This document shows positions 1 through 64,000 of a stretch of DNA of 64,000 nt, piece after piece. Source of the DNA: Podospora anserina. Lineage: Eukaryota. Both the position numbers and the translations under genes were made by a program. How positions within the stretch are numbered: the first letter of the stretch is position 1; each line of letters starts with the position of its first letter. The DNA lies in assembly GCA_017654855.1 (NCBI GenBank), contig CM030336.1:3410001-3474000 (forward strand), read 5' to 3'. The notes below the pieces were generated by a model. It saw only the letters and a list, made by a program, of their open reading frames with translations. It searched no databases and was not told the DNA's origin.

Positions 1-3000
1 TCCCGCTTCCCTTTGCCATGGCCACCAGTATCATCTGGAAACATGCGTCCAGTGCGGTGGGGTGGATGTGGTAGGAAGACTCCCTCAGGCCGTTCAGTGG
101 AGCCTCTACTTGACCGATAGCATGGGTGTTAACGGGACATGCTTCGATGTGCTTGAGCCTGCGGAACGTTGGTCCGAACTCGATACCGATTCTCCCAAAG
201 CTGGAGTACATCTTTTGGGAGGATACCTTTCTTGGGAGGCTAGTTGGAGCATTCTCGGCCTTCACTGAGCGCTTGGCCGCCGGCTTTACCAGGCCTTCAC
301 AGTGCTTAATCCAGCCAGATCCCGTAAAGGAAGATATGCTAAAGTGATAAAACCCCGAGTCTGCTTTTTCCGTCAGCCGCTGTGGCCGAAGAGAAGTCAC
401 AATCTCAGCGGCTTTCCCCCGATAAAGCAGCAAGGCAGTGTGCACGACAATGTTCCGCAGGCTGTATCCAGTCTCAACTTTTGTCAGCTGTCGGATTGCT
501 TCACCCGCCATGGCGACATAGCCGGCAAAGGGGAAGACAATGTCACCCTTGACCTTGTGGTCAGCAAGCCACTCTTCGTCTTCTACGTCGAGAAGATTAC
601 GCCAGGAGGGTTCGAGGCCAGAGCTCTCTTCAATGCGGCGGCCGAGGAGGGCATGTCGGCTGAACTCTGCTTGCCTCCAATCTTTGCTGATCCGGCTTTC
701 GTTCCAGTAACGAGTGGAGTGGTTCCAGGAGTATGGTGCCAGATCGTGGAGGACTTTGCCGGAGAGGAATGAGGCGAAGTCGATGGTCAGTCCATGCTGC
801 CAAAGGGAGCCCAAGGCTGTGAGGAGGGTCTTGCTGGAGTTCTCTTTGCGAATGGCCGTAGGGATGTACTCGAACGCAACGCTTTTATGGGTGACAATCT
901 GCCGCAGTGGCCCCTTCAGTTGAGAGTGTGGTCCAACCTCCAAGAAAACGGAGTTGGGAAGGCTCTCCATCACAGATCTTGCCGCAGAAAGGAACTTGAC
1001 TTTGGAGGTGAGATTTGTTGCCCAGTACGAGAGGTCAATGGGGTCCTCATGAAGATCTCCCGAAACAGTTGAGTACCAGGGAATAGTTGGTTTCCGTTGT
1101 TGGTTGGCATCTGGAAGCTCTCGTCTAAGAAGCTCCAGATATCGAGTAGCGGGTTCATTCATGTGAGACGAGTGATAGGCCGTATTGACTGCTAGCTTCT
1201 TGCAGAAAGCTTCAGGAAATGCGTTCCTGACAGCCGACATGGTCTGCTCAACAGCAGGTATATCGCCGGATATTGTTGTTGAGTTTGGACTGTTTTCTGC
1301 TGCAATTGTTGCACCATCAGCCAGGGATAGGGTCACATCTTCTGATCCCAAGCCCACGGCGGCCATAGCACCAGGCCGGACGCTCTCCTTCATAATAAAG
1401 CCCCTGTAGTATGCGATGATGATAGCCTCTGACAAACTTAGCACTCCTGCTGCATAAGCACCGGTTATTTCTCCGCTGGAGTGACCGATCACAGCATCCG
1501 GGTGAATGCCCTTCCTTGCGAGAGACCGAACGAAGGCGAGCTGCAGCGCTGTACAGAGTGGCTGAGAGAATTCAGCTTCGTAGATCTGGGATTCCTCTGG
1601 CCGCTTCGAGAGCTCATCTACACGACAGGGAGTCAGTTGTCCTTCTCTATCTTAGCGGTATGGGTCAGCTGGGACAGTGATCTTACCTTCCAGGGACCAT
1701 GCCGGAGGTTTCTCCGAGGATTGCAACACGTCGTTCATGACCGAGATGTCGTTCCTAAACTCTGGATCTTCTCTAAGTAGCTCTAGTCCCATCTGCGGCC
1801 ACTGAGCACCCTGTCCGGAGAAAACCATCACAACCTTGGGTGGCTGGGCGTCTGCTTTACGGGCTGGTACTGGCTCTTCAGGTCCATCCTTTCCAGCAAT
1901 GACAAAGCTGCGATGACTCAAATGCTCCCGATGTAAGGCTAGAGTGTAGCTGAGATGTTTGAGGTTGTCTTGGTGCTGGTGGTTGTAGTTGGTGATGTTG
2001 TCGATGTTTTGCTTCAGCGAGGAAGGGCAGTTGGCGGAGACTAGGAGCAGCGAAGGGGAACTGGTGTCTTGAGCTTTTTCATCGATCAGGCTTGCCACCA
2101 GACTTGGGCAGAATTCTTTGACTGTCTCGACAATCACCTGTTCATGGAAGATTAGAATCTCGATCAAGAGGGCTTGCCACGGAAGTTATAGCACCTACGT
2201 GAGCGTTGGCCCCTCCGATTCCAAACGAGTTGATGCTGATTCGTTCTGATCGGTCGACTGGCCACTGGGTTGGCTTCATCGGCACTTCCAACCGACCTTG
2301 CTCGAAAGGAACTATGCTTCGTCAGTCTCGTCACCAGAGAGAAGCTATTGACCGAGAATCTTACTGTTCGGAGCGGGGTTGTGGAACTTGATCTGGGGCG
2401 GGATGACTTTCTTTTCCAGCGTCAAGACCGCTTTGATCAAGCTCGTCAAGCCAGACGCCCCTTCGGAATGCCCGACGTTTGCTTTGACCTAGGCAGTGTC
2501 AGAACAAAAGGCGTTGTTGTTCTCAGGAGGCACACTCACTGAGCCCATTAGAATCCCTGCGCCGCCAAAGACGTCGGCAACCGCGATGGCTTCTTTGCGG
2601 TCACCTTCCTTGGTTCCAGTTCCATGACACTGCAAGAAAACCGATCAGCATCGTCACATGCGAGTCTGAAAGGGTTCGCTTACCTCAATGTATCCCGTGT
2701 CTTTGACATCCAATCCCGTAGACTCATACACAGACCGGATTAAAGCAGCTTGCGTGGCACTATCCGGAGAGATGAGACCATCGCGGCTATGGCCGTTGGC
2801 GTTGGTCCCAGACCCCCGGATCACAGCCCTAACAGGGTTCCCATCCCGAACCGCATCATCAAGTCTCTTGAGAAACACAGCATTAACCCCCTCAGCTCGC
2901 CCATACCCATCCGCCGCGGCATCAAACGGCTTGCAAGATCCTTCAGGCGAGAAGATACCCTCCGAAGTCAAGATCTCGTACCCCTTCGGCGTCAAGATCA

Positions 3001-3751
3001 AGCTTGACCCACCAACAACAGCAGCATCCGCATCGCCAGCCTGCAACACACGACATGCCTCGTGCAAAGCAACCAACGAAGCGGAACACCCCGTCTTGAT
3101 AACCATGCTTGGCCCACTTAAGCCAAATTCGTAGAACACCCGGTTGGCGAGCAAAAGATCCATATGACCGACATTGTGTCCGCTCCCGCCCTGTAAGCTG
3201 TCCTTGGCTTGCATCAACAGCCAGTCCTCCCCGAAGGTCCCAATGTAGCACCCAATTCGCTTGCCTCGGTATTGGGTCTCTCCCGCGTTCTCGAGACATT
3301 CTCTCGTCACTTCGAGGAGCTGGCGAATCTGGGGGTCCATTCGTTCTAGCTCGGCCTTGCGGCAACTGAAGAAAGAGGTGTCAAAAGCGGCGATGTCATG
3401 ATCGAGGAAGTAGCCGTGTTGCGGGACGAGGCCGACGGAGCTGTGTTCTGTGCTGAAGCCGAGGGCGTTGAAGCGGCTTTTGGGGGTAGGGGTGCGCATG
3501 TCGCGGCCGCTGTAGAGGGCGTCCCAGAAGGAGGTGGCGTCGTTGATTCCGCCTGGGAGGCGGAGGGCGAGGCCGCAGATTGCGATGGGGGCCTGGCAGG
3601 TAAGGGGGTCACTGTTGGAGGAAAGGGGAGTGGTGGGTCCAGTTTCGAGGGAGGTTGTGGTGGATGTGTTCCCGCCTTCTGAGGATCTCAACAGCAGGTT
3701 CCCATTTTCAGAGCTTGTGTCTGGATGGGTACTAGTGACGGCGTCGGTCAT
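1..3751 (-). CDS. Reducing type I iterative polyketide synthase, 5' part (KS-AT-DH); runs off the left edge; multi-exon
   Basis: KS motifs [23 protein letters not shown], catalytic [18 protein letters not shown] and [13 protein letters not shown] across short introns; AT motifs [14 protein letters not shown] and AYHS; DH motif [11 protein letters not shown] and [10 protein letters not shown] at the window edge. Confidence 0.95.
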
Positions 3752-5226
3752 GATGAAGTCTGTACAGCGTTGGTCAAGAAGCAGTTGGGGAAGGCCTGGC
3801 GTCCACAGCTGAAAGAAAAAAGACCTTGGAATCCCCGGTATATGTGTCTTGACGAGGGTGTCCCTGCTTTCTCATCCATGGCCACTGAAGCCGCGCATCG
3901 TGCCCTCGCATCTGCCGGCGTCCGTCCCTGTGGCTGAAGAGCTGGCACAAGTTCTAAGCTTGTGAAATGTCAAAAGTTCATGATCTAATGGCGACTTCTT
4001 CTGCAGTCAGCAGGTTATGTGCTTGCCTATCACATCGATGACGGCCGTTGATTGGACTGCATGACATCCCTAGCCTTTTATCTTGACATTATGGAATGCG
4101 ATCAGATGTTCCAAAATGTTGTTGGGTCGCCAAGGTGAGTAGTAACACGGGTTTTATGACATTCTGCATGATGACCGCAGGTTTTGGCTCCGAATTTAGG
4201 AGATCTAGTCCGAAAAGGGACAATTAGCTTCCGTATTATCTTGATGCTGAGGTTTCACAACAGAAATGTAGAGAACCTGTGTTCATGTCGGCTTGTGTTA
4301 CCTGTGATTTGTAATACCTTGCGTCCCACTAAGTACTGTGGCACCCAGGTAAGACCAGTAGCGCCCGTAGCAGCATGTTATGCGAACAGCTTTTCTCTTT
4401 CTCATTTGCCATCCTGATTCATTTCTCTCCAGTAGTATCAGCAACTTCGACCTGGCTTGATATTGATAACGGAGCTGCTTTTCAACATCTTGACTTTGGA
4501 GCAGAAGTTTGGCAAGGCGTACATGCACATTCCGGAAAGGGTGCCCTTGGTGTTACGGTGGGTATGAATGGTGCAGGGTTGGTGTCGATCGAACCGAGGG
4601 ATGGGATGTCATGACCTTGCCAAGAGAGACAGTAAAGAGATGATTGAAGTCTGTGGGTGCTGATGAGAAGAGAATGAAGAAGTATTGTATCTCAGGGTTT
4701 TGTGTTGATGACTGCCTAGTGGGTGGAGGATCAAGAGAGGTCGGTTGGATTTGTTGAGTTATCAAAGAAAAGAAATATCGCGATCGTGACGGGCCGAGGC
4801 TTGAGATGGTCGGATATCGGGGCTGAGACTTAACAGTAATGGGAATTATGGCGTAATATTAATAATTCGATACAGCTGACAGGAGTCTTACCTGTGTGTG
4901 CCTGGTAAATCGCTCATCTCATGATTTGAGCTAACAGACCAACACTTTGATGGGTCACTATGGTGATTGTGATCAGTGGGTGTTTCCATTGTCTTGTATT
5001 TCACAGGCTGCGTCTGTTTGATGCAATCGATGCTGTTTGGCCTCCATGTTTGCTTCTCCGAGCTTGTGTTTTGAGCACAGTAATGATTTATTCTTTCATT
5101 GGTATCTCTGACTGTGGCTCATGTTCTGGCATCTCTCATCCTGTCCATCGCTATTAGTACTTACGCACGTACGTACCTAGTAAACCTCCCTGGGTGGACG
5201 TAACCACGGCGGCGATTCGTGGTGGT

Positions 5227-5988
5227 TTAACCTGTGTGAGGAATGCGGCCATGGAATCCTCTCATACGCTCCTGCAACATCTGGATGTGCCCCTCGTTGC
5301 ACTGCTCTTGGCTCTGAACAGCGGAAATCTGGCGCTCAGACTCCTGAAGAGTTTTCCCAAGCTCTGAGACTTGGTGTTGTAGCATCCGGCTTTTCATGGA
5401 TTCATCGCTCCACCATCGTAGCACCATTGCAACTGCCTCGTCAACCGGGTCGCTCACGGAGAGGTTTAGGAAGAATGTCTCGGACACTTGAGTCGTATCT
5501 GGCGAGGTCGGGGGGCCATAGCTATGGATCGTGTTGGTTGAGGCGGACGTGTGGCTCTCTTTCTGATCGATCCCAGTCTGGATGTCCAAGGGAGCTTTGG
5601 GATTAGTCGCCAACAGGCTCTCGGTCAGAGTTGGCGTGCTGACAGTGTGCGAAGCGCGAGTGTCGAGACGTTCATGATAGTCTGAGGTGCTCCCTTTGGG
5701 ATCTTGACGGCTCTGGCATTTGGGAACCCCAGCCATATCCTCTCTTTTCCCTTCCTCGGTCCCTGTGTTGAGCGAGTCGATGCTGGTTTCCATCGACCTG
5801 ATTGAGCTTTCACGATGGGCAATCAACTTTTCCATCCCGTTGATCCTGACTTGAAGTAATTCAAAGTCTCGTTTTACCGCCAGAACACTGAGTTTATCGT
5901 CGATCATTTGGCTTCTTAGCTCTTGGATCCCCTGTTCTGCCAATAATGCGAGCTGATCCATGGTGAAGATAAGGCAGTGGACCAACAA
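5227..5988 (-). CDS. Hypothetical protein with predicted coiled-coil segments (first ATG ~5961); may continue through degraded exons toward ~4900
   Basis: 253-aa ORF with heptad-like N- and C-terminal stretches and a Ser/Thr-rich middle; no recognised domain. Confidence 0.5.
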   Translation of the reverse strand: MLVHCLIFTMDQLALLAEQGIQELRSQMIDDKLSVLAVKRDFELLQVRINGMEKLIAHRESSIRSMETSIDSLNTGTEEGKREDMAGVPKCQSRQDPKGSTSDYHERLDTRASHTVSTPTLTESLLATNPKAPLDIQTGIDQKESHTSASTNTIHSYGPPTSPDTTQVSETFFLNLSVSDPVDEAVAMVLRWWSDESMKSRMLQHQVSELGKTLQESERQISAVQSQEQCNEGHIQMLQERMRGFHGRIPHTG

Positions 5989-6298
5989 GATGGGTAAGAT
6001 ACTGAGAGCTCAGCGACTTCCCTGTTGGAAGGGTTCTTATCAGACACGGTGAGGCCTTGGTGACAGAACAAGTCGAATGGTGTTATAACAACGGGATGTG
6101 GAGATATTACTGACTGGTTTGGTTAAAGGAGAACTGGTGGCAGATAGGAGGCGGGTGGAACTTACCACCTTCTTTATTCTATATATATCGTCATAGGATG
6201 CTCAAGCCGGAAAGATCGACCGGAAAGCCGGTCGAGGTCTTGTTGTGGTTGACGAGACCCGATGGAGGGGCTGGAAAGGTGGTGGGCAAGTAGGTGGT

Positions 6299-6407
6299 GG
6301 GGTGAAATGTCGATGGTCAACAGGGTTAGGTAGAGGTTGACAGGTTAAAAGGTAGGTTGACTGGGCGAAGGTCGATAGGGTGAAATGTCGACAGGGTGAA
6401 AGATTGA
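6299..6407. repeat. Degenerate 15-20 bp tandem repeat (consensus ~CAGGGTGAAAnGTCGA)
   Basis: Units ggggtgaaatgtcga, cagggttaggtagaggttga, caggttaaaaggtaggttga, ctgggcgaaggtcga, tagggtgaaatgtcga, cagggtgaaagattga. Confidence 0.55.
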
Positions 6408-6829
6408 GAGGGCGTGCAGTGGTGCTGCGCCCACCATAGGCAGTAGGTAGATGCTCCCATCTGTATCGATGCACGTCTGCTCTCAGTGATTGCTGACACC
6501 CGGCAACCTCCCAGTGCCAGCCCTCTTGTCGATGACTGTTTGCACTCATAGGATTAAATTTCTGCCACTGTCTCAATCTCTTCTTGCTGCTACATCGTCT
6601 TCCAGTGCACTTTTCCGTCGGCCAAGCAGCCTCTTTCTCTCCTCACACTGCTTGCATCTCTCCCCTCAGTCTTTATCATCCTCGGCATGACATCGCAGAC
6701 TATCATCCTCAACGCATACTTACCATTCTAGCTTACCAGCGTCGCTGTCATAACCTTTCCATTCGGTTTCGTACCCTTTCAACGGCAGCATCAATATACT
6801 TCAATCAGTCAGCAAGCTAGCTTGCCATA

Positions 6830-7666
6830 ATGTCTAGATTTCACGTCAGCAAAGAAGTCACCATGTTGGCCGATCCCTCTAATCAGCGCACTGGCTTGGC
6901 TCCAGCTTGCTTCGACACCAAGATCTTCGACTTTGGCTGGTGGCCTTCGGTCCGCCACCCCAATCCATCCCGCATGAGACAGCGAATGCAAAGTCAAGCA
7001 TTCGTCACCGATACTTCACCTTCGCGCGAATACCAAGTTGACTTCTGGCGCAGCCGGGCGACCTACTTCGCCGAGGCCGCTGATCAGTCATTTGTCCAGT
7101 GGAAGGCTGAGAAGAAGCTGAACGATGGCAAAGTGAGGCACCTCGAGGATGAGCTTGCCGGCATCAAGAAATCGATGGAGTCGTATGATATCACCATCAT
7201 TGCCTTGCACGAGAAAGATCAGAAGAACCAGGGATACATCGAATCTCTTCAGAACCAGCTCAAGGAGGCGTCTCCACGACATGGCTCAACTGCCCATGGA
7301 CTCGCGCCACTTACACCCCCTGCGGCACCCGAGGCGCTCTATCCAAGCAAGCACAGTGGCGACACCCCGTCTCAATCCCAATACTCAACGGACGACTCTC
7401 AACGAGTATCCCCAATCTCCTCTCCCATCTCAACCTCTCCTTCCTCAGTCTCGTCTCTCTTCACTTTCCCAGCCAGGAAACGAGTCAACAGGAACTCAGG
7501 CAAATCTACTCAAGAGCCAGAAGCGACTATTAACTCTTTCAAGTCAGACCTTTCTTCCCTCCCAACACAAAAGAGTACACATCCGACGCCTTCGCCAGCC
7601 CCAACCCTGTTTGCGCTTCCGGACTACGCCACTGCACGTTCCCGACGGCGTGTTCAAGTTGGATGA
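6830..7666 (+). CDS. Hypothetical protein: coiled coil followed by Ser/Pro-rich tail
   Basis: 278-aa ATG ORF with coiled-coil segment (KVRHLEDELAGIKKSMES...IESLQNQLKE); its 3' end overlaps an antisense kinase fossil. Confidence 0.55.
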   Translation: MSRFHVSKEVTMLADPSNQRTGLAPACFDTKIFDFGWWPSVRHPNPSRMRQRMQSQAFVTDTSPSREYQVDFWRSRATYFAEAADQSFVQWKAEKKLNDGKVRHLEDELAGIKKSMESYDITIIALHEKDQKNQGYIESLQNQLKEASPRHGSTAHGLAPLTPPAAPEALYPSKHSGDTPSQSQYSTDDSQRVSPISSPISTSPSSVSSLFTFPARKRVNRNSGKSTQEPEATINSFKSDLSSLPTQKSTHPTPSPAPTLFALPDYATARSRRRVQVG

Positions 7667-8244
7667 TTGTGTACGCCTTGGGATGTGGCATAGCGGGGAT
7701 TTTAAGACCGAGGTCAAAGTCAGAGAGGACAGGGGAGGTTACTGTTTGGTTGTTGTTAGCATCCGAGATCGAGGAAAGAAGGATGTTGTCGGGCTTGGTG
7801 TCGAGCTTTGCCGTGGAGGTCTTTTGTGCCTTGGGCTACTTCCCGCTTGATTTTTTAGCTTTTCGGTGACAGGAAACTCGGGAAGTTCTCTGATGAGATT
7901 CAACAGCGATGAATCACTGTGTTGGGTTCCTCATGTTGGTCGACCGGATGGCGGAGGTAGGGGGGTCCATTGGGGAATTCGGCCGCGAGGTCAAGGGCTT
8001 GTTGGTTGTATCTTGTAATGACTTGCTTTAAGACATACAAAAGCCTCATTGCTGGACTTAGCTTTGTACCTACCTCGGGGTGTAAACACGGCCGGATTGG
8101 GCTGTCACTGAACCGGGCAGCGGTGGTGGAGGATTGTCTGATGCTGTTGGCCTGATGACAGTATCCGATTCTCGCAAAAAGCACATGTCGGATGCAACAG
8201 GGGAGTAGGATGGCGGCATGCATCAGATTAGTGTATCGCGGCAT
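7539..8244 (-). pseudogene. Degenerate Ser/Thr protein kinase (at least 3 frameshifts/deletions)
   Basis: Minus-strand pieces in different frames: YVLKQV...DLAAEF...LRHPVD; SLLNLIRELPEFPVTEKLK; REVAQGTKDLHGK; LDTKPDNILL...LSDFDLG...GNVQWRSPEAQTG...KASDVYSF, i.e. kinase subdomains ~II-IX. Confidence 0.8.
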
Positions 8245-9068
8245 ACCGGTGTCGCATCGTTGCTAGGACGTCAGCGTGTCGTAACAGCTTATGTCCCCAT
8301 GTTTGATGCATGCAGTTGGGAGTTAGTGTTCCCTCTGATTGGTACCACATCTCATTGGTTCGTTTCGAAGTTGTTCGCGATGGTGTTACACAGTAATTAT
8401 GCACTTTGTGCAGTTTGTGCGACTGTCTCGAACACAAATTGGTAGGCATATCAAATCCATGCAAATCTGGCAAATAAAGGTGTATTACGACATGATTTGC
8501 AAAATGTTCCACGCTGGCGTCCGAGACTTTTCCGATTGATTATCGTCATTTCACGTAGATATCCTCCACAACATCAAGACCGGTGAACACCGATTCCAAT
8601 GCCGGTAGACGTTGCAAATGCCGGCGAAAAGTGGGGCAATTGCCGTCACTGTCCGTTCCGATCGGCATCTGTGAGGTCACAGGTGGCTCCCTGTCAAATG
8701 TCCAACTTTGCTTCGGAGCGCCTGTCACATTCTCTTGAAGCCTAAATTGGTGACCATTGTTCCATTCCATCCGCTAATTTTTGTCACAATGGCTGCCAAG
8801 TTTGCTTGGAAACAACACCTCCAGGCCCCTCGGGTACCTGACAGTGAGCGTGTATGGTATACGCCACGGAGCAGTGCAGCGGCTGTAACCATCGCGAAGG
8901 GCAGCATTTAATGGGCTGTAACGGGCAGGCAGGCTGTCATTGATCCCGTTCATCTGCCTTCGCCAAACACTGGTGACTGAGTCGTGTGGTAAGCGTTAGG
9001 TAAATAAACGTAATAAGCTAAGCAGTCTGCAAGGCAAAATACCTTAGCTCACAGCGGTCACCGGTCCA

Positions 9069-9644
9069 ATGGAAACGGTGCCTTTCTCACTGTCTTCGTC
9101 TCCATCTCCATCTTCCCTTAAACTGACCTTACCTCGGGATGAATCCAATTGGGATGAATCGAATTGGGATCACTTTGCGCAGCCATCAACCTCTGCAAAA
9201 ATGTTGGCGGAATTGGCCCTCCGGACGACACGCGCAAACATCGCCCGCGAGACTCAGCCACGACCGAGTGACAAAGAGTCGTTCATCAGCAGAACAAAAA
9301 CTTTTTTGTCGCAAAGACGTGGCAAGCAGCCACAAGCGTTCGGTTCTTTGAGGCGACAAGTGCGATTCATGACGGCAAGTAAAACATCCAGAGCTCAGCA
9401 TGGCAGGGGCACCAGATCTCTGGCCATCGGCATGTTCCGAAGAGGTCAAGTCGATGACGATCCATCTGCAGAGCGGAGATGCATGCTTGTTTCAACGTCT
9501 TCGATTGGCTGCCCCACACTCAGACGCTCGAGCCCAATCCCATCGTTTGATTTTTTGCGAGGCCTCCCCCTCTTCTACTGTGGTTACGTACAAAAGTTTT
9601 GCCCCCTTGTCAAGTACCGCCCAGGGCCTTGTTTTTTTGGCTAG
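9069..9644 (+). CDS. Hypothetical ORF whose original TAA stop was split by the transposon; now reads 22 codons into the element
   Basis: ATG ORF with 15-bp tandem duplication (DESNWDESNW); removing the element restores ...TTC TAA. Confidence 0.35.
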   Translation: METVPFSLSSSPSPSSLKLTLPRDESNWDESNWDHFAQPSTSAKMLAELALRTTRANIARETQPRPSDKESFISRTKTFLSQRRGKQPQAFGSLRRQVRFMTASKTSRAQHGRGTRSLAIGMFRRGQVDDDPSAERRCMLVSTSSIGCPTLRRSSPIPSFDFLRGLPLFYCGYVQKFCPLVKYRPGPCFFG

Positions 9645-10872
9645 GCCAACTTCGGCCAAAATTCTACCGCAATTTCCTCCAGACCAGTATTTTCCACCTT
9701 TCAACACCACTTAGCCAGCCAGCCAGCACCACAATGGCTCCCAATCGCCACCTTACTACTGAAGAGCGTCAACGAATTCGTACCCTTTATTTCGACGGCC
9801 ACCTTAGCCAACCCCGAATTCAAGAAACCACTGGTTATACGAAATACCAAATCCGCCATGCGATACGAGCCCCGGCGGCCGAGGTCGCCCCACGATCTGG
9901 CCGACCACGCGTTATTACGGCCGATCAAGAGCTCGAGCTTATTCGGTATGTGTGTGAATCAAAGGCACACCGTCGGATGAGCTTCCTGGAGCTTTCTATT
10001 GCCCTTTTCAACTCCCTTCTTAACTGGATTACGATTCGCAACGCCCTTTACCGCCACGGATTTCGCCGTCGAGTTGCTCGGAAGAAGCCTCCTATTTCAG
10101 AAGCCAACCAGCAAAAGCGACTGGCCTGGGCTATAGAACATAAAGACTGGACTCTCGAACAATGGCGTACAATCCTTTGGAGTGACGAAACCTGGGTAGT
10201 TGGTGGTCCTCACCGTAAGCAGTATGTTACACGCCGAATCGACGAGGAATGGGACCCTACTTGTATCGTTGAAAAGCACCAGAGAAAAGGAGGGTGGATG
10301 TTCTGGGGCTGCTTTTACGGCTCAACTAAAGGCCCTGGTATCTTCTGGGAAAAGGAATGGGGATCGATCAATGAGTATTCTTACCGAAAGAATATCCTTC
10401 CTAACGTCCACGAATTTATTAACGATACCTTCGAGCAACACCATTTACAGCTTTCTTTTTATGCAGGACGGCGCACCTGGCCATCGAGCGGCCGGTACGA
10501 AGAAGGATCTTGAGAATAGGAAGATTAGAGTAGTTGATTGGCCTCCTTTTTCCCCAGATTTAAACCCTATTGAATCCTGTTGGAATTGGATGAAGGATTA
10601 TATTGAGGATAAATACGGCCTTGAGGAGAAGCCGTCGTACGCGAAGTTGAAGAGGTACGTGGAGGAGGCCTGGCAAGAGCTTCCGGAATCTTACCTTCAA
10701 ACGCTGTTGGATTCGATGCCCAGTCGGTGTGAGGCAGTAATTGCAGCGAATGGTATGCATACAAAATACTAGCTATAGATATGGTGATTATTTTGTAGAA
10801 TACAATCGTCAGGGTGGACCTTGACTAGCGCGAGTACTTGACAAGAAGGCAAAACTTACCCCTGCACCACAG
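9578..10872 (+). mobile_element. Tc1/mariner superfamily DNA transposon (Tc1/impala-like, DD34E), 1295 bp
   Basis: TA duplication at 9576-9577 and 10873-10874; imperfect ~40-bp TIRs at 9578-9617 (CTGTGGT..AAGTTTTGCCCCCTTGTCAAGTAC) and 10834-10872 (reverse complement CTGTGGT..AAGTTTTGCCTTCTTGTCAAGTAC); internal transposase. Confidence 0.95.
9734..10772 (+). pseudogene. Tc1-type transposase with a single +1 frameshift (345 aa if corrected)
   Basis: HTH region with GRPR, WSDET, MQDGAPGH, WPPFSPDLNPIE with 34 residues between the second D and E; one extra T in the T-run at 10456-10460. Confidence 0.9.
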
Positions 10873-11809
10873 TAAATTCGGGTACCGTTTTGTTTCGGGG
10901 CCACGAGATCGGGTCTTCATCGTCTAGTCAGTTTGGTTGGCGGCGCTGTCTGTCAATTCCCCAGCTTTGTATGGAAATGGCCAGACATGAGGTGCAGGTC
11001 GTGCCCCCCGCGAAATAAAAGATAAACGGTTGGGCGTCAACTCCCAACTATACCGCTCAGATGACCGCGCGGAGCAGCGGATAGTTCCAGGTTTCGAATA
11101 AACTCGAGTGCCAATTCGGCCACGTCGGTCTAGAACAGCTGTCCTGCGTCGTGCCAAGTTCCCGGGCCATTGCTTGGCTCCGTCTTGGACACTGTGCAGC
11201 TCTGGGCCTCTCAGCGTCATTGGTGGACCGTCAGCGCTTCCGCCACACCGCCGCAACGAATGGACGGCAGAGCTCACCGTTGCTCATCCCAGTGCTGAAC
11301 ACTGTGGGGCCGTTGCATGGGTCCATTGCTTGTCGAGCTTGTCTGTCCCTGCCAAGGGACGGGAATTGGGGCAGGGCAGTTCATCGCAAGACAAGGGCCC
11401 AGCAACAACTGATCTCTTGAACAAGCCGGAGGGCGGCAGCTGCTGCTCCCTCTGGGCTGGGGAGAGTGTGCCTTGTTTTTTGTTGTTGCCTTCCACAATC
11501 TGCCCACCCGGCAAAATCCACATGCCATCATCGTGCGAGCCCCGAGCATCGTGACGGGACGTGGCTGCCTCTCTTCTTCTTTCTCTCCGATTGTCTTTTT
11601 ATTCCTGCAGCCTCCAGTTTCGTTTCCCCTGGGCAACACGCATTGCGTCATTACTGCAACACGAAGCCCAACTTGGTAAATCTTCGGCCTACAACACATC
11701 GCGGGGCCCAGATCACCCACCCACCTTCACCACCCTCTCCCTTCATTGATGTGTTTGCCCAATTGACGAGCAACCACGCCGTATCATTTATCTCAACACG
11801 TCAGCAACA

Positions 11810-14800
11810 ATGGCGGATCCTGATCCACCAAAACATGAGGTATGTTATGTGTAGAATATCTTTTTTGCGCGTCGTGATCAAGACCACTGACGGACCCTGT
11901 GCTTGCAGTCGGCCGGCTTGAGTCCCGCCACCAAGGAACGCGATGCGCCCAGCACCGCGACCACAACAACCGGCAATGGCGACCACAAAGCTAGCTCAAA
12001 ATTCCACCTCGATGTCGAAGACGCCCTGACGCCCGACCCGGGCACCGAGGACATGTTCATTGTCGAGAACAACAAGTTCGCCTACTCCCCCGGACAGCTC
12101 GCCAAGTTCTTCAACCCAAAGAGTCTCAATGCTTTCTTTGCCGTCGGTGGTTTGGCTGGGTTGGAAAAGGGTCTGCAGACAAACCGCGAGAGCGGTTTGA
12201 GTGTCGACGAAACCTCGGTGGGCTCGTCCGTTGCCTTTGAGGAGGTCGCGCCCAAGGGCGTGCCAAAATATGGATCTCATGGCGACACTGAACCCACCGT
12301 CAAGGGCGACAATCCGGCCGCCGCTGCCGCTGCTGCCAATGCCACAACTTCAACTCACGATGCCGGTGGCGCCTTTGCAGACCGCAAGCGCATCTTCAAA
12401 GAGAACAGATTGCCAGAGAAGAAAAGCAAATCGCTGCTGCAGCTCGCCTGGATCACCTACAACGACAAGATCTTGATCTTGCTGACGGCCGCCGCCGTTG
12501 TATCGCTTGCGCTTGGTCTGTATCAGACCTTTGGTGTCACTCATGAACCGGAGCCGGTTGCACCGGGCCAGCCCCCTGCTGAGGAGGGCGCCAAGGTCGA
12601 ATGGGTCGAGGGTGTGGCCATCATGGTCGCAATCATCATTGTGGTGGTGGTTGGTACGCTGAACGACTGGCAAATGGAACGGCAATTCAACAAGCTCAAC
12701 AAGAAACACAACGATCGCACCGTCAAAGTTATTCGCTCCGGCAAGTCTGCCGAGATCTCCGTCTTTGATATTGTGGTGGGTGATGTCATGCATCTGAGTC
12801 AAGGTGACATGGTGCCGGTCGACGGCATCTTCATCAGTGGGCACGGGGTGAAATGCGACGAGTCTTCGGCTACTGGCGAATCAGATCTCTTGAAAAAGGT
12901 TTCGGGCGAGGAAGTGTACAGGATCCTCGAGGCCATCTCGAGAGGCGAAGAGGCACCACACGACATCGAGAAGCTCGACCCATTCATCATCTCCGGCAGC
13001 AAGGTCAATGAAGGCACTGGCACCTTTTTGGTCACAGCTGTCGGTGTCAATTCTTGCTACGGACGCACCATGATGTCCTTGCACACCGAGACCGAAGACA
13101 CGCCTTTGCAAAAGAAGCTCAACCGCCTGGCAGATGGCATTGCCAAGTTTGGTGGTGGCGCTGCTTTGCTCTTGTTTGTCGTTCTTTTCATCAAGTTTCT
13201 TGCCTCCCTCCCGGGCAGCCAGGATACACCCGACCAAAAGGGCCAGACCTTCCTCCGGCTCTTCATCACTGCTGTGACTGTCGTCGTCGTTGCTGTTCCT
13301 GAGGGTCTGCCACTGGCTGTCACCCTGGCGCTTGCTTTTGCCACCACCAGGATGATGCGTGACAACAACTTGGTGCGGGTTTTGAAAGCTTGTGAGACGA
13401 TGGGCAATGCGACGACAGTATGCTCCGACAAGACCGGTACTCTCACACAAAACAAGATGACAGTGGTAGCGACAACACTCGGCAAAAGTATCAGCTTTGG
13501 CGGGACCGACGCCCCTCTGGATGACGACCCTGGCATCAAGACCGAAAAGTCCGCTGCCAACACGGTTCCCAACGTTCCGATTACCGAATTCACCCAGGGC
13601 TTGAGCAACACGGTCAAGAGGCTTCTTGTGCAGGCAAACGCTGTCAACTCGACTGCTTTTGAGGGCGAATCTGAAGGCGAGAAGACATTTGTTGGGTCCA
13701 AGACGGAAGTTGCGCTGCTTGTCCTCAGTCGCGATCACCTCGGCTCCGCCCCTGTCCAGGAGGAGCGGGCCAATTCCAACGTTGTCCAGGTTGTCCCTTT
13801 CGATTCGGCTGTCAAGTACATGGCAACTGTCGTCAAGCTCCCCGACGGCAGGTTCCGCGCATACGTCAAGGGTGCCTCCGAGATTCTGTTGGGCAAGTGC
13901 TCCAAGGTTATCGCCGATGCCAGTTCCGAGGAGCTTTCCGCCGTGGACATGACGGAAGACGACCGCGAAATGTTCGCCGAGACCATCACTTCATATGCCG
14001 GCCAAACCCTCCGCACAATTGGATCCTCGTACCGCGACTTTGAGTCCTGGCCGCCCCCGGAATTGGCTGGGCAGACGGAGCTCACAGCGGCTGAGTTCGA
14101 CAAGGTTCACAAGGACATGACGCTCCTTGCCATCTTTGGCATCAAGGACCCCCTGAGACCCACCGTCAAGAAGGCTATCGAGGACTGCAAGCGTGCTCAC
14201 GTCAAGGTTCGCATGGTCACAGGCGACAATCTGCTCACCGGTCGCGCTATCGCCAAGGAATGCGGTATTTACAACCCCAAGGAGGGCGGCATCGCCATGG
14301 AGGGCCCCGTTTTCCGTCGCAAGACCCCTGAGGAGTTGAAGGAGCTCGTACCCAAGCTCGAGGTGCTCGCCCGTTCCAGTCCTGAGGACAAGCGTATTCT
14401 GGTCAAGACGTTAAAGGATCTTGGTGAAACGGTTGCTGTCACTGGCGACGGTACCAACGATGCCCCGGCTCTCAAGATGGCTGATATCGGCTTTGCCATG
14501 GGTATCGCTGGTACTGAAGTCGCCAAGGAGGCTGCCGCTATCATTCTCATGGATGACAACTTTGCTTCCATTGTCAAGGGTATCAGCTGGGGTCGTGCCG
14601 TCAATGACGCCGTCAAGAAGTTCCTGCAGGTATGTATGCTCCTCTGATGTCTCTGTTGTGTGATGATGAACAACGCTGACATGTTCCAAAGTTCCAACTC
14701 ACGGTCAACGTCACCGCCGTGGTCGTCACCTTCGTTACAGCAGTTGCCAGCGACAAGGAGGAATCCGTCCTCAACGCTGTTCAACTTCTTTGGGTCAACC

Positions 14801-15648
14801 TCATCATGGACACGTTTGCCGCCCTTGCCCTTGCCACTGATCCTCCCACCGATTCAATTCTCAACCGCGCTCCCGACAAGAAGACGGCCCCGCTGATCAA
14901 CACTCGCATGGGTAAGATGATCATCGGTCAAGCCATCTGCCAGCTCGCCATTACGCTCGTCCTGCATTTTGCCGGTCCCACGTTGATGGGCTACGATATG
15001 ACCAACCTCGATCAGCAAGAGCACATGAAGACCCTCGTGTTCAACACGTTTGTCTGGCTCCAGATCTTCAACCAGCTCAACAGTCGCCGTCTTGATAACC
15101 ACCTCAACATTTTTGAAGGCATTACTCGCAACCGGTTTTACATCGTTATCAATCTGATCATGATCGGTGGCCAGGTCCTCATCATCTTCGTGGGCGGTGC
15201 CGCCTTTGGAATCCGTCCTCTCACCGGAAAGGAATGGGGCATGTCTATTGGACTGGGTGCCATCTCCGTCCCCTGGGGTATCCTGATTCGCAAGTTCCCT
15301 GATGCGTGGGCCGCCGCCTTGACTCCTCACATCAAGTTCCCCAAGCTCCGTCTCCGCAAGAGCAAGAAGAAGGATGACTTGGAGAAGACGTCGGAGGATG
15401 CTGAAGCGCAGAAATCAAAGGATCTCGCGACGGATAGCGAGAGCGAACGTTTTGGCCCGCCATTGAGGACGCTGACTAGTATTCGCGGCAAGCGGGCCTC
15501 GACACATATTCGCCGGGGTTTCAGAGAGTACATGCACGACAAGAAGACGCAAGTCAAGGACAAGGTTGCCGGAGGGAGCACCACCAATGTTGCTCCCGAG
15601 GGGGCTGCGCCAGTGAATGGCACAGGAGGGGTTGCAAAGAAGGCCTAG
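11810..15648 (+). CDS. P-type IIB (PMCA/Pmc1-like) Ca2+-transporting ATPase; introns ~11840-11908 and ~14630-14691
   Basis: DESSATGES, VAVPEGLPLAVT, phosphorylation site CSDKTGTLT, KGASE, MVTGDN, TGDGTNDAPAL, QLLWVNLIMDT. Confidence 0.97.
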
Positions 15649-15983
15649 GTGGACTACAAGTTTGGGGATGCCTCCTGAGCCAGGGGGGTTTTCGATAATG
15701 GTGGGGTTTTTGTGTTGCGTGCGAAAAAAGGATACGGACTCGGGATGAAATTCTGTTTTTGGTTGACATGGGCTTAGCAGGTTTTGTTGTTGGGAACACA
15801 TACATACGGATACCCCTGGTTTTTTTTCGTTGCTTTGCGGTGTGGGTTGTCGGATGAAGGAGAGATTAATCTGGCCGCTGCTGTTTTATAGGTACTTGAT
15901 GGTAGTACGGTTTCTTTTAATGACGTCGCTTTTGACGCTTCTTTTCTTGTGTAGCGCCAGCGGATTGGTATCTTGGTGGTGGG

Positions 15984-16011
15984 TGGGATGGGATGGGATG
16001 GGATGGGATGG
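15984..16011. repeat. (GGGAT)n pentanucleotide microsatellite
   Basis: gggatgggatgggatgggatgggatgga. Confidence 0.9.
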
Positions 16012-16523
16012 AATGGGGACATGAATATAATGAGTGAAAAGAAGTTTTACTTGGTGATGTGATGGTGGGTAGTGAGATGCCACGTCGGTGACGAAATTAC
16101 TTGTGACAATCCAAAGGTGACTCGGTGAGCTTCTACATTCACGGTCCTAAAAAAAACCACCTGTTTATGGATTTAAATCCAGAAAACTCACAGAATAAGG
16201 AAGAAGCCCGTCAAAGTTTCTACACAAACTTTTGTTGTTTTCCAGGTTATTATGAGGTTTGATGGTGTGGTTGGGGGTGGTTATACTGCGGAAGGTTAGA
16301 AGTGCTATTGCGCAAGTAATTTTGTCGCCCAGGTAGAATGCTTTGTTCCGTTTGATGGGTATATTCTTCCTTGCTGGGATGATGTTCAAGGCGCTGGGTG
16401 AGAGAGGTTGGAATAATTTGAAAGGCCCTCGTGAACGCTACTGAACTTGGCATCTTTTGTTGCTGTGATAACAACATCCCGCATACCAACACTCTAACCG
16501 TTCCTGTGCTGTTGACCTCAGTC

Positions 16524-16714
16524 CTATCTGGCGGTAGGATCGTACTTGATGCTACCCCCGCATCTTTTCTTCCCGCAGTCGACCGCCCTGTAGGCTGTGA
16601 CCTCTTTTTTGGACCCGTCCGGGTTGGTTACGGCTGTGGTGAACTTTCCGGTGGAGCACCTGTCACGGTCAGTACTCAACATAAGTGAGTGTGGGGTGGT
16701 GGTAGTAGTTACAT
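16524..16714 (-). CDS. Putative 45-aa micro-protein with intron-split start codon (MCSTGKFTTAVTNPDGSKKEVTAYRAVDCGKKRCGGSIKYDPTAR)
   Basis: CACC AT|GTAACT...TACTGAC CGTGACAG|G TGC; 53-nt intron 16660-16712; TATAAAAA ~120 bp upstream and a C/T-rich leader. Confidence 0.55.
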
Positions 16715-18255
16715 GGTGACTTTTGGATACTGTTATTACTCTGGTTGGGAATGTGTTGAAGGAGGTTTGGAAAGCTGATTGGAGATACGAAGGAGAGAAT
16801 GAGTTTGGGGTTTGGGAGAAAGGTCTTGCTTTTTATAATTGATGGTATACGCCTGCTCGGACGTCATTAAAGTGCTGGGTTGTCTTTTTGTCTGAGGCTT
16901 TGATAAGGCGTTGATGCCCGCCCCGGGCGAGGCGAGCGGCGCTTGCTGTTTGGGGAAAGGGGGATGACCATCATGTTGTTGGTGATACGGAAGCCGGGCA
17001 CGGAGAAGGTGCACTTTTGTAATTCATTGGGTGAGATTGTCCTGGTGGCTGGAGCATTGAGGCTTCTGCGGTTCAGAAGAAAGAAGGAAACTTTGAGCAG
17101 AAAGATGATCGAACCGGAAATCTCGAGCCCATTGTCGGATCCACTTCTTAGGCGTAGCATAGTCTGTATAGGTGAGCCCCTTACCACTTGACCAAGCTGC
17201 CGTTGGGTGGTTTCGATGTCTGCTCCTGCCGACACTCGGCCCTTGTGCGTTGCTCGTGCCTGTTGCTCTGGGAGGACAGGTGCGAGAGGCTCATGGTACA
17301 GCAGACGAACGCGATGTGAACTATGGACGTTGAGGTACGTGACAGCTGCCGACGAACGGAACTACATGGGGTTTAATTTTGCGTTCTCATTAGAGAGCTA
17401 GAAGTCTCAAGACATTCCGCAGAGTTGTAATTCTTACCTTCTCAGTCTTGAAGGCAGCATGATCGGCAGACAAGTCGGCAACCCCCCGGCAGGTTAGCTA
17501 GGCAGATCTTTCCCCCTCCCACATGAGGAAACTCGCAAGTCCTGCCATCTAGAATCTAGAACCCCACACTACGATCCAACAACAGACGCCCCGTTCCGAT
17601 ACCAAGAAGGGCTAATGTAACGCCAGTATGACAAGGCTGATTGCCGAGACTCTTTTTTTCACGACAGAGACGTCTGCGTTAGATGCCGAGGAGAACATGT
17701 GGTTGGGATGCTGTGTAACAAGCCACATGTGGGCTTCATTGGAGGGCGCAGGGTCTGGTAGCTCAAAAGGAGGAGATGAGTAAGCGTCTACCACACCACC
17801 CAGGTGAGGGGCTATTTATCTGTTGATGGGAAATGTGTTCGGGGCATTGAGGCCCGGAATCGGATAGATTTCCTGAGGGGGAGAGAGTTTGGTACGGGGA
17901 GAGGGAGGTCTGATAGGTCGAGCCGCGTGGGAAGGCATGTGGTGAAGGGGTTCAGTCATGTCAGATTTTCTGTGTGGATGGAGGAGAAGGGGTGAGCTGT
18001 GAGATACTACCCATTAGTTTTGTGGCGGACCAACAGACGGGACTATCGCTTTGTGCATGATGGCTTTTGGTTGATGTTGGTAGTAGCTACTACGTGTGAC
18101 TCCAACCTCCATGTCAGATATTAACTAGCCACCCGTGCATGGACATAAATTGGTCTTTTCATCCATCCCCTCTCTTAGCCGCCCCTCTTGTTTGCTTCCC
18201 ACTTCCTTTCTTCACATCTTCTCCGCAGCAAAAGACGCCCCACCCGGTGACCATC

Positions 18256-19571
18256 ATGAACCTCCTCCTATCCCTCTCCCTCCTGGGAGTAGCAGCCCTC
18301 TCCAATCCCCTCCCCCAACCCGGACCAAACCCCAACGACCCCAACGACCCCTTCCCCCCCCTACCCCCCGACCTCACCTTCGACGACATCGCCGAGTTCC
18401 CCACCTTCAACGGCACAGGCGCAACAATGCTCCGCTTCGGCTGCCACCAGCTCGTAATCGACCGCATCGACCCCCTCGTCAACCCCCGCGCCGTCCCCTC
18501 CCCCCACCAGCACCAAATCGTCGGCGGCGACGCCTTCGACGCGTACATGCCCCTCAAGGACATCGCCAAACGCTCCTCCTGCACCGGCTGCTCGTACAGC
18601 GACGACTTTAGCAACTACTGGACTTCCAACTTGTACTTCAGAGCACGGAATGGTAGTTACAAACGAGTCAAACAGATTCCGAATAACCTGCAGTTTAACG
18701 ATACTTTTGCCACGCAGACGGAGGGGGGGTTGACGGCGTATTATGTCAGTCCTGGGCAGGGGGAGCAGGGGGTGAAGGCTTTCAAGCCGGGGTTTAGGAT
18801 GTTTTTTGGGGATGCGGCGCTGAGGGCGAGGCCGACGACGGGGTTCAACTTGAGCAGGCAGACTTGTTTCAGGTGTTATACTGGGCCGGGGTTTGAGGGG
18901 GATAATCTGCCTCCGTGTCAGGATCCGGCGGTGGATAGTTGGGGGTTGCCGCAGAGGAAGTGTTTTGGGATTAGGAGCAATATCCTGTTTCCGACGTGAG
19001 TCCTCTTTTCACGCCCTTTGATACTCTTGCCGGCTTCGGCGTCGGCGACTAACAAGACCAAAGCTGCTGGGACGGCGTCACACTCGACACTCCCGACCAC
19101 AAATCCCACGTCGCCTACCCCCTCGAGGGACCCCAACCATTCAGCGCCTTCCGCACCGCCGAAGCCTGTCCTCCTTCTCACCCGGTCAAGATCCCTCAGG
19201 TCATGTTGGAGATCGTCTGGGACACCACCCCCTTCAACGACCCTGAGCTCTGGCCTGCCGACGGCTCTCAGCCGTTTGTCTTGTCGACTGGTGACCGCTC
19301 GGGCTACAGCCAACACGCGGATTACGTCTTTGGGTGGAAGGGACAGGAGCTGCAAAAGGCGATGAATGCCGGCTGTGCGGCAGCGAATTGTCCCGGGATC
19401 AAGGTGCAGAGTTTGAAGAAGGCCAACAAGTGCAAGGTGAAGCCGTTGGTGAAGGAGAAGTCCGAGGGGTGTAAGTTTTGTTTCTTAGACACTGTATGTG
19501 ACGTGACGTGGAGCTGACAACACTGGACGATAGGGTTGAGTGCGTTGCCTGGTGGGATTCAGGCTCAGTGA
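18256..19571 (+). CDS. Secreted DUF1996-domain protein, 3 exons
   Basis: Signal peptide MNLLLSLSLLGVAALS; RIDPLVNP..SPHQHQIVGGDAF, DFSNYW, FPT|CWDG, CPPSHPVKIPQVMLE, GYSQHADYVFGW; introns at ~18996 and ~19471. Confidence 0.92.
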
Positions 19572-22500
19572 GATGTAGTGGCCATCTGAGTTTATGTGAC
19601 CGGGGAGAAGAAAGCTCACCCATAGTTTCAAGACTTTGCATCACCCATTGGTGGCTGGATTGCGTGGATGTGAAGATGTGTGAATGACTGGAGTAATGCT
19701 CCCCAGTCCCAATCTTCCTCCGCCAGAGGAGGTACCTATGGAGCGGTCCCTTCCACACATGCCTGGACCGAGCGCTACCTCGATTACCACCCCACACACA
19801 CTAACATATAGACAACCATTCTATCTCCGAACGCCCACAGCTCAAGGTTACATGCCAGGATTCAACCCGCATCCGATAGCTATACCAGGCCAGGGCTCCA
19901 AGAGCCAAACACTCAGCTGAGGAACATTCGGGTGAGTTAAAGCCCATCACTTCCCAACTCGAGGAACCTCCTTCGCTACACACACCCATTTTAAAGCCAC
20001 CACGTGCATTTGCCGTGCCCTTACTCCAGACCAACCGGACTCTGCCAGCCTCGTTCTCAAGAAACTCACGGATGCAGGGCCAAGATGGATCGTGAAAGGC
20101 CGGAACGAATATCGGAGTTCACCCCGTAGCTATAAGCCAATTGTTACTTGTCTGATGAGGGGGCACGTAGACATATATAACACGCCCCCGTCTTGGCACT
20201 ATGAAGTCATCATGACACCAAGAATTTGATGCCTGGGCGATGGATAGGATCTCGGTTAAGATTCGGGATCGATCCACTTGATTGGTATCCAAGTACCTGA
20301 CCAAACCCCAAGGGGACTTGTTAAGATTTCCACTCGTTTTGAGATGGTGGAATGGAAGGATCATTTCCTCCGGTGTCCGAAAGCACGCGGGGGAATCATC
20401 GTCCCATGTGGTTCCTGGATTTGATCAGTGTTTCACTTCATCGATGTTTCCACTTTTCTTGCTTTGCCCTTGAACCCTGAAGTGCGCTATCCGAATCGCT
20501 CATGTTGAACAGCACGGGAAAGGAAGGATGGGAATTCATGGAAAGCTGGTTTGTTGCATCCATCCTCCTGACTTTTGATGAGGGGGGGTGGTGGAGGGGG
20601 GGAAATACGACGGTGAGTCGGCAATTGGCTCTCCTCACCGCTTCCCTCTTTTCGGATATCTTCCTTCCCGTCAGGCCTCACCACTGCTACCCTGTGCGTG
20701 CGGATACGGTGTTGCGAGCGAGCGAGCGAGCAGAGAATCCCCCTCCCCCGGTGGACTACAAGGCACCTATCACGGATATCTTTATGGCAGCTGGAGGGGG
20801 TGTTTGTCAGAGGCCAGCTGATGTGCTGCAAAGGAGGGTCTTGGGTGTCATTCTCGGCTGCGCGGCTGGTGCTGGGACCAGGCTTGCTGCCCTGGGCTGG
20901 CTGGCCACACACACGGCTTCCCGTCGTTGCATCACGCACGCCCTGCTTCCACCACTGCACTGCGAGGCCCCCCTCCGAGACGCAAGCAACACTTGCACTG
21001 CAGGGCGGGCATAGCCGCTCTCGTGTCGATGTATCTTTACATACTTCGTACGGAGTATGCACCGGCGTTTATCCGGCCGATGAACTGCCCTTCTTGTCCT
21101 TCGAGACCTATGCGCTGTTTTCGCTTCCGCGACTTTCTTCTTCCATGTCAATCACTCGTTGGTCGCGGCTGCTCAGGCTAACTACCCGATGGATGCAGTG
21201 TCATGCATTTTATTACACTACACCGGTCAGCGATGATGATGGTGTGTGTGATGAAAGCATCGGTACAGTGTCGAGAGTGTTGAAAAGCGCAATGCGGGTG
21301 GAGGCAACCGAGATGTAACTAATAAACGGAGTGAGCCGACAATGACGACGCCGCAGCTGCGGGCTCCGCACTGGCGTTTGGTGCGCGGCACCCACCCGGC
21401 CGCCCGGTTTTGGGGGAGAGGAAGGGGGACAGAACCCCACCCAAAGCTTATTAACACCACTAAGTTAATTTGCTTGGGGCTAGCCAGGTACACTGCAACT
21501 ACCTTAGTCAGGGGAAGGAAAGTGGAAGAACAAGTGCTTTTGTTTTGCGCGCAAAAAATAGAAAAAAGTAACACAAAGGTAAAAATATACACTCTACATA
21601 CGTGGGGGTAGCGTCGTGGCCAAGAAGAGAACAACACAATGTGAAACAAACACAAACACTCCCCCAGGTGGTGTGCGCAACAATGCCCTGGGAGGGATTT
21701 GGGTGATTGAGTAATCCAAGCCTGTGTGTGATCTGCTAGTCGCCGCCGGCAGCCCACGCCGAGCTAATCCCCACTACTGCCGGGATTCTTCGAGCCCAGG
21801 GGGGCGGGGGACTGGCCGCCGGGGACCCGGAACCTCTCTGGAGAGGTCACGGATCGCCCGGACCGGTGTATGCGCTGCGAATTACCTCGAAACACACATT
21901 TTCTTATTTTCCTCTCACTCACCCACTTGTCACCACCAGCCCTCCATCCCTCCTCCCTCGCATACACTACCACTACACCATTCAGACTATCCAACGGCGA
22001 ACAGCCATCTTGGCCGATGCTCTGATTGATCAGGTACGCTACCTCGGAACATCCTAGTGTGCGAGTCTAGCGCGCGTAATCCCACGGAGCAACTGGGACC
22101 ATTCTGGGCTGTAGCAGTGCAGCAGAGCTCACCCGCCCCCCCTGAGGTGTGCTGCCCGCTGCCGCTGCCGCTGCCTGTGTGTGCTGAGGGCACCACCCCA
22201 ACGGCAACCGGGATGGCTCCGCGGTCCAATGGCGGAGGACGGGACCTGGAGGTGTCGGATCGTTCGGTGAGGAGTCCGCCCTTTTTTCTTTTCTTCGATT
22301 CCCAACTCCCAGCGGTTGTCGGTGGAGGGGTGGCTTGGGGCCAGACCAGAACAAGGCACGAGCCGACCACTGAGAACTGACAGTCACATCTCAGATTTCT
22401 TCCTCCAGAGGGGCAGCACCAACAGCGATGGATGACCTGCACAGTCCCCACCATTGGTTGGTTGTGTCAGCCAGCTGGGGTTCCACTCTGATGCCACTGT

Positions 22501-23851
22501 TCCTGGGACTCCCCCCGGCGTATGCAGGGCTACGAACATGGCGTGTGCACACGGGGAACTAACCCAGGTCTCCCGGGGGCTTGGTCACACGACGGCCCAA
22601 TGTCCTCTTTTGGTGGCCCTCTCACGTCTCTGCTACCTCTGTCACCTCTGGAGCAAATTCCGAACCCCCTGACAGACACTACAGCATACAGCACGGCACT
22701 AGACACCTCTTGGGCTCCATTTCCCGCTCGAGGTCCTTGCTTCTGTTCAGATTTGCTGATCCGATTTTCTCTCTTGTTCACGAGCACCGAGCACCAGGCG
22801 GCCCCTGCGTGTCATATTTAAGTGGGTGAATGGTTGATGGAGGGTGTGTGCACAAGAACGAACCCACTGCCCTGGCTCGCCCCCCGGGCTGACGGATTGC
22901 TTGGGCTGAGCCGGGACAGGGGTTGCAGAGAGGCGCAACGAGAAAATTGAACAAAATGGGCTCAGGGACCCAGGTCATCAAATTCGCTGATCTGCTCTGC
23001 TTGCCATCCGTCCCTCGCCCGGCAAGTCTTAAATACCCCGGGGCGGAGCCAATTCCGTCATGAGTGTGTCTCTCGTCTGCTATCAAGAAGAACTCGCCAA
23101 CTTTCATCCCGAGCCGTGCCGGTGCTGTCGTTGTTGCTGCTGTCGGCCATGGCGATGAACCACGACCATGACCAGCATCGCATCAACCCTCCTCACCACC
23201 TGTGCTCCGAATCAACACGTCCCGGCCCCGTACCCGTCCAGCAACACATCCAACTCCTCCAGCACCACCGCCACCACCACTGCAGCTGGAACCAACCCAA
23301 CACGCACACGCTTCCATAAAAGACTTTAATCCGAGAAAAGCTGCCACACCACACCTGAGACAACCGAATTGCTTTTTTCCCTCACTGCTCCCACTCACTG
23401 GCTTTGGGGTGTCCGGGGAAGCCCTCCACGTCATCCGCCGGGCCGGCCCCCTTCCCCCCCCCTCCCTTGGGTTGCTCCTCGGGAGCTGGATCAGGAACTT
23501 GAGACTCCTCGTATCTTCTTCATCGAAGCCGGTGAAAGAGCAATTGAAGCCGGCCACCTGGCAGCAATCACCTGCCTAGATAGCATAGAGCCTCTTTGTC
23601 CACCGACTCCCGATACCGTCAGCCGGCCTCTCTGTCTGCAGTATCCCCGAGTATAAGATCCCGGCCACTTGGCACCTTTGCACACTCACCCCCTCCCGCA
23701 ACAACAACCACCAGCCTACCATTTCATGATCCCCTACTCTGGTCATATCGAGGAAAAGACCTCGCTCCGTTGGCGACAACACTTTCGATACACCAGCAAC
23801 CCTTACGCGGCTTCTCGGTCCGATATCTCACCCAACAACACCGACGCAGCC

Positions 23852-25353
23852 ATGAGTGACCAACCCTTCCCGACTGCCGCCTTCAAGCAGCAGTACCACG
23901 GCATCGAGGTCTCCTTCCCTGCAGGACAAGGCGACTTCCGCAGCGTGCGCAACTCGTGTGCAGCAGCATGCCGTGCATTCAACAGCACACCAGAGGATGC
24001 CGACGTAAAAGTCCGCGGCGAGAAGTGGCTCGAGTACGTTTTATGTTTCTTGTTCTCCGATCGGTCCCGGCCGAGTACCTCGGAGTTTGTCTTATGTGCC
24101 CTGTGTTTCGACGGCTAACAAGCGTTTTTTTTGTTTTGTTTCTTGTAGCATTGTCAAGCCCAACCGTCCTAAGAAGGCGGATGGTACTTCGGCAGAGGAG
24201 GGCACCATGGTCACCCACGACCAGGCCATCACCAACCCTACCCTCAAGGCCACCATCCCGTTTGTCAAGCCTCCTCTCTGGGTTGACTACGGTACTCGTC
24301 TCAAGGTGGCGAGCACCACCTTCATCAACCGCAACTGCGTGATCCTCGACACGCCCGTGGCTGACTTGATCATTGGGGAACGCTGCAACATTGGCACCAA
24401 TTGTACCATTGTCTGCGTTGGTCGTAAGTTTTCTCTCTCCCCCCCTCTCTCCCCCTTCTCTCTCCCTCCCCGGTCTCGTTTCTTTTCTTTCTCTCTGTGT
24501 GGTGTGTTCAGCTCAGCCTGCTTTCCCCCGCCTCCCTTCTCATGTCTCGGAATCATCCGGTCCGGGCAAACGGGAGCTGTTCCCGAGGATCAAAGTAGCG
24601 GGAACTTTTGTCTCGCACTGCTGCAGATGCATCCCAATGGGGAAGTCGATGACCAACAAGACATGACACTAACACACAACAACAGACCCAGTCAGCCTGG
24701 AAGGGCGAAGGACGACCAAGCTGAGCACCGGTGCTCCCGTCACGATTGGCAACGATGTTTGGATCGGCGCCAACGTCACCATCCTGTGAGTTCTTTTTTT
24801 TCTTTTTTTTGGGGGGTTCTTTTCATGATACACCTCTCAGATATGATTGGTCAGATAAATCCCCCCCCCCCGGTTACCTGATGCTTTTTGCTGACCATGC
24901 AGACCGGGTGTCTCGATTGGAAACGGCGCAGTCATTGGCGCCGGCACGGTAGTAAACTGCAACATCCCACCCATGACCCTTGCCGTCGGGTCACCTGTCC
25001 GGCTGGTCAAGGCGCTGGCCCTCAACGAGGACAAGCCAGCCGTTTTGATCAAGACACTCGACGAGTCAAAGGAGCTGACCAACTCGTTACCCATGGAGCA
25101 TTGGGACGGGACCGACGCTGCCTTTCGCGCCGCCCAGGCCGCGCAGCTCGCGCAAAAGAGCAACCGGCGGGGGGGCAGCGAGCAGCAGCGCGTGGAGGAG
25201 CAGCAGCGGGAGCGGCTCAGAAAGTCGGAGATTGTCGTCATTGCGGCTGTCACGACGGTGGTGCTCGCGCTGCTGATGCTGTTTAGCTTGTTCTTCTTTG
25301 CGGGGCTGTATCTGGGGGAGAGCAGGGGCTGTTTGAGGAGCTCCGATCTTTGA
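23852..25353 (+). CDS. Maltose/galactoside O-acetyltransferase-like protein (hexapeptide-repeat beta-helix) with C-terminal TM helix; 4 exons; alternative in-frame ATG at 23726
   Basis: Spliced: FVKPPLWVDYG...FINRNCVILD...IGERCNIG...VGHP...[34 protein letters not shown]...AVGSP; hydrophobic tail IVVIAAVTTVVLALLMLFSLFFFAGLYL. Confidence 0.88.
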
Positions 25354-25437
25354 TGACACACCTCACCTAACCCAGCAAACTGACCTCACACGCTACACCA
25401 AACAACAACCCACCACACGGCCGGCTCTTGTCGTGGG

Positions 25438-25617
25438 CAACAACGACAACAACGACAACGACAACGACAACAACAACAACAGCAGCAGCAACAACAAGAA
25501 ATTATACACATCGGAAGGGAATAAAGCCGATACTTAATAGAGGAGGATTCACACCAACAACGCCGACTCGACAAAAGGGACCCACAGAACAAACGAGCGA
25601 CACCAAACACGCATTGT

Positions 25618-25650
<33 letters not shown>
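25438..25650. repeat. CAA/CAACGA microsatellite clusters in the 3' region
   Basis: (caacaacga)-like run at ~25438-25495 and (caa)n at ~25618-25650. Confidence 0.85.
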
Positions 25651-25651
<1 letters not shown>

Positions 25652-26279
25652 GGAAGCAAGCAACAACCATATTTCTTTCTTTTCCTTTTTTTTTCACGGG
25701 ATACCCTCACTTATTTCTCAGGGCAAAGGGTAGCGGGAGGGGGCAAATCAACAGAGGTTTTTTTTCCAGGACTCGGTTGGGAAACGGGGGGTTGGGGGAG
25801 GGGCGAATGGAAACGGGCAAACAAACATGGGTCGAAAAACAAACGGGGGATTTCATTTCTGGTCGGGGGGTGGGGGAAAGGGAAAGGGGACGGGGAAGGG
25901 GATTTTAAAAAGGCGTGTGTGTGTGTGTGTTGTGTCATTGTGGCCTTTTCACAAAACCCCCCAACTTTTGCTTTTTATAGTAGGTACCTGGTACGGGCAT
26001 GACACAAGGTCTTTAAGGTAGCGTTGATATTTCTTTTTCGGTCTCTGATTTTGCCGCGTTTTAGCGTTTCGGTTTTTGCTGAATATATATACCCCCGACT
26101 TTTTCTGAGCAACACTCTGTCTACACCACACACATGGCACCATGCAATATGTGAATCACAATTCAGCTCGTTGGGGGATGGATGTACAAAAACTTCCAGG
26201 TTGGCGGCAAGCCACAACCTCTACTCTATTCATCAAAAAACAAAACACCAACATAACTTTATCCACCAAGGAAGCCCTC

Positions 26280-28700
26280 CTACTCAAACTTGGCAACCTC
26301 ATACATATCATCCGGATCCTTCCCCTCCCCCTCAACAAACCCCCTCACCTCCCCAACCCTTTTCTCAATCTCCCCCAACACCTCCTCCCTGTTATCTCCC
26401 TCCCTCACCCCCTCCACCACCGCCCACCTAGCAACATCAAACCTACTGACCCCATTCAACAACATCATATCAAACGGCGTCGTCGTCGTCCCCTCCTCCC
26501 TATACCCCTCAACCCTCATCCTCCCCACCCCCTCTCGTCCAAACAACAACCCCTGCAGCTCAGTCGGATACCCATGATAATTAAACAACACCGGCCTCTC
26601 CCGCGTAAACAACTCCAAAAACCTCTCCTTGCTCAACGCATGAGGGTGCCTGCTCACGGGAGCAAGAATCATAAGGTCAGTAACATTCACCACTCTGACC
26701 TTCAACGCCGGACAAATCTCCCGGAGCAGTTCCGCCGCCTTGACAACCTCAAAAGTGACCTCCACCCCGATGCCCACCAAGACAACATCCGGCTCCTCGT
26801 TCGGCCCGAGAGGGGTCGAGGCAAACTGCCAGATGCTCGCGCCTCGCCTGCAGTGTTCGGCCGCTTCTTCTGCAGAGAGGTACACAGCAGTAGGCTGCTT
26901 GGACCCGATGATGAGATTCGTATAATTCCTTGACCCGAGGCAGTGGTGAACAGTCGACAAAAAACAATTGGCGTCGGGAGGAAGATAAACCCTCGCAGCC
27001 TCAGCCTTGAGGTTAATAACCGCACCAATGAAGCTAGGGTTCTGATGAGAAAACCCATTGTGCTCCTGCCGAGCCCAAGTGCTGGTTTCAATGTAGTTGA
27101 TCGACGCCAAATCCCCCCTCCAGGGAACTTCCCGGGCGATCTTGACAAACTTGGAGTACTGCACCATCATGGTGTGGACAATACCCAAAAAAGACTCATA
27201 ACTAGGAAAGATGGCAGTCCTCCCAGTCAGAGTATACCCCTGCATGAAAGCCTGGCAGTCATGCTCCGACAGCACCTCGATCACCCTCCCCCCGTTCCCC
27301 CTCGAATACTCATCCCACTGAAAGTTCCTCTGCGTGTGATCCAGTATCGCATCCAGCTTGTTGCTCTCCAGCTCATCCGGCGAAAACAATCTTATGCTCT
27401 TCGGATTCTCCCGAAACACCCTGTCCAAAAACTTGCCCGTAACCTTCATGCAGCTCTGATCAGTCCCCTTCTCCACCGTAAACTCCCTCCAATCAACCCT
27501 CTTCAACCCCTCATAGGCATCATACGTCAGCCTATTCTGCCCCAACCTCCTCTCCCTCTCCCGCGGTAAAATCCTCGTCACCTCCTCCGTCGGCCTTCCG
27601 TCCTTAACCAGCTCCCAAATCCGATAACTCTCAAGCCACTTCCCCAACTCCCCCAGCTGTCCATCCTCCTCCCCCGCCTTGGGAAGCGGCACCTGATGCG
27701 AGTGAAAACTCCCCTCAATAATCTTCCCATCCACCTCCTTCGGCCCCGTCCACCCCTTCGGCGTCCTCAGCACAATCATCGGCCACCTCGGCTTAACCAC
27801 TGCCCTCCCCTCCCTCGCCGCCTTCTGTATCTTCCTGATCTCCCCCAAAGCCCAGTCCAACCCCCCCTGCAACTCCTCATCCACCCGTTCCAAATCCTCC
27901 ACCACCAAAACCTGATACCCATACCCACTAAACAAAGCCACAATCTCCTTGTCATCCATACACCCAAAAATAGTCCTCTCGCTAATCTTGAACCCGTTGA
28001 CATGCAGTATCGGGATCACCGCCCCCGACTCCTTCGGGTTCAAGAATTTGATCGCATGCCACGCCGTAGCTGTCGGTCCCGTCTCCGCTTCTCCATCACC
28101 AACCACTACCGTGACGACCAAATCAGGCTTGTCCATGACAGCACCAAACGCCGCCCCCAGCGCATACCCCAACTCCCCCCCCTCATGAATAGCACCCGGA
28201 GTCTCGGCATTGATATGACTCGGAAACCCCCCCGGCACAGAAAATCTCGTCACCAGGTTATGAAACCCGCTTTCCGTGAGATCATACTCCCCGGGGTAAA
28301 ACCTCTCCAGTGACCCCTCAAGCCATAAAGCAGCCAGCGCAGCGGGAGCGCCGTGACCGGGACCGATGACGAAAATCATTTCTAGGTCGGGGTTGTTTCG
28401 CAAAAGAAGGTTGAGGTGGGAATACACAAGGACAAGGCCAGGGCAGGTGCCCCAGTGCCCGAGGAGACGGGGCTTGATGTCGTTGTGGGAGAGGGGGTTT
28501 TGCAGCAGAGTGTTGGAGCGGAGGAAGATCATGGATGCGGCGAGGTAGTTTGCTGCTCGCTGGAAGGCTTTGAGGGAGGCGAGGTCGGTGGGGGGGAGGG
28601 GTTTGGGAGGGAGGGTGACAGATAGGTCGTGGAGGATGCTGTCTGGGAGGGAGGAGGGGAGGGCGGGGGGGTTGGGGATGGGGATTTCGGATCGGGGCAT
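26280..28700 (-). CDS. Xylulose-5-phosphate/fructose-6-phosphate phosphoketolase (XFP family), intronless
   Basis: 806 aa; KPRLLGHWGTCPG, GPGHGAPA, HEGGELGY, TPP-binding GDGEAETGP, LSEH, RQEHNGFSHQNP, GYREEGTTTTPFDM. Confidence 0.97.
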   Translation of the reverse strand: MPRSEIPIPNPPALPSSLPDSILHDLSVTLPPKPLPPTDLASLKAFQRAANYLAASMIFLRSNTLLQNPLSHNDIKPRLLGHWGTCPGLVLVYSHLNLLLRNNPDLEMIFVIGPGHGAPAALAALWLEGSLERFYPGEYDLTESGFHNLVTRFSVPGGFPSHINAETPGAIHEGGELGYALGAAFGAVMDKPDLVVTVVVGDGEAETGPTATAWHAIKFLNPKESGAVIPILHVNGFKISERTIFGCMDDKEIVALFSGYGYQVLVVEDLERVDEELQGGLDWALGEIRKIQKAAREGRAVVKPRWPMIVLRTPKGWTGPKEVDGKIIEGSFHSHQVPLPKAGEEDGQLGELGKWLESYRIWELVKDGRPTEEVTRILPRERERRLGQNRLTYDAYEGLKRVDWREFTVEKGTDQSCMKVTGKFLDRVFRENPKSIRLFSPDELESNKLDAILDHTQRNFQWDEYSRGNGGRVIEVLSEHDCQAFMQGYTLTGRTAIFPSYESFLGIVHTMMVQYSKFVKIAREVPWRGDLASINYIETSTWARQEHNGFSHQNPSFIGAVINLKAEAARVYLPPDANCFLSTVHHCLGSRNYTNLIIGSKQPTAVYLSAEEAAEHCRRGASIWQFASTPLGPNEEPDVVLVGIGVEVTFEVVKAAELLREICPALKVRVVNVTDLMILAPVSRHPHALSKERFLELFTRERPVLFNYHGYPTELQGLLFGREGVGRMRVEGYREEGTTTTPFDMMLLNGVSRFDVARWAVVEGVREGDNREEVLGEIEKRVGEVRGFVEGEGKDPDDMYEVAKFE

Positions 28701-29190
28701 TTTGGTGGTGTTTTTTTCAGGTTGTCGTGATGTTTGTTGAAGGTTGTGTTTGCTGATACCTAGTGAGACCGTTCCGTAGTCGTGGTCGTGTGAGTGCTAG
28801 TTCAACGGTAGGGCGGTGTCAAAGTGTCGCGGGCCGCGCTGTTAAACTCAATTGTATAGCGAACGGTCGTTGTCTGTGCGAGATGCATGCAATGGTTTGA
28901 GAGAGCGTTCGTTCATCGCAGCTTTTTGCAGTTTCAGCTTCGGATGGCAGGTTGATAACCGGCAGGAGCTCTGTCGTATCGATGACGTAGGGCAGTCCCA
29001 CCAATCAACCCCCCTCCTGCACAACAACCAAGCTGTCGGATCGGCCCACTTTTCCCATTGGCTGTCATGACCCAGGAATGCCATCACACAACGGAAGTCA
29101 CGGAATCAAAAACACGCTCATAGTGGCATCATATCCAAATCTATTACCCTCATGTATCCATAGGTTTTTGTAGTGTGAGGTAAGTAAAAC

Positions 29191-30775
29191 CTACCGCCCC
29201 AAACCAAGCCCAACAACCCTCATAGGCCACTCGATCCACTCCCTGTGCTCCTCATCCAAGATCTCATGCGCCCTCTCCACCAAGTGGTCCCCCCATCCCT
29301 GAAGCCACCACGTCCTCTCATGATGTTTCCATAGTATGCAAAAATGCGCAAAGATGGCCACCGCTTCCGGTGTGGGTATCTTGAGCAGCGGCACAAGCGA
29401 GTCTGACACCTCCCACAACCACAGCATAGCATCCAACACATCCTTTTCCTCCTCCGCCCCTTCTCCACTCTGTTCTCGCGTGATGATCACCAACGATAAC
29501 TCCAGCTCATCAAGAGCGTGGATATACGTAGCCAGCCGCTCTTGGGCACCCTCCTGGCCTTCTTTTTTCTGCATGCTACCCAGGATATTTTGTCTCAGAG
29601 CAGACAGCGGCCCCCACGCCTCTCCCATCTGGCTCTCTTGCATCTTTGCTCTGTGCGTCCTCCACCTCTGCCCTCCATACGCGAGAAACGGCGCTAGCAT
29701 TGTCTCGTGGCCTCTCGGCCCGAGGACACTGCTCAGTGATTTGGCGCCCGTAACAAGAAACGTCCACTCTGGAAAAGACGATGTTTCGTTGATGAAAAAG
29801 GACCCCCCCTCTGAGTGAGGTCTCCTCGGACTTGCCAATGCTGTCGACCATGTCAGCACAAAGAGTCTTCCAAAACTACCTGAACTGCAAGACCTACCAA
29901 AATATATCGTCAACATGCTAAACAAAAACAACCTCGCAGCCGCATCCTTATCCACCCGCAGCAGATGATGCTGCCCATCATCACTCAAATACTTCATCGC
30001 CTCCCTGCTCGCCTTCTGATGCAGCACCATCCCCTGCGCGGTATAAAAATCCCTCCTCTCCGAGCTCTCCTGATGGTAAGCAAGATGCAACGAACTAATC
30101 GCCAGCACAGCCCTCATGATGAAATCACACTTTAGCGCCGCGTCCACCACATCCACCCGCCAAAACTCCCGCACGCCAGCGTCGGACGCCAGGGTGAGAT
30201 ATGTCCTCGAGGTAAAGTTGTGCAGCAGCTCCAGCTCCAACAGCGGCAATACATCCGACTCGACCGACTGAGAGTGAGGATACGGACCCGAAGGCGACGA
30301 CGGCGAGCGGGACGCTCTCGTGGCAGTTTTGGCAGCATGCCTCGCACCACTGGTTCTGTTGGGAATCCCAAGCGTGACTGGAGTGGCGGTCCCCGGCGGA
30401 GCGGTGAGAAAAGGGCACTCGACCCCGTGCGAGATGCAGTTGAGACATGACGGGTGGCGTTCGTCACACTGGGGGAACCCGACAGTCTGGTTAGATTGGA
30501 TCTATCTAGATTTGAAACGATCGGAAGAGTAGGGGGAGAGCGCAGACCTTGATCTTGCGTGCCTTGCAGATGGCACAACCGGTGCGGCTCTTTTTGTGCG
30601 TCCTTCGGCCCGTGTACGTCAGGCCCACCGGTGGCTGCTGCTGTCGATGGGTCAAGATGGTGGGGACGGGAACCGGTGGTTGTGGTGGCACATTCTGGCC
30701 ACCATGTGGTGTCGGAACGTTAGATCCGAAGGGTGTGGGGGTCCCGGCTGGGGAGGAGGGACTGGGTGTCAACAA

Positions 30776-30806
<31 letters not shown>

Positions 30807-30832
30807 GGGTTCGGGTTGGAGGAGTTGGACAT
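29191..30832 (-). CDS. Zn(II)2Cys6 transcription factor, Upc2/Ecm22-like architecture; two introns
   Basis: RRTHKKSRTGCAICKARKIK|CDERHPSCLNCISHGVECPF; LLELELLHNFT...HQKA..; C-terminal WWLQGWGDHL...WIEWP; poly-Ser from a (CTG)n repeat at ~30777-30803. Confidence 0.92.
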
Positions 30833-32086
30833 GTGGGTGAGACTAGATGATTGGCTGGGGAACGTGTTGAAGTGAGATCAGTGAGATTGAGCGGGCGATG
30901 ACAGGTTGGCCACGTTTTGGTCGTGAAACCGTCTGATTTCTGATGTTCTGTTCCTCTCAAGGTATCTTACAAATCAACAGATAGAAAAGACCAAACTCTG
31001 GACGAACACTCAGGAGGAACAGATGAAAAGACAGATGGCGCGGCCTTTTGACTGGTCAATGGCTTCTTGATGAGGCTGTGGTCCAGGGACCCGGATAGTG
31101 ACCCCCGAAGTTCAAACTGGTCGGTGGGACTGCATCGCGCTAAAACCACCCCCGCAGATGCCAAGCAACGTGCCAAACGACTGTGGATCTGGGGCTGTCA
31201 AAAATTCCAACGACGTCAGAGAAGAAGCTGTCATCCCCAACTTTTTGGGTGGTTTGGGTGATCTTGAGTGGCTGACCTCTCGTCATCGAAGACCCATCCA
31301 AGATCTTCTAGAACCTATTCACGATCAGGACAAGCAACCAGTCAAAGGCCTCATCATGACAAATCCGAGCCCGGTAAAGAATCTTCCTTTGGTGGACCCC
31401 TTTTGGCTTGGCAGCCTTGGTCAATAGCTACACCAAAGGGTGTTGATAGTCGTGTTCGGCTCGATCTTGAATTTTCAACCAATCAAAACCCAAACAGCAA
31501 ATATGAGAGCCAACACCTAGAGGCGAATCTACTCGCTTTCGCAAAGCCCACAAAATTCCACATTCCTTCCTATCGCAGCCGCATTGTTGAACAGAGCAAA
31601 GCCTCGACCCGGAGCTCAAACACCGCAAGGAGGAGAAAGAGATTACATCCGGCTGCGAGCACGTCAGCACGAAGCGCCAGTAATGCTCATTGCTACCAGG
31701 AGCTCGGGCTTTTGATAAACCCGAACGAACTGATGGATCTTACATAGATGATCCGCTGTAGCTCACTGGAACTTGTGTTTTTTAGACCCAGGCAATCCCA
31801 TCCGCCTTCCCGTCCCTCGCCTTTTCTTTCCCTCAACCTACTTTCAACAACATCAGCGTTTTTACACTCTTTTGCTGACGTTGTTTTCCTCACGTACACG
31901 CGGTTTTCGGATAGACTCACGGCAATTTAGAGGATAGACAGATACCACGACGCAGGTCTATACCCCTGAAAATTCGAGCTTCCGACTCCACCCCTAGATT
32001 CAATCCTGAGATCTCAACACTCAACAGCAACCATATCCAACGTCCCAACCCGGACACCACCCCGCCAGCAACAAACAGCAGCCAAA

Positions 32087-33121
32087 ATGACTGACACCGA
32101 CCTCACCACCCTCCCCCCGAACTTCTACCCCACCTACGAAACCTGCCCCTCCATCTCTCCCCTCTGCCCCGTCAAGGCCACAACCCTAGGCTATTCCCCC
32201 AACCTCCCCGTCAACGTCTTCCTCGCCGTCGGCTTCGGCCTTTTCGGGATCATCACCCTCCTCACCGGCCTCTGGAAAAAAACATGGGGATTCTCCACCA
32301 CCGTAGCAGCAGGTTGCATCCTCGAATGTGTAGGCTACATCGGTCGCGTCCTCCTCAGCGAAAACGCCTGGAACGCCGACGCGTTCAAGATGCAGATTGT
32401 GGCTATTGTTCTTGGCCCAACGCTGGTGTGCGTCGGGTTGTATCTCACGTTACGACACATCGTTATCAGCTTGAACCCGGAGATGTCGAGGATCGCACCG
32501 AGACTGTACCCGATATTCTTTGTGCCCGCGGATGTGAGCTGCTTGGTGATTCAGGCCATTGGCGGGGGGGTTGCGGCCGCGGCGGGAAGGGATAATTATG
32601 ATATTTTGAAGCACGGGAATCGGATCATCATGGCGGGGATCGTGCTTCAGGTTTTGGTTCTGGGGGCGTTTGGTGGGTTGGCGGGCGATTACCTAGTCAG
32701 GGTGAGGGAGGGTTTTAAGCAAAACGCTGGGATGGAAGGGAGCGCGCTGTGGAAGGATGGGAAGTTTAGGGGGTTCTTGTGGGCGATGGGGGGCGCGTAT
32801 GCTGCGCTGTTGATTAGGTGTGTTTACCGGATTGCTGAGATGGCGGGGGGGTGGGGGAATCATATCATGCAGCATGAGTCGAGCTTTGTGGTGTTGGAGA
32901 GCTTTATGGTGCTGATTGCGTGCGGGTTGTTGGCTTGTGCCGCGCCTGGGGTTTTGTTCCCTGAGATGTCGCATGACCAGAGGGTGAAGAATATGGGCAA
33001 GGGGAGGCAGCAGGGGGGTGTGGATGTGGAGAGCGGTGCGGGAGAGAAGACTACAGGTACTGGTGCTAGTGCCAGTCCTTCTGATACGGAGAGGCGGCCG
33101 GGGACTGGGGAGGAAGTTTGA
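32087..33121 (+). CDS. RTA1/Rsb1-family 7-TM protein (putative lipid/long-chain base exporter)
   Basis: LGYSPNL, GCILECVGYIGR, DVSCLVIQAIGGG, LLIRCVYRIAEMAGGW, PG motif; divergent from the Zn2Cys6 TF. Confidence 0.93.
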   Translation: MTDTDLTTLPPNFYPTYETCPSISPLCPVKATTLGYSPNLPVNVFLAVGFGLFGIITLLTGLWKKTWGFSTTVAAGCILECVGYIGRVLLSENAWNADAFKMQIVAIVLGPTLVCVGLYLTLRHIVISLNPEMSRIAPRLYPIFFVPADVSCLVIQAIGGGVAAAAGRDNYDILKHGNRIIMAGIVLQVLVLGAFGGLAGDYLVRVREGFKQNAGMEGSALWKDGKFRGFLWAMGGAYAALLIRCVYRIAEMAGGWGNHIMQHESSFVVLESFMVLIACGLLACAAPGVLFPEMSHDQRVKNMGKGRQQGGVDVESGAGEKTTGTGASASPSDTERRPGTGEEV

Positions 33122-33852
33122 GAAGGTGGCCTGGGATACATTGGGATATGTGGCGACGGATCTTGAGGACATGCTGAGATCAGGACTGGAATTCAAAGTC
33201 ATTTTTGTCCCTTCCAAGCAAACAAAAGCTTTCACGCATGAACTCGAATGCATCTGAGCATAAAATGTGGCCCTGGTCGTGCGGCTGAGCCACGTGGGGG
33301 TCCGAAACTCCGAAAGAAAACACTGTCGAGGTTCATTCTCAAGATTCCAGCAGTTCAGAGCCTATGTCGAAGCATGGTTGTAAAACAAGTCATATGCCGC
33401 AATGTACAAACCTTATCTTCACCGTTTACCCGCTAGAACTATTGGGAAAAGCGAGAGTTCCATCACCACATCGCTTGGCGCGTGGCCTGGAATCTGTATC
33501 CGCTTCGTTGGGCTGACGCCAAGCCGTTCTGGGATTCCATTTTCAACGCCGAGACAAAATTAGGGGTCCAGATTGGCCGAAGAGCCCACTTGTCATGTCG
33601 AGATCTTGTGCCGCCGCTTGACCCCTTTTGGACAGGGGGTGCGGCGCAGGCAATCTCGTTCTTTTTTCCCGCTGGGTTGCGGGATGCTGCCCTCCTCCCT
33701 ACCTCCTTTTCGCGCCCGATCGCGTCTCTGCGCGGCACATTTCCATCTCCATTTTGACTACCTTGGTGGCCACGGGGAGGAAGGACAAGCATCGGCAACT
33801 TTCGTTAACGTCCCGAACCCAACCCGGCGATAGGTATATATCCTCATCCAGC

Positions 33853-35271
33853 ATGGCTGTCAACCGGGCCTGGGCCGCCGAGGGCTTACGGTCTTTTTCC
33901 AACCGTCCGCGTCCTGTACCGACTAGGTTTTGGGTTATCAGTTTGGCTAGCATCTTCATTCTCGCGTTGCTCTTCGTCGGCCACACATCTGACAGCTTGC
34001 CGTCAATTCCTGGCTTGAACAAGGAGCCTGAGAAAGCTCAACCACCACCGCCAACGCCCGAGTCCGACGACCCACCAAAGGGACCAGCAAAGAACTACGA
34101 CCCTGAAGAATTCGACCTTGATGAAAACGGGCTGAAGATATGGGCACCCCCACACATGGACGCCCTCGTCCACGGAGTCCACGCCTCTGACGGCGTCAAG
34201 AGAAAGCCAACATACCCCCTCGACCCGTTCCCCCAAACACCAATGACCTCACCGGTGCAAGACAACCGTCCTCGCCCCTGGCTCGGAGCCGTCATCTGCT
34301 CCGCCTGGGACATCAAACGCCGCATGCTGATCCGCTACACCTGGATGAAGATGTTCAAAGACGTGCCCATGGACCAACGCTTCGTCATCTCCAACCCCGG
34401 CCCGGACTGGCGAGCCGTCATCCAGCAGGAAAACGCCACGTTTGGCGACATGATTGTGTTGGACCACCTCCACGAAGACGACTTCACCGCCAACACGGTG
34501 AAAACCGTAGAGTTTTACCGGTGGCTGTCGGATAAGTCCCCGGTGAAGTATGAGTTTGTCTCCAAAATGGACACTGACCTCTGGGTCAACGCTCGTGCGT
34601 ATTGGGACCGGCAGCTCCTCCCTAGATTGGACGTCGTCAAATCTGCCGATGGCAACACAGTCACGGGTTATAAAGCAAACGTCAACCACACCACCATCGG
34701 GCAGTTTTATTATGACAATTATCACCGCACGGCGTTTCCTCATGGGGCGATTTACACTGTTACTTGGGATATTGTTAACTTGTTGCCTAAACTGCAAGAT
34801 AAACACCACATTATCGCCGGGGAGGACGTCACCATGGCTTGGCTGCTTATCAAGGGTCATCAAAAAGTCACCATGGCCATTCTGACGCAGGAAGAGAAAT
34901 TCGAATTCGACCACAAGGACACCCGGCCAGGGGAGAGGACTCCCTGGGCGAGGAAGGGGACGGATGTTACTTCTAGCTGGCATGCTATGTACGGGAGTGA
35001 GATCTTGGCCATTCACCAGCTCAAGAAGGATGATGACTGGCTTATGGTGGCGGAGTGTTTTGACGAGAGGGGGATCAAGGAGATGCCGCCTTATCCCGAG
35101 AAGGAGCCCGAGGATAAGGGGGAGAAGCCGGGGTATCCGAGGCCGTTTTGGACGCAGATCCCGAATGACTTTTGGGAGACGGATGTGGATGGGACGTTGC
35201 TTTGTAATGGGATTTGGAAGTTGGAGCCGGGGGTGGGGAGGGATATGAAGAAGAAGCCCAAGGGGGAATGA
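33853..35271 (+). CDS. Glycosyltransferase family 31 (galactosyltransferase-like), type II membrane protein
   Basis: N-terminal TM (FWVISLASIFILALLFV), RRMLIRYTW, ENATFGDMIVL, KTVEF, SKMDTD (DxD), GEDV. Confidence 0.85.
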   Translation: MAVNRAWAAEGLRSFSNRPRPVPTRFWVISLASIFILALLFVGHTSDSLPSIPGLNKEPEKAQPPPPTPESDDPPKGPAKNYDPEEFDLDENGLKIWAPPHMDALVHGVHASDGVKRKPTYPLDPFPQTPMTSPVQDNRPRPWLGAVICSAWDIKRRMLIRYTWMKMFKDVPMDQRFVISNPGPDWRAVIQQENATFGDMIVLDHLHEDDFTANTVKTVEFYRWLSDKSPVKYEFVSKMDTDLWVNARAYWDRQLLPRLDVVKSADGNTVTGYKANVNHTTIGQFYYDNYHRTAFPHGAIYTVTWDIVNLLPKLQDKHHIIAGEDVTMAWLLIKGHQKVTMAILTQEEKFEFDHKDTRPGERTPWARKGTDVTSSWHAMYGSEILAIHQLKKDDDWLMVAECFDERGIKEMPPYPEKEPEDKGEKPGYPRPFWTQIPNDFWETDVDGTLLCNGIWKLEPGVGRDMKKKPKGE

Positions 35272-35647
35272 GGTGAGATCTAATGTGTATTGTCATGGGT
35301 TTTTTTTTTCTGTGTAAATGTTGGGTATCATATCTGGGCATCTATGTCGTTTTGTGGAGTTGATGGTTGGGCAGACAAGTGGTGCCCTGGTCTGGGAAGA
35401 TGCCCGTGACGATAATGGGTTGGATATAAGCTTGGTATAGAGAATTATATAGAACTGAAAAAGTAAAATTTCATCATGGCTATGTACAAGGATTCTTATG
35501 GCTCAACTTCCAGCGGCTTATGAAATCCAAAAATTCCACGGTGACCAAATCCCCAGCCATCCTACGTGTGCCAGTTGCTTGGATCAATCCATGTTGAAGT
35601 CAGCAGATGTGCTCTTCCTGGTCTCACTGAGGACCGGTCGACGGCCT

Positions 35648-38600
35648 TTATCTCCCTGCTCGCATCGTCAAACTCACGGCTCCTCCCCCGACAGCATTAT
35701 GCCGCCTTGGTGTCATGTAAGCTACCCACTGGCTAGAAGTCCAGTCCCAAAGAGGGGAAGGATCCCCGCGGACCCACTGACGCAAATGTTGTTCCCAAAC
35801 GAGACCATATATCCAGTGGAATGGGTATACTGGGCATAAGTGCTGGTTCCGGTCGTGCATAATGAAAGTCGGTGCGGTCTGATAGAAAGGGGGCTTCCAC
35901 TCCTGTGAATCGCTAGCCACCATGCCCATCGGATCGGTATACCCCAACAGAATATGCATGTTATGAGGCTGGTGCCATCGGATCATGCTGCTCAAAGTGG
36001 TGCTCTTGATACTCCCAAAGTAGCCCATGAGCCATTCTTTTCTGGGCATTTTGAGATCTTCGCAATCCCAGACGGCAATCTCTGCTCTTTCTGTCGGGTA
36101 TCTGAACCCGACAGCCGCCCAGTATTGCGACGTAGCCAAGGGAATCACCAATACCTCCGCAGGAACCTCGGCGCCAAACTCAAGCCAGACTTGGAGCTCG
36201 TTCCATATCGAGACAGGAACGGCGCCTTTATACGAAAAAGCAAAGAGAAAGATGAAGATACTAAGCGTGTCCCTCCAAGGGGATTTGCTCCCGATCGCCA
36301 TACCATCTTGCCGATTAGCAGTCAAAGATTCACGCCACTCAGTCACACTGAACCATGGAGTTTCTCTGGTCCCAATTTGCGGATAATCAACGTTTGGGGA
36401 TAAACCGCTCTCCAACAAAGCTCTTAAAATGGGGGAGACGTCCATGAATTGCTGGCTCTTGAATTGCTTGCGCGTACCACTCACGATGCTCGCGAGGGTC
36501 AGCAACTTGTGAGAATCGTCACCCAAGAGACGGGGGTCCTGTAACCTCCACATCACATAGTTCAGCATCGGCGCAGCCATGTCCGTTGCAATGGCAAATA
36601 GAGAGCCTGGCTGATTTTCCGGATGGGAAATTTGAAAGCCATCCCCACGCATGATCACAAACCAATCTTTGGGCGGCTCCGCGGCAGAAGGGTCGGCGGC
36701 CACGGAATATTGCCGGAAAGCGTCAATCTCGTCCAACAAGGTAAATACCCATGAAGCTGGCGGGGCAGTCATGGCAGAACTTGTCTTTGCCAGACATTCT
36801 ATCATGGCCGGCAACCGCCGCTCCTGCGCAGCCCTCGCATCGAGTTGTTTTCGCGGTGCAAAATTTGTTTGTGTGAAACTCAGGGCTTTGAACTCGGCCA
36901 AGTACGTAGTTAGGATCCCTTCCGCTACCCAATCGTCGTCAATTTTCCAATTGGGCGCCAAATCTCGCAGCTCGGTGCACAAAAAGTCGGATACTGAGCG
37001 GTGCGTGAAATCCGCCGCGTGTTTCCGGTCCGAGTTCAAGGTCCTGACCTCGATCAGGCCTTTGCACCAACTTTGCAACCTCTCGGCCGTCTGTATTTCT
37101 CGCTTCCTATAATCGTGCTCGTTGGAGCAAAGAGGAACCGGAAAGAGAAAACGCCTATCCTCATCGTTGTGTTGGCAGTTATCAAACGAGTCGAATATGT
37201 AAGAGAGACCGAACAATGTGAGTGCTTGGGACGTGGTCACGTTTTTGGCTGGTGAAAAGTTGTTCGAATAATCCCCGGCAATGCAGTAGCCACGAAGTCG
37301 TAACATCATCGCCAGTACGAAGTGCGCTCCTCTGGCATGATGCTTGGGAATAGTCTTGAAGATCCTCCGAAAAAACTCATTGAGTTCGTCTGGTGCTGTT
37401 TCGATAAGCCGGTGGATCGTGTGGAATGATGTACTCCGCTGGTTCGGAAGTTCTTCCTCTATGAGCTTCAGTAAGAACACAACCCACAAGAAGACACCTT
37501 TGGCGTTGTCAATGATCAGTCGAGTTGTCTTATCCTGACGACCATCGGTGTCTGACAGTGCAACACGCTGGAAATAAGGATTGGAACTGAGCCTTTCATG
37601 TACCAACGCGCCGATGTCAGCATCAGTGAGATGGTGGAGTGTAATGCGATGCGCACAATGCAAAGCTCCAAGTATCGGAGTTTCTTCTCGGCTTGAAACA
37701 CAAAGCTTCACGTTCCTGTGTTTTGCCCAGCTGCCTAGCCTGTCACAGAAAGCCCAGAGAGACTGGCTAGGCTCGTCAAACTCATCGAGCCCGTCAATGA
37801 AAAGACAGATCTTGAACCGAGCAGATATCTCTTCAGCTGTCAACAGCCTATTGACGGCATTGTTGATCTGGGTATCTGATATGGTTGGTATCGGAGATTT
37901 CGCTAGCGACATTGCAGCGTACCTCCTTGGAGCCCAATGATCCGGAAAGAGTATACTGGTAAGCTCAGAATTGCCCCTGAGTATGTCATATATTATTCCT
38001 CTCAAGAGCCCGCGTGTAGTCTTTTGCTCTGCTGTTCCGATCTTCCAAAAAAAGAAACGCGAGCAAATGAGTTGCTTTGGTGACGGGCCTGAGGCGGCCC
38101 AAGACTCAAGACATTGTTGGGTTGTAGAATGTGTGGCCAAGTACTTCATCAGAGTTGACTTGCCAGCTCCAGGTTTGCCTGCAATGTGGTAAATACCCGA
38201 ACCCGATCTTAACCAGTGGATAAACTCTTGGGAGGCGTTGACCCTGGCGGGATCATCGATGTCTGGCGAACTATCGCCACTCTCCACCCCCGACGGCCGC
38301 CCAAGCATCCAGGAGAATGTGGTACACGCTGGATCGGCAATCTCTTCGAAACGCTTATCAGCAGTAGCCGGCCTCAGGGCGCCCAAAATAGTCGCCTGAT
38401 TCATCGACTCCAACGAGGCCTCGGACAAATATATTGCGTCTTTGATCATCTGCAATAGGTCCAACTTCTCGGTGAGCTTTGCAAGCTCTAATGACAGCGC
38501 ATCCTTGACTGTTTGCAGGTTCGACTCGTTAACCAGCCTAGCAAGCCCTTCCAGTGGATCGAGCTTCTGACTGATGGCTTCCAGTTTTGTTATCAACTGT

Positions 38601-39128
38601 GGGCTACGTTGCTCGGAGGCTGCAAGCAGCTGTTTTATTACTGAAACATCGTTACTGAGTTGGAGAAGTTAGAGGACAGGTACCTGGCCGGCCGAAAGTG
38701 AAATCTAGCGTGTGAGCTTACTTGGTGGTAATTGCAAGTGCGGTTCTCAGTTGGCCCGTTGCCGATTCCAGCTCTTTCTGCAGATCCTGAAGCTCCGACT
38801 TGTGCTTTGTGTATTGGGCTTTGGCTTGCAGGGCACTGGCAACCGAAGATGGCTTGCGAGCTTTGCACAGGTCGAGCATGGCTCTTATTTCCTTGATCGT
38901 TGCAGAACACCGCTCCGATGCTAATCTCGCGGACGCGTCGAGCCTGGGGTTGGCAAGCTGGCCAAGTGCAGCATCGAACTGACTCATGGCAAGGAGCAGT
39001 TTGTCTGTTTGTTTGGTGAAACCCGAAGTCGACTTGTACAGGTCCCAAAGTGTTTTTCCAGTTTTGACAGCAATGTCAACCGTAGAGAGCACGTTGACTG
39101 CCAACGAAAAGGCTGATATCGGGTCCAT
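35648..39128 (-). CDS. Fungal NLR-like NACHT NTPase with HeLo-like/SesA-like N-terminal helical domain; intron 38655-38721; ~1140 aa
   Basis: N-terminus MDPISAFSLAVNVLSTVDIAVK; TFSWM, P-loop GKPGAGKSTLMKYL, Walker B LFIDGLDE, CVSSR, AKGVFLWV, FTHRSVSDFL; the splice joins the two ORFs in frame. Confidence 0.92.
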
Positions 39129-40137
39129 ATTTTCGGTCTTTGAATTGAGAGCAGCGCTCAACACGAGATTCGCTGCTTTGCTTGGGCGTCTTTGAGAACT
39201 TGAAGAAATCCGACCGAGTGCTGGTCACGATCAAGGTTGGACATGATTCGGGCAGGATGGAATTTTGGGCGGCAGCCACTGGGCAGGCAATGGGTGTTCA
39301 CAGCCTCAGTTGGAGGCTGTGTGCCTGCACGTAGTACCTATGCTTGGCACGCTTACCTGCACTATACCGGACCTAGGTATGCAGATAACACAAGCCAACG
39401 GTTATTCTTGCTCGTTGATGTCACGATCGCATCGGTCCAATCACCTGTAACCGTTCTACGTGAGTTATTTGAAAGTCAATGTGCAAGCAATGTTAGCTAC
39501 CTTACCTTACCCACTCGCTTCTATGCTAATCATAGTACAGTATATAGGCAGGTACTTCGTTTGCAGGGCTTAATTGAAGTTTATATGAAAGTTGGAGATT
39601 GTATATGGGGTAGGTATGTGCATCGGTAGGTGGTATTCAAGATCTGAAGTTATATCCTGCAAGTATCTCTGGGCCTGGATAGGTACCTACATATATATAA
39701 GCCTAGGTAAGGTAGTAGAAATCGATTCCATTGATGCTGACGTGCCCAATGCGGCTCTAGTACGCTAACACTTGTCAAAGTGAAGGTCCGCTCTTGCCGA
39801 GCAAACACCCATCAGGCGGTTCAGCTTGTTTTGATCTGATAGTGATCCAAATGGCAGCGGCGTAGATTTCTCACGGGCTGACAGCATGACCTACAATGGC
39901 GGCCCAGCCTCGCCAGTACCAATTTTCACCATGCCATAACCAGATGCCATGATATGATTCCAGCACCCAATCCCGCGAGACTATCACAGGCAACAGCCAA
40001 AGCAATGTACAAAAAAAAACACCATTCCACATTCCTCCTCCCCTACCCCTTAGCATGCCACCAAGACATAAACACCACCACAACCCCACCCAGAACTCAT
40101 CCCACCACCCTTGACCTCCTTGATCACCACCAAAACA

Positions 40138-40837
40138 ATGCCCAACATCCTCCCAATCTACCACCGAACCTGGGAAACCCTCCGCCCCTTGGGCAATCCC
40201 CTGGAAACCCCTCCCCAAAACCGCCTTCCACAACCCCCCAACCCCCAAACTCGACGATGACAATAACCTCGTCTCTTCCGACCTCCCCGAAGTCCGCCCC
40301 CTCGACCTCCTAGTCCCCTACCACCCAGAGCGTCAACTAGGCAAAGAAGTCATTGTCTATACTCCGTCTCCCCCTTCCTCACCCCCCGTTGAACACCCCC
40401 AAAACGGCAATCCTGAACCCCGGTGGCGCCGTCACCGTATTCTCCTCCTCGCAATAGCGATCATCCTCGCCGGTGGGATGATCACAGGGGGAATAGTAGC
40501 CGGTTTCATCGCTACACGCCCACCACAGCAACCGCAACAACAGCAGGGTGGGATTGTGAACGACAATAATGGCCAGTGAGTCGATAGTTTCTCCTTCTTC
40601 AGACGAGCATTTGTTGACAACAAACACAGATATATCCCCCCCGGCTTCTCCACCCTCCCCTACATCGTCACAAGATCCATCAAAACAATCGAAACAAGGA
40701 CCCTAACGAAGATACGGACCAAGACGCAGACTCCCCGGACGAGAACTACTTCTTCTGGCGTTGATGGAGTGGTTACGACTCCAGCTGCTGTTGCCAACGG
40801 GGAGAGTGCAATCCCGTCCCAGACAGGAGTGATGTAA
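40138..40837 (+). pseudogene. Single-pass membrane protein gene with apparent frameshifts (pseudogene or sequence errors)
   Basis: Pieces in different frames: ..DLPEVRPLDLLVPYHPERQLGKEV..; RWRRHRILLLAIAIILAGGMITGGIVAGFIA (TM); GTGAGT intron at ~40576; Thr-rich tail ending TAA at 40835-40837. Confidence 0.5.
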
Positions 40838-41431
40838 ACCATGCAGCCCCAAGTCGTCATCGCCATCCTCACAGACCATCAAAACTCATGCATACTCCAA
40901 AGTTCAAAGCGAATGTCATCATAGCCAATATATACATCTCAACCAACCGTCTTCAAACACGGTGGCCCCGACAGTCGTATATACATGCACAAGTTAGGCA
41001 GTCAAACTCATCCCATCCATCCCAACACATTCATCAGCCAGCGCCAGCCAGCCGCGTAGCACGGGCACTTCCCTCTTCTCTTCATTAAATTACAATTTTG
41101 CTCCAGGACGCAGTTCAAAAACCATACGTCATGAAACAGTGATATTAAATGCCCCCTCCCTCCCTCATCATCAAAACACCAAGCTCCGTTCGTGAGCAAT
41201 CGTGGTCATGTGAAAAAGGCAGATTGGGCTCCAAACCGAAAAGAGTGCCGGTCGTAGGATAATGCTCCTGTCTATATGCCGAGCAAAGCCAGAAACAAAC
41301 TTTTGGTCATTGTCGTAAAAAAGAAGCGGCTTGGAGGAAGAAAGCCAGTCATGGTAAGCGTTGCCCCAAGAAAACAATATTGGGGGGTTGCAATAGCTGT
41401 CATATTCCGTCATGGTGTTCGGACAGCTCCT

Positions 41432-41821
41432 TCAACGGTCAAAGCTGCTTCTCTGTTGCTGCTGCTTGGTCCTCCAGTCGTGTGCCTCTGCGATGCTTTC
41501 GATGCGTGGCATGCCGTCAGGCTTGGAGTTGGAGCCGAACCCGGGCATGCTACTCCACCGGTTGAGCTTCTTCTGAGCCTTGACGGGGTCGTCGACTGGG
41601 ACTTGCTGGGCGCTGATGGTGGTGGTGTTGGACCTGCTGGTGTTGGCGCTGCTGGCTGTGCTGGATGAGGATCCGGTAGAGTTGGGGGACTGGTAGATGT
41701 ATTCGCCGTCAACGTAGATTGCGTTGGAAACAAAAGTAGAACGGCGATGACGCCTGCGGGTGTAGCGCTGCTCGAGACGGAAGAGCTCAATTTTGGCCTG
41801 GATTTTCTCGATGAAGCCCAT
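41432..41821 (-). CDS. Small hypothetical protein (129 aa) of a type conserved in ascomycetes
   Basis: MGFIEKIQAKIELFRLEQRYTRRR...YVDGEYIY followed by a Ser-rich tail; ACA ATG start context. Confidence 0.75.
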   Translation of the reverse strand: MGFIEKIQAKIELFRLEQRYTRRRHRRSTFVSNAIYVDGEYIYQSPNSTGSSSSTASSANTSRSNTTTISAQQVPVDDPVKAQKKLNRWSSMPGFGSNSKPDGMPRIESIAEAHDWRTKQQQQRSSFDR

Positions 41822-42249
41822 TGTGTACGCTGATGGTGGTATGTACAGTGGTATGCAGTTGGTGGGTTTGTGGAAAGTAGGTGTAGGACTCGAGATGGTA
41901 CTCGGAAGACTCGGTAAAGATGGTTGGTTGTTGGATTTGACGTGCGAGTTTGGGGCGTTTTGCCAAAGATCAATGTTTCGGGTACTCGAGGATCAGCGGC
42001 TGGAAGATTGCTTTTTCGGCTCGGGTGAGACAAGTCAGATCGGGTGCTTTCGCGTGGTGGTGGTGGTGGTGGTAGTTGTGGGTGGGTGTGTCGAGGGACG
42101 GAAAGACTGGATGAACAGTCTGGGGATTAAAGAATGGCAAGCGAACAGCAACGTGATCGCAGTTTATCCAATGTGTCGGATCAGAGAAAGTCGTGGGGTC
42201 GACAAGACGGAAACGAGAACGAGAGATTGGGTTGGGTTGGGGGGTGGTT

Positions 42250-42252
<3 letters not shown>

Positions 42253-42283
<31 letters not shown>
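42253..42283. repeat. (GA)n dinucleotide microsatellite
   Basis: Uninterrupted gagaga run of ~30 bp. Confidence 0.95.
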
Positions 42284-42285
<2 letters not shown>

Positions 42286-43395
42286 GAGAGAAGCGGAAGA
42301 AACGATGTGACGGGAACATCGCGTGGAGCAGGCCAATCCGCGCCATTCCGAACATGGTGAAGGCTGGCTTCTGTTCTCCACATGCAATTAATCCATCCTC
42401 GCGGGGGAATTTTTATGCAGCTCCGCACCACCGCACTGTGCTCCGTGTCCCTGGCGATCACAGATAAAGACGCATGTTCCCAAGCCAGTCTTGACCCCTC
42501 TGGGCAAGTCCAGCCTGCCGAGGCTGCTAGCGACGCAGGGGCACAGATGTGAAGGACTGTCAGTGGGACGCTGCCACGACGGAAGGACGGCAGTGCTTTT
42601 TCTCGACTGCTGAGAAGTTTTCTCGAGCTGCAGAAGGAGCGAAGAAAAGAGGGGTTATCGAACTGGCAGTGGCTCGGGGGTTTCAACATTGGGATGGCGG
42701 GTGCCAGACGGTTGACATTTCCCCCCGCACTTGACCCCCCAAGCACCCCCCCCAAGCCACTCAGCAACAATAAGCCCGGCCACCCGACCTCGTACCTTAA
42801 CGAATGTCACCAAAAACGCCATTCACCCGGTTTCGCCGTTCCAATGCCTCGACGTAACATGTCAGAAAGTTAATGCAGTCAATCGACATATTCGTTCCAC
42901 GATTTCGTCTTTCAATCATTGACTGTTCCTCAGCAGCTGTCGCGTGTCGGTCGTCAAATGACGAAATGCCCAAGCTTCTCTGGGCAGCCCTCCTGGCCCC
43001 CTGCATCCCACGTGTCACGCTACCAGTCTTGGGCCACAACGCTCGGGACCGCGAATCCACAGCGGCCATCACCAATGAAAGGCCCAGTAAGGCCTCCAGC
43101 CGAAATGATATCGAACTCGACGGCGCCGCTCTTGGACATCAATGGTTCCCAACATCCGTTGTGGCAGCGGGATGGATCATAACAGCTGCCGTTATCATCG
43201 TTCAAGTGTGGTACGGCGCGGTAGGTTAAAGCCACAGAACGACGCATTTATCATGAGACCAGAATTCGTTTTTACTAGATGATCCTCACAGCAATACCGT
43301 CCGCAGATTTGTCGCCGCGGACTGGAGCGTGTGGAAGATCCACCACTGGGTTGCCCTCACACCGGAATCTACTCATCTGGCCATCTTCTGATAAA

Positions 43396-44116
43396 CTACT
43401 GCCTTGGAATCCCGATTTCCCAGGGCAGGTCACCTGGGTGAGCCCGCCCCATGAACGCTAATAACAGAGAAATAGTGCCGCTATATAAAAACATGAGCCC
43501 CAAGGCGGATGTAACAGCAGCGCCAACTTCTTGAAAACCCCATCTGCCGGATGGTGGCGGGGAAAGTACCAGACCGATTCCTGTTACCAACGCTATCATG
43601 AACATCAGCATGAACACGGCGCCCAATGTTAGGGCATCTTTCCACGTCATGGAAGAAGAAGGTCGATGCTGATCTGGTATGTTGCCGTCTTGCAATTGCT
43701 TGTACCACTTGTTAAGCTTTTTGTGGATATCTTTGCATCGGAGACGTCGCCGGGTATCCTTGGGGAGCTTGCCGTTGCTCTGGACTGGCGGCTCAACAAC
43801 CAACATGTCCTTTTCGATCATGTTCAAAAGGTTGTGGACGTAGTTGGTGCAGCTGGGGTGGCCGTGTAAGCCGCGTATGAACTATATCTGTGTCTTTAGT
43901 GTTGGTTTCCAAAGTCAAAGCGGAGTGCTGGACTTGTGGTGGCTAACCTGGGTTACGGACGGTTTGACTTGGAAAGGCAGCTGAGAAGACGATGGGCGGC
44001 TCCCTCGGGCGCGTCGTGTCGAGTTATAGTACGCAGCTTGATAGTCGCCGTCGTGTTTCCGATTCTTTTCGAACTCGCGGAGCAAGCGGATTCCGCCCAT
44101 ATACCAGGTGATGAAC
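43396..44116 (-). pseudogene. 5'-truncated protein kinase (end of C-lobe) with two C-terminal TM helices; intron 43882-43947
   Basis: FITWYMGG..LLREFEKNR..VKPSVTQ|FIRGLHGHPSCTNYVHNLLNMIEKDMLVVEP..RLRCKDIHKKL, resembling fungal kinase subdomains IX-XI, then two hydrophobic helices; no upstream kinase part. Confidence 0.72.
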
Positions 44117-47100
44117 ATCTGGGCTCTTAGTTGCATTGTACTCGAATTCTTAATATGGTTGCTTTATGGGTGGCAGGAACTGGCCGAGTTTCATCAACAA
44201 ATTCGGGACAAACAAAGACTTCCATCGCCCTTCTATGAGGAAGACACTGTGGAGCTTGGAAAAAGGAAGGCCAAGGTTCACGGAAGAGTAGTGGAGTGGA
44301 TGGGCAAACTCAGTCGCCATCCGCTTTGCCAGGAAGGCACTGCCATGAGGGATATGCTGGAACTCGTGAGGACTCGGTTGTTGGTCGTTCGACTACCAGT
44401 TAATATCGGTCGACTTGGAGATGGCCCTACCCCCGACTCTGTCCGTTTGTCCCGTCGAAACACAATCGAAAACATGCGCGAGGCCAGAGAAACTTAGCAA
44501 CAGGCAGTCTCGCCACCCATACCAGCAGCACCCACTTTTGCTGACGAGCCAACATCACACGACGAAACTCGCGAAGCTGTGGTAGTTCCTGACATTGTTG
44601 TTGACACTGCTGATAATAAAGAAAACTCTGCTCAGACTCCTGTCAAGCAAGGAGACCCCGAGCAGCATTTGTGCCGTGCAAAAGCTTTCGAGGTGACCGA
44701 AAAGCTTCAAGTCATTCTAGATCACAAGGATGAGAGCTACTGGCTTCCCTCCCATTCCTCTCCGCAGTCAATCGCTGTTCAGCCTCCCGACCCCCTCAGC
44801 CAGGGCAATGAAAGAGAAGCATCAGATGCATACGAGACTTTTTCAAGCATTGGATCATCCACCATTGACTCTACTGCAACTAGGGCTTTCGATTCAGGTA
44901 CGTCTACTCATGTAGACTCCGGTCAATCAACCAGTAGTCCAACCAGCAAAAAGGGAAGGGACGCCAAGCTTCTTGCACCACAAGTGCCACAACGTAAGTC
45001 TTGCTGAGAGGCCATGATAATGAAAGAGCCATCTAACAAGCATTCAATGAGATGGCTGATTATGTGTGATCAATCTGCATATTATGAAACACGCAACCCT
45101 TTCTGATACAGTCATTACATAGTTCCAAGTTGTGAGTAAACCTCGGTTTCTTCATGTCCTAGTTCATCAAAGGTTGGCACTGACAGGCCGAAATTAGTAC
45201 GTGAGTTCGTTGTAATGCCTCTTCAAAAAACCTTTTACTGGTTGTTTTATCGTTCTAGACTGATCATAGACAATGGTGAATGCACATGAAGGCTGTGAGC
45301 CCTCTACCTCAGTTATAAGCCCAAGGCGTTTCGTGCTAACTCGTGGCAGCATGTAAGTTGATCTATCGTCTGTTCGTTGATATTACTCGAGACAATGCTA
45401 ATTGCTTTATTTGACACCACCTTCAGCCAGTAAGCAGTCTTTGGTCTGGCCTCTAATGAGAACATGGTATTAATCTAAGATTATTAGGAGGCAAGTCAGT
45501 TTCTCAGAATGGCACGGTCCAGCCTTTCTGACAGTGTGCAGCTTGGTGACCGTTGGACCCTTCACATCGACAACCAGTTTCCCCTCAACGTTGCCTTGAC
45601 CATTCAGGGTCACAACCTTCCTCATCCTGGAGGAAGACTACAGCTTGATCGTCTCTGTGTCAGCTGCCAGTCAAGACAGTTATGGAAGGTTGGGTTCAGC
45701 TTCACTGTGAGTGTGAAATCACTCGAGGCGCAGGCAGCTCGCAAAGCATGTGACATGTGCTGCCTCCTTTGGAAAGCTTGCTCGAAGGCAGGAGGCACAA
45801 ACTTCCAGACGTCAACTTTCACAAGGGTTGGGTCAGGCCTAACTCTGAACTCGGGTAATGTTCATGTCTTATCAATTTGTCAAGAACCAAGTGAGTATTC
45901 CGCCACCACTGCAAAAAGATCGCACTTATCTTCCCCTCCCACCTTTTGCGACGTTGTTAACATCAAGCTGACCATATCAGTTGTTCACAGAGCCGTTGAC
46001 TACTTCAGTGATATCCAGATTGGGTACCCTTGTCTTCAAAAGGCAGGAAGCGATGTTCACTTCAAGATCATGAATCAGTGGCTAGACCTGTGTGATTCAA
46101 CACATTATCACATGGGTGATGCAGCGTCAACAAAGCCTGACCTTCCCACAAGACTGATTGATGTTGGCCACCCTGACAATGAGTCTGTTAGGCTACGGGA
46201 GACACAGGCGGGAGATTATATCCGATACATTGCTCTTTCTCATCCTTGGGGAGATCTTCCACACTTCTGCACGTACCGCAGCAATCTGAAGGCCCACATG
46301 GAAAGCATAAAGGTCAGTGATCTTCCGGCAACCTTCCGAGATGCCGTCGTGTCTACACGCGCCCTCGGGCTTCAGTATTTATGGATCGATCCCATCTGCA
46401 TAATACAAGGACCAGACGGAGACTTTATCTCTGAAGCCAAGCGGATGGAACAAGTTTTCAGTTCGGCATACTGTGCTCTTGCCGCCAGCTGCACCATTGG
46501 CCAGTCGGACGGATTCCTGAAGCCACGACGCCCGAGAGACTACGTACAGCTCCCATCGCAAGAAAACAACAGACCTCCGCTGTATCTCTGTGACCAGATC
46601 GACGACTTCAACAGCCATGTGCTGCAAGAACCTCCCAGCACCCGCGGTTGGGTCCTCCAAGAACATGCCCTTGCCCGCCGCACAATTTTCTTCACGGAGC
46701 ACCAGACATACTTTGAATGTGGGAAGGGTGTGCATTGCGAGACCATGATACGCATGTCAAAGTAAGATACAATATCCATCCCTTGTTTCTTCTTCTTTTT
46801 TTTTTGGCATATCCACAGAGCAACAGGCTGGCTGATCAGACTTCAAGCTCCCTCGCCGACCTCATAGGCGACACCAACTTCCTCCAGCTCATCATGAGAG
46901 CCTCCAAAGGCGAGCGTATCCTCCGCTATCAAGACTTTTACAGAAAGTAGTCCCGCCTCAATTTTACGCGGCCTTCAACCGCCCCATCGCCCTCGACGGT
47001 CTGCAGAGCAGGCTGCTCAAGGCTTTCGGGACCAGAGGCGGCTTCGGCATATTCGACGAGGGAGACCTTCACGGCCATCTCCGGCGCAGCTTACTCTGGC

Positions 47101-47684
47101 ACCGTGCCGCGGATGAGCCGACCATGCAGAGGATTGACTTCCCTGCCAGCCGTCTGGTGGTTCCAGAGACGGCCGTTATGCTCCCCCCAACGTGGTCCTG
47201 GATAGCGTACACAGGGGCCATTGATTATTTTGATTTGGAGTTTGGAGGGGTCGAGTGGGTGGACGGTGTTAGTTCGCCATGGACCAGTGTCAGCGATAAA
47301 GCTCTTGCTGCTCGTGGTCCCCTGAGACTGCGCGGGAAGGCGAGGAGGTTCAGGATTGACGATGGTATACTTTCAGAGAAGAAGGCAGTGGTCGTTCTTG
47401 ACATCCCAGACGAGCCAAAGCAGCAGGAACAACGCGTGATGGTTTTGGGGAGAGATCAACTGGATGTGGGGGGCTCTAGACTGTTGGCATCTGGTGGTAG
47501 CGATCTTGGGTCGCGTAGGAATTATGTCCTTTTCATTGGCAAAAAATCATTGGCAGACAGGGGAGTCAAGGGTGACCATGCTCAGGGATCTAGGTGGATC
47601 AGATTGGGGCTGGGTATCTGCCGGAAAGATGTATCTCCCAGGATTGGGTGTTGGTTCATACTTACTAAGGGTAATGTCGTCTAG
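44115..47684 (+). pseudogene. 5'-truncated protein kinase-HET domain gene with premature stops and frameshifts
   Basis: Starts at subdomain IX (N)IWAL(S)CIVLEFLIWLLYG; HET motifs LPTRLIDVG, YIALSHPWG, LPATFRDAV, YLWIDPICIIQ, MEQVFSSAY, RGWVLQEHALARR; PPTWSW; stops at 44495 and 46948, frameshift near 46975. Confidence 0.9.
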
Positions 47685-48103
47685 GTGGTGTGCAAATGAG
47701 ATTCTTCCAACATCAAATTTCTATAAGGTCACACGACATGAACCCAACATTTCGGTATGCCTAGTACCTAAGGTACCTGATATCTTCAAGGCGGCCTCCC
47801 ACCCCAAATGCAATTGTCGCAGTGTGTTGGCACCACACACTGTCTGGAAAGCACTAAGTGACTGTTTTGTTCGTGACTGGAGCACACTCGACGGCTAGTC
47901 TCGTGGTTCAGTAGGTAAGATCGGGTTGCATAAATAGGGAACACCCGCTGAACAATTTGTGTGGCCGAGAATGCCCCGCACTTATCGCTTTTCACTTCAT
48001 TCTTCTCCCGCCCAGTCCTGTCAGAACACAGACAACCTTTTGCATCACTTTCCAGACAGTCTGATCGATCTACACAATCACCACACCCCAGCTATTCTCA
48101 ACG

Positions 48104-49333
48104 ATGGATGTCGAAGCGCTGCTGCGAAAGAGATCTTCCGAGGTGTCGATCGAAGTGTTTGATCCTGATCACTATCACTTGCTCGTCAAGGCTATCCAGA
48201 ACATCCTTTCAACAGAGCTGGCTGAGTTGAGCATCGCGCAGCTGATTGATGGCGTTCCTTTGATGATGTGGGTCTTTGAAGGCCGCGGATGTCTACTCGA
48301 GAAAGGCCACCCATTGCTTGAACAGGAGAATCTCTGTGAGGGTGCCCTTGATCAAGCGCGGTTATTTCGCGACGCATTTGACCCAGCCATCCTTCAGTTT
48401 TCCTCAAAGATAAACCTATATAATCATGAAGCAGCATCCTACTTTGTGGTACACTCTAACTCACCCACCGGGCAGATCATGCAAGCATATCAGAATTCTG
48501 AGATTGGGTCACGGGAGTTCAAGATGAGGTTGGTCGAACTGACCGCCGTCGCGGTACACAACCTAGCGGTTCTTGTATATCAAGGACATCCAAAGCTCCA
48601 CAGCCAGGAGGAAATCGACAAAACTGTATCCTGGACAGTTCCGCCTCGATGGATAGAGGACGATAGACTTAAACCGCGCTGGGAGAAAGTCATTGAACCC
48701 CACCCAACGCTCTTCTATCATGTTGATTATCTCGATCATGACCGCTACACCCATGGTCTTGCCGATGTAGTTGGCTACTGGGCAGAGGATCGCAATTTTG
48801 GCGGTGTCGTTCTGTTTGACAAAGGCGACTATCCAGAGTTACAGGAGGCTTTTGATGAACTCACAAACTATGAATCTGAGGAATCCTTCGTCGTCACTCT
48901 AGAGTATGACGAAAGGGGCTTGCCAATTGTCACCAAGAGCCCTAGGGACCCGGGGGCTTCAGAAGACAACATGTCCCAGGCATCAAGTGGCAAGCGTAGG
49001 ATACTTGAAGATGGATCTGGAAAAACACCGCCGGCGCCCTCTGAATTACTCTTAGGCTCGCCGCCTTCACTAGGCTCACCACCCCCTTTGGACTCTCCGC
49101 CGCCCCTTAGCTCACCTCGTCTTCGCTCGGCAGAACCACTGGAACTATCATCTTCACCCGACGCAAGTAAGCAAGAAACACCTCTACCATAAGGTGCTAC
49201 GAAGTCGCCAGCAAAGCCTGTTCCGCAGTCACCGATCTCACTCAAGCTAGCAGGAGAAGCACCAGGCTCAGAGAGCGTCTCGCTCCATGACAAGGATGCC
49301 ACTGCAAATGTTGACATTGAGTCCAAGGAATAA
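48104..49333 (+). CDS. Fungal protein of unknown function (GYWAE..FGGVVLFD motif), possibly degenerate; in-frame TAA at 49190
   Basis: 362-aa ORF with RLVELTAVAVH, HPTLFYH..Y...GLADVVGYWAEDRNFGGVVLFD; frame continues 47 codons past the TAA to 49333. Confidence 0.65.
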
Positions 49334-49601
49334 TGACAGAGTCAGATATTGTGGGCGCTGGGTATTTCAAGAGCTCTGAGGGGACCAGGCTGACGGATGC
49401 AACTAATTCTAAGGACTAGAAAGGCTTTATATGCCAATCAAACAGATATTCAGATACAAGCGCCAAGCATCTTCCACATGTGATTCAACCTGCAATTCAA
49501 GACCTGTAAGCATTATCCAAGAGCTCTCCTGTACAACCAAACGCTCGGACCAAATGCTTCCCTGTGTACCTAGCTAGGTATCTCGTTCATTGTTTTCAGA
49601 A

Positions 49602-50577
49602 TCAAGTCTCGCAAGTCTGCTCTCCACAGTCAGGGTCGGCGTCATCAATGCCCTCACGGGGGCCCTGGAACTCTTTCTGGCAGATCAGAGACCAATACAC
49701 CTCCTATCATCAACGTTAGTGCCTGACTAACAAGCTTCTCGACTAAGAGATTGAAACTTACCGCAGCATAATACGCGTAACTGTCAGCATTGACCCGAGC
49801 CAAGTCTTTCGGCAACCGATCATAAACGGCAACCGGGCCATAGCCAGGTTCACCGTCAGGATTGTCAACAATAGATCCAAAGGAAGACTGGATCATGAGG
49901 TCATAGTGGAGGTACTCATGGAGGAGTGTCATTCCGAGGGTGTTAAAATGCTGTAATGAGTTAAGTCAATAAAAGCTGATCATGATGAACACCAAGAGGG
50001 AGACACTTACAAAGCTGACATTATCCGCAATATCCCCCCCATCCTCAGCACAAGCAGCATAGAAGTCCCTCGCATCCTCATCCCCACGGTCTTTCCCCTC
50101 AAGATCACCAATAGCCTTCTTGTTGAAAGCACGAGGGCAAACCACGATAAAAGGCTGCTCAGTATTGTAGTCACCCGAGTACGCCAGTCCACGATCACCG
50201 CAGGCATTGTCAAGATCGGTAGTTTGCACGAGGAAGTTCCCCAGCATGTCATGACCTTCGCCGTCATTGTTAAGGTCTCTGAAGATTCGGGTAATTTCCT
50301 CACGGTCTGCCGGGTCAAAGTAGTGGGGATAGATTGTCTCGTCGGTTTCAATGAAGGACAAGACGGCAGAGGTCAACTCGATGGCGTCTTTGAAGGCGGT
50401 TTCGACTTTGTTGAGACGGTTGGGGACGGGCTCTTCGTCTTCGGGGAAGTCTTCTCCTGTGTTGGGCTCAGCCCGCTTGGAGAGGGCTCTGATGCCGGGC
50501 TTGGGGGTGGAGGGTAGGACGCTGGCGTGCGCCAGGGACAGGCTTGAAGCCAGAAAGAGGGTGCGGATGAGGTGCAT
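49602..50577 (-). CDS. Secreted zinc metallopeptidase, M35/deuterolysin-like (aspzincin-type), 3 exons
   Basis: Signal peptide MHLIRTLFLASSLSLAHA, KR processing site, IVVCP, TLLHEYLH (HExxH), NADSYAYYA; GT-AG introns at ~49952-50010 and ~49703-49761. Confidence 0.85.
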
Positions 50578-51351
50578 GGTTTTTGGTCAGTGCTGAAGAG
50601 CTGGATGAGGGGAGGATGTGAAGGACTGTGTGAATGCATCGTCTGCTTTGACTGGCGGTGGAGAGAAGTTATATGCACTTCTTCTCACCGACATTATCGA
50701 TATAGAATACCCGTCTCTCGGCCGGACATTGACAAGGCTGATGATCAGACAGAGACTCCTCTTGTCTGGTTCTGTATGACATGCTGAAACAGGCTTCGGC
50801 CATGGCGGATGTCAGCTTGCTGGGTGAACCTCATGGTTCTTGCTGACTGCGCCGCGTCTCGTGGCATGAGTTGAAGTGGCATTTGTTGGTGGCCATTGTG
50901 GTTGCTCATCTTCGTATTGGATGTCTCTGTCCAGGAGGAAGCTGTGGCGACGTCATGAAGTGAGCTTTCTGAAGCTTTGGATAACTGGTCCGGTGAGATT
51001 ACTGGGATGGAAACCTGTATTCGATTCCACAAAATGCGGGGTCTACCTAGTGGGTGCATAAACCGTGCCACGCAAACCGTTTCTTTCTTTTTTCTCCTTC
51101 CTTTTACGCTGTGCCGATGACCCGAGTATTTGAGTCTCACCGACGGCATTTTCTTTTGATCAGCTGAGTATTCTGAGCAACTCAACACTTTCAGCTTTCA
51201 CATCTATCCTTCTCAGCCCAGATCAAACAACTAGCGGCTTTTGACCTATCTTACCTAAACCGACTTACTGCGTCACAATCATCAACCTTCATCGTCTTCA
51301 ACTCTTTAACCCAACTGCAACACCACCCAACGACACAACACACCAGCAACC

Positions 51352-52034
51352 ATGTCCACCACAACCCCCACCACCACCAGCCCTCCCGCCAAAATCCACA
51401 TCACCATAACCATCACCCCAGAAACCCACTCCTTCACCACCAACCCCTCCCCCCCCTCCTAACCCTCTCCCTCCTCTCCCACCACCCCACCCCGATAACC
51501 CTCTGCACCTTCAACCGCCCCTTGGCCCTACCCTCCGCCCTAACAAACCGCACAATAACAATCCACTCCCTCCCCTCCCGCCAAAAAATCGAAACCTGTC
51601 TTTTTCAAGTCAACCGTTCCCCCGTAACCCGCATCAGAGGCGATTCAGACGAGCAGTTCTACCTCACTTTACTCCCTAACACTCCCACCACAATCTCAAC
51701 CCCCTTTGGGAGAGGTGGAGGGGTGAATAATATCCGGCCTGTGCCAAAGGCCATCGCGGAGAAGGGGTGGGAGGTGGATGAGGAAGGAAGGGAGAGGAGG
51801 GTAAGGAGGTCGGTGCAGCCTACTGGTGTTGATGGGTTGGAGCCGGGGTTGGAGTATGAAGTTGGTTTGGATAGGGAGAGCTTAGAGGGGATGTGGTGGG
51901 CGCCGGTGGGGAGGGAGGAGATTTTGGTTGAAGGGGGAACGACGGAGGGGAGGTATATGGGGGATTATGGGGGGTGGGTGAAGGGTGGGGTTGAGTGGGT
52001 TGTTGAGGGGGGGAGGGTGAAGGTGGAGGAGTAG
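51352..52034 (+). CDS. Hypothetical protein (~227 aa) with one frameshift in a C8 run at 51449-51456
   Basis: ACC ATG start; adding one C joins MSTTTP..IHITITITPETHSF to the 170-aa ORF (FYLTLLP...PFGR...GVDGLEPG..YEV). Confidence 0.65.
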
Positions 52035-52719
52035 AGGGGACTTTAGGTCTTGGATTCCCATGGGTTTGGGGGTTTCCGTGATACGGTATCATGAATTCAA
52101 ACATGCGTTTCTTTTTGTATTGGCAGGGCCACTGCTCAGTGTATCCTGTGTTGTTTCGGCCTTTTCATTCTTTTCCTTTTAATTGTGGGTTTATCATGAG
52201 GATTATGAATTCATGTTTGAAAGGTGGGGATAATCCTGGAACTCAGATAGGAGAACAGGCTGTGGACAGTAGAATAGAGACTGTGACAAAGTATCAAACG
52301 CTACAGCGAGAGATACCTCTAACGTACCTCTCGACTGAGGCTCAAACTTCCGAACTGCCGTAGCTTACCTATCTTCAAAAACCAAGGTATTGAAAGCCTT
52401 TTTGAATCCTTGAAGGCTTGTGAGGTATCTTTAGAGGGCTCCTTCCCAACTGCAGTCTCCGTTTCTTCACCACGGTGTTTAGGGTTAGCCAGGGTAGCTC
52501 ATGTTCTCCAACGAGACCACACGTCCGATAAGCTTCCCTCAATCATTTAAACACGTGATGAAACAATAACTGTGGCTGCTTTGCCAATTACAAAAGCTTT
52601 ACAGCCACTCAACTATCGTTAGGTAGCAGTGACTGACAAACCCCGCAAAGGGTCGGAGAGGTCTTTGGACTTCAAGACATACCCTTTCATCTACAGGCCG
52701 TCATGTCTTTTCAAAGGGC

Positions 52720-55343
52720 CAATGTTGCAGCCAAATCATCGACCTGAAGCCCCATTCCGTTTTAAATTCCTTCAAATTCGCGATAGTTGCCGTCGTCTCC
52801 TCGAGGAGACAAGGTCTTCCACCGCAGGTCCAGTCTTATCGATTGAATTTGCATATACTGACGTACATTAGGAACCCATCTCGAATCAACCCCGTCAACA
52901 TGCTGTCTAACCCTTCGTGCAAGATTTGCGGGAAAATTTTGGAGGTAGTCTCGTTTTACCTGAAAAGCCAACACGAAAGAGATGAGTGGTTCATACCTAA
53001 CCACAGATAGTAAGGAGATACCCATCTGCACTTTAAGGGGCAGGATGATAGTTCTTGCGAATACTCTTGGCCTTTTAATTTCAGTAGAATTCAGTTGCTG
53101 ACTACCATCCCATGATAGTATAAAATCAGTGGATTTGGGCACCTATGGCCATCTAGTTTCGGATTCGGGGTGCGAAGCTCACTAGGCTTTCTTCAACTCC
53201 GAGTATATAACGCGTCAGAGGCTTGGGCACTCGGCAACGGTGTCCTTGAATGCATTCGCCCGTCCAGCCTGGAAACGGATGAATTTCCTAGCCCTCGAGT
53301 TTGACGACACAAAAGAAAATCGGGGATCAACAGAGGCAAGTCTGGCATGCTTATGAAAAGGCCGACTAGACGGCGTGACAAGTCTCGATCGCAAAGATAT
53401 CAACCTCGACCAGGTGAACTCTTGGAAGCATGGCTGCGAAAGAGCCCACGGTGGAAAGTGCTTGATCAAGGGTGACCCTCCCCAGTCCATGGCGTGGCTT
53501 ATTGACGCAAAGAAGCAATGCCTGGTACCAGCAAAGGCCGAACTACAGTATGTTGCGTTGAGCTATGTGTGGGGACAGGCAGCGATGCTCAGGACAGAGC
53601 GCGCCAATTTGTTGGCTCACCAAAACGACCGTGTATTTGATCGATTAAGAGTAATGATGCCTGCGACTATCAACGATGCTATTGGTCTGGTCCCTTTGAT
53701 AGGCGAGAGATATATATGGGTCGCTTTGCATCGTTCATGAAGAAGGCTCAAAACATACGCGAATTCGGGATATGGCCAAGATATATGAGAACACTCGACT
53801 TACTATTGTAGCTGGCGATGGCCTAGATGCCGACCATGGCTTGCGCGGTATTCCCAACGTTTCTCAGCCTCGACAGTTGCACCCCGAACTAGAACTCAGC
53901 GACACCATCTCCGTGCGTGCCCCACAAAATCTTGCACTGGAAGAAACCACATGGGCACGCCGTGGTTGGACGTGGCAGGAACTCCAGTTTTCACAGCGAC
54001 GGTTAACATTTGTTGACGGGTCTGTTCGGTGGAGGTGTGCAGAATCCTTTTTCTGTGAGGACGATGTCTTCCCTGCGCGTGATTACAGGAAGACAACCGA
54101 GTCGATAGGAGACCTGAATGAACCCAATCTAGATAACGTCTGCCGGAGTAGGGTGGGTGTGGGAGCAGCAAGTCTGACCGACCTGGGAAAGGACATTTCG
54201 ACATTTAATCAACGCTCATTGACATACGACGAAGACGCTTTGCTTGCTTTCGAGGGAACCCTAGCGATCTATATTGAACATCAGTTTCCACGCGGCTTTC
54301 TTCATGGCATTCCTGTATCATTGTTGGACTCTGCGCTACTGAGGCACACTCAGACAACCGTACCGTTCGCTGAAGTACGGCAAGCATCCAGTCACTCCCG
54401 GGAGTGTCCACCTCGTTGGGGTTGGTCTGGCTGGAAGGGTAAAATTTTGCAGTGTTGGGAAGGGGGTCTCCTCGGGCAGGACAACGTTCGACCTCCACAA
54501 CAAACCATATCCATCCTCACATGGAAACTACGTTGCTCCGTCACTTCTACCCCTGTCAAAATTCCCTTTCAAAATGACTAGTACAGTTAGAAAACAGAAT
54601 ACATGGGTAACATTAGCAACCTCCCGCAAGGTTGGAGGGTTGCTCAATATCGAAAGTTCCTTGTCCGACCAAATCAAATAGAGCTTAGTGCAGAGGCCAA
54701 CCTACTACGCCGACTCTTTTTCCAAAAGAGCAACGCCTATGTCCGAAATGAAGCTTCCTATCAGAACTTAGATGGGGCGAGTGTCGAGCAGATTGGTTAT
54801 ATCCCTGGAGTTGGCTTACCGACCACTTTTCTTTGTCATCCCGTCCCCTATGGAAGACACCTTGAATCGTCTGTAGCACAAATGCCGCAGCCTATAGGGA
54901 GATACCTTTGTGCCTTGACACAACAGGGGCGTCTTTGGGGTGACGAGGAGCGCATATTGATGCCAGAAGAGCTTGGGAGCACAGAAGAGCCATTCGACCT
55001 ATATTAAGTGTTTCTCGAGCTCCCCCTTGTACTTCGAAACTCTGAAGACCAAGAAGTGGACGAAATTCGACCGCATAGCAAAGAGGATAACGCATTGCTG
55101 AACTCCTGGAGGAAGGAGAAGAAGGACGGGGATGAGACCATAGGCTACCCGTGTGACAATGTGGCGATCTCACGTGGTTACGATGGTGATTCTCCGTTGA
55201 TTGACGATAAGGACATCTACACCTTCTATAACGTTCTCTGGGTGGAGTGGATCGATGGGGTGGCATATCGACGGGGTGTGGGCCACGTGATCAGAACAGC
55301 ATGGGAAAGTATGGAGAAGGATGCGGAGCTTATTCTTGGGTAG
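52720..55343 (+). pseudogene. HET-domain protein pseudogene (5' boundary approximate)
   Basis: WLIDAKKQCL, YVALSYVWG, PATINDAI, RYIWV then frameshift, MAKIYENTRLTIVA, WARRGWTWQE, RSLTYDEDALLAFEG, NVLWVEW...AYRRGVG; stops at 54579 and 55005. Confidence 0.9.
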
Positions 55344-55540
55344 CAGAGGCCACTCGGGAACTGAAGTCTGTCTGTATCTTTCTCTGTCATTATCATTTGT
55401 TTGACATCAAGTACGCGATTGGAAGACTGGATACAAATGCGATTTCAGCATGTCTGCAGGTTGATTAGTAGGTAGAAACGTCAGGCTGCAGGAAGATAGC
55501 TCATGCCAGCTGAACACTCCCATCTACACGATTCTTTCCC

Positions 55541-55894
55541 TCAGAATCCCTGCCTCGCAACCTGAGCCTGAGCAGCAGCAATGGTCCCCTGAGCATTCGG
55601 ATCAACAAAGCCACATCCATTCTTCCCATTTTGGAACTGAGCAGCCTCAGCAGAGCAGACCCCCACGCCACTCGCATCAGCGCAACACCCTGAAGCGCAG
55701 TCGGCATTGTTGACGCAGCCCCCAGTGATGAACTGCGAGCCGTTTCCCTGCCCAACATTTCTCGCACCGGCATTGTTGGGTGTGATTTGTGCCATGGCAG
55801 TGACGACGACTAAGACCTCGTTAGTAAAAGTCAAAGTCCTGTGGAAGGCATGTCACCTACAAGCCAGGAGCGCAGTTACAGTGATGCGGACCAT
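55541..55894 (-). CDS. Small secreted Cys-rich protein resembling Magnaporthe biotrophy-associated secreted protein 2 (BAS2); intron 55810-55860
   Basis: Spliced MVRITVTALLAFVVTAMAQITPNNAGARNVGQGNGSQFITGGCVNNADCASGCCA..GVCS..QNGKNGCGF..QGF; 6 Cys. Confidence 0.88.
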
Positions 55895-57663
55895 CTTGGA
55901 AGCGGTGTTAAAAGTTGGATAAAAGGCTCACAGAGCTGATGCCGACACCAGGTCGTTTGATGAAGTGAATCGGATGTAGAGATGGGATGATGGAAGCATG
56001 AATGATATAACTCCATTTCCCCGGATTTGCGACGCTTTATGTAGTCGATGTTTATTGCACTTCTTCACTTAGAGGAAGACAATCACTTCCCATCTGAAAG
56101 GCCAGGAACGATGCGACTGTCACTGCTGCAGATCATACTATCGTCCGGACAGTTGTGTCAACAGTGCTCACAATGCGATCAAGTAATACCGCCGATCTAG
56201 TACCTACCGAGTCAACAAACCATTGCCGTCCGAAATGCCTTGGTGTTGTGGTAGTAAGCGGTGACAGGTGTGGTTTGATCATCCCAGCCCCTGAATCGGC
56301 AATAGGGGTAAAATGCTTGGCATTGATGGTTTGACAGCGCACATCATTTATGCATGGGGGCTTTGATTATGTGGAAGTCACTGATCGGTTCGGATGCTTT
56401 CGTCCTGAACACATTCCTCTTTTGGTGCTTAAAGTGAAAAGGAAGGTATTGCCGATGGCAAAGTTTTGTCAGCGTCTCCTCGGAAGTATGGGTTTGCTTT
56501 ATCCTCAAGATCAATGTCTGAGAAAAACCCAGCTCAACAAACTGCCTTGTTCAGACCTTGATGTGTCGACCTCTTCAAGCTTCGACGCCAATAATTCACA
56601 GAGACCACCGCCCCAACTCTATATCAGCCATCCAGCCCTATGGATCAAAGGATCAAGCCTGCAGAAGCCACAGGGTTGTAAGCCAACAGCAGCCTTTGCC
56701 TAACCGCTCGCCCCGAATAAATAAGATGGAACTGCGCATGTACAAGTCCCAAGGCAATCGGTTGCCCTAAATCCCGTGCCATAGATGAGTCCTTACCAGT
56801 CAGTCAGGTCAGCTAGTGAGCATCACCTCGAAGCTAACGCCATCAACCGCCCAACAACGCCAGGTACAGCACCTTGCATCAAGATCCTGCCGAGGTGCCA
56901 CACCACATCCCAAAAACATCTCTCATCTGTTGAAGTACTGATCATGCTAATGAATCACACTTCCATTCACCTTCATTCTCCAATGTCTTGTTCAAAACCC
57001 ACTTACCACTCTCTGGGTATGTGATTGAACTACTCAAGAGAATATCTACTCATCTAGACCCAATATCACCCCTAACAAACCAGAATAGCTCCTCACCACT
57101 CAAGGCTTCCACACAAATGCATGCACCCAACCGCCACAAGCCACCCAACCACCGCCCTGACTCTCCCTCCCCATCGCCGCGAATACCCACTTCATAAATT
57201 TGCATAACGGCAACAAGCCACAAACTATCTTATCATAAGCGCTAGAGAATGCTGTGCTCTCCTCCCTGCCGTTGGAAAAAAGCCCGCATAAGTATCTTCC
57301 AGCGAGCGAGCCGCTGTATGCTGTGTAGCCAGCCGTGCCTCGGTCAACGACTCATCTACCACTCTTGAGGCGGTTGGAATGAAGGCAAAATATATTGCTG
57401 TCGGTGAAGCTTTGGTCTATGCGGCTGAGGGCGGCTGTATGCAGGGTACATTCCAGAGTCCAGAGGAGTTAGGCTGCGCGAAGGGAAGTTGCTTTTTATT
57501 CAAGGTGTCTTGGCTTTGATGCAGAAAAAATTCACCCATATACAGTAGTCTCAAAGGCGCTACCGATAATCTTTACTCATTCTCTTTGACAAGATCATTT
57601 CGACTGCACACTCACCATTGTACCAAAATCCAGACTACACCACCATCAAACATTGGTTGGCCC

Positions 57664-57750
57664 GCCCGGCTAGCTCAATCGGTAGAGCGTGAGACTCTTA
57701 AGGGGTACTCCGAAATCTCAAGGTTGTGGGTTCGACCCCCACGTCGGGCT
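57664..57750 (+). tRNA. tRNA-Lys(CTT) with 14-nt intron (57701-57714)
   Basis: Acceptor stem GCCCGGC/GTCGGGC, D-arm TAGCTCAATCGGTAGAGC, anticodon arm TGAGA-CT-CTT-A/ATCTCA, T-loop GGTTCGA; downstream T-runs. Confidence 0.97.
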
Positions 57751-57769
57751 CAATTCCCGTCTTCGACAA

Positions 57770-57787
57770 TTTTTCTTTTTTCTTTTT
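57770..57787 (+). terminator. Pol III oligo-dT terminator of tRNA-Lys
   Basis: tttttcttttttcttttt about 20 nt downstream of the tRNA. Confidence 0.7.
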
Positions 57788-60700
57788 CCCCCTTCCTTCC
57801 TCAACCAACCCTTTTCTTACCCCTTGAGAGCTGATGGTTGCCAGGTGAGCATCTTCTCCTTGGCCATCATCAACACAGCGTCAGCACTGGAATGCGGGCA
57901 CTGTCCAATGTCTTGCTTATTAATAGCATCCCGGCAGGCAAGACGATGATGGCACGTGCGAGCCTAGTTGTAACCCCATATTCTTCTTTTTTTGGTGGTC
58001 GGAGACAAGAAAACTGGCTGCCCCGCTTTGAATCAGCACCCGTCGGAATTAAACGAGGGGCAAAAGAGACGATATCAACAACAGCAGCAGCAAATATGAT
58101 AGATATTGTATACTGATTGAATGAGAGATATTATCATCACGATAAATTTTGTCATATTCTCCCCGCGCATGAGGACGACTTACCCAATAAAGTAACACGG
58201 GATCGAGAGCGGCGAACGCAGGAGCAAATATATGGGCCAAGACTGACGGGATGGTGGATGGCAATATATATCCCACTCCTCAGTTATCACCACCTTCCCT
58301 GAACACTTTGAGGGGGTGTTGCTTATCGAAGTAAGGAACCATGCTGTGTGCTCGCTAACCTGCCCTGCACCAAGCATCGAGCGTCGTATGCATGGAACGT
58401 TTCCATAGCGTCACTAGTAGCATAACGCAAGGGCGGTTGGTCATGTCCAATGCCTTCTCCGTATCGTATTCCCTTCCCTTAAGAGAATCTGAGGGAAAAA
58501 GAAAAGGAAGATCTGTGCTTACTGCAACCTTCCGTGCAAGGGAGATCCAAAAGTCCCGTCATGAGAACACACTCTCACCAGGCTCCGGGCACCGTAAGTG
58601 AGTGAGAAAACGTACGTAACCTCCTCTCCTCTGAGTGGTTGCGTTCCCATCAGTCAGGAATCACTCGGATTCGGCCAACGAGCCGAAAGAGAGGAATCGG
58701 GCTCAGGTACCGCCATGGCTTGCCGCCACCACCTGCAGCATGGAAGTGCTTGCATATTTCGAAACCTCCAAGCTGATCCTCAACGAGCGGCTCTACAACC
58801 TCAGGATAACGAATGATACACGTGTATCTACACGACAAGCGGCAGTTGGAGTGGATTGTCGTCGGAAGCAGGCAGAGGGCTAATTCAGGAACACAGGCAC
58901 AGGGGCCAAAAAACACCATAGCACTTCTTTAGCAATATGCGGCCCGTCTCTTGACATGGCACGCATGGCATGGCAGATGTCCATTTTTGTCATGGGTCAG
59001 GTGTCGTGGCATTCAGGGACTCGGACGGGTACGGAGTCCATGGACCGAACAACGAGAAGGGGTTTGTCGGGTTGTTCACTGTTTGGTCGGCGGACCTACT
59101 CCGTATGCGCCCCACCAATAGCGCCATGTCAACTTTTTGAGAGTGTCGAGCTGGCATGTGGCGAGTGTGCGATGTGTTATCATGTCCTCGGGTTCGGCCA
59201 AGTTGTGAATCCTCCGGAATGGAAACGTCGGGGAATACTTTGGTCTGACCACCGCCGAGAACTGATCATATCTTACAGGTTGTTGTTAGCATTCGGTCGG
59301 TCGGCATATCGACGCCTGGGATTGTTGACTGGTCATACGTGAGCAGTCGAATTGCGCACAAAGTATTGTTGCCCCCGAAGAGACCAGGCTCCGCTTCGAC
59401 CTGCCACGTCGTTAAACTTATATTCGGCGTCCCACACAGGCAACGCAAAGGAGGCTGTCAAAAGCGGTGAGTGAGGGAAGCAGGACATGGAAGCTGGAAA
59501 TGCAACCCGACGGGCCCGCGTCCTCGTCACCTGGACAGTCATTGTGCCTCGTTCATGCAGGTGCACCACGAAGCTTGGGTGCTCCCCAGGCACCTTCCAG
59601 GGCGACCTTTCCTCTGAAGCTTGGAACACAACATCAGTCGGCTTTCTGGTGTGACACCCTCCACGGGCCTCACTGCACCTGGCCGACCAGCAAATCCTCC
59701 GGAGATCGGCAGACCCCTTTTTTCTTTCTTTTCCGATGGCGGCTTCGAGAACAAATCCAGGAATGTTGAATAATTTTTGTGATGTCTAGATGCTGAAGAT
59801 TGATAACCTCACTATGCCCAATCCGGGCGACATTTGGGCCCTGGTCGCTAACCCCTGGTGACGTCTGGCGTCAAGCCCCACTGTTGCATTCGCCCAAGAC
59901 ACGATGACGCAATGAACTGGCGATGGGCGAGGAACCCCGCCATCCGCCGGCGATGCCAAAAGAGGAGAAGCCACAGAACCTGCGCCGTCACAGATGATCG
60001 CTCGCTTGTGCAGGCCGGCCCAGGAAGACCCAGGAATGCTGGGGCTTGGTGTCTTGGTTCCATCTGCTGATCGGGAGCATTGCGATCGAACCGAGCGACC
60101 GTTGCATGGCTGGCCTGATGGCTCTGATGGGCGGTCAGCGGCAGTCACGGCTCAGAAAAAGAGATAACGACGCCGCTGCGCCGATGCCAGAGCCCCGTCA
60201 AACCCGGTTCTTTTCCCACCGGCACTGGTCACAAAGAAAGGGAAAAAGACAAGAACCCAGCCTCGGGGAACACGGCAGGGAGATGGCCCAAAACGAGTCT
60301 GGTTGGTGATGGGCTGTGTCTGACTCTGAAGCAGCCTTGTAACACATCGGAGGGAACACATGGTCGGAGAGAAACCGAAGAGGTGGAACGCCACCAGGGT
60401 ACTGCCGGATTACCTAGTAGGACGTGATTCTTCAGCAGATGAAGCTGGTGGTGAGAACTCAAAGAGGGGCAGCTTCCAACTCCACTTACTGCTTGGACTG
60501 AGCTCCTCTTCTCCAGGCACCCGAACAGGTACAGCTGCATCTCTTGGTCAGTGCAGCAGCAGCCAGGTACCCGACGAAGGCGGCAACTGCGTGAAATCAG
60601 GACAAAGGACGGGAAAGAGAACCTGGAAGGGTACCTACAACTGAGTACCTTGCTATTAGCTGTCAGTGAGTCAGACGAGCCGATGAATTGTTTAATGATT

Positions 60701-64000: not shown

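What the first reader, a model, noticed from the sequence alone, without database searches (positions are those of the whole stretch)
43396..47684. Two divergent kinase genes fused back-to-back, both cut at subdomain IX
Seen: at 44115-44116 the minus strand begins ..FITWYMGG (kinase C-lobe, then 2 TM helices) and the plus strand begins (N)IWALSCIVLEFLIWLLYG (kinase C-lobe, linker, HET). The junction gatgaAC/ACatctgg shares only a 2-nt overlap; both N-lobes, catalytic loops and the shared promoter are missing. Inference: one deletion or inversion-type event knocked out a head-to-head module made of a membrane-anchored kinase plus a kinase-HET death effector. Such a sensor/executor kinase pair would be a candidate uncharacterised allorecognition or immune system, and simultaneous loss is what is expected if the partners are co-dependent or toxic alone.
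Basis: partly seen in the sequence, partly recalled or inferred. Interest (0 to 1): 0.78.

Follow-up and report, generated by a model that had tools for sequence, protein, structure and literature searches.

The report
Deleted remnant of kinase–HET gene pair
Two fungal kinase genes that once faced each other, one of them fused to a HET cell-death domain, have lost their front halves in one deletion and are now dead remnants, but the intact gene pair recurs in other fungi and may be an undescribed cell-death switch.

Summary
At 44113-44116 a minus-strand reading frame that starts inside a kinase C-lobe (FITWYMGG…) abuts a plus-strand frame that starts 11 residues earlier in the homologous position (NIWALSC…). 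The two end codons overlap by 2 nt. Both are real kinase C-lobes by homology, though Pfam misses them. The plus gene continues through a linker and a Cys-rich stretch into a complete HET domain, annotated in Podospora anserina as Pa_5_7850.

No N-lobe, catalytic loop or promoter remains in the window. The plus gene has three more lesions: two in-frame TAGs and a -1 frameshift. The P. pseudocomata orthologue keeps 34 more kinase residues, so the junction is lineage-specific. Proteins that carry the junction occur as 4 sequence variants on independent assemblies, so it is not a misassembly.

In metagenome contigs, 9 of 10 non-redundant kinase-HET loci with at least 3 kb upstream carry a second kinase next door (6 head-to-head, 3 tandem). 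The window's two fragments fall into the two corresponding kinase clades. The locus is therefore a dead relic of a conserved two-gene module. I found no description of this pair in six literature searches. The two-TM tail is unique to Podospora, and co-dependence or toxicity is untested.

The parts
43396..43398 (-). Stop codon (TAG) of the minus-strand kinase remnant
43399..43881 (-). Last exon of the minus remnant. It holds the end of the kinase C-lobe (FIRGLHGHPSCTNYVHNLLNMIEKDMLVVEP), a C-terminal helix and a tail with two hydrophobic stretches (about 43564-43620 and 43450-43506).
   Evidence: It aligns to the C-lobe end of clade-B kinases. Hydrophobic stretches. The tail matches only 84-aa ORFs of the same species group (P0014, P0042, P0043).
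43882..43947 (-). In-frame 66-nt intron (GTTAGC…ATATAG) holding two stop codons
   Evidence: Sequence. Partner genes L020, L028 and L054 break frame at the same place. Unspliced database homologues (P0016, P0021, P0024, P0027, P0029) read 'VS…' inserts there.
43948..44115 (-). What is left of the kinase exon of the minus gene, starting at Phe of L-E-F-x-T-W (FITWYMGGIRLLREF…)
   Evidence: clade-B profile 88.6 bits against clade-A 33.6 bits
44113..44116 (.). Deletion junction. The minus-gene Phe codon (44113-44115) and the plus-gene Asn codon (44114-44116) overlap by 2 nt. The ATG at 44111-44113 is made from minus-gene codons.
   Evidence: Proteins starting MNIWALS occur as four sequence variants on 1+4+2+2 assembled contigs.
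44114..44494 (+). C-lobe of the HET-linked kinase from subdomain IX (NIWALSCIVLEFLIWLLYG…LLVVRLP) and the start of the linker
   Evidence: clade-A profile 115.4 bits against clade-B 55.7 bits; inside clade A with support 100/99
44495..44497 (+). In-frame TAG. Other strains and P. pseudocomata read Ser here.
   Evidence: P0001, P0007 and P0008 read 'RETSQQ'; P0010 and P0011 end at 'RET'
44498..44994 (+). Low-complexity linker in the same frame; a GTAAGT donor follows at 44995
   Evidence: 92.6% identical to P0007 over 299 aa
44995..45508 (+). Stretch of lower G+C (0.42-0.45) with stops in all frames. It is probably intron or introns and linker end. The splicing is unresolved.
   Evidence: read by eye only
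45509..46761 (+). Cys-rich pre-HET region and complete HET domain (about 46226-46663). It is annotated in P. anserina S mat+ as Pa_5_7850 (418 aa, 1 residue different).
   Evidence: Pfam HET E 1.1e-25; cluster look-up; aligned to kinase-HET proteins P0012 and P0028
46762..46847 (+). Probable intron (GTAAGA…AAG) that restores the frame of the HET gene's C-terminal half
   Evidence: Inferred by eye and the alignment to P0028
46948..46950 (+). In-frame TAG at the conserved Tyr of the Y-S-R-L motif
46975..46979 (+). A -1 frameshift between …NFTRPS and RPIALDGL…
   Evidence: the frame changes from +2/+1 to +3 within a motif that is continuous in P0028
46980..47684 (+). Remaining C-terminal region of the HET protein, in the shifted frame, with its stop at 47682-47684
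   Evidence: tblastn with P0028, E 4e-19; matches HET C-terminal regions in 25 loci

Best explanation
The locus is the dead remnant of a conserved two-gene module of filamentous fungi. One gene encoded a non-RD protein kinase of 'clade B'. The other, transcribed divergently, encoded a related 'clade A' kinase fused through a linker and a Cys-rich stretch to a HET (TIR-like) cell-death domain.

In the window's lineage a deletion of roughly 4-5 kb removed four things: the 5' part of the clade-B gene up to just past subdomain IX, the intergenic promoter region, the start of the clade-A gene, and its kinase domain up to subdomain IX. The two ends were joined with 2 nt of overlap, as end-joining would do (inferred).

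Neither remnant can be a kinase. The HET gene carries two further stop codons and a frameshift, so the module is non-functional here.

For the intact module, the most likely working is that the free kinase controls the kinase-HET protein by phosphorylation or by pairing of the two kinase domains, and so releases the HET domain's death activity. This last step is inference from the conserved linkage and from what HET domains are known to do. It is not shown.
For: Shown:
1. Both fragments are kinase C-lobes beginning 11 residues apart in homologous coordinates.
2. No other kinase piece lies in the window.
3. The P. pseudocomata orthologue P0007 extends 34 residues further into the kinase.
4. The junction is present in four protein variants from independent assemblies.
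5. A kinase followed by HET on the same strand is seen in 21 of 34 non-redundant metagenome locus groups.
6. Of the 10 groups with kinase-HET and at least 3 kb upstream, 9 have a second kinase within about 3.2 kb (6 head-to-head, 3 tandem). Two more head-to-head pairs, L006 and L054, end before the HET region. Only one other kinase hit occurs in about 329 kb of representative loci.
7. A careful ML tree separates clade A (25 rows, including 15 of 17 HET-linked kinases and the plus fragment) from the other 30 rows (6 of 7 partners and the minus fragment) with support 100/99.
8. Profile scores, with the window's sequences left out of the profiles: minus fragment 88.6 bits (B) against 33.6 (A); plus fragment 115.4 bits (A) against 55.7 (B).
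9. The minus fragment shares the intron position of clade-B genes.
10. Distances among HET-kinases and among their partners are correlated over 8 loci (Mantel r 0.78, p 0.0004).
11. In head-to-head loci the two subdomain-IX motifs lie 4.0-5.4 kb apart.
12. Further lesions: TAG at 44495, TAG at 46948 and a -1 frameshift near 46977, the last two inside motifs that are continuous in P0028.

Lead from papers, passages seen: N. crassa NCU06583 is annotated with both HET and a kinase domain (PMC10684091). NCU06582 and NCU06583 are the best hits of A. nidulans kinases FfkB and FfkC (PMC3591445). Consecutive locus numbers suggest adjacency.
Against: - No intact orthologous locus could be read, so the ancestral head-to-head state in Podospora is inferred from distant relatives. 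No fungal genomes are held, and the look-up of sequencing runs did not complete.
- The AU test does not reject a tree in which the minus fragment branches at the base between the two clades (p-AU 0.76). Its place inside clade B rests on profile scores, the sequence signature and the intron position.
- One of the 10 assessable loci (L001/L002) has no partner within 8.8 kb. In L017, L039 and L048 the partner is not a typical clade-B kinase.
- Five further kinase-HET groups with only 1.7-2.1 kb upstream show no second kinase.
- The near-symmetry of the two break points is unexplained. There is no residual palindrome at the DNA level.
- The TM tail has no counterpart in any homologue.
- Gene models in the metagenome loci are tblastn approximations, and their taxa are unknown.
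Confidence: 0.72

Rival explanations
1. The module was already dead before the deletion. Point lesions came first, and the deletion is a later neutral loss inside a decaying locus rather than the knock-out event.
For: The HET gene carries a stop and a frameshift in conserved motifs. Another strain has its own frameshift (P0046). The TAG at 44495 is polymorphic. The P. pseudocomata model P0007 lacks this junction yet still starts in the activation segment and stops in the linker. It is only 92.6% identical in protein over 299 aa, which suggests relaxed constraint in both lineages. No protein containing the minus gene's last exon is annotated in any public genome.
Against: The order of events cannot be read from one genome. 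The minus remnant keeps a 217-codon open frame and an intact intron. The TAG at 44495 is younger than the junction, because strains with Ser at that site share the junction.
Confidence: 0.35
2. The remnants are still used. The HET part (Pa_5_7850) works as a stand-alone HET protein from its own ATG at 45509, and the minus ORF encodes a small two-TM protein.
For: The 418-codon HET frame and the 84-codon TM frame are open in several strains, with 0-4 changes. HET-only proteins are common. The HET Pfam match is complete.
Against: The promoter region of both genes is gone. The conserved C-terminal half of the HET protein is broken. One strain has a frameshift inside the 418-aa frame (P0046). The TM tail has no homologue outside the species group. 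Expression could not be checked.
Confidence: 0.08
3. The two kinase pseudogenes lie together by chance and there is no functional pair. Kinases of this family are simply numerous and often duplicated locally.
For: Both clades belong to one expanded fungal family. Clade-B kinases can themselves be fused to HET (P0028, P0033). Orientation varies (head-to-head or tandem), and the partner type varies.
Against: 9 of 10 loci have the neighbour, against one stray kinase in about 329 kb. The paired genes belong to two deeply separated clades rather than being recent duplicates. Their divergences are correlated.
Confidence: 0.05
4. The junction is an assembly error.
For: None found.
Against: The start codon of the MNIWALS… proteins is built from minus-gene codons, so each such protein carries the junction. 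Four distinct variants occur on 1, 4, 2 and 2 contigs of independent assemblies.
Confidence: 0.02

Closest known systems
HET-domain incompatibility gene pairs (het-c/pin-c and het-6/un-24 in Neurospora; Bh/Bp at het-B in Podospora)
   Same: A HET-domain death effector is genetically linked to a partner gene that governs its activity. The HET domain here is complete by Pfam. The het-B paper (PMC10890737, passages seen) stresses that most of the 132 Podospora HET genes have no known role.
   Different: The partner here is a protein kinase, and the HET protein itself carries a kinase domain. No allelic polymorphism or incompatibility was tested. The window's copy is broken. The pairs other than het-B are recalled, not read here.
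Fungal two- or three-gene regulated-cell-death clusters (NLR with HeLo/HELL effectors; protease with gasdermin)
   Same: A regulator and an executioner are encoded side by side. The review PMC12881547 (passages seen) notes such clusters and HELL domains fused to kinase or pseudokinase domains.
   Different: Those clusters signal by amyloid templating or proteolysis. A kinase next to a kinase-HET gene is not mentioned in the passages I saw.
RIPK3-MLKL necroptosis module of animals
   Same: It works like a kinase acting on a kinase-like domain that is fused to an executioner domain. Both clades here are non-RD kinases: H-G-D in 47 of 51 sequences examined. That this trait is common among innate-immune kinases is recalled.
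   Different: There is no homology beyond the kinase fold. The executioner is HET, not a four-helix bundle. Clade A mostly keeps the catalytic Asp and the Asp of a D-x-G motif (D-W/M/L/V/A-G, 0 of 20 with canonical DFG), so it is not clearly a pseudokinase. No amyloid motif was looked for.
Ffk 'filamentous fungal kinases' of Aspergillus nidulans (FfkB/FfkC) and N. crassa NCU06582/NCU06583
   Same: This is a fungus-specific, patchily distributed kinase family without deletion phenotype (PMC3591445, passages seen). NCU06583 is annotated as HET plus kinase (PMC10684091). The two NCU numbers are consecutive.
   Different: Membership was not tested because no sequences of these genes were available. 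FfkB and FfkC carry ankyrin repeats, which I did not see here. The papers do not treat the two genes as a pair.

Membership tests
Eukaryotic protein kinase domain (PF00069) | N-lobe with glycine-rich loop, VAIK lysine and alpha-C glutamate | tested here: not met
   Absent from both fragments and from the whole window. It is present in the homologues.
Eukaryotic protein kinase domain (PF00069) | Catalytic loop (H-R/G-D-x-K-x-x-N) and DFG motif | tested here: not met
   Both fragments start after these motifs. The homologues have RHGDLKPxN.
Eukaryotic protein kinase domain (PF00069) | C-lobe subdomains IX-XI homologous to kinases | tested here: met
   Plus fragment: E 2.7e-17 to proteins with Pkinase. 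Minus fragment: 28 hits at E <= 1e-3, and 10 of 10 scanned have Pkinase.
HET domain (PF06985) | Full-length match to the Pfam profile above the gathering score | tested here: met
   91.2 bits against a cut-off of 22.5; profile positions 1-146 of 146
HET domain (PF06985) | Intact reading frame of the conserved region downstream of the domain (Y-S-R-L…D-R-P-x-A) | tested here: not met
   TAG at 46948-46950 and a -1 frameshift near 46977, judged against P0028
Kinase-HET fusion genes (clade A) | Clade-A kinase C-lobe (…EF-x-I-W-L-L-Y-G…) followed on the same strand by a linker, a Cys-rich stretch and HET | tested here: met
Partner kinase of the module (clade B) | Clade-B C-lobe signature (EF-x-T-W-x-x-G-G; FI-x-x-LH-x-HP-x-CT), the shared intron site, and a higher score with the clade-B profile | tested here: met
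   The tree excludes it from clade A (100/99), but its place within or at the base of clade B is unresolved (AU p 0.76).
Partner kinase of the module (clade B) | Divergent or tandem position next to a kinase-HET gene | tested here: met
   The window's arrangement equals that of L003, L028 and L054, and probably L006.
het (allorecognition) locus | Alleles or idiomorphs that trigger cell death when combined in one cytoplasm | not testable with these tools
   Only small variants are seen among strains. No genetics is available.
RIPK3-MLKL-like kinase/executioner module | The effector-linked kinase domain is a pseudokinase that is phosphorylated by the partner | tested here: inconclusive
   Clade A keeps H-G-D and mostly an Asp in D-x-G, but never DFG (0 of 20). 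Phosphorylation is not testable here.
Ffk kinases (A. nidulans FfkB/C) | Sequence membership in the Ffk clade; ankyrin repeats | not tested
   Only passages of PMC3591445 were seen. No Ffk sequences were at hand.

The most novel reading that the evidence does not exclude
A free non-RD kinase encoded next to a kinase-HET fusion is an undescribed, widespread fungal cell-death or immune switch. In this reading the partner kinase senses a cue through its variable N-terminal region and activates the HET (TIR-like) executioner by acting on its kinase domain, a fungal counterpart of RIPK3-MLKL. The symmetric deletion of both halves in Podospora would then reflect selection against an unbalanced or self-reactive module.
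Probability: 0.3. Interest if true: 0.85.

Novelty: new variant of a known kind. Interest (0 to 1): 0.6.

Why it matters
HET is among the most abundant and most variable domains of filamentous fungi, yet how it is switched on is known for only a handful of incompatibility genes.

A conserved linkage of a kinase-HET fusion with a second kinase gives a concrete, testable control mechanism (phosphorylation) for a whole subfamily of HET proteins. It also gives an unexplained fungus-specific kinase family a possible job.

The Podospora copy itself is dead. It is useful mainly as a pointer to the module and as an example of its loss. Its near-symmetric break points remain a small unexplained oddity.

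Tried and rejected
- Pfam on the two C-lobe fragments, the linker and the flanking ORFs found no kinase hit. PDB sequence searches with both fragments found nothing relevant (one search failed on my wrong frame and was corrected).
- The search for homologous proteins with the minus gene's last exon found none, with both 'longer' and 'near'. No public annotation contains it.
- The look-up of sequencing runs was unreachable in 9 tries. Read laying was therefore never used, and reads, other strains' loci and expression remain unchecked.
- The inverted-repeat search around the junction found only short, weak arms (best 22 nt at 73%). They reflect homologous codons, so there is no palindrome to explain the symmetric breaks.
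- Complex prediction on the kinase domains of the L003 pair gave no verdict (score 0.01). This counts neither for nor against binding.
- The ESM Atlas search with the conserved N-terminal region of a clade-B kinase returned only ascomycete kinase clusters and no named domain.
- The quick tree was not the best tree; the held tree had a higher likelihood. I rely on the careful tree and the profile scores.
- Literature: six searches found no paper that describes a kinase plus kinase-HET pair or names Pa_5_7850. Supplementary tables were closed and may list such architectures.
- Inversion between the inverted paralogues was considered and rejected. It would leave chimeric but whole genes, not two C-terminal halves.
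Full report
**What is in the sequence**

The plus strand reads ggtgatgaacatctgg at 44107-44122. On the minus strand a frame runs from the Phe codon at 44115-44113 through FITWYMGGIRLLREF… to 43948. It then crosses a 66-nt GT…AG intron that happens to be in frame (43947-43882, two stops inside). It continues as FIRGLHGHPSCTNYVHNLLNMIEKDMLVVEP… to a stop at 43398-43396.

On the plus strand a frame starts with the Asn codon at 44114-44116 and reads NIWALSCIVLEFLIWLLYGWQELAEF…. The two end codons overlap by two bases. The ATG just before the Asn is made of minus-gene codons.

**Are they kinase C-lobes?**

Pfam does not see either fragment, and a sequence search of the PDB gives nothing. Homology searches do.

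- Plus fragment: it finds five non-self proteins at E 2.7e-17 to 6.3e-6, all with Pkinase. The match begins at their D-I-W-S-x-G-C motif, which is subdomain IX.
- Minus fragment: I read it through its intron with X at the stops and searched 1.84 billion representatives. It finds 28 proteins at E <= 1e-3. One is an 84-aa ORF of the same species group. The best of the others has E 1.2e-7. All 10 of the 10 I scanned carry Pkinase. The fragment's first residues align just behind Pkinase profile position ~191 of 263.
- One kinase-HET protein, P0028, aligns to both fragments. The plus fragment starts at its residue ~200 and the minus fragment at residue 212.

So both genes are cut at almost the same homologous point, 11 residues apart. 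tblastn with five full-length kinases finds no N-lobe or catalytic loop anywhere else in the 64 kb.

**The plus gene downstream**

After the C-lobe comes an in-frame TAG at 44495-44497. Then follow a low-complexity linker that ends at a GTAAGT donor (44995) and about 500 nt of lower G+C with stops in all frames. I could not resolve the splicing of that stretch.

A 418-codon frame from the ATG at 45509 holds a Cys-rich stretch and a complete HET domain (PF06985, E 1.1e-25, profile 1-146 of 146). This frame is one residue different from P. anserina S mat+ Pa_5_7850. The next gene is Pa_5_7860.

Compared with P0028, the conserved region behind the HET domain is broken twice. There is a TAG at 46948-46950 in place of the Tyr of Y-S-R-L. 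There is also a -1 frameshift near 46977 in front of R-P-I-A-L. The gene is therefore a pseudogene several times over. A further strain has its own frameshift (P0046).

**Is the junction real, and how old is it?**

The cluster of the plus protein holds four distinct sequences that start MNIWALS…, on 1, 4, 2 and 2 assembled contigs. That start codon is built from the minus gene, so each of them carries the junction. Two of them read Ser where the window has TAG, so that stop is younger than the junction.

The named member, P. pseudocomata QC762_507845 (P0007), instead continues 34 residues further upstream (…RTVRYEPPE…SRLYNIWALSC). That stretch is the end of the activation segment. It is 92.6% identical over 299 aa. 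The junction is thus specific to the window's lineage.

The P. pseudocomata model is itself truncated, so the gene may already have been dead there. No public protein contains the minus gene's last exon. I could not lay reads, compare strains or check expression, because the look-up of sequencing runs was unreachable in nine tries and no fungal genome is held.

**Is there a module?**

I scanned metagenome contigs with an alignment of the plus C-lobe and obtained 57 loci. These fall into 33 similarity groups. I count 34, because one group was joined only by a 1.2-1.4 kb match of 92-93%. I mapped kinases and HET by tblastn.

- In 21 of the 34 groups, a HET region (E down to 1e-98) follows the kinase on the same strand.
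- Most of the rest end too soon to tell. Three groups (L005, L015/16 and the L033 group) have at least 2.7 kb downstream and no HET.
- Ten groups have kinase-HET and at least 3 kb upstream. Nine of them carry a second kinase within about 3.2 kb.
  - Head-to-head: L003, L013, L017 group, L027/28, L039 group, L048.
  - Tandem: L014/43, L019/20, L022/23.
  - None within 8.8 kb: L001/L002.
- L006 and L054 are head-to-head pairs whose contigs end before the HET region.
- Five more kinase-HET groups have only 1.7-2.1 kb upstream and show no partner. Since the gap in the positive loci is 1.6-3.2 kb, these say little.
- Elsewhere in about 329 kb of representative loci there is one stray kinase hit.

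**Do the window's fragments match the two members?**

In 8 of 11 pairs the partner is best matched by proteins that the window's minus fragment had found. The HET-linked kinase is always best matched by proteins that the plus fragment had found.

On 128 C-lobe columns a careful ML tree separates 25 rows from the other 30 with support 100/99.

- The 25 rows hold 15 of 17 HET-linked kinases, the plus fragment and P0007.
- The other 30 rows hold 6 of 7 partners, the minus fragment and two kinase-HET fusions, P0028 and P0033.

An AU test does not reject the minus fragment branching at the base between the two groups (p-AU 0.76). The earlier quick tree was not optimal.

Profiles built without the window's sequences score as follows:

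| Fragment | Clade-A profile | Clade-B profile |
|---|---|---|
| Minus | 33.6 bits | 88.6 bits |
| Plus | 115.4 bits | 55.7 bits |

The signatures agree: EF-x-T-W-x-x-G-G against EF-x-I-W-L-L-Y-G. The window's intron sits where L020, L028 and L054 break frame and where five unspliced database proteins carry 'VS…' inserts.

Distances among HET-kinases and among their partners are correlated over 8 loci (Mantel r 0.78, p 0.0004). This is expected if the pair is inherited together, although shared species history alone would also give it.

In head-to-head loci the two subdomain-IX motifs are 4.0-5.4 kb apart. That is my estimate of what was deleted here.

**Features of the kinases**

Of 51 sequences examined, 47 have H-G-D (one H-G-N) instead of H-R-D. 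In the other four the pattern found no site or a wrong one. They are therefore non-RD kinases. Typical clade-B partners have DFG. Clade A has D-W/M/L/V/A-G (once E, once N) and never DFG (0 of 20).

Clade-B proteins have long, variable N-terminal regions and a conserved stretch before the kinase domain. That stretch matches no named family.

None of the 27 non-self homologues, and none of the four partner genes whose 3' ends I read, has a hydrophobic C-terminal tail. The 'membrane anchor' is therefore either peculiar to Podospora or not part of the ancestral protein.

**Mechanism of loss**

A simple deletion with a 2-nt overlap fits end-joining. Recombination between the inverted paralogues would invert the segment, not delete it, so I reject it.

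Both breaks fall within 11 codons of the same homologous site. This has, by my rough estimate, a chance of a few per cent, judged after the fact. The DNA shows no palindrome that would explain it. I leave this unexplained.

**What is known**

The searches found no paper that treats a kinase next to a kinase-HET gene as a unit, and none that names Pa_5_7850. Supplements were closed.

- A 2025 review mentions two- and three-gene death clusters and HELL-kinase fusions (PMC12881547, passages).
- The het-B paper stresses that the role of most HET genes is unknown (PMC10890737, passage).
- N. crassa NCU06583 is noted in passing as HET plus kinase (PMC10684091, passage).
- The A. nidulans kinome paper lists NCU06582 and NCU06583 as best hits of the fungus-specific kinases FfkB and FfkC, whose deletions are viable (PMC3591445, passages).

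The consecutive gene numbers suggest the same pair in Neurospora. I could not test this.

**Verdict**

It goes beyond the evidence on the membrane anchor, on the deletion being the knock-out event, and on co-dependence or toxicity.

The window's copy is an ordinary dead locus. What makes it worth attention is the conserved gene pair it points to, a new variant of the regulator-plus-executioner clusters of fungal cell death. A complex prediction for one intact pair gave no verdict.

Noticed in passing
window 35651-38668 (-): A large NLR-like gene (NPHP3_N/NACHT, AAA_16, DUF7791) lies about 5 kb from the remnant, so the neighbourhood is rich in non-self-recognition-type genes.
   Followed up: no
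window ~53546-54578 (+): A second HET-domain gene: Pfam HET E 5.4e-11 on the ORF at 53703-54578, and a tblastn hit with P0028 from 53546.
   Followed up: no
window 5-3871 (-), 11891-14644 (+), 26283-28796 (-): Polyketide synthase pieces (KS, AT, DH), a P-type cation ATPase and a phosphoketolase. These are ordinary housekeeping or secondary-metabolism genes.
   Followed up: no
L055-L057 (e.g. L056:8756-9140): In these metagenome contigs a 24-residue scrap of the kinase C-lobe is followed directly by the HET C-terminal region. This looks like another, more heavily deleted kinase-HET relic.
   Followed up: partly
L033/L034/L035/L036/L038 (e.g. L036:96-308 and 943-2603): A clade-A kinase with no HET downstream within 8 kb, but with a weak HET-like hit on the opposite strand just upstream. 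This may be a split form of the architecture.
   Followed up: no
proteins P0028, P0033: Clade-B kinases also occur fused to HET, so fusion with HET arose or persisted in both kinase clades.
   Followed up: partly
protein P0046 (another strain's Pa_5_7850): It carries its own frameshift near the end of the 418-codon frame (…YFEWGRVCIARP), a sign of continuing decay among strains.
   Followed up: no
window 44113-44116: The two break points lie within 11 codons of the same homologous site in the two inverted paralogues, with no DNA palindrome left to explain it.
   Followed up: partly

Follow-up and report, generated by a model that had tools for sequence, protein, structure and literature searches.

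Rows of codon-sized exons have a single precedent in the descriptions that we found, namely the NACHT-ANK (nank) genes of Tuber melanosporum, an expanded family with 3-bp 'mini-exons' (Iotti et al., 2012, Fungal Biol 116:261, as described in PMC4986451, PMC3689799, PMC10197012, PMC9815663 and PMC13449251). Papers in this citing group propose that the mini-exons serve diversification, and one of them calls the truffle case lineage-specific. Our comparison follows the accounts of the truffle arrays given in these citing papers. On this basis, the array reported here, in a kinase-HET gene, resembles the truffle case in its rows of one-codon exons between short spliceosomal introns, in its place in a fungal family tied to non-self recognition and cell death, and in the evidence of alternative use. 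In contrast, the kinase-HET gene has no NACHT or ANK domain, and its array lies in the inter-domain linker. The kinase-HET arrays comprise 5–7 exons instead of dozens, and encode a conserved motif, whereas the truffle exons belong to a diversified recognition part. The kinase-HET layout also extends across many divergent fungal lineages, unlike the truffle case as described. It is of interest that the only precedent known from these accounts likewise occurs in a fungal non-self-recognition family.

In plants, microexons no longer than 15 nt have been described that are conserved and frequently misannotated (PMC8831610). They share with the present exons a tiny size, a long persistence in conserved parts of proteins and a tendency to be missed by annotation, and the likeness extends to some lineages having lost them through loss of the flanking introns (PMC8831610). 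Plant microexons are single or paired, in any phase and 1–15 nt long (PMC8831610), whereas 5–7 consecutive exons of exactly 3 nt are found here.

The array was found in a 64,000-nt stretch of Podospora anserina DNA (the window, whose positions are used throughout). Five consecutive exons of exactly 3 nt (Y, A, H, P and E) are located between short introns, and the array reads FQV/Y/A/H/P/E/LGDRW, with exon sizes of 9, 3, 3, 3, 3 and 3, in frame with the HET ORF. We consider it likely that this region is a true single-codon exon array, the decayed local copy of an old gene-structure feature of the kinase-HET family.

Splicing of the array is evidenced by assembled contigs of two RNA-like runs, X1 and X3, whose RNA nature is presumed, and of a DNA-like run, X15. 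Record 5 of X1 covers 44859–44993, continues with 12 letters equal to 45123–45131 plus 45198–45200, then covers 45292–45352, skips 45353–45426 and proceeds through 45427–45890. In record 10 of X3, 45105–45131 is followed by nine letters, TAC + CAT + CCA, and then by 45488–45782. Both runs also hold the joints 45890 to 45981 and 46761 to 46848, and the X15 contig runs through the stretch unbroken, without any joint. The array of single-codon exons is genuine, and the dead copy is still transcribed and spliced. Alternative use is seen in these contigs of the dead copy, with the A exon skipped in X3 and its acceptor used in X1. A contig shows that a form is present, and stretches left uncovered (X1, X3, X9) or missing forms are not read as evidence of absence; in this sense, the contigs displayed no fully spliced form and no use of intron 7 or of the intron 4 donor.

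An earlier note on this DNA had described a chain of micro-exons, and its donors, branch-like motifs and acceptors are present where it placed them, with the 3-nt exons kept in the contigs. Its exons FQV, Y, H, P and E agree with the letters of X1 and X3, whereas its ACAATG exon (45270–45275) gives way to GCT at 45292–45294, on the basis of the acceptor used in X1 and the match with homologues. With this correction, all exon sizes are multiples of 3 and in frame with the HET ORF, as it had proposed. Its GC-AG intron at 45491–45541 is present as an intron-like unit in our scan, but is retained in both contigs, which show presence only. We notice that this intron is in frame with a stop-free translation and contains an ATG at 45509–45511, while homologues have an acceptor at the position of its acceptor, just before L/F-x-x-x-W. 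The features are listed in Table 1.

Table 1. Positions in the window of the array and of the flanking parts of the gene, with the evidence for each.
Feature	Position	Strand	Evidence
Decayed kinase C-lobe and linker ORF	44045..44993	+	Shared-frame ORFs, tblastn
Intron 1, 129 nt, GTAAGT..TAG; holds 'MADY' stretch 45052–45063	44994..45122	+	X1 joins 44993 to letters equal to 45123–45131
9-nt exon F Q V	45123..45131	+	In X1 and X3 contigs
Intron 2, 66 nt, GTGAGT..TAG	45132..45197	+	Joint 45131 to 45198 in X3 record 9; implied by X1 record 5 and X3 record 10
3-nt exon TAC (Y)	45198..45200	+	Letters between joints, X1 and X3
Intron 3, 91 nt, GTGAGT..AAG	45201..45291	+	X1: TAC joined to 45292
3-nt exon GCT (A)	45292..45294	+	Signature scan Y A H P E; acceptor at 45291 used in X1; exon skipped in X3
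Intron 4, 55 nt, GTGAGC..CAG	45295..45349	+	Intron-unit scan; acceptor used in X3 (TAC joined to CAT); retained in X1
3-nt exon CAT (H)	45350..45352	+	X3 letters between joints; X1 exon end 45352
Intron 5, 74 nt, GTAAGT..CAG	45353..45426	+	Joint 45352 to 45427 in X1; implied in X3
3-nt exon CCA (P)	45427..45429	+	X3 letters between joints
Intron 6, 58 nt, GTAAGC..TAG	45430..45487	+	Spliced out in X3 record 10, where CCA meets 45488; still present in X1 record 5
3-nt exon GAG (E)	45488..45490	+	First letters past X3 joint
Intron 7, 51 nt, GCAAGT..CAG (GC-AG)	45491..45541	+	Intron-unit scan; retained in both contigs
HET N-region and Pfam HET domain, begins LGDRW; intron 45891–45980 inside	45542..46761	+	PF06985; tblastn 45539–46759
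C-terminal HET-family region; TAG 46948–46950, two frameshifts	46848..47684	+	tblastn frames, contigs

Comparable arrays occur in homologous loci of metagenome contigs. Counts are based on a signature scan, in which an acceptor and a donor separated by 3 nt were sought 5' of the W codon, together with direct reading of the sequence. A strict parser, which accepted the W motif only if it shared a frame with the PTRL motif, placed W in 35 of 80 loci, and a greedy chain-walker over-extended some chains. The signature scan mislocated the W codon in L013 and L025, and L013 was scored by eye. The one-codon-per-exon motif, taken as three or more signature matches, was found in 24 of 59 parsable loci. 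Homologue arrays have 5–7 exons, with up to seven exons of 3 nt, and read I-D-Y-A-H-P-K in L001 (the I/D/Y/A/H/P/K/L type), V-N-Y-A-H-P-K in L006, D-Y-A-H-P-N in L022, I-D-Y-S-H-P-K in L031 and I-D-Y-K-H-P-K in L050; the same scan reads Y-A-H-P-E in the window. At least 11 array loci are in phase with an upstream kinase-linker ORF of 152–652 codons. In 20 of the 26 loci with arrays, a kinase part is located upstream, and the flank of the remaining six does not exceed 1087 nt. The motifs, the conserved residues and the continuity of the ORFs in these contigs lead us to infer that the homologue arrays are genuine exon arrays. Arrays of 6–7 exons are kept in loci that are only 40–58% identical in protein, and 5–7 consecutive one-codon exons persisting over such distances form an extreme gene structure, which raises the question of how spliceosomes assemble on introns 3 nt apart.

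Exactly 3 nt was the only enriched spacing between acceptor and donor, by 27-fold (126 matches, 6.86 per kb versus 0.254 per kb elsewhere), with the other spacings from 0 to 12 nt ranging from 0 to 0.54 per kb. In recursive splicing at zero-length exons, as in the stwintrons of fungi, a long non-coding stretch of the RNA is taken out step by step at closely packed splice sites. The arrays resemble these systems in the successive splicing steps at closely packed sites, but each step here leaves 3 nt in the mRNA, and no intron interrupts the signals of another. An acceptor directly abutting a donor (AG/GT, spacing 0) was not enriched, with 7 matches at 0.38 versus 0.24 per kb.

The exons encode a conserved junction motif. 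The family consensus is R/Q-V-D-Y-A/G-H-P-E followed by L-D-x-x-W, and it sits in the linker, immediately ahead of the HET module. Counting back from L, Y is the commonest residue at L-5 (37/78), A the second commonest at L-4 (11/78), and H, P and E the commonest at L-3 (12/78), L-2 (24/78) and L-1 (14/78), respectively. H-P-E scores +6.4 bits in log-odds, compared with -1.4 for the unspliced reading. The pattern Y-x-H-P is common to array genes and intronless relatives. In the AlphaFold2 model of one relative, P0010 (mean pLDDT 78.6), motif residues 1–14 and 17–22 have pLDDT below 50 and the confident fold begins at W, which may point weakly to a linear motif within a flexible linker. As for the homologue comparison that the earlier note had outlined, exon number and phase are conserved as it expected, but the exon sequence does not vary freely and follows the motif.

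Gene predictors fail on arrays of this kind. In Lasiosphaeria, two orthologues that share about 93% identity near the junction are distinguished by a gap that matches exactly the seven residues of the array, and for this reason many public models of kinase-HET genes are probably incorrect here.

The array is the kinase-HET linker of a decayed gene. ORF 45488–46765 matches the HET domain (PF06985) at residues 247–392 with an E value of 1.1e-25. By tblastn with seven kinase-HET queries, homology to the kinase C-lobe was located at 44105–44920 on the same strand as HET (starts 44105/44114, ends 44410–44920; E 4.7e-18 to 3.3e-26), with alignments covering residues ~357–658 of query proteins of about 1290 aa. 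Pfam gave no significant kinase match on the remnant kinase ORFs, and the ~400 N-terminal codons of intact relatives, the N-half of the kinase, are missing upstream of 44045. Kinase (PF00069/PF07714) and HET (PF06985) domains are both present in 118 of the 120 best long relatives. Together, the Pfam match, the C-lobe homology and these relatives support the decayed kinase-HET copy that the earlier note had recognized. Several lesions are observed. ORFs 44045–44497 and 44498–45007 form one frame split by a TAG at 44495–44497, a second premature stop (TAG) is located at 46948–46950, and two frameshifts occur at about 46975 and about 47590, where the tblastn frames pass from 1 to 3 to 2 and the RNA-like contigs are continuous. 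The window locus is a pseudogene of the fungal kinase-HET family and not a working member.

The first junction is also out of frame. At 44993 the kinase-linker ORF breaks off in phase 1, and splicing connects this end to 45123, which is in phase 0. The result is a +1 mismatch, and the window copy holds no single continuous reading frame from kinase to HET. The kinase-linker frame had been thought to lead into the array through a '..DY' exon (45052–45063, donor GTGTGA), but this frame-restoring exon is unsupported: it is unused in the contigs seen, and X1 removes 44994–45122 as one 129-nt intron. We also considered the same stretch, 'MADY' (ATG-GCT-GAT-TAT), as an ancestral start or as the motif's D-Y. 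It would fall in the frame of the upstream ORF if 44994–45040 were a 47-nt intron, and the highest HMM scores belong to forms that include it. The proposal was dropped because X1 splices across the stretch, and because the layout of the nearest relatives, x/I/D/Y/x/H/P/K, has no such exon. The second D-Y, at 45058–45063, is inside intron 1 and unused in X1. Meanwhile, the window has no motif D, and its 9-nt exon stands where the nearest relatives have separate I and D exons.

A quick family tree, which has no outgroup and does not separate gain from loss, places the window together with three array loci, L001, L022 and L031 (SH-aLRT 92). Arrays are scattered over the whole tree with at least eight changes, compared with a shuffled mean of 16.4, and none of 500 shuffles was as low. 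This scattered distribution suggests that the layout is old and has been lost repeatedly. Introner-like elements of fungi are recognized by sequence similarity among their copies, and would explain the gain of many introns in a short time. The array introns, however, are alike only at chance level (1 of 45 window pairs at p=0.005, and 3 of 185 within-array pairs at p<=0.01), and Tandem Repeats Finder detected no tandem repeat in 44000–46500. Random intron gain would hardly produce so regular a pattern of 3 nt in phase 0, and the pattern thus bears on the origin of introns. In a bolder, rather unlikely view of its origin, the motif may have grown one codon at a time, by tandem duplications of a codon together with an intron, and the intronless members may be its retro-processed descendants.

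On the basis of these structures, we propose how an array would act in an intact gene. In a large part of the family, each motif residue forms a separate phase-0 exon of 3 nt between ordinary short fungal introns. The array introns are short (median 68 nt), and since each has its own donor, branch and acceptor signals, they would be removable one by one. The full kinase-linker-HET frame would exist only in mRNA freed of all 6–9 introns, and retention of almost any array intron would bring a stop or a frame shift before the HET domain. The array could therefore act as a multiplicative throttle on production of the HET part, whether selected or not. Such a splicing throttle is plausible from the gene structures, and a stack of obligatory splicing steps right before a cell-death domain would make a testable control of these genes. 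The earlier note had also suggested that splicing might gate a toxic HET effector. Only 1 of 98 array introns is both in frame and stop-free, a scarcity not clearly beyond expectation; we draw no selection from it, because TAG acceptors give an automatic stop.

The strongest competing explanation, a serious one that we place somewhat short of an even chance, regards the array as a neutral relic, in which a single local burst of intron gain or unit duplication was kept by slow intron loss, with no regulatory or diversifying role. At most one signature match is present in 34 of the 59 parsable loci, and many relatives encode the motif contiguously; the protein can therefore do without the array, and there is no need to assume a selected role. 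Arrays would have been lost at least 4–8 times on the tree, in which gain and loss are not separable. Partly eroded arrays, such as D/Y/GKP/H/L in L013 and Y/G/T/AVKDEW in L005, are what drift would give, and array intron lengths are even modulo 3 (29/32/37). However, 6–9 introns within about 24 coding nt, with all exons of 3 nt in phase 0, are unlike random gain, and the persistence of long arrays in such divergent proteins also speaks against a relic. We notice that the relic and the throttle have the structural part in common, and differ only on any effect of consequence.

Extending the throttle, we speculate that the arrays were selected as a safety or sensing device, although we regard this as rather unlikely. 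The 6–9 obligatory splicings before HET would make the lethal output steeply dependent on the working of the spliceosome or of a regulated splicing factor. RNA spliced only in part would give kinase-only products or be degraded, or might permit HET-only translation from an internal start such as ATG 45509. Together with the truffle NACHT-ANK mini-exons, this could represent a general strategy of fungal immune-type genes.

The micro-exon genes (MEGs) of schistosomes, which code for secreted proteins mainly through variable exons of 6–36 nt, illustrate another possibility. Like the present array, they have runs of short symmetric exons that keep the frame upon skipping, and this is the logic of combinatorial diversification, by which exons of a multiple of 3 nt would be skipped in subsets to produce many linker variants. 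In contrast to MEGs, the 3-nt exons here encode one conserved intracellular motif. Diversification had been put forward in the earlier note, and as the main role of the array we find it improbable. All exons are symmetric, the A exon is present in the X1 form and skipped in the X3 form, and diversification is described for the truffle NACHT-ANK family by the citing papers. But the exons encode conserved residues, so that skipping would merely delete parts of the motif; the arrays have 5–7 exons and not dozens; and the alternative forms, one skip of A and some retained introns, come from a dead copy.

It is very improbable that the locus is a stand-alone HET gene starting at ATG 45509 (P0001 of the ORF caller, 418 aa), with the upstream chain as a leader or intergenic DNA that was never coding. 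In the window transcripts seen, the array is in the leader and the only long HET frame starts at ATG 45509 inside the unspliced intron 7; this is the first in-frame ATG of the HET frame in both contig forms, in-frame stops are located at 45120–45122 and 44913–44915, and relatives of 390–680 aa that start near the W motif are listed. However, the micro-exon residues match the family motif, intact homologues carry the array in phase with kinase ORFs, and nearly all of the best long relatives are kinase-HET fusions. The stand-alone reading describes the present state of the dead copy and is contradicted as to the origin of the array.

Under a loose definition of an intron-like unit (donor, CTRAY-like branch and YAG within 45–95 nt), the 64 kb contain 44 units on the + strand and 46 on the - strand, and 11 of them, alternatives counted, are in 45132–45541. 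Six units abut one another (45132–45197, 45201–45269, 45276–45349, 45353–45426, 45430–45487 and 45491–45541), and no other chain of more than one unit occurs on either strand of the window. In 200 windows simulated with a third-order Markov model, the longest chain was 1 in 177, 2 in 23 and never more, while about 20 distinct donors per strand were expected and 27–30 observed. Although single units are thus common under the loose definition, chance clustering of splice-like motifs or an assembly artefact has practically no probability as an explanation, as simulated chains never exceed two, contigs of independent runs agree with the DNA and the joints, and homologous arrays exist. Elsewhere in the window, a cluster of three signature matches on the - strand, at about 23313–23404, was set aside as chance in G-rich DNA.

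The open reading frame (ORF) at 45488-46765 carries a Pfam HET domain (E 1.1e-25), and its relatives of similar length are HET proteins. Among the best 120 relatives of 714-2035 aa, 118 also contain a protein kinase domain; these kinase-bearing relatives mostly measure 1100-1400 aa and come from Dothideomycetes, Sordariomycetes and Leotiomycetes. Tblastn with seven kinase-HET relatives matches a kinase C-lobe plus linker across 44105-44920 (E down to 3.3e-26), and the HET part begins to match at 45539. The kinase-HET identity proposed in an earlier note is correct.

We compared 43800-48100 with contigs of the runs X1, X3 and X9, which are RNA by our guess (referred to as RNA-like), and of the DNA-like run X15, in which all sampled words are present. 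X15 holds the whole stretch in one piece with zero joints. The RNA-like contigs report presence only, so that levels, ends and absent forms are not inferable, and their source is a single dead copy. About 400 N-terminal codons are absent from this copy. The linker ORF is split by a TAG at 44495-44497, and its phase-1 end at 44993 is spliced onto a phase-0 exon at 45123. Downstream, a conserved Y codon has become TAG (46948-46950), and frameshifts occur near 46975 and 47590, at both of which the RNA-like contigs are continuous. Where the contigs cover these stops and frameshifts, none is abolished by a single-base difference. Such differences between the window and the X1, X3 and X9 contigs (44138, 44593, 44812, 46883, 47204 and others; 44138 G>A in all three) are likely strain differences. 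In the transcript forms seen, the HET frame has its first in-frame ATG at 45509, within the retained last intron, and the local copy may yield a truncated HET-only product of ~421 aa. On the minus strand, a neighbour gene at 43396-43996 (ORF 43396-43881) has a weak DUF2207_C-like match; its RNA-like contigs reach 43996 and hence abut or overlap the expected site of the missing kinase N-half. This neighbour, or a rearrangement, may have truncated the kinase-HET gene.

The DNA of the window looks fungal and has a G+C content of 52.7%. On the plus strand, 45123-45541 consists of back-to-back intron-like units. Each of these combines a donor (GTRAGY or GCAAGT) with a CTRAY-like branch motif and a YAG acceptor. 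A loose scan of the entire window returned 44 intron-like units on the plus strand and 46 on the minus strand, with 11, alternatives counted, in the 410-nt stretch of the chain. Six abutting units form the sole chain on either strand. When the window was simulated 200 times with a third-order Markov model, the longest chain was one unit in 177 runs and two in 23. The chain of introns is real and no chance cluster. No tandem repeat was found at the chain, and the introns of the window are not alike (1 of 45 pairs, at p=0.005).

GT..AG joints occur in X1 and X3 at two ordinary HET introns, 45891-45980 and 46762-46847, as well as within the chain. One X1 contig (record 5) runs through 44859-44993, continues with 12 letters equal to 45123-45131 plus 45198-45200, resumes with 45292-45352, skips 45353-45426 and goes on with 45427-45890. 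One X3 contig (record 10) joins 45105-45131 to nine letters, TAC, CAT and CCA, and then proceeds from 45488 on, and another (record 9) lacks 45132-45197 and is unspliced downstream. The spliced contigs thus contain the 9-nt exon along with three of the 3-nt ones (Y, H and P). Removal of introns 1, 2, 3, 5 and 6 is seen at least once each, and several units of this dead P. anserina copy are removed independently of their neighbours; use of the GC-AG unit 45491-45541 or of the donor at 45295 was not seen in these presence-only data.

The contigs also correct the exon map. X1 uses the acceptor at 45290-45291, and the next three bases, GCT, precede the GTGAGC donor of a 55-nt unit ending at 45349. 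The ACAATG exon of the earlier note is never used in the RNA-like contigs, and the GCT exon takes its place. A plain signature scan for acceptor, 3 nt and donor gives five matches in the array, translating to Y, A, H, P and E. Within intron 1, 45052-45069 (+) reads ATG GCT GAT TAT followed by GTGTGA, a second 'D-Y' beside a donor-like site. A 47-nt intron at 44994-45040, with an AAG acceptor 4 nt past CTAAC, would place it in frame with the upstream linker ORF; no use of this stretch appears in the contigs seen, and it could be left over from dead exons or from a local duplication.

Corrected exon map of the array in the window
Feature	Position	Strand	Region
Exon FQV	45123-45131	+	array
Exon Y	45198-45200	+	array
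Exon A	45292-45294	+	array
Exon H	45350-45352	+	array
Exon P	45427-45429	+	array
Exon E	45488-45490	+	array
LGDRW..., start of HET part	from 45542	+	array end

We took 38 residues around the conserved W of the HET part in 94 family proteins; in 78 of these an L (or I, M, F) precedes the W by 4 or 5 residues. Upstream of this L, the consensus of the 78 is R-V-D-Y-G/A-H-P-E. The E, P, H and Y of the window are the commonest residues at their own positions (14, 24, 12 and 37 of 78), and its A is the second commonest (11 of 78). H-P-E scores +6.4 bits in log-odds, versus -1.4 bits for the residues of unspliced DNA. In the ancestral gene, the micro-exons were coding exons, each contributing a single conserved residue. 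In an AlphaFold2 model of a relative, the motif lies outside the confident fold.

An alignment of the HET N-part, used to scan metagenome contigs, gave 80 loci out of 426 confirmed matches, and several were read base by base. Locus L001 has seven 3-nt exons in a row, I-D-Y-A-H-P-K, before LDNEW. Others read N-Y-A-H-P-K before LDDEW (L006), Y-A-H-P-R before FDNNW (L028), N-T-Y-R-H-L-P before FDEIW (L071), D-Y-GKP-H before LDQRW (L013) and Y-G-T before AVKDEW (L005). The W codon could be placed in 59 of the 80 loci. Within 800 nt upstream of it, 24 loci have at least three signature matches, one has two, five have one (including L013, whose W is mislocated) and 29 have none; L035-L038 are near-copies. 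Many zero-match loci encode the motif contiguously, and a few have one intron directly before it. Upstream of W, the signature occurs 3.26 times per kb, compared with 0.256 per kb over both strands elsewhere. Enrichment in the 24 array sources is confined to the spacing of exactly 3 nt (6.86 versus 0.254 per kb); 6- and 9-nt spacings are up about twofold, and every other spacing is at background.

Introns lying between one 3-nt exon and the next (98 in all) have a median length of 68 nt (range 49-123), spread evenly across residues mod 3, with mainly GTAAGT (40) and GTGAGT (26) donors and TAG (48), CAG (38) and AAG (12) acceptors; only one is in frame and stop-free. Within one array, introns do not resemble each other (p<=0.01 in 3 of 185 pairs). 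A single GC-AG intron with donor GCAAGT occurs in both the L001 array (about 2109) and the window array (45491), at different array positions.

Eleven loci have the array in phase 0 with an ORF of 152-652 codons that precedes it; in two of these loci the contig end sets the limit. Of 26 array loci, 20 have a kinase part upstream, and the flank of the remaining six is at most 1087 nt. By their reading frames and upstream kinase parts, the arrays belong to intact genes. The annotated relatives P0139 and P0154 (Lasiosphaeria miniovina and L. ovina) are ~93% identical around the junction, and the gap between them covers exactly the seven residues before LDDKW, those that arrays encode, as expected if a gene model jumped over the array. 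Junction peptides of P0126 and others resemble translated intron. At this junction, public gene models of the kinase-HET family are probably often incorrect.

A quick maximum-likelihood tree was built from a query-anchored alignment (61 rows, 396 columns kept; 20 loci with <70% cover excluded). The nearest group of the window, L001, L022 and L031, is all array-bearing (SH-aLRT 92), and 22 array rows, including L013 and L043, interleave with 28 non-array rows across the tree. At least eight array changes are required, and starred branches force four of these; shuffling gave a mean of 16.4, with none of 500 shuffles reaching so low a count. The tree alone cannot separate gain from loss. Because introns sit between the same codons in distant members, we infer a single old origin with repeated loss. 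Piecemeal loss is read in L013 and L005.

Every array unit has complete splice signals, and the introns would be removed one by one, as is usual for short fungal introns. The kinase-to-HET frame would be complete only after all 6-9 removals, and nearly any retained intron would break it, so that the array would multiply the inefficiencies of many splicing steps just ahead of a cell-death module. That the array is a neutral relic is a serious contender, at somewhat below even chances. A selected role is only slightly less likely. The combinatorial diversification raised in the earlier note is improbable, because the array encodes conserved residues. Exons of exactly 3 nt, all in phase 0, point either to selection favoring symmetric exons or to an array that arose by duplicating a unit made of a single codon and a single intron; the dissimilarity of the introns neither supports nor excludes an old unit duplication.

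A full-text literature search on the HET/kinase-HET family found no paper linking such genes to micro-exons. The single precedent found is in truffles, whose NACHT-ANK family is described in citing papers as having 'dozens of 3 bp mini-exons' (PMC4986451, PMC3689799, PMC10197012, PMC9815663, PMC13449251). As described there, it resembles the present arrays in exon size and broad gene class, but differs in family, position and exon number, in how conserved the encoded residues are and in how widely the layout is distributed. A 2024 abstract says that functional microexons were previously undescribed in filamentous fungi (PMC11121469). Plant microexons are conserved, misannotated and lost through retro-processing, and differ from the arrays in occurring one or two at a time (PMC8831610).

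A second, more distant HET-family gene lies at 53399-54476 (+), where kinase-HET queries match with tblastn E of 1e-4 to 1e-11; no cluster of the 3-nt-exon signature was found near it. At about 42250-42310, a short GA/CT-rich simple stretch translates to RERERE or SLSLSL. ORFs at 49654-50586 (-) contain a HEYLH zinc-metalloprotease-like motif and a signal-peptide-like start.
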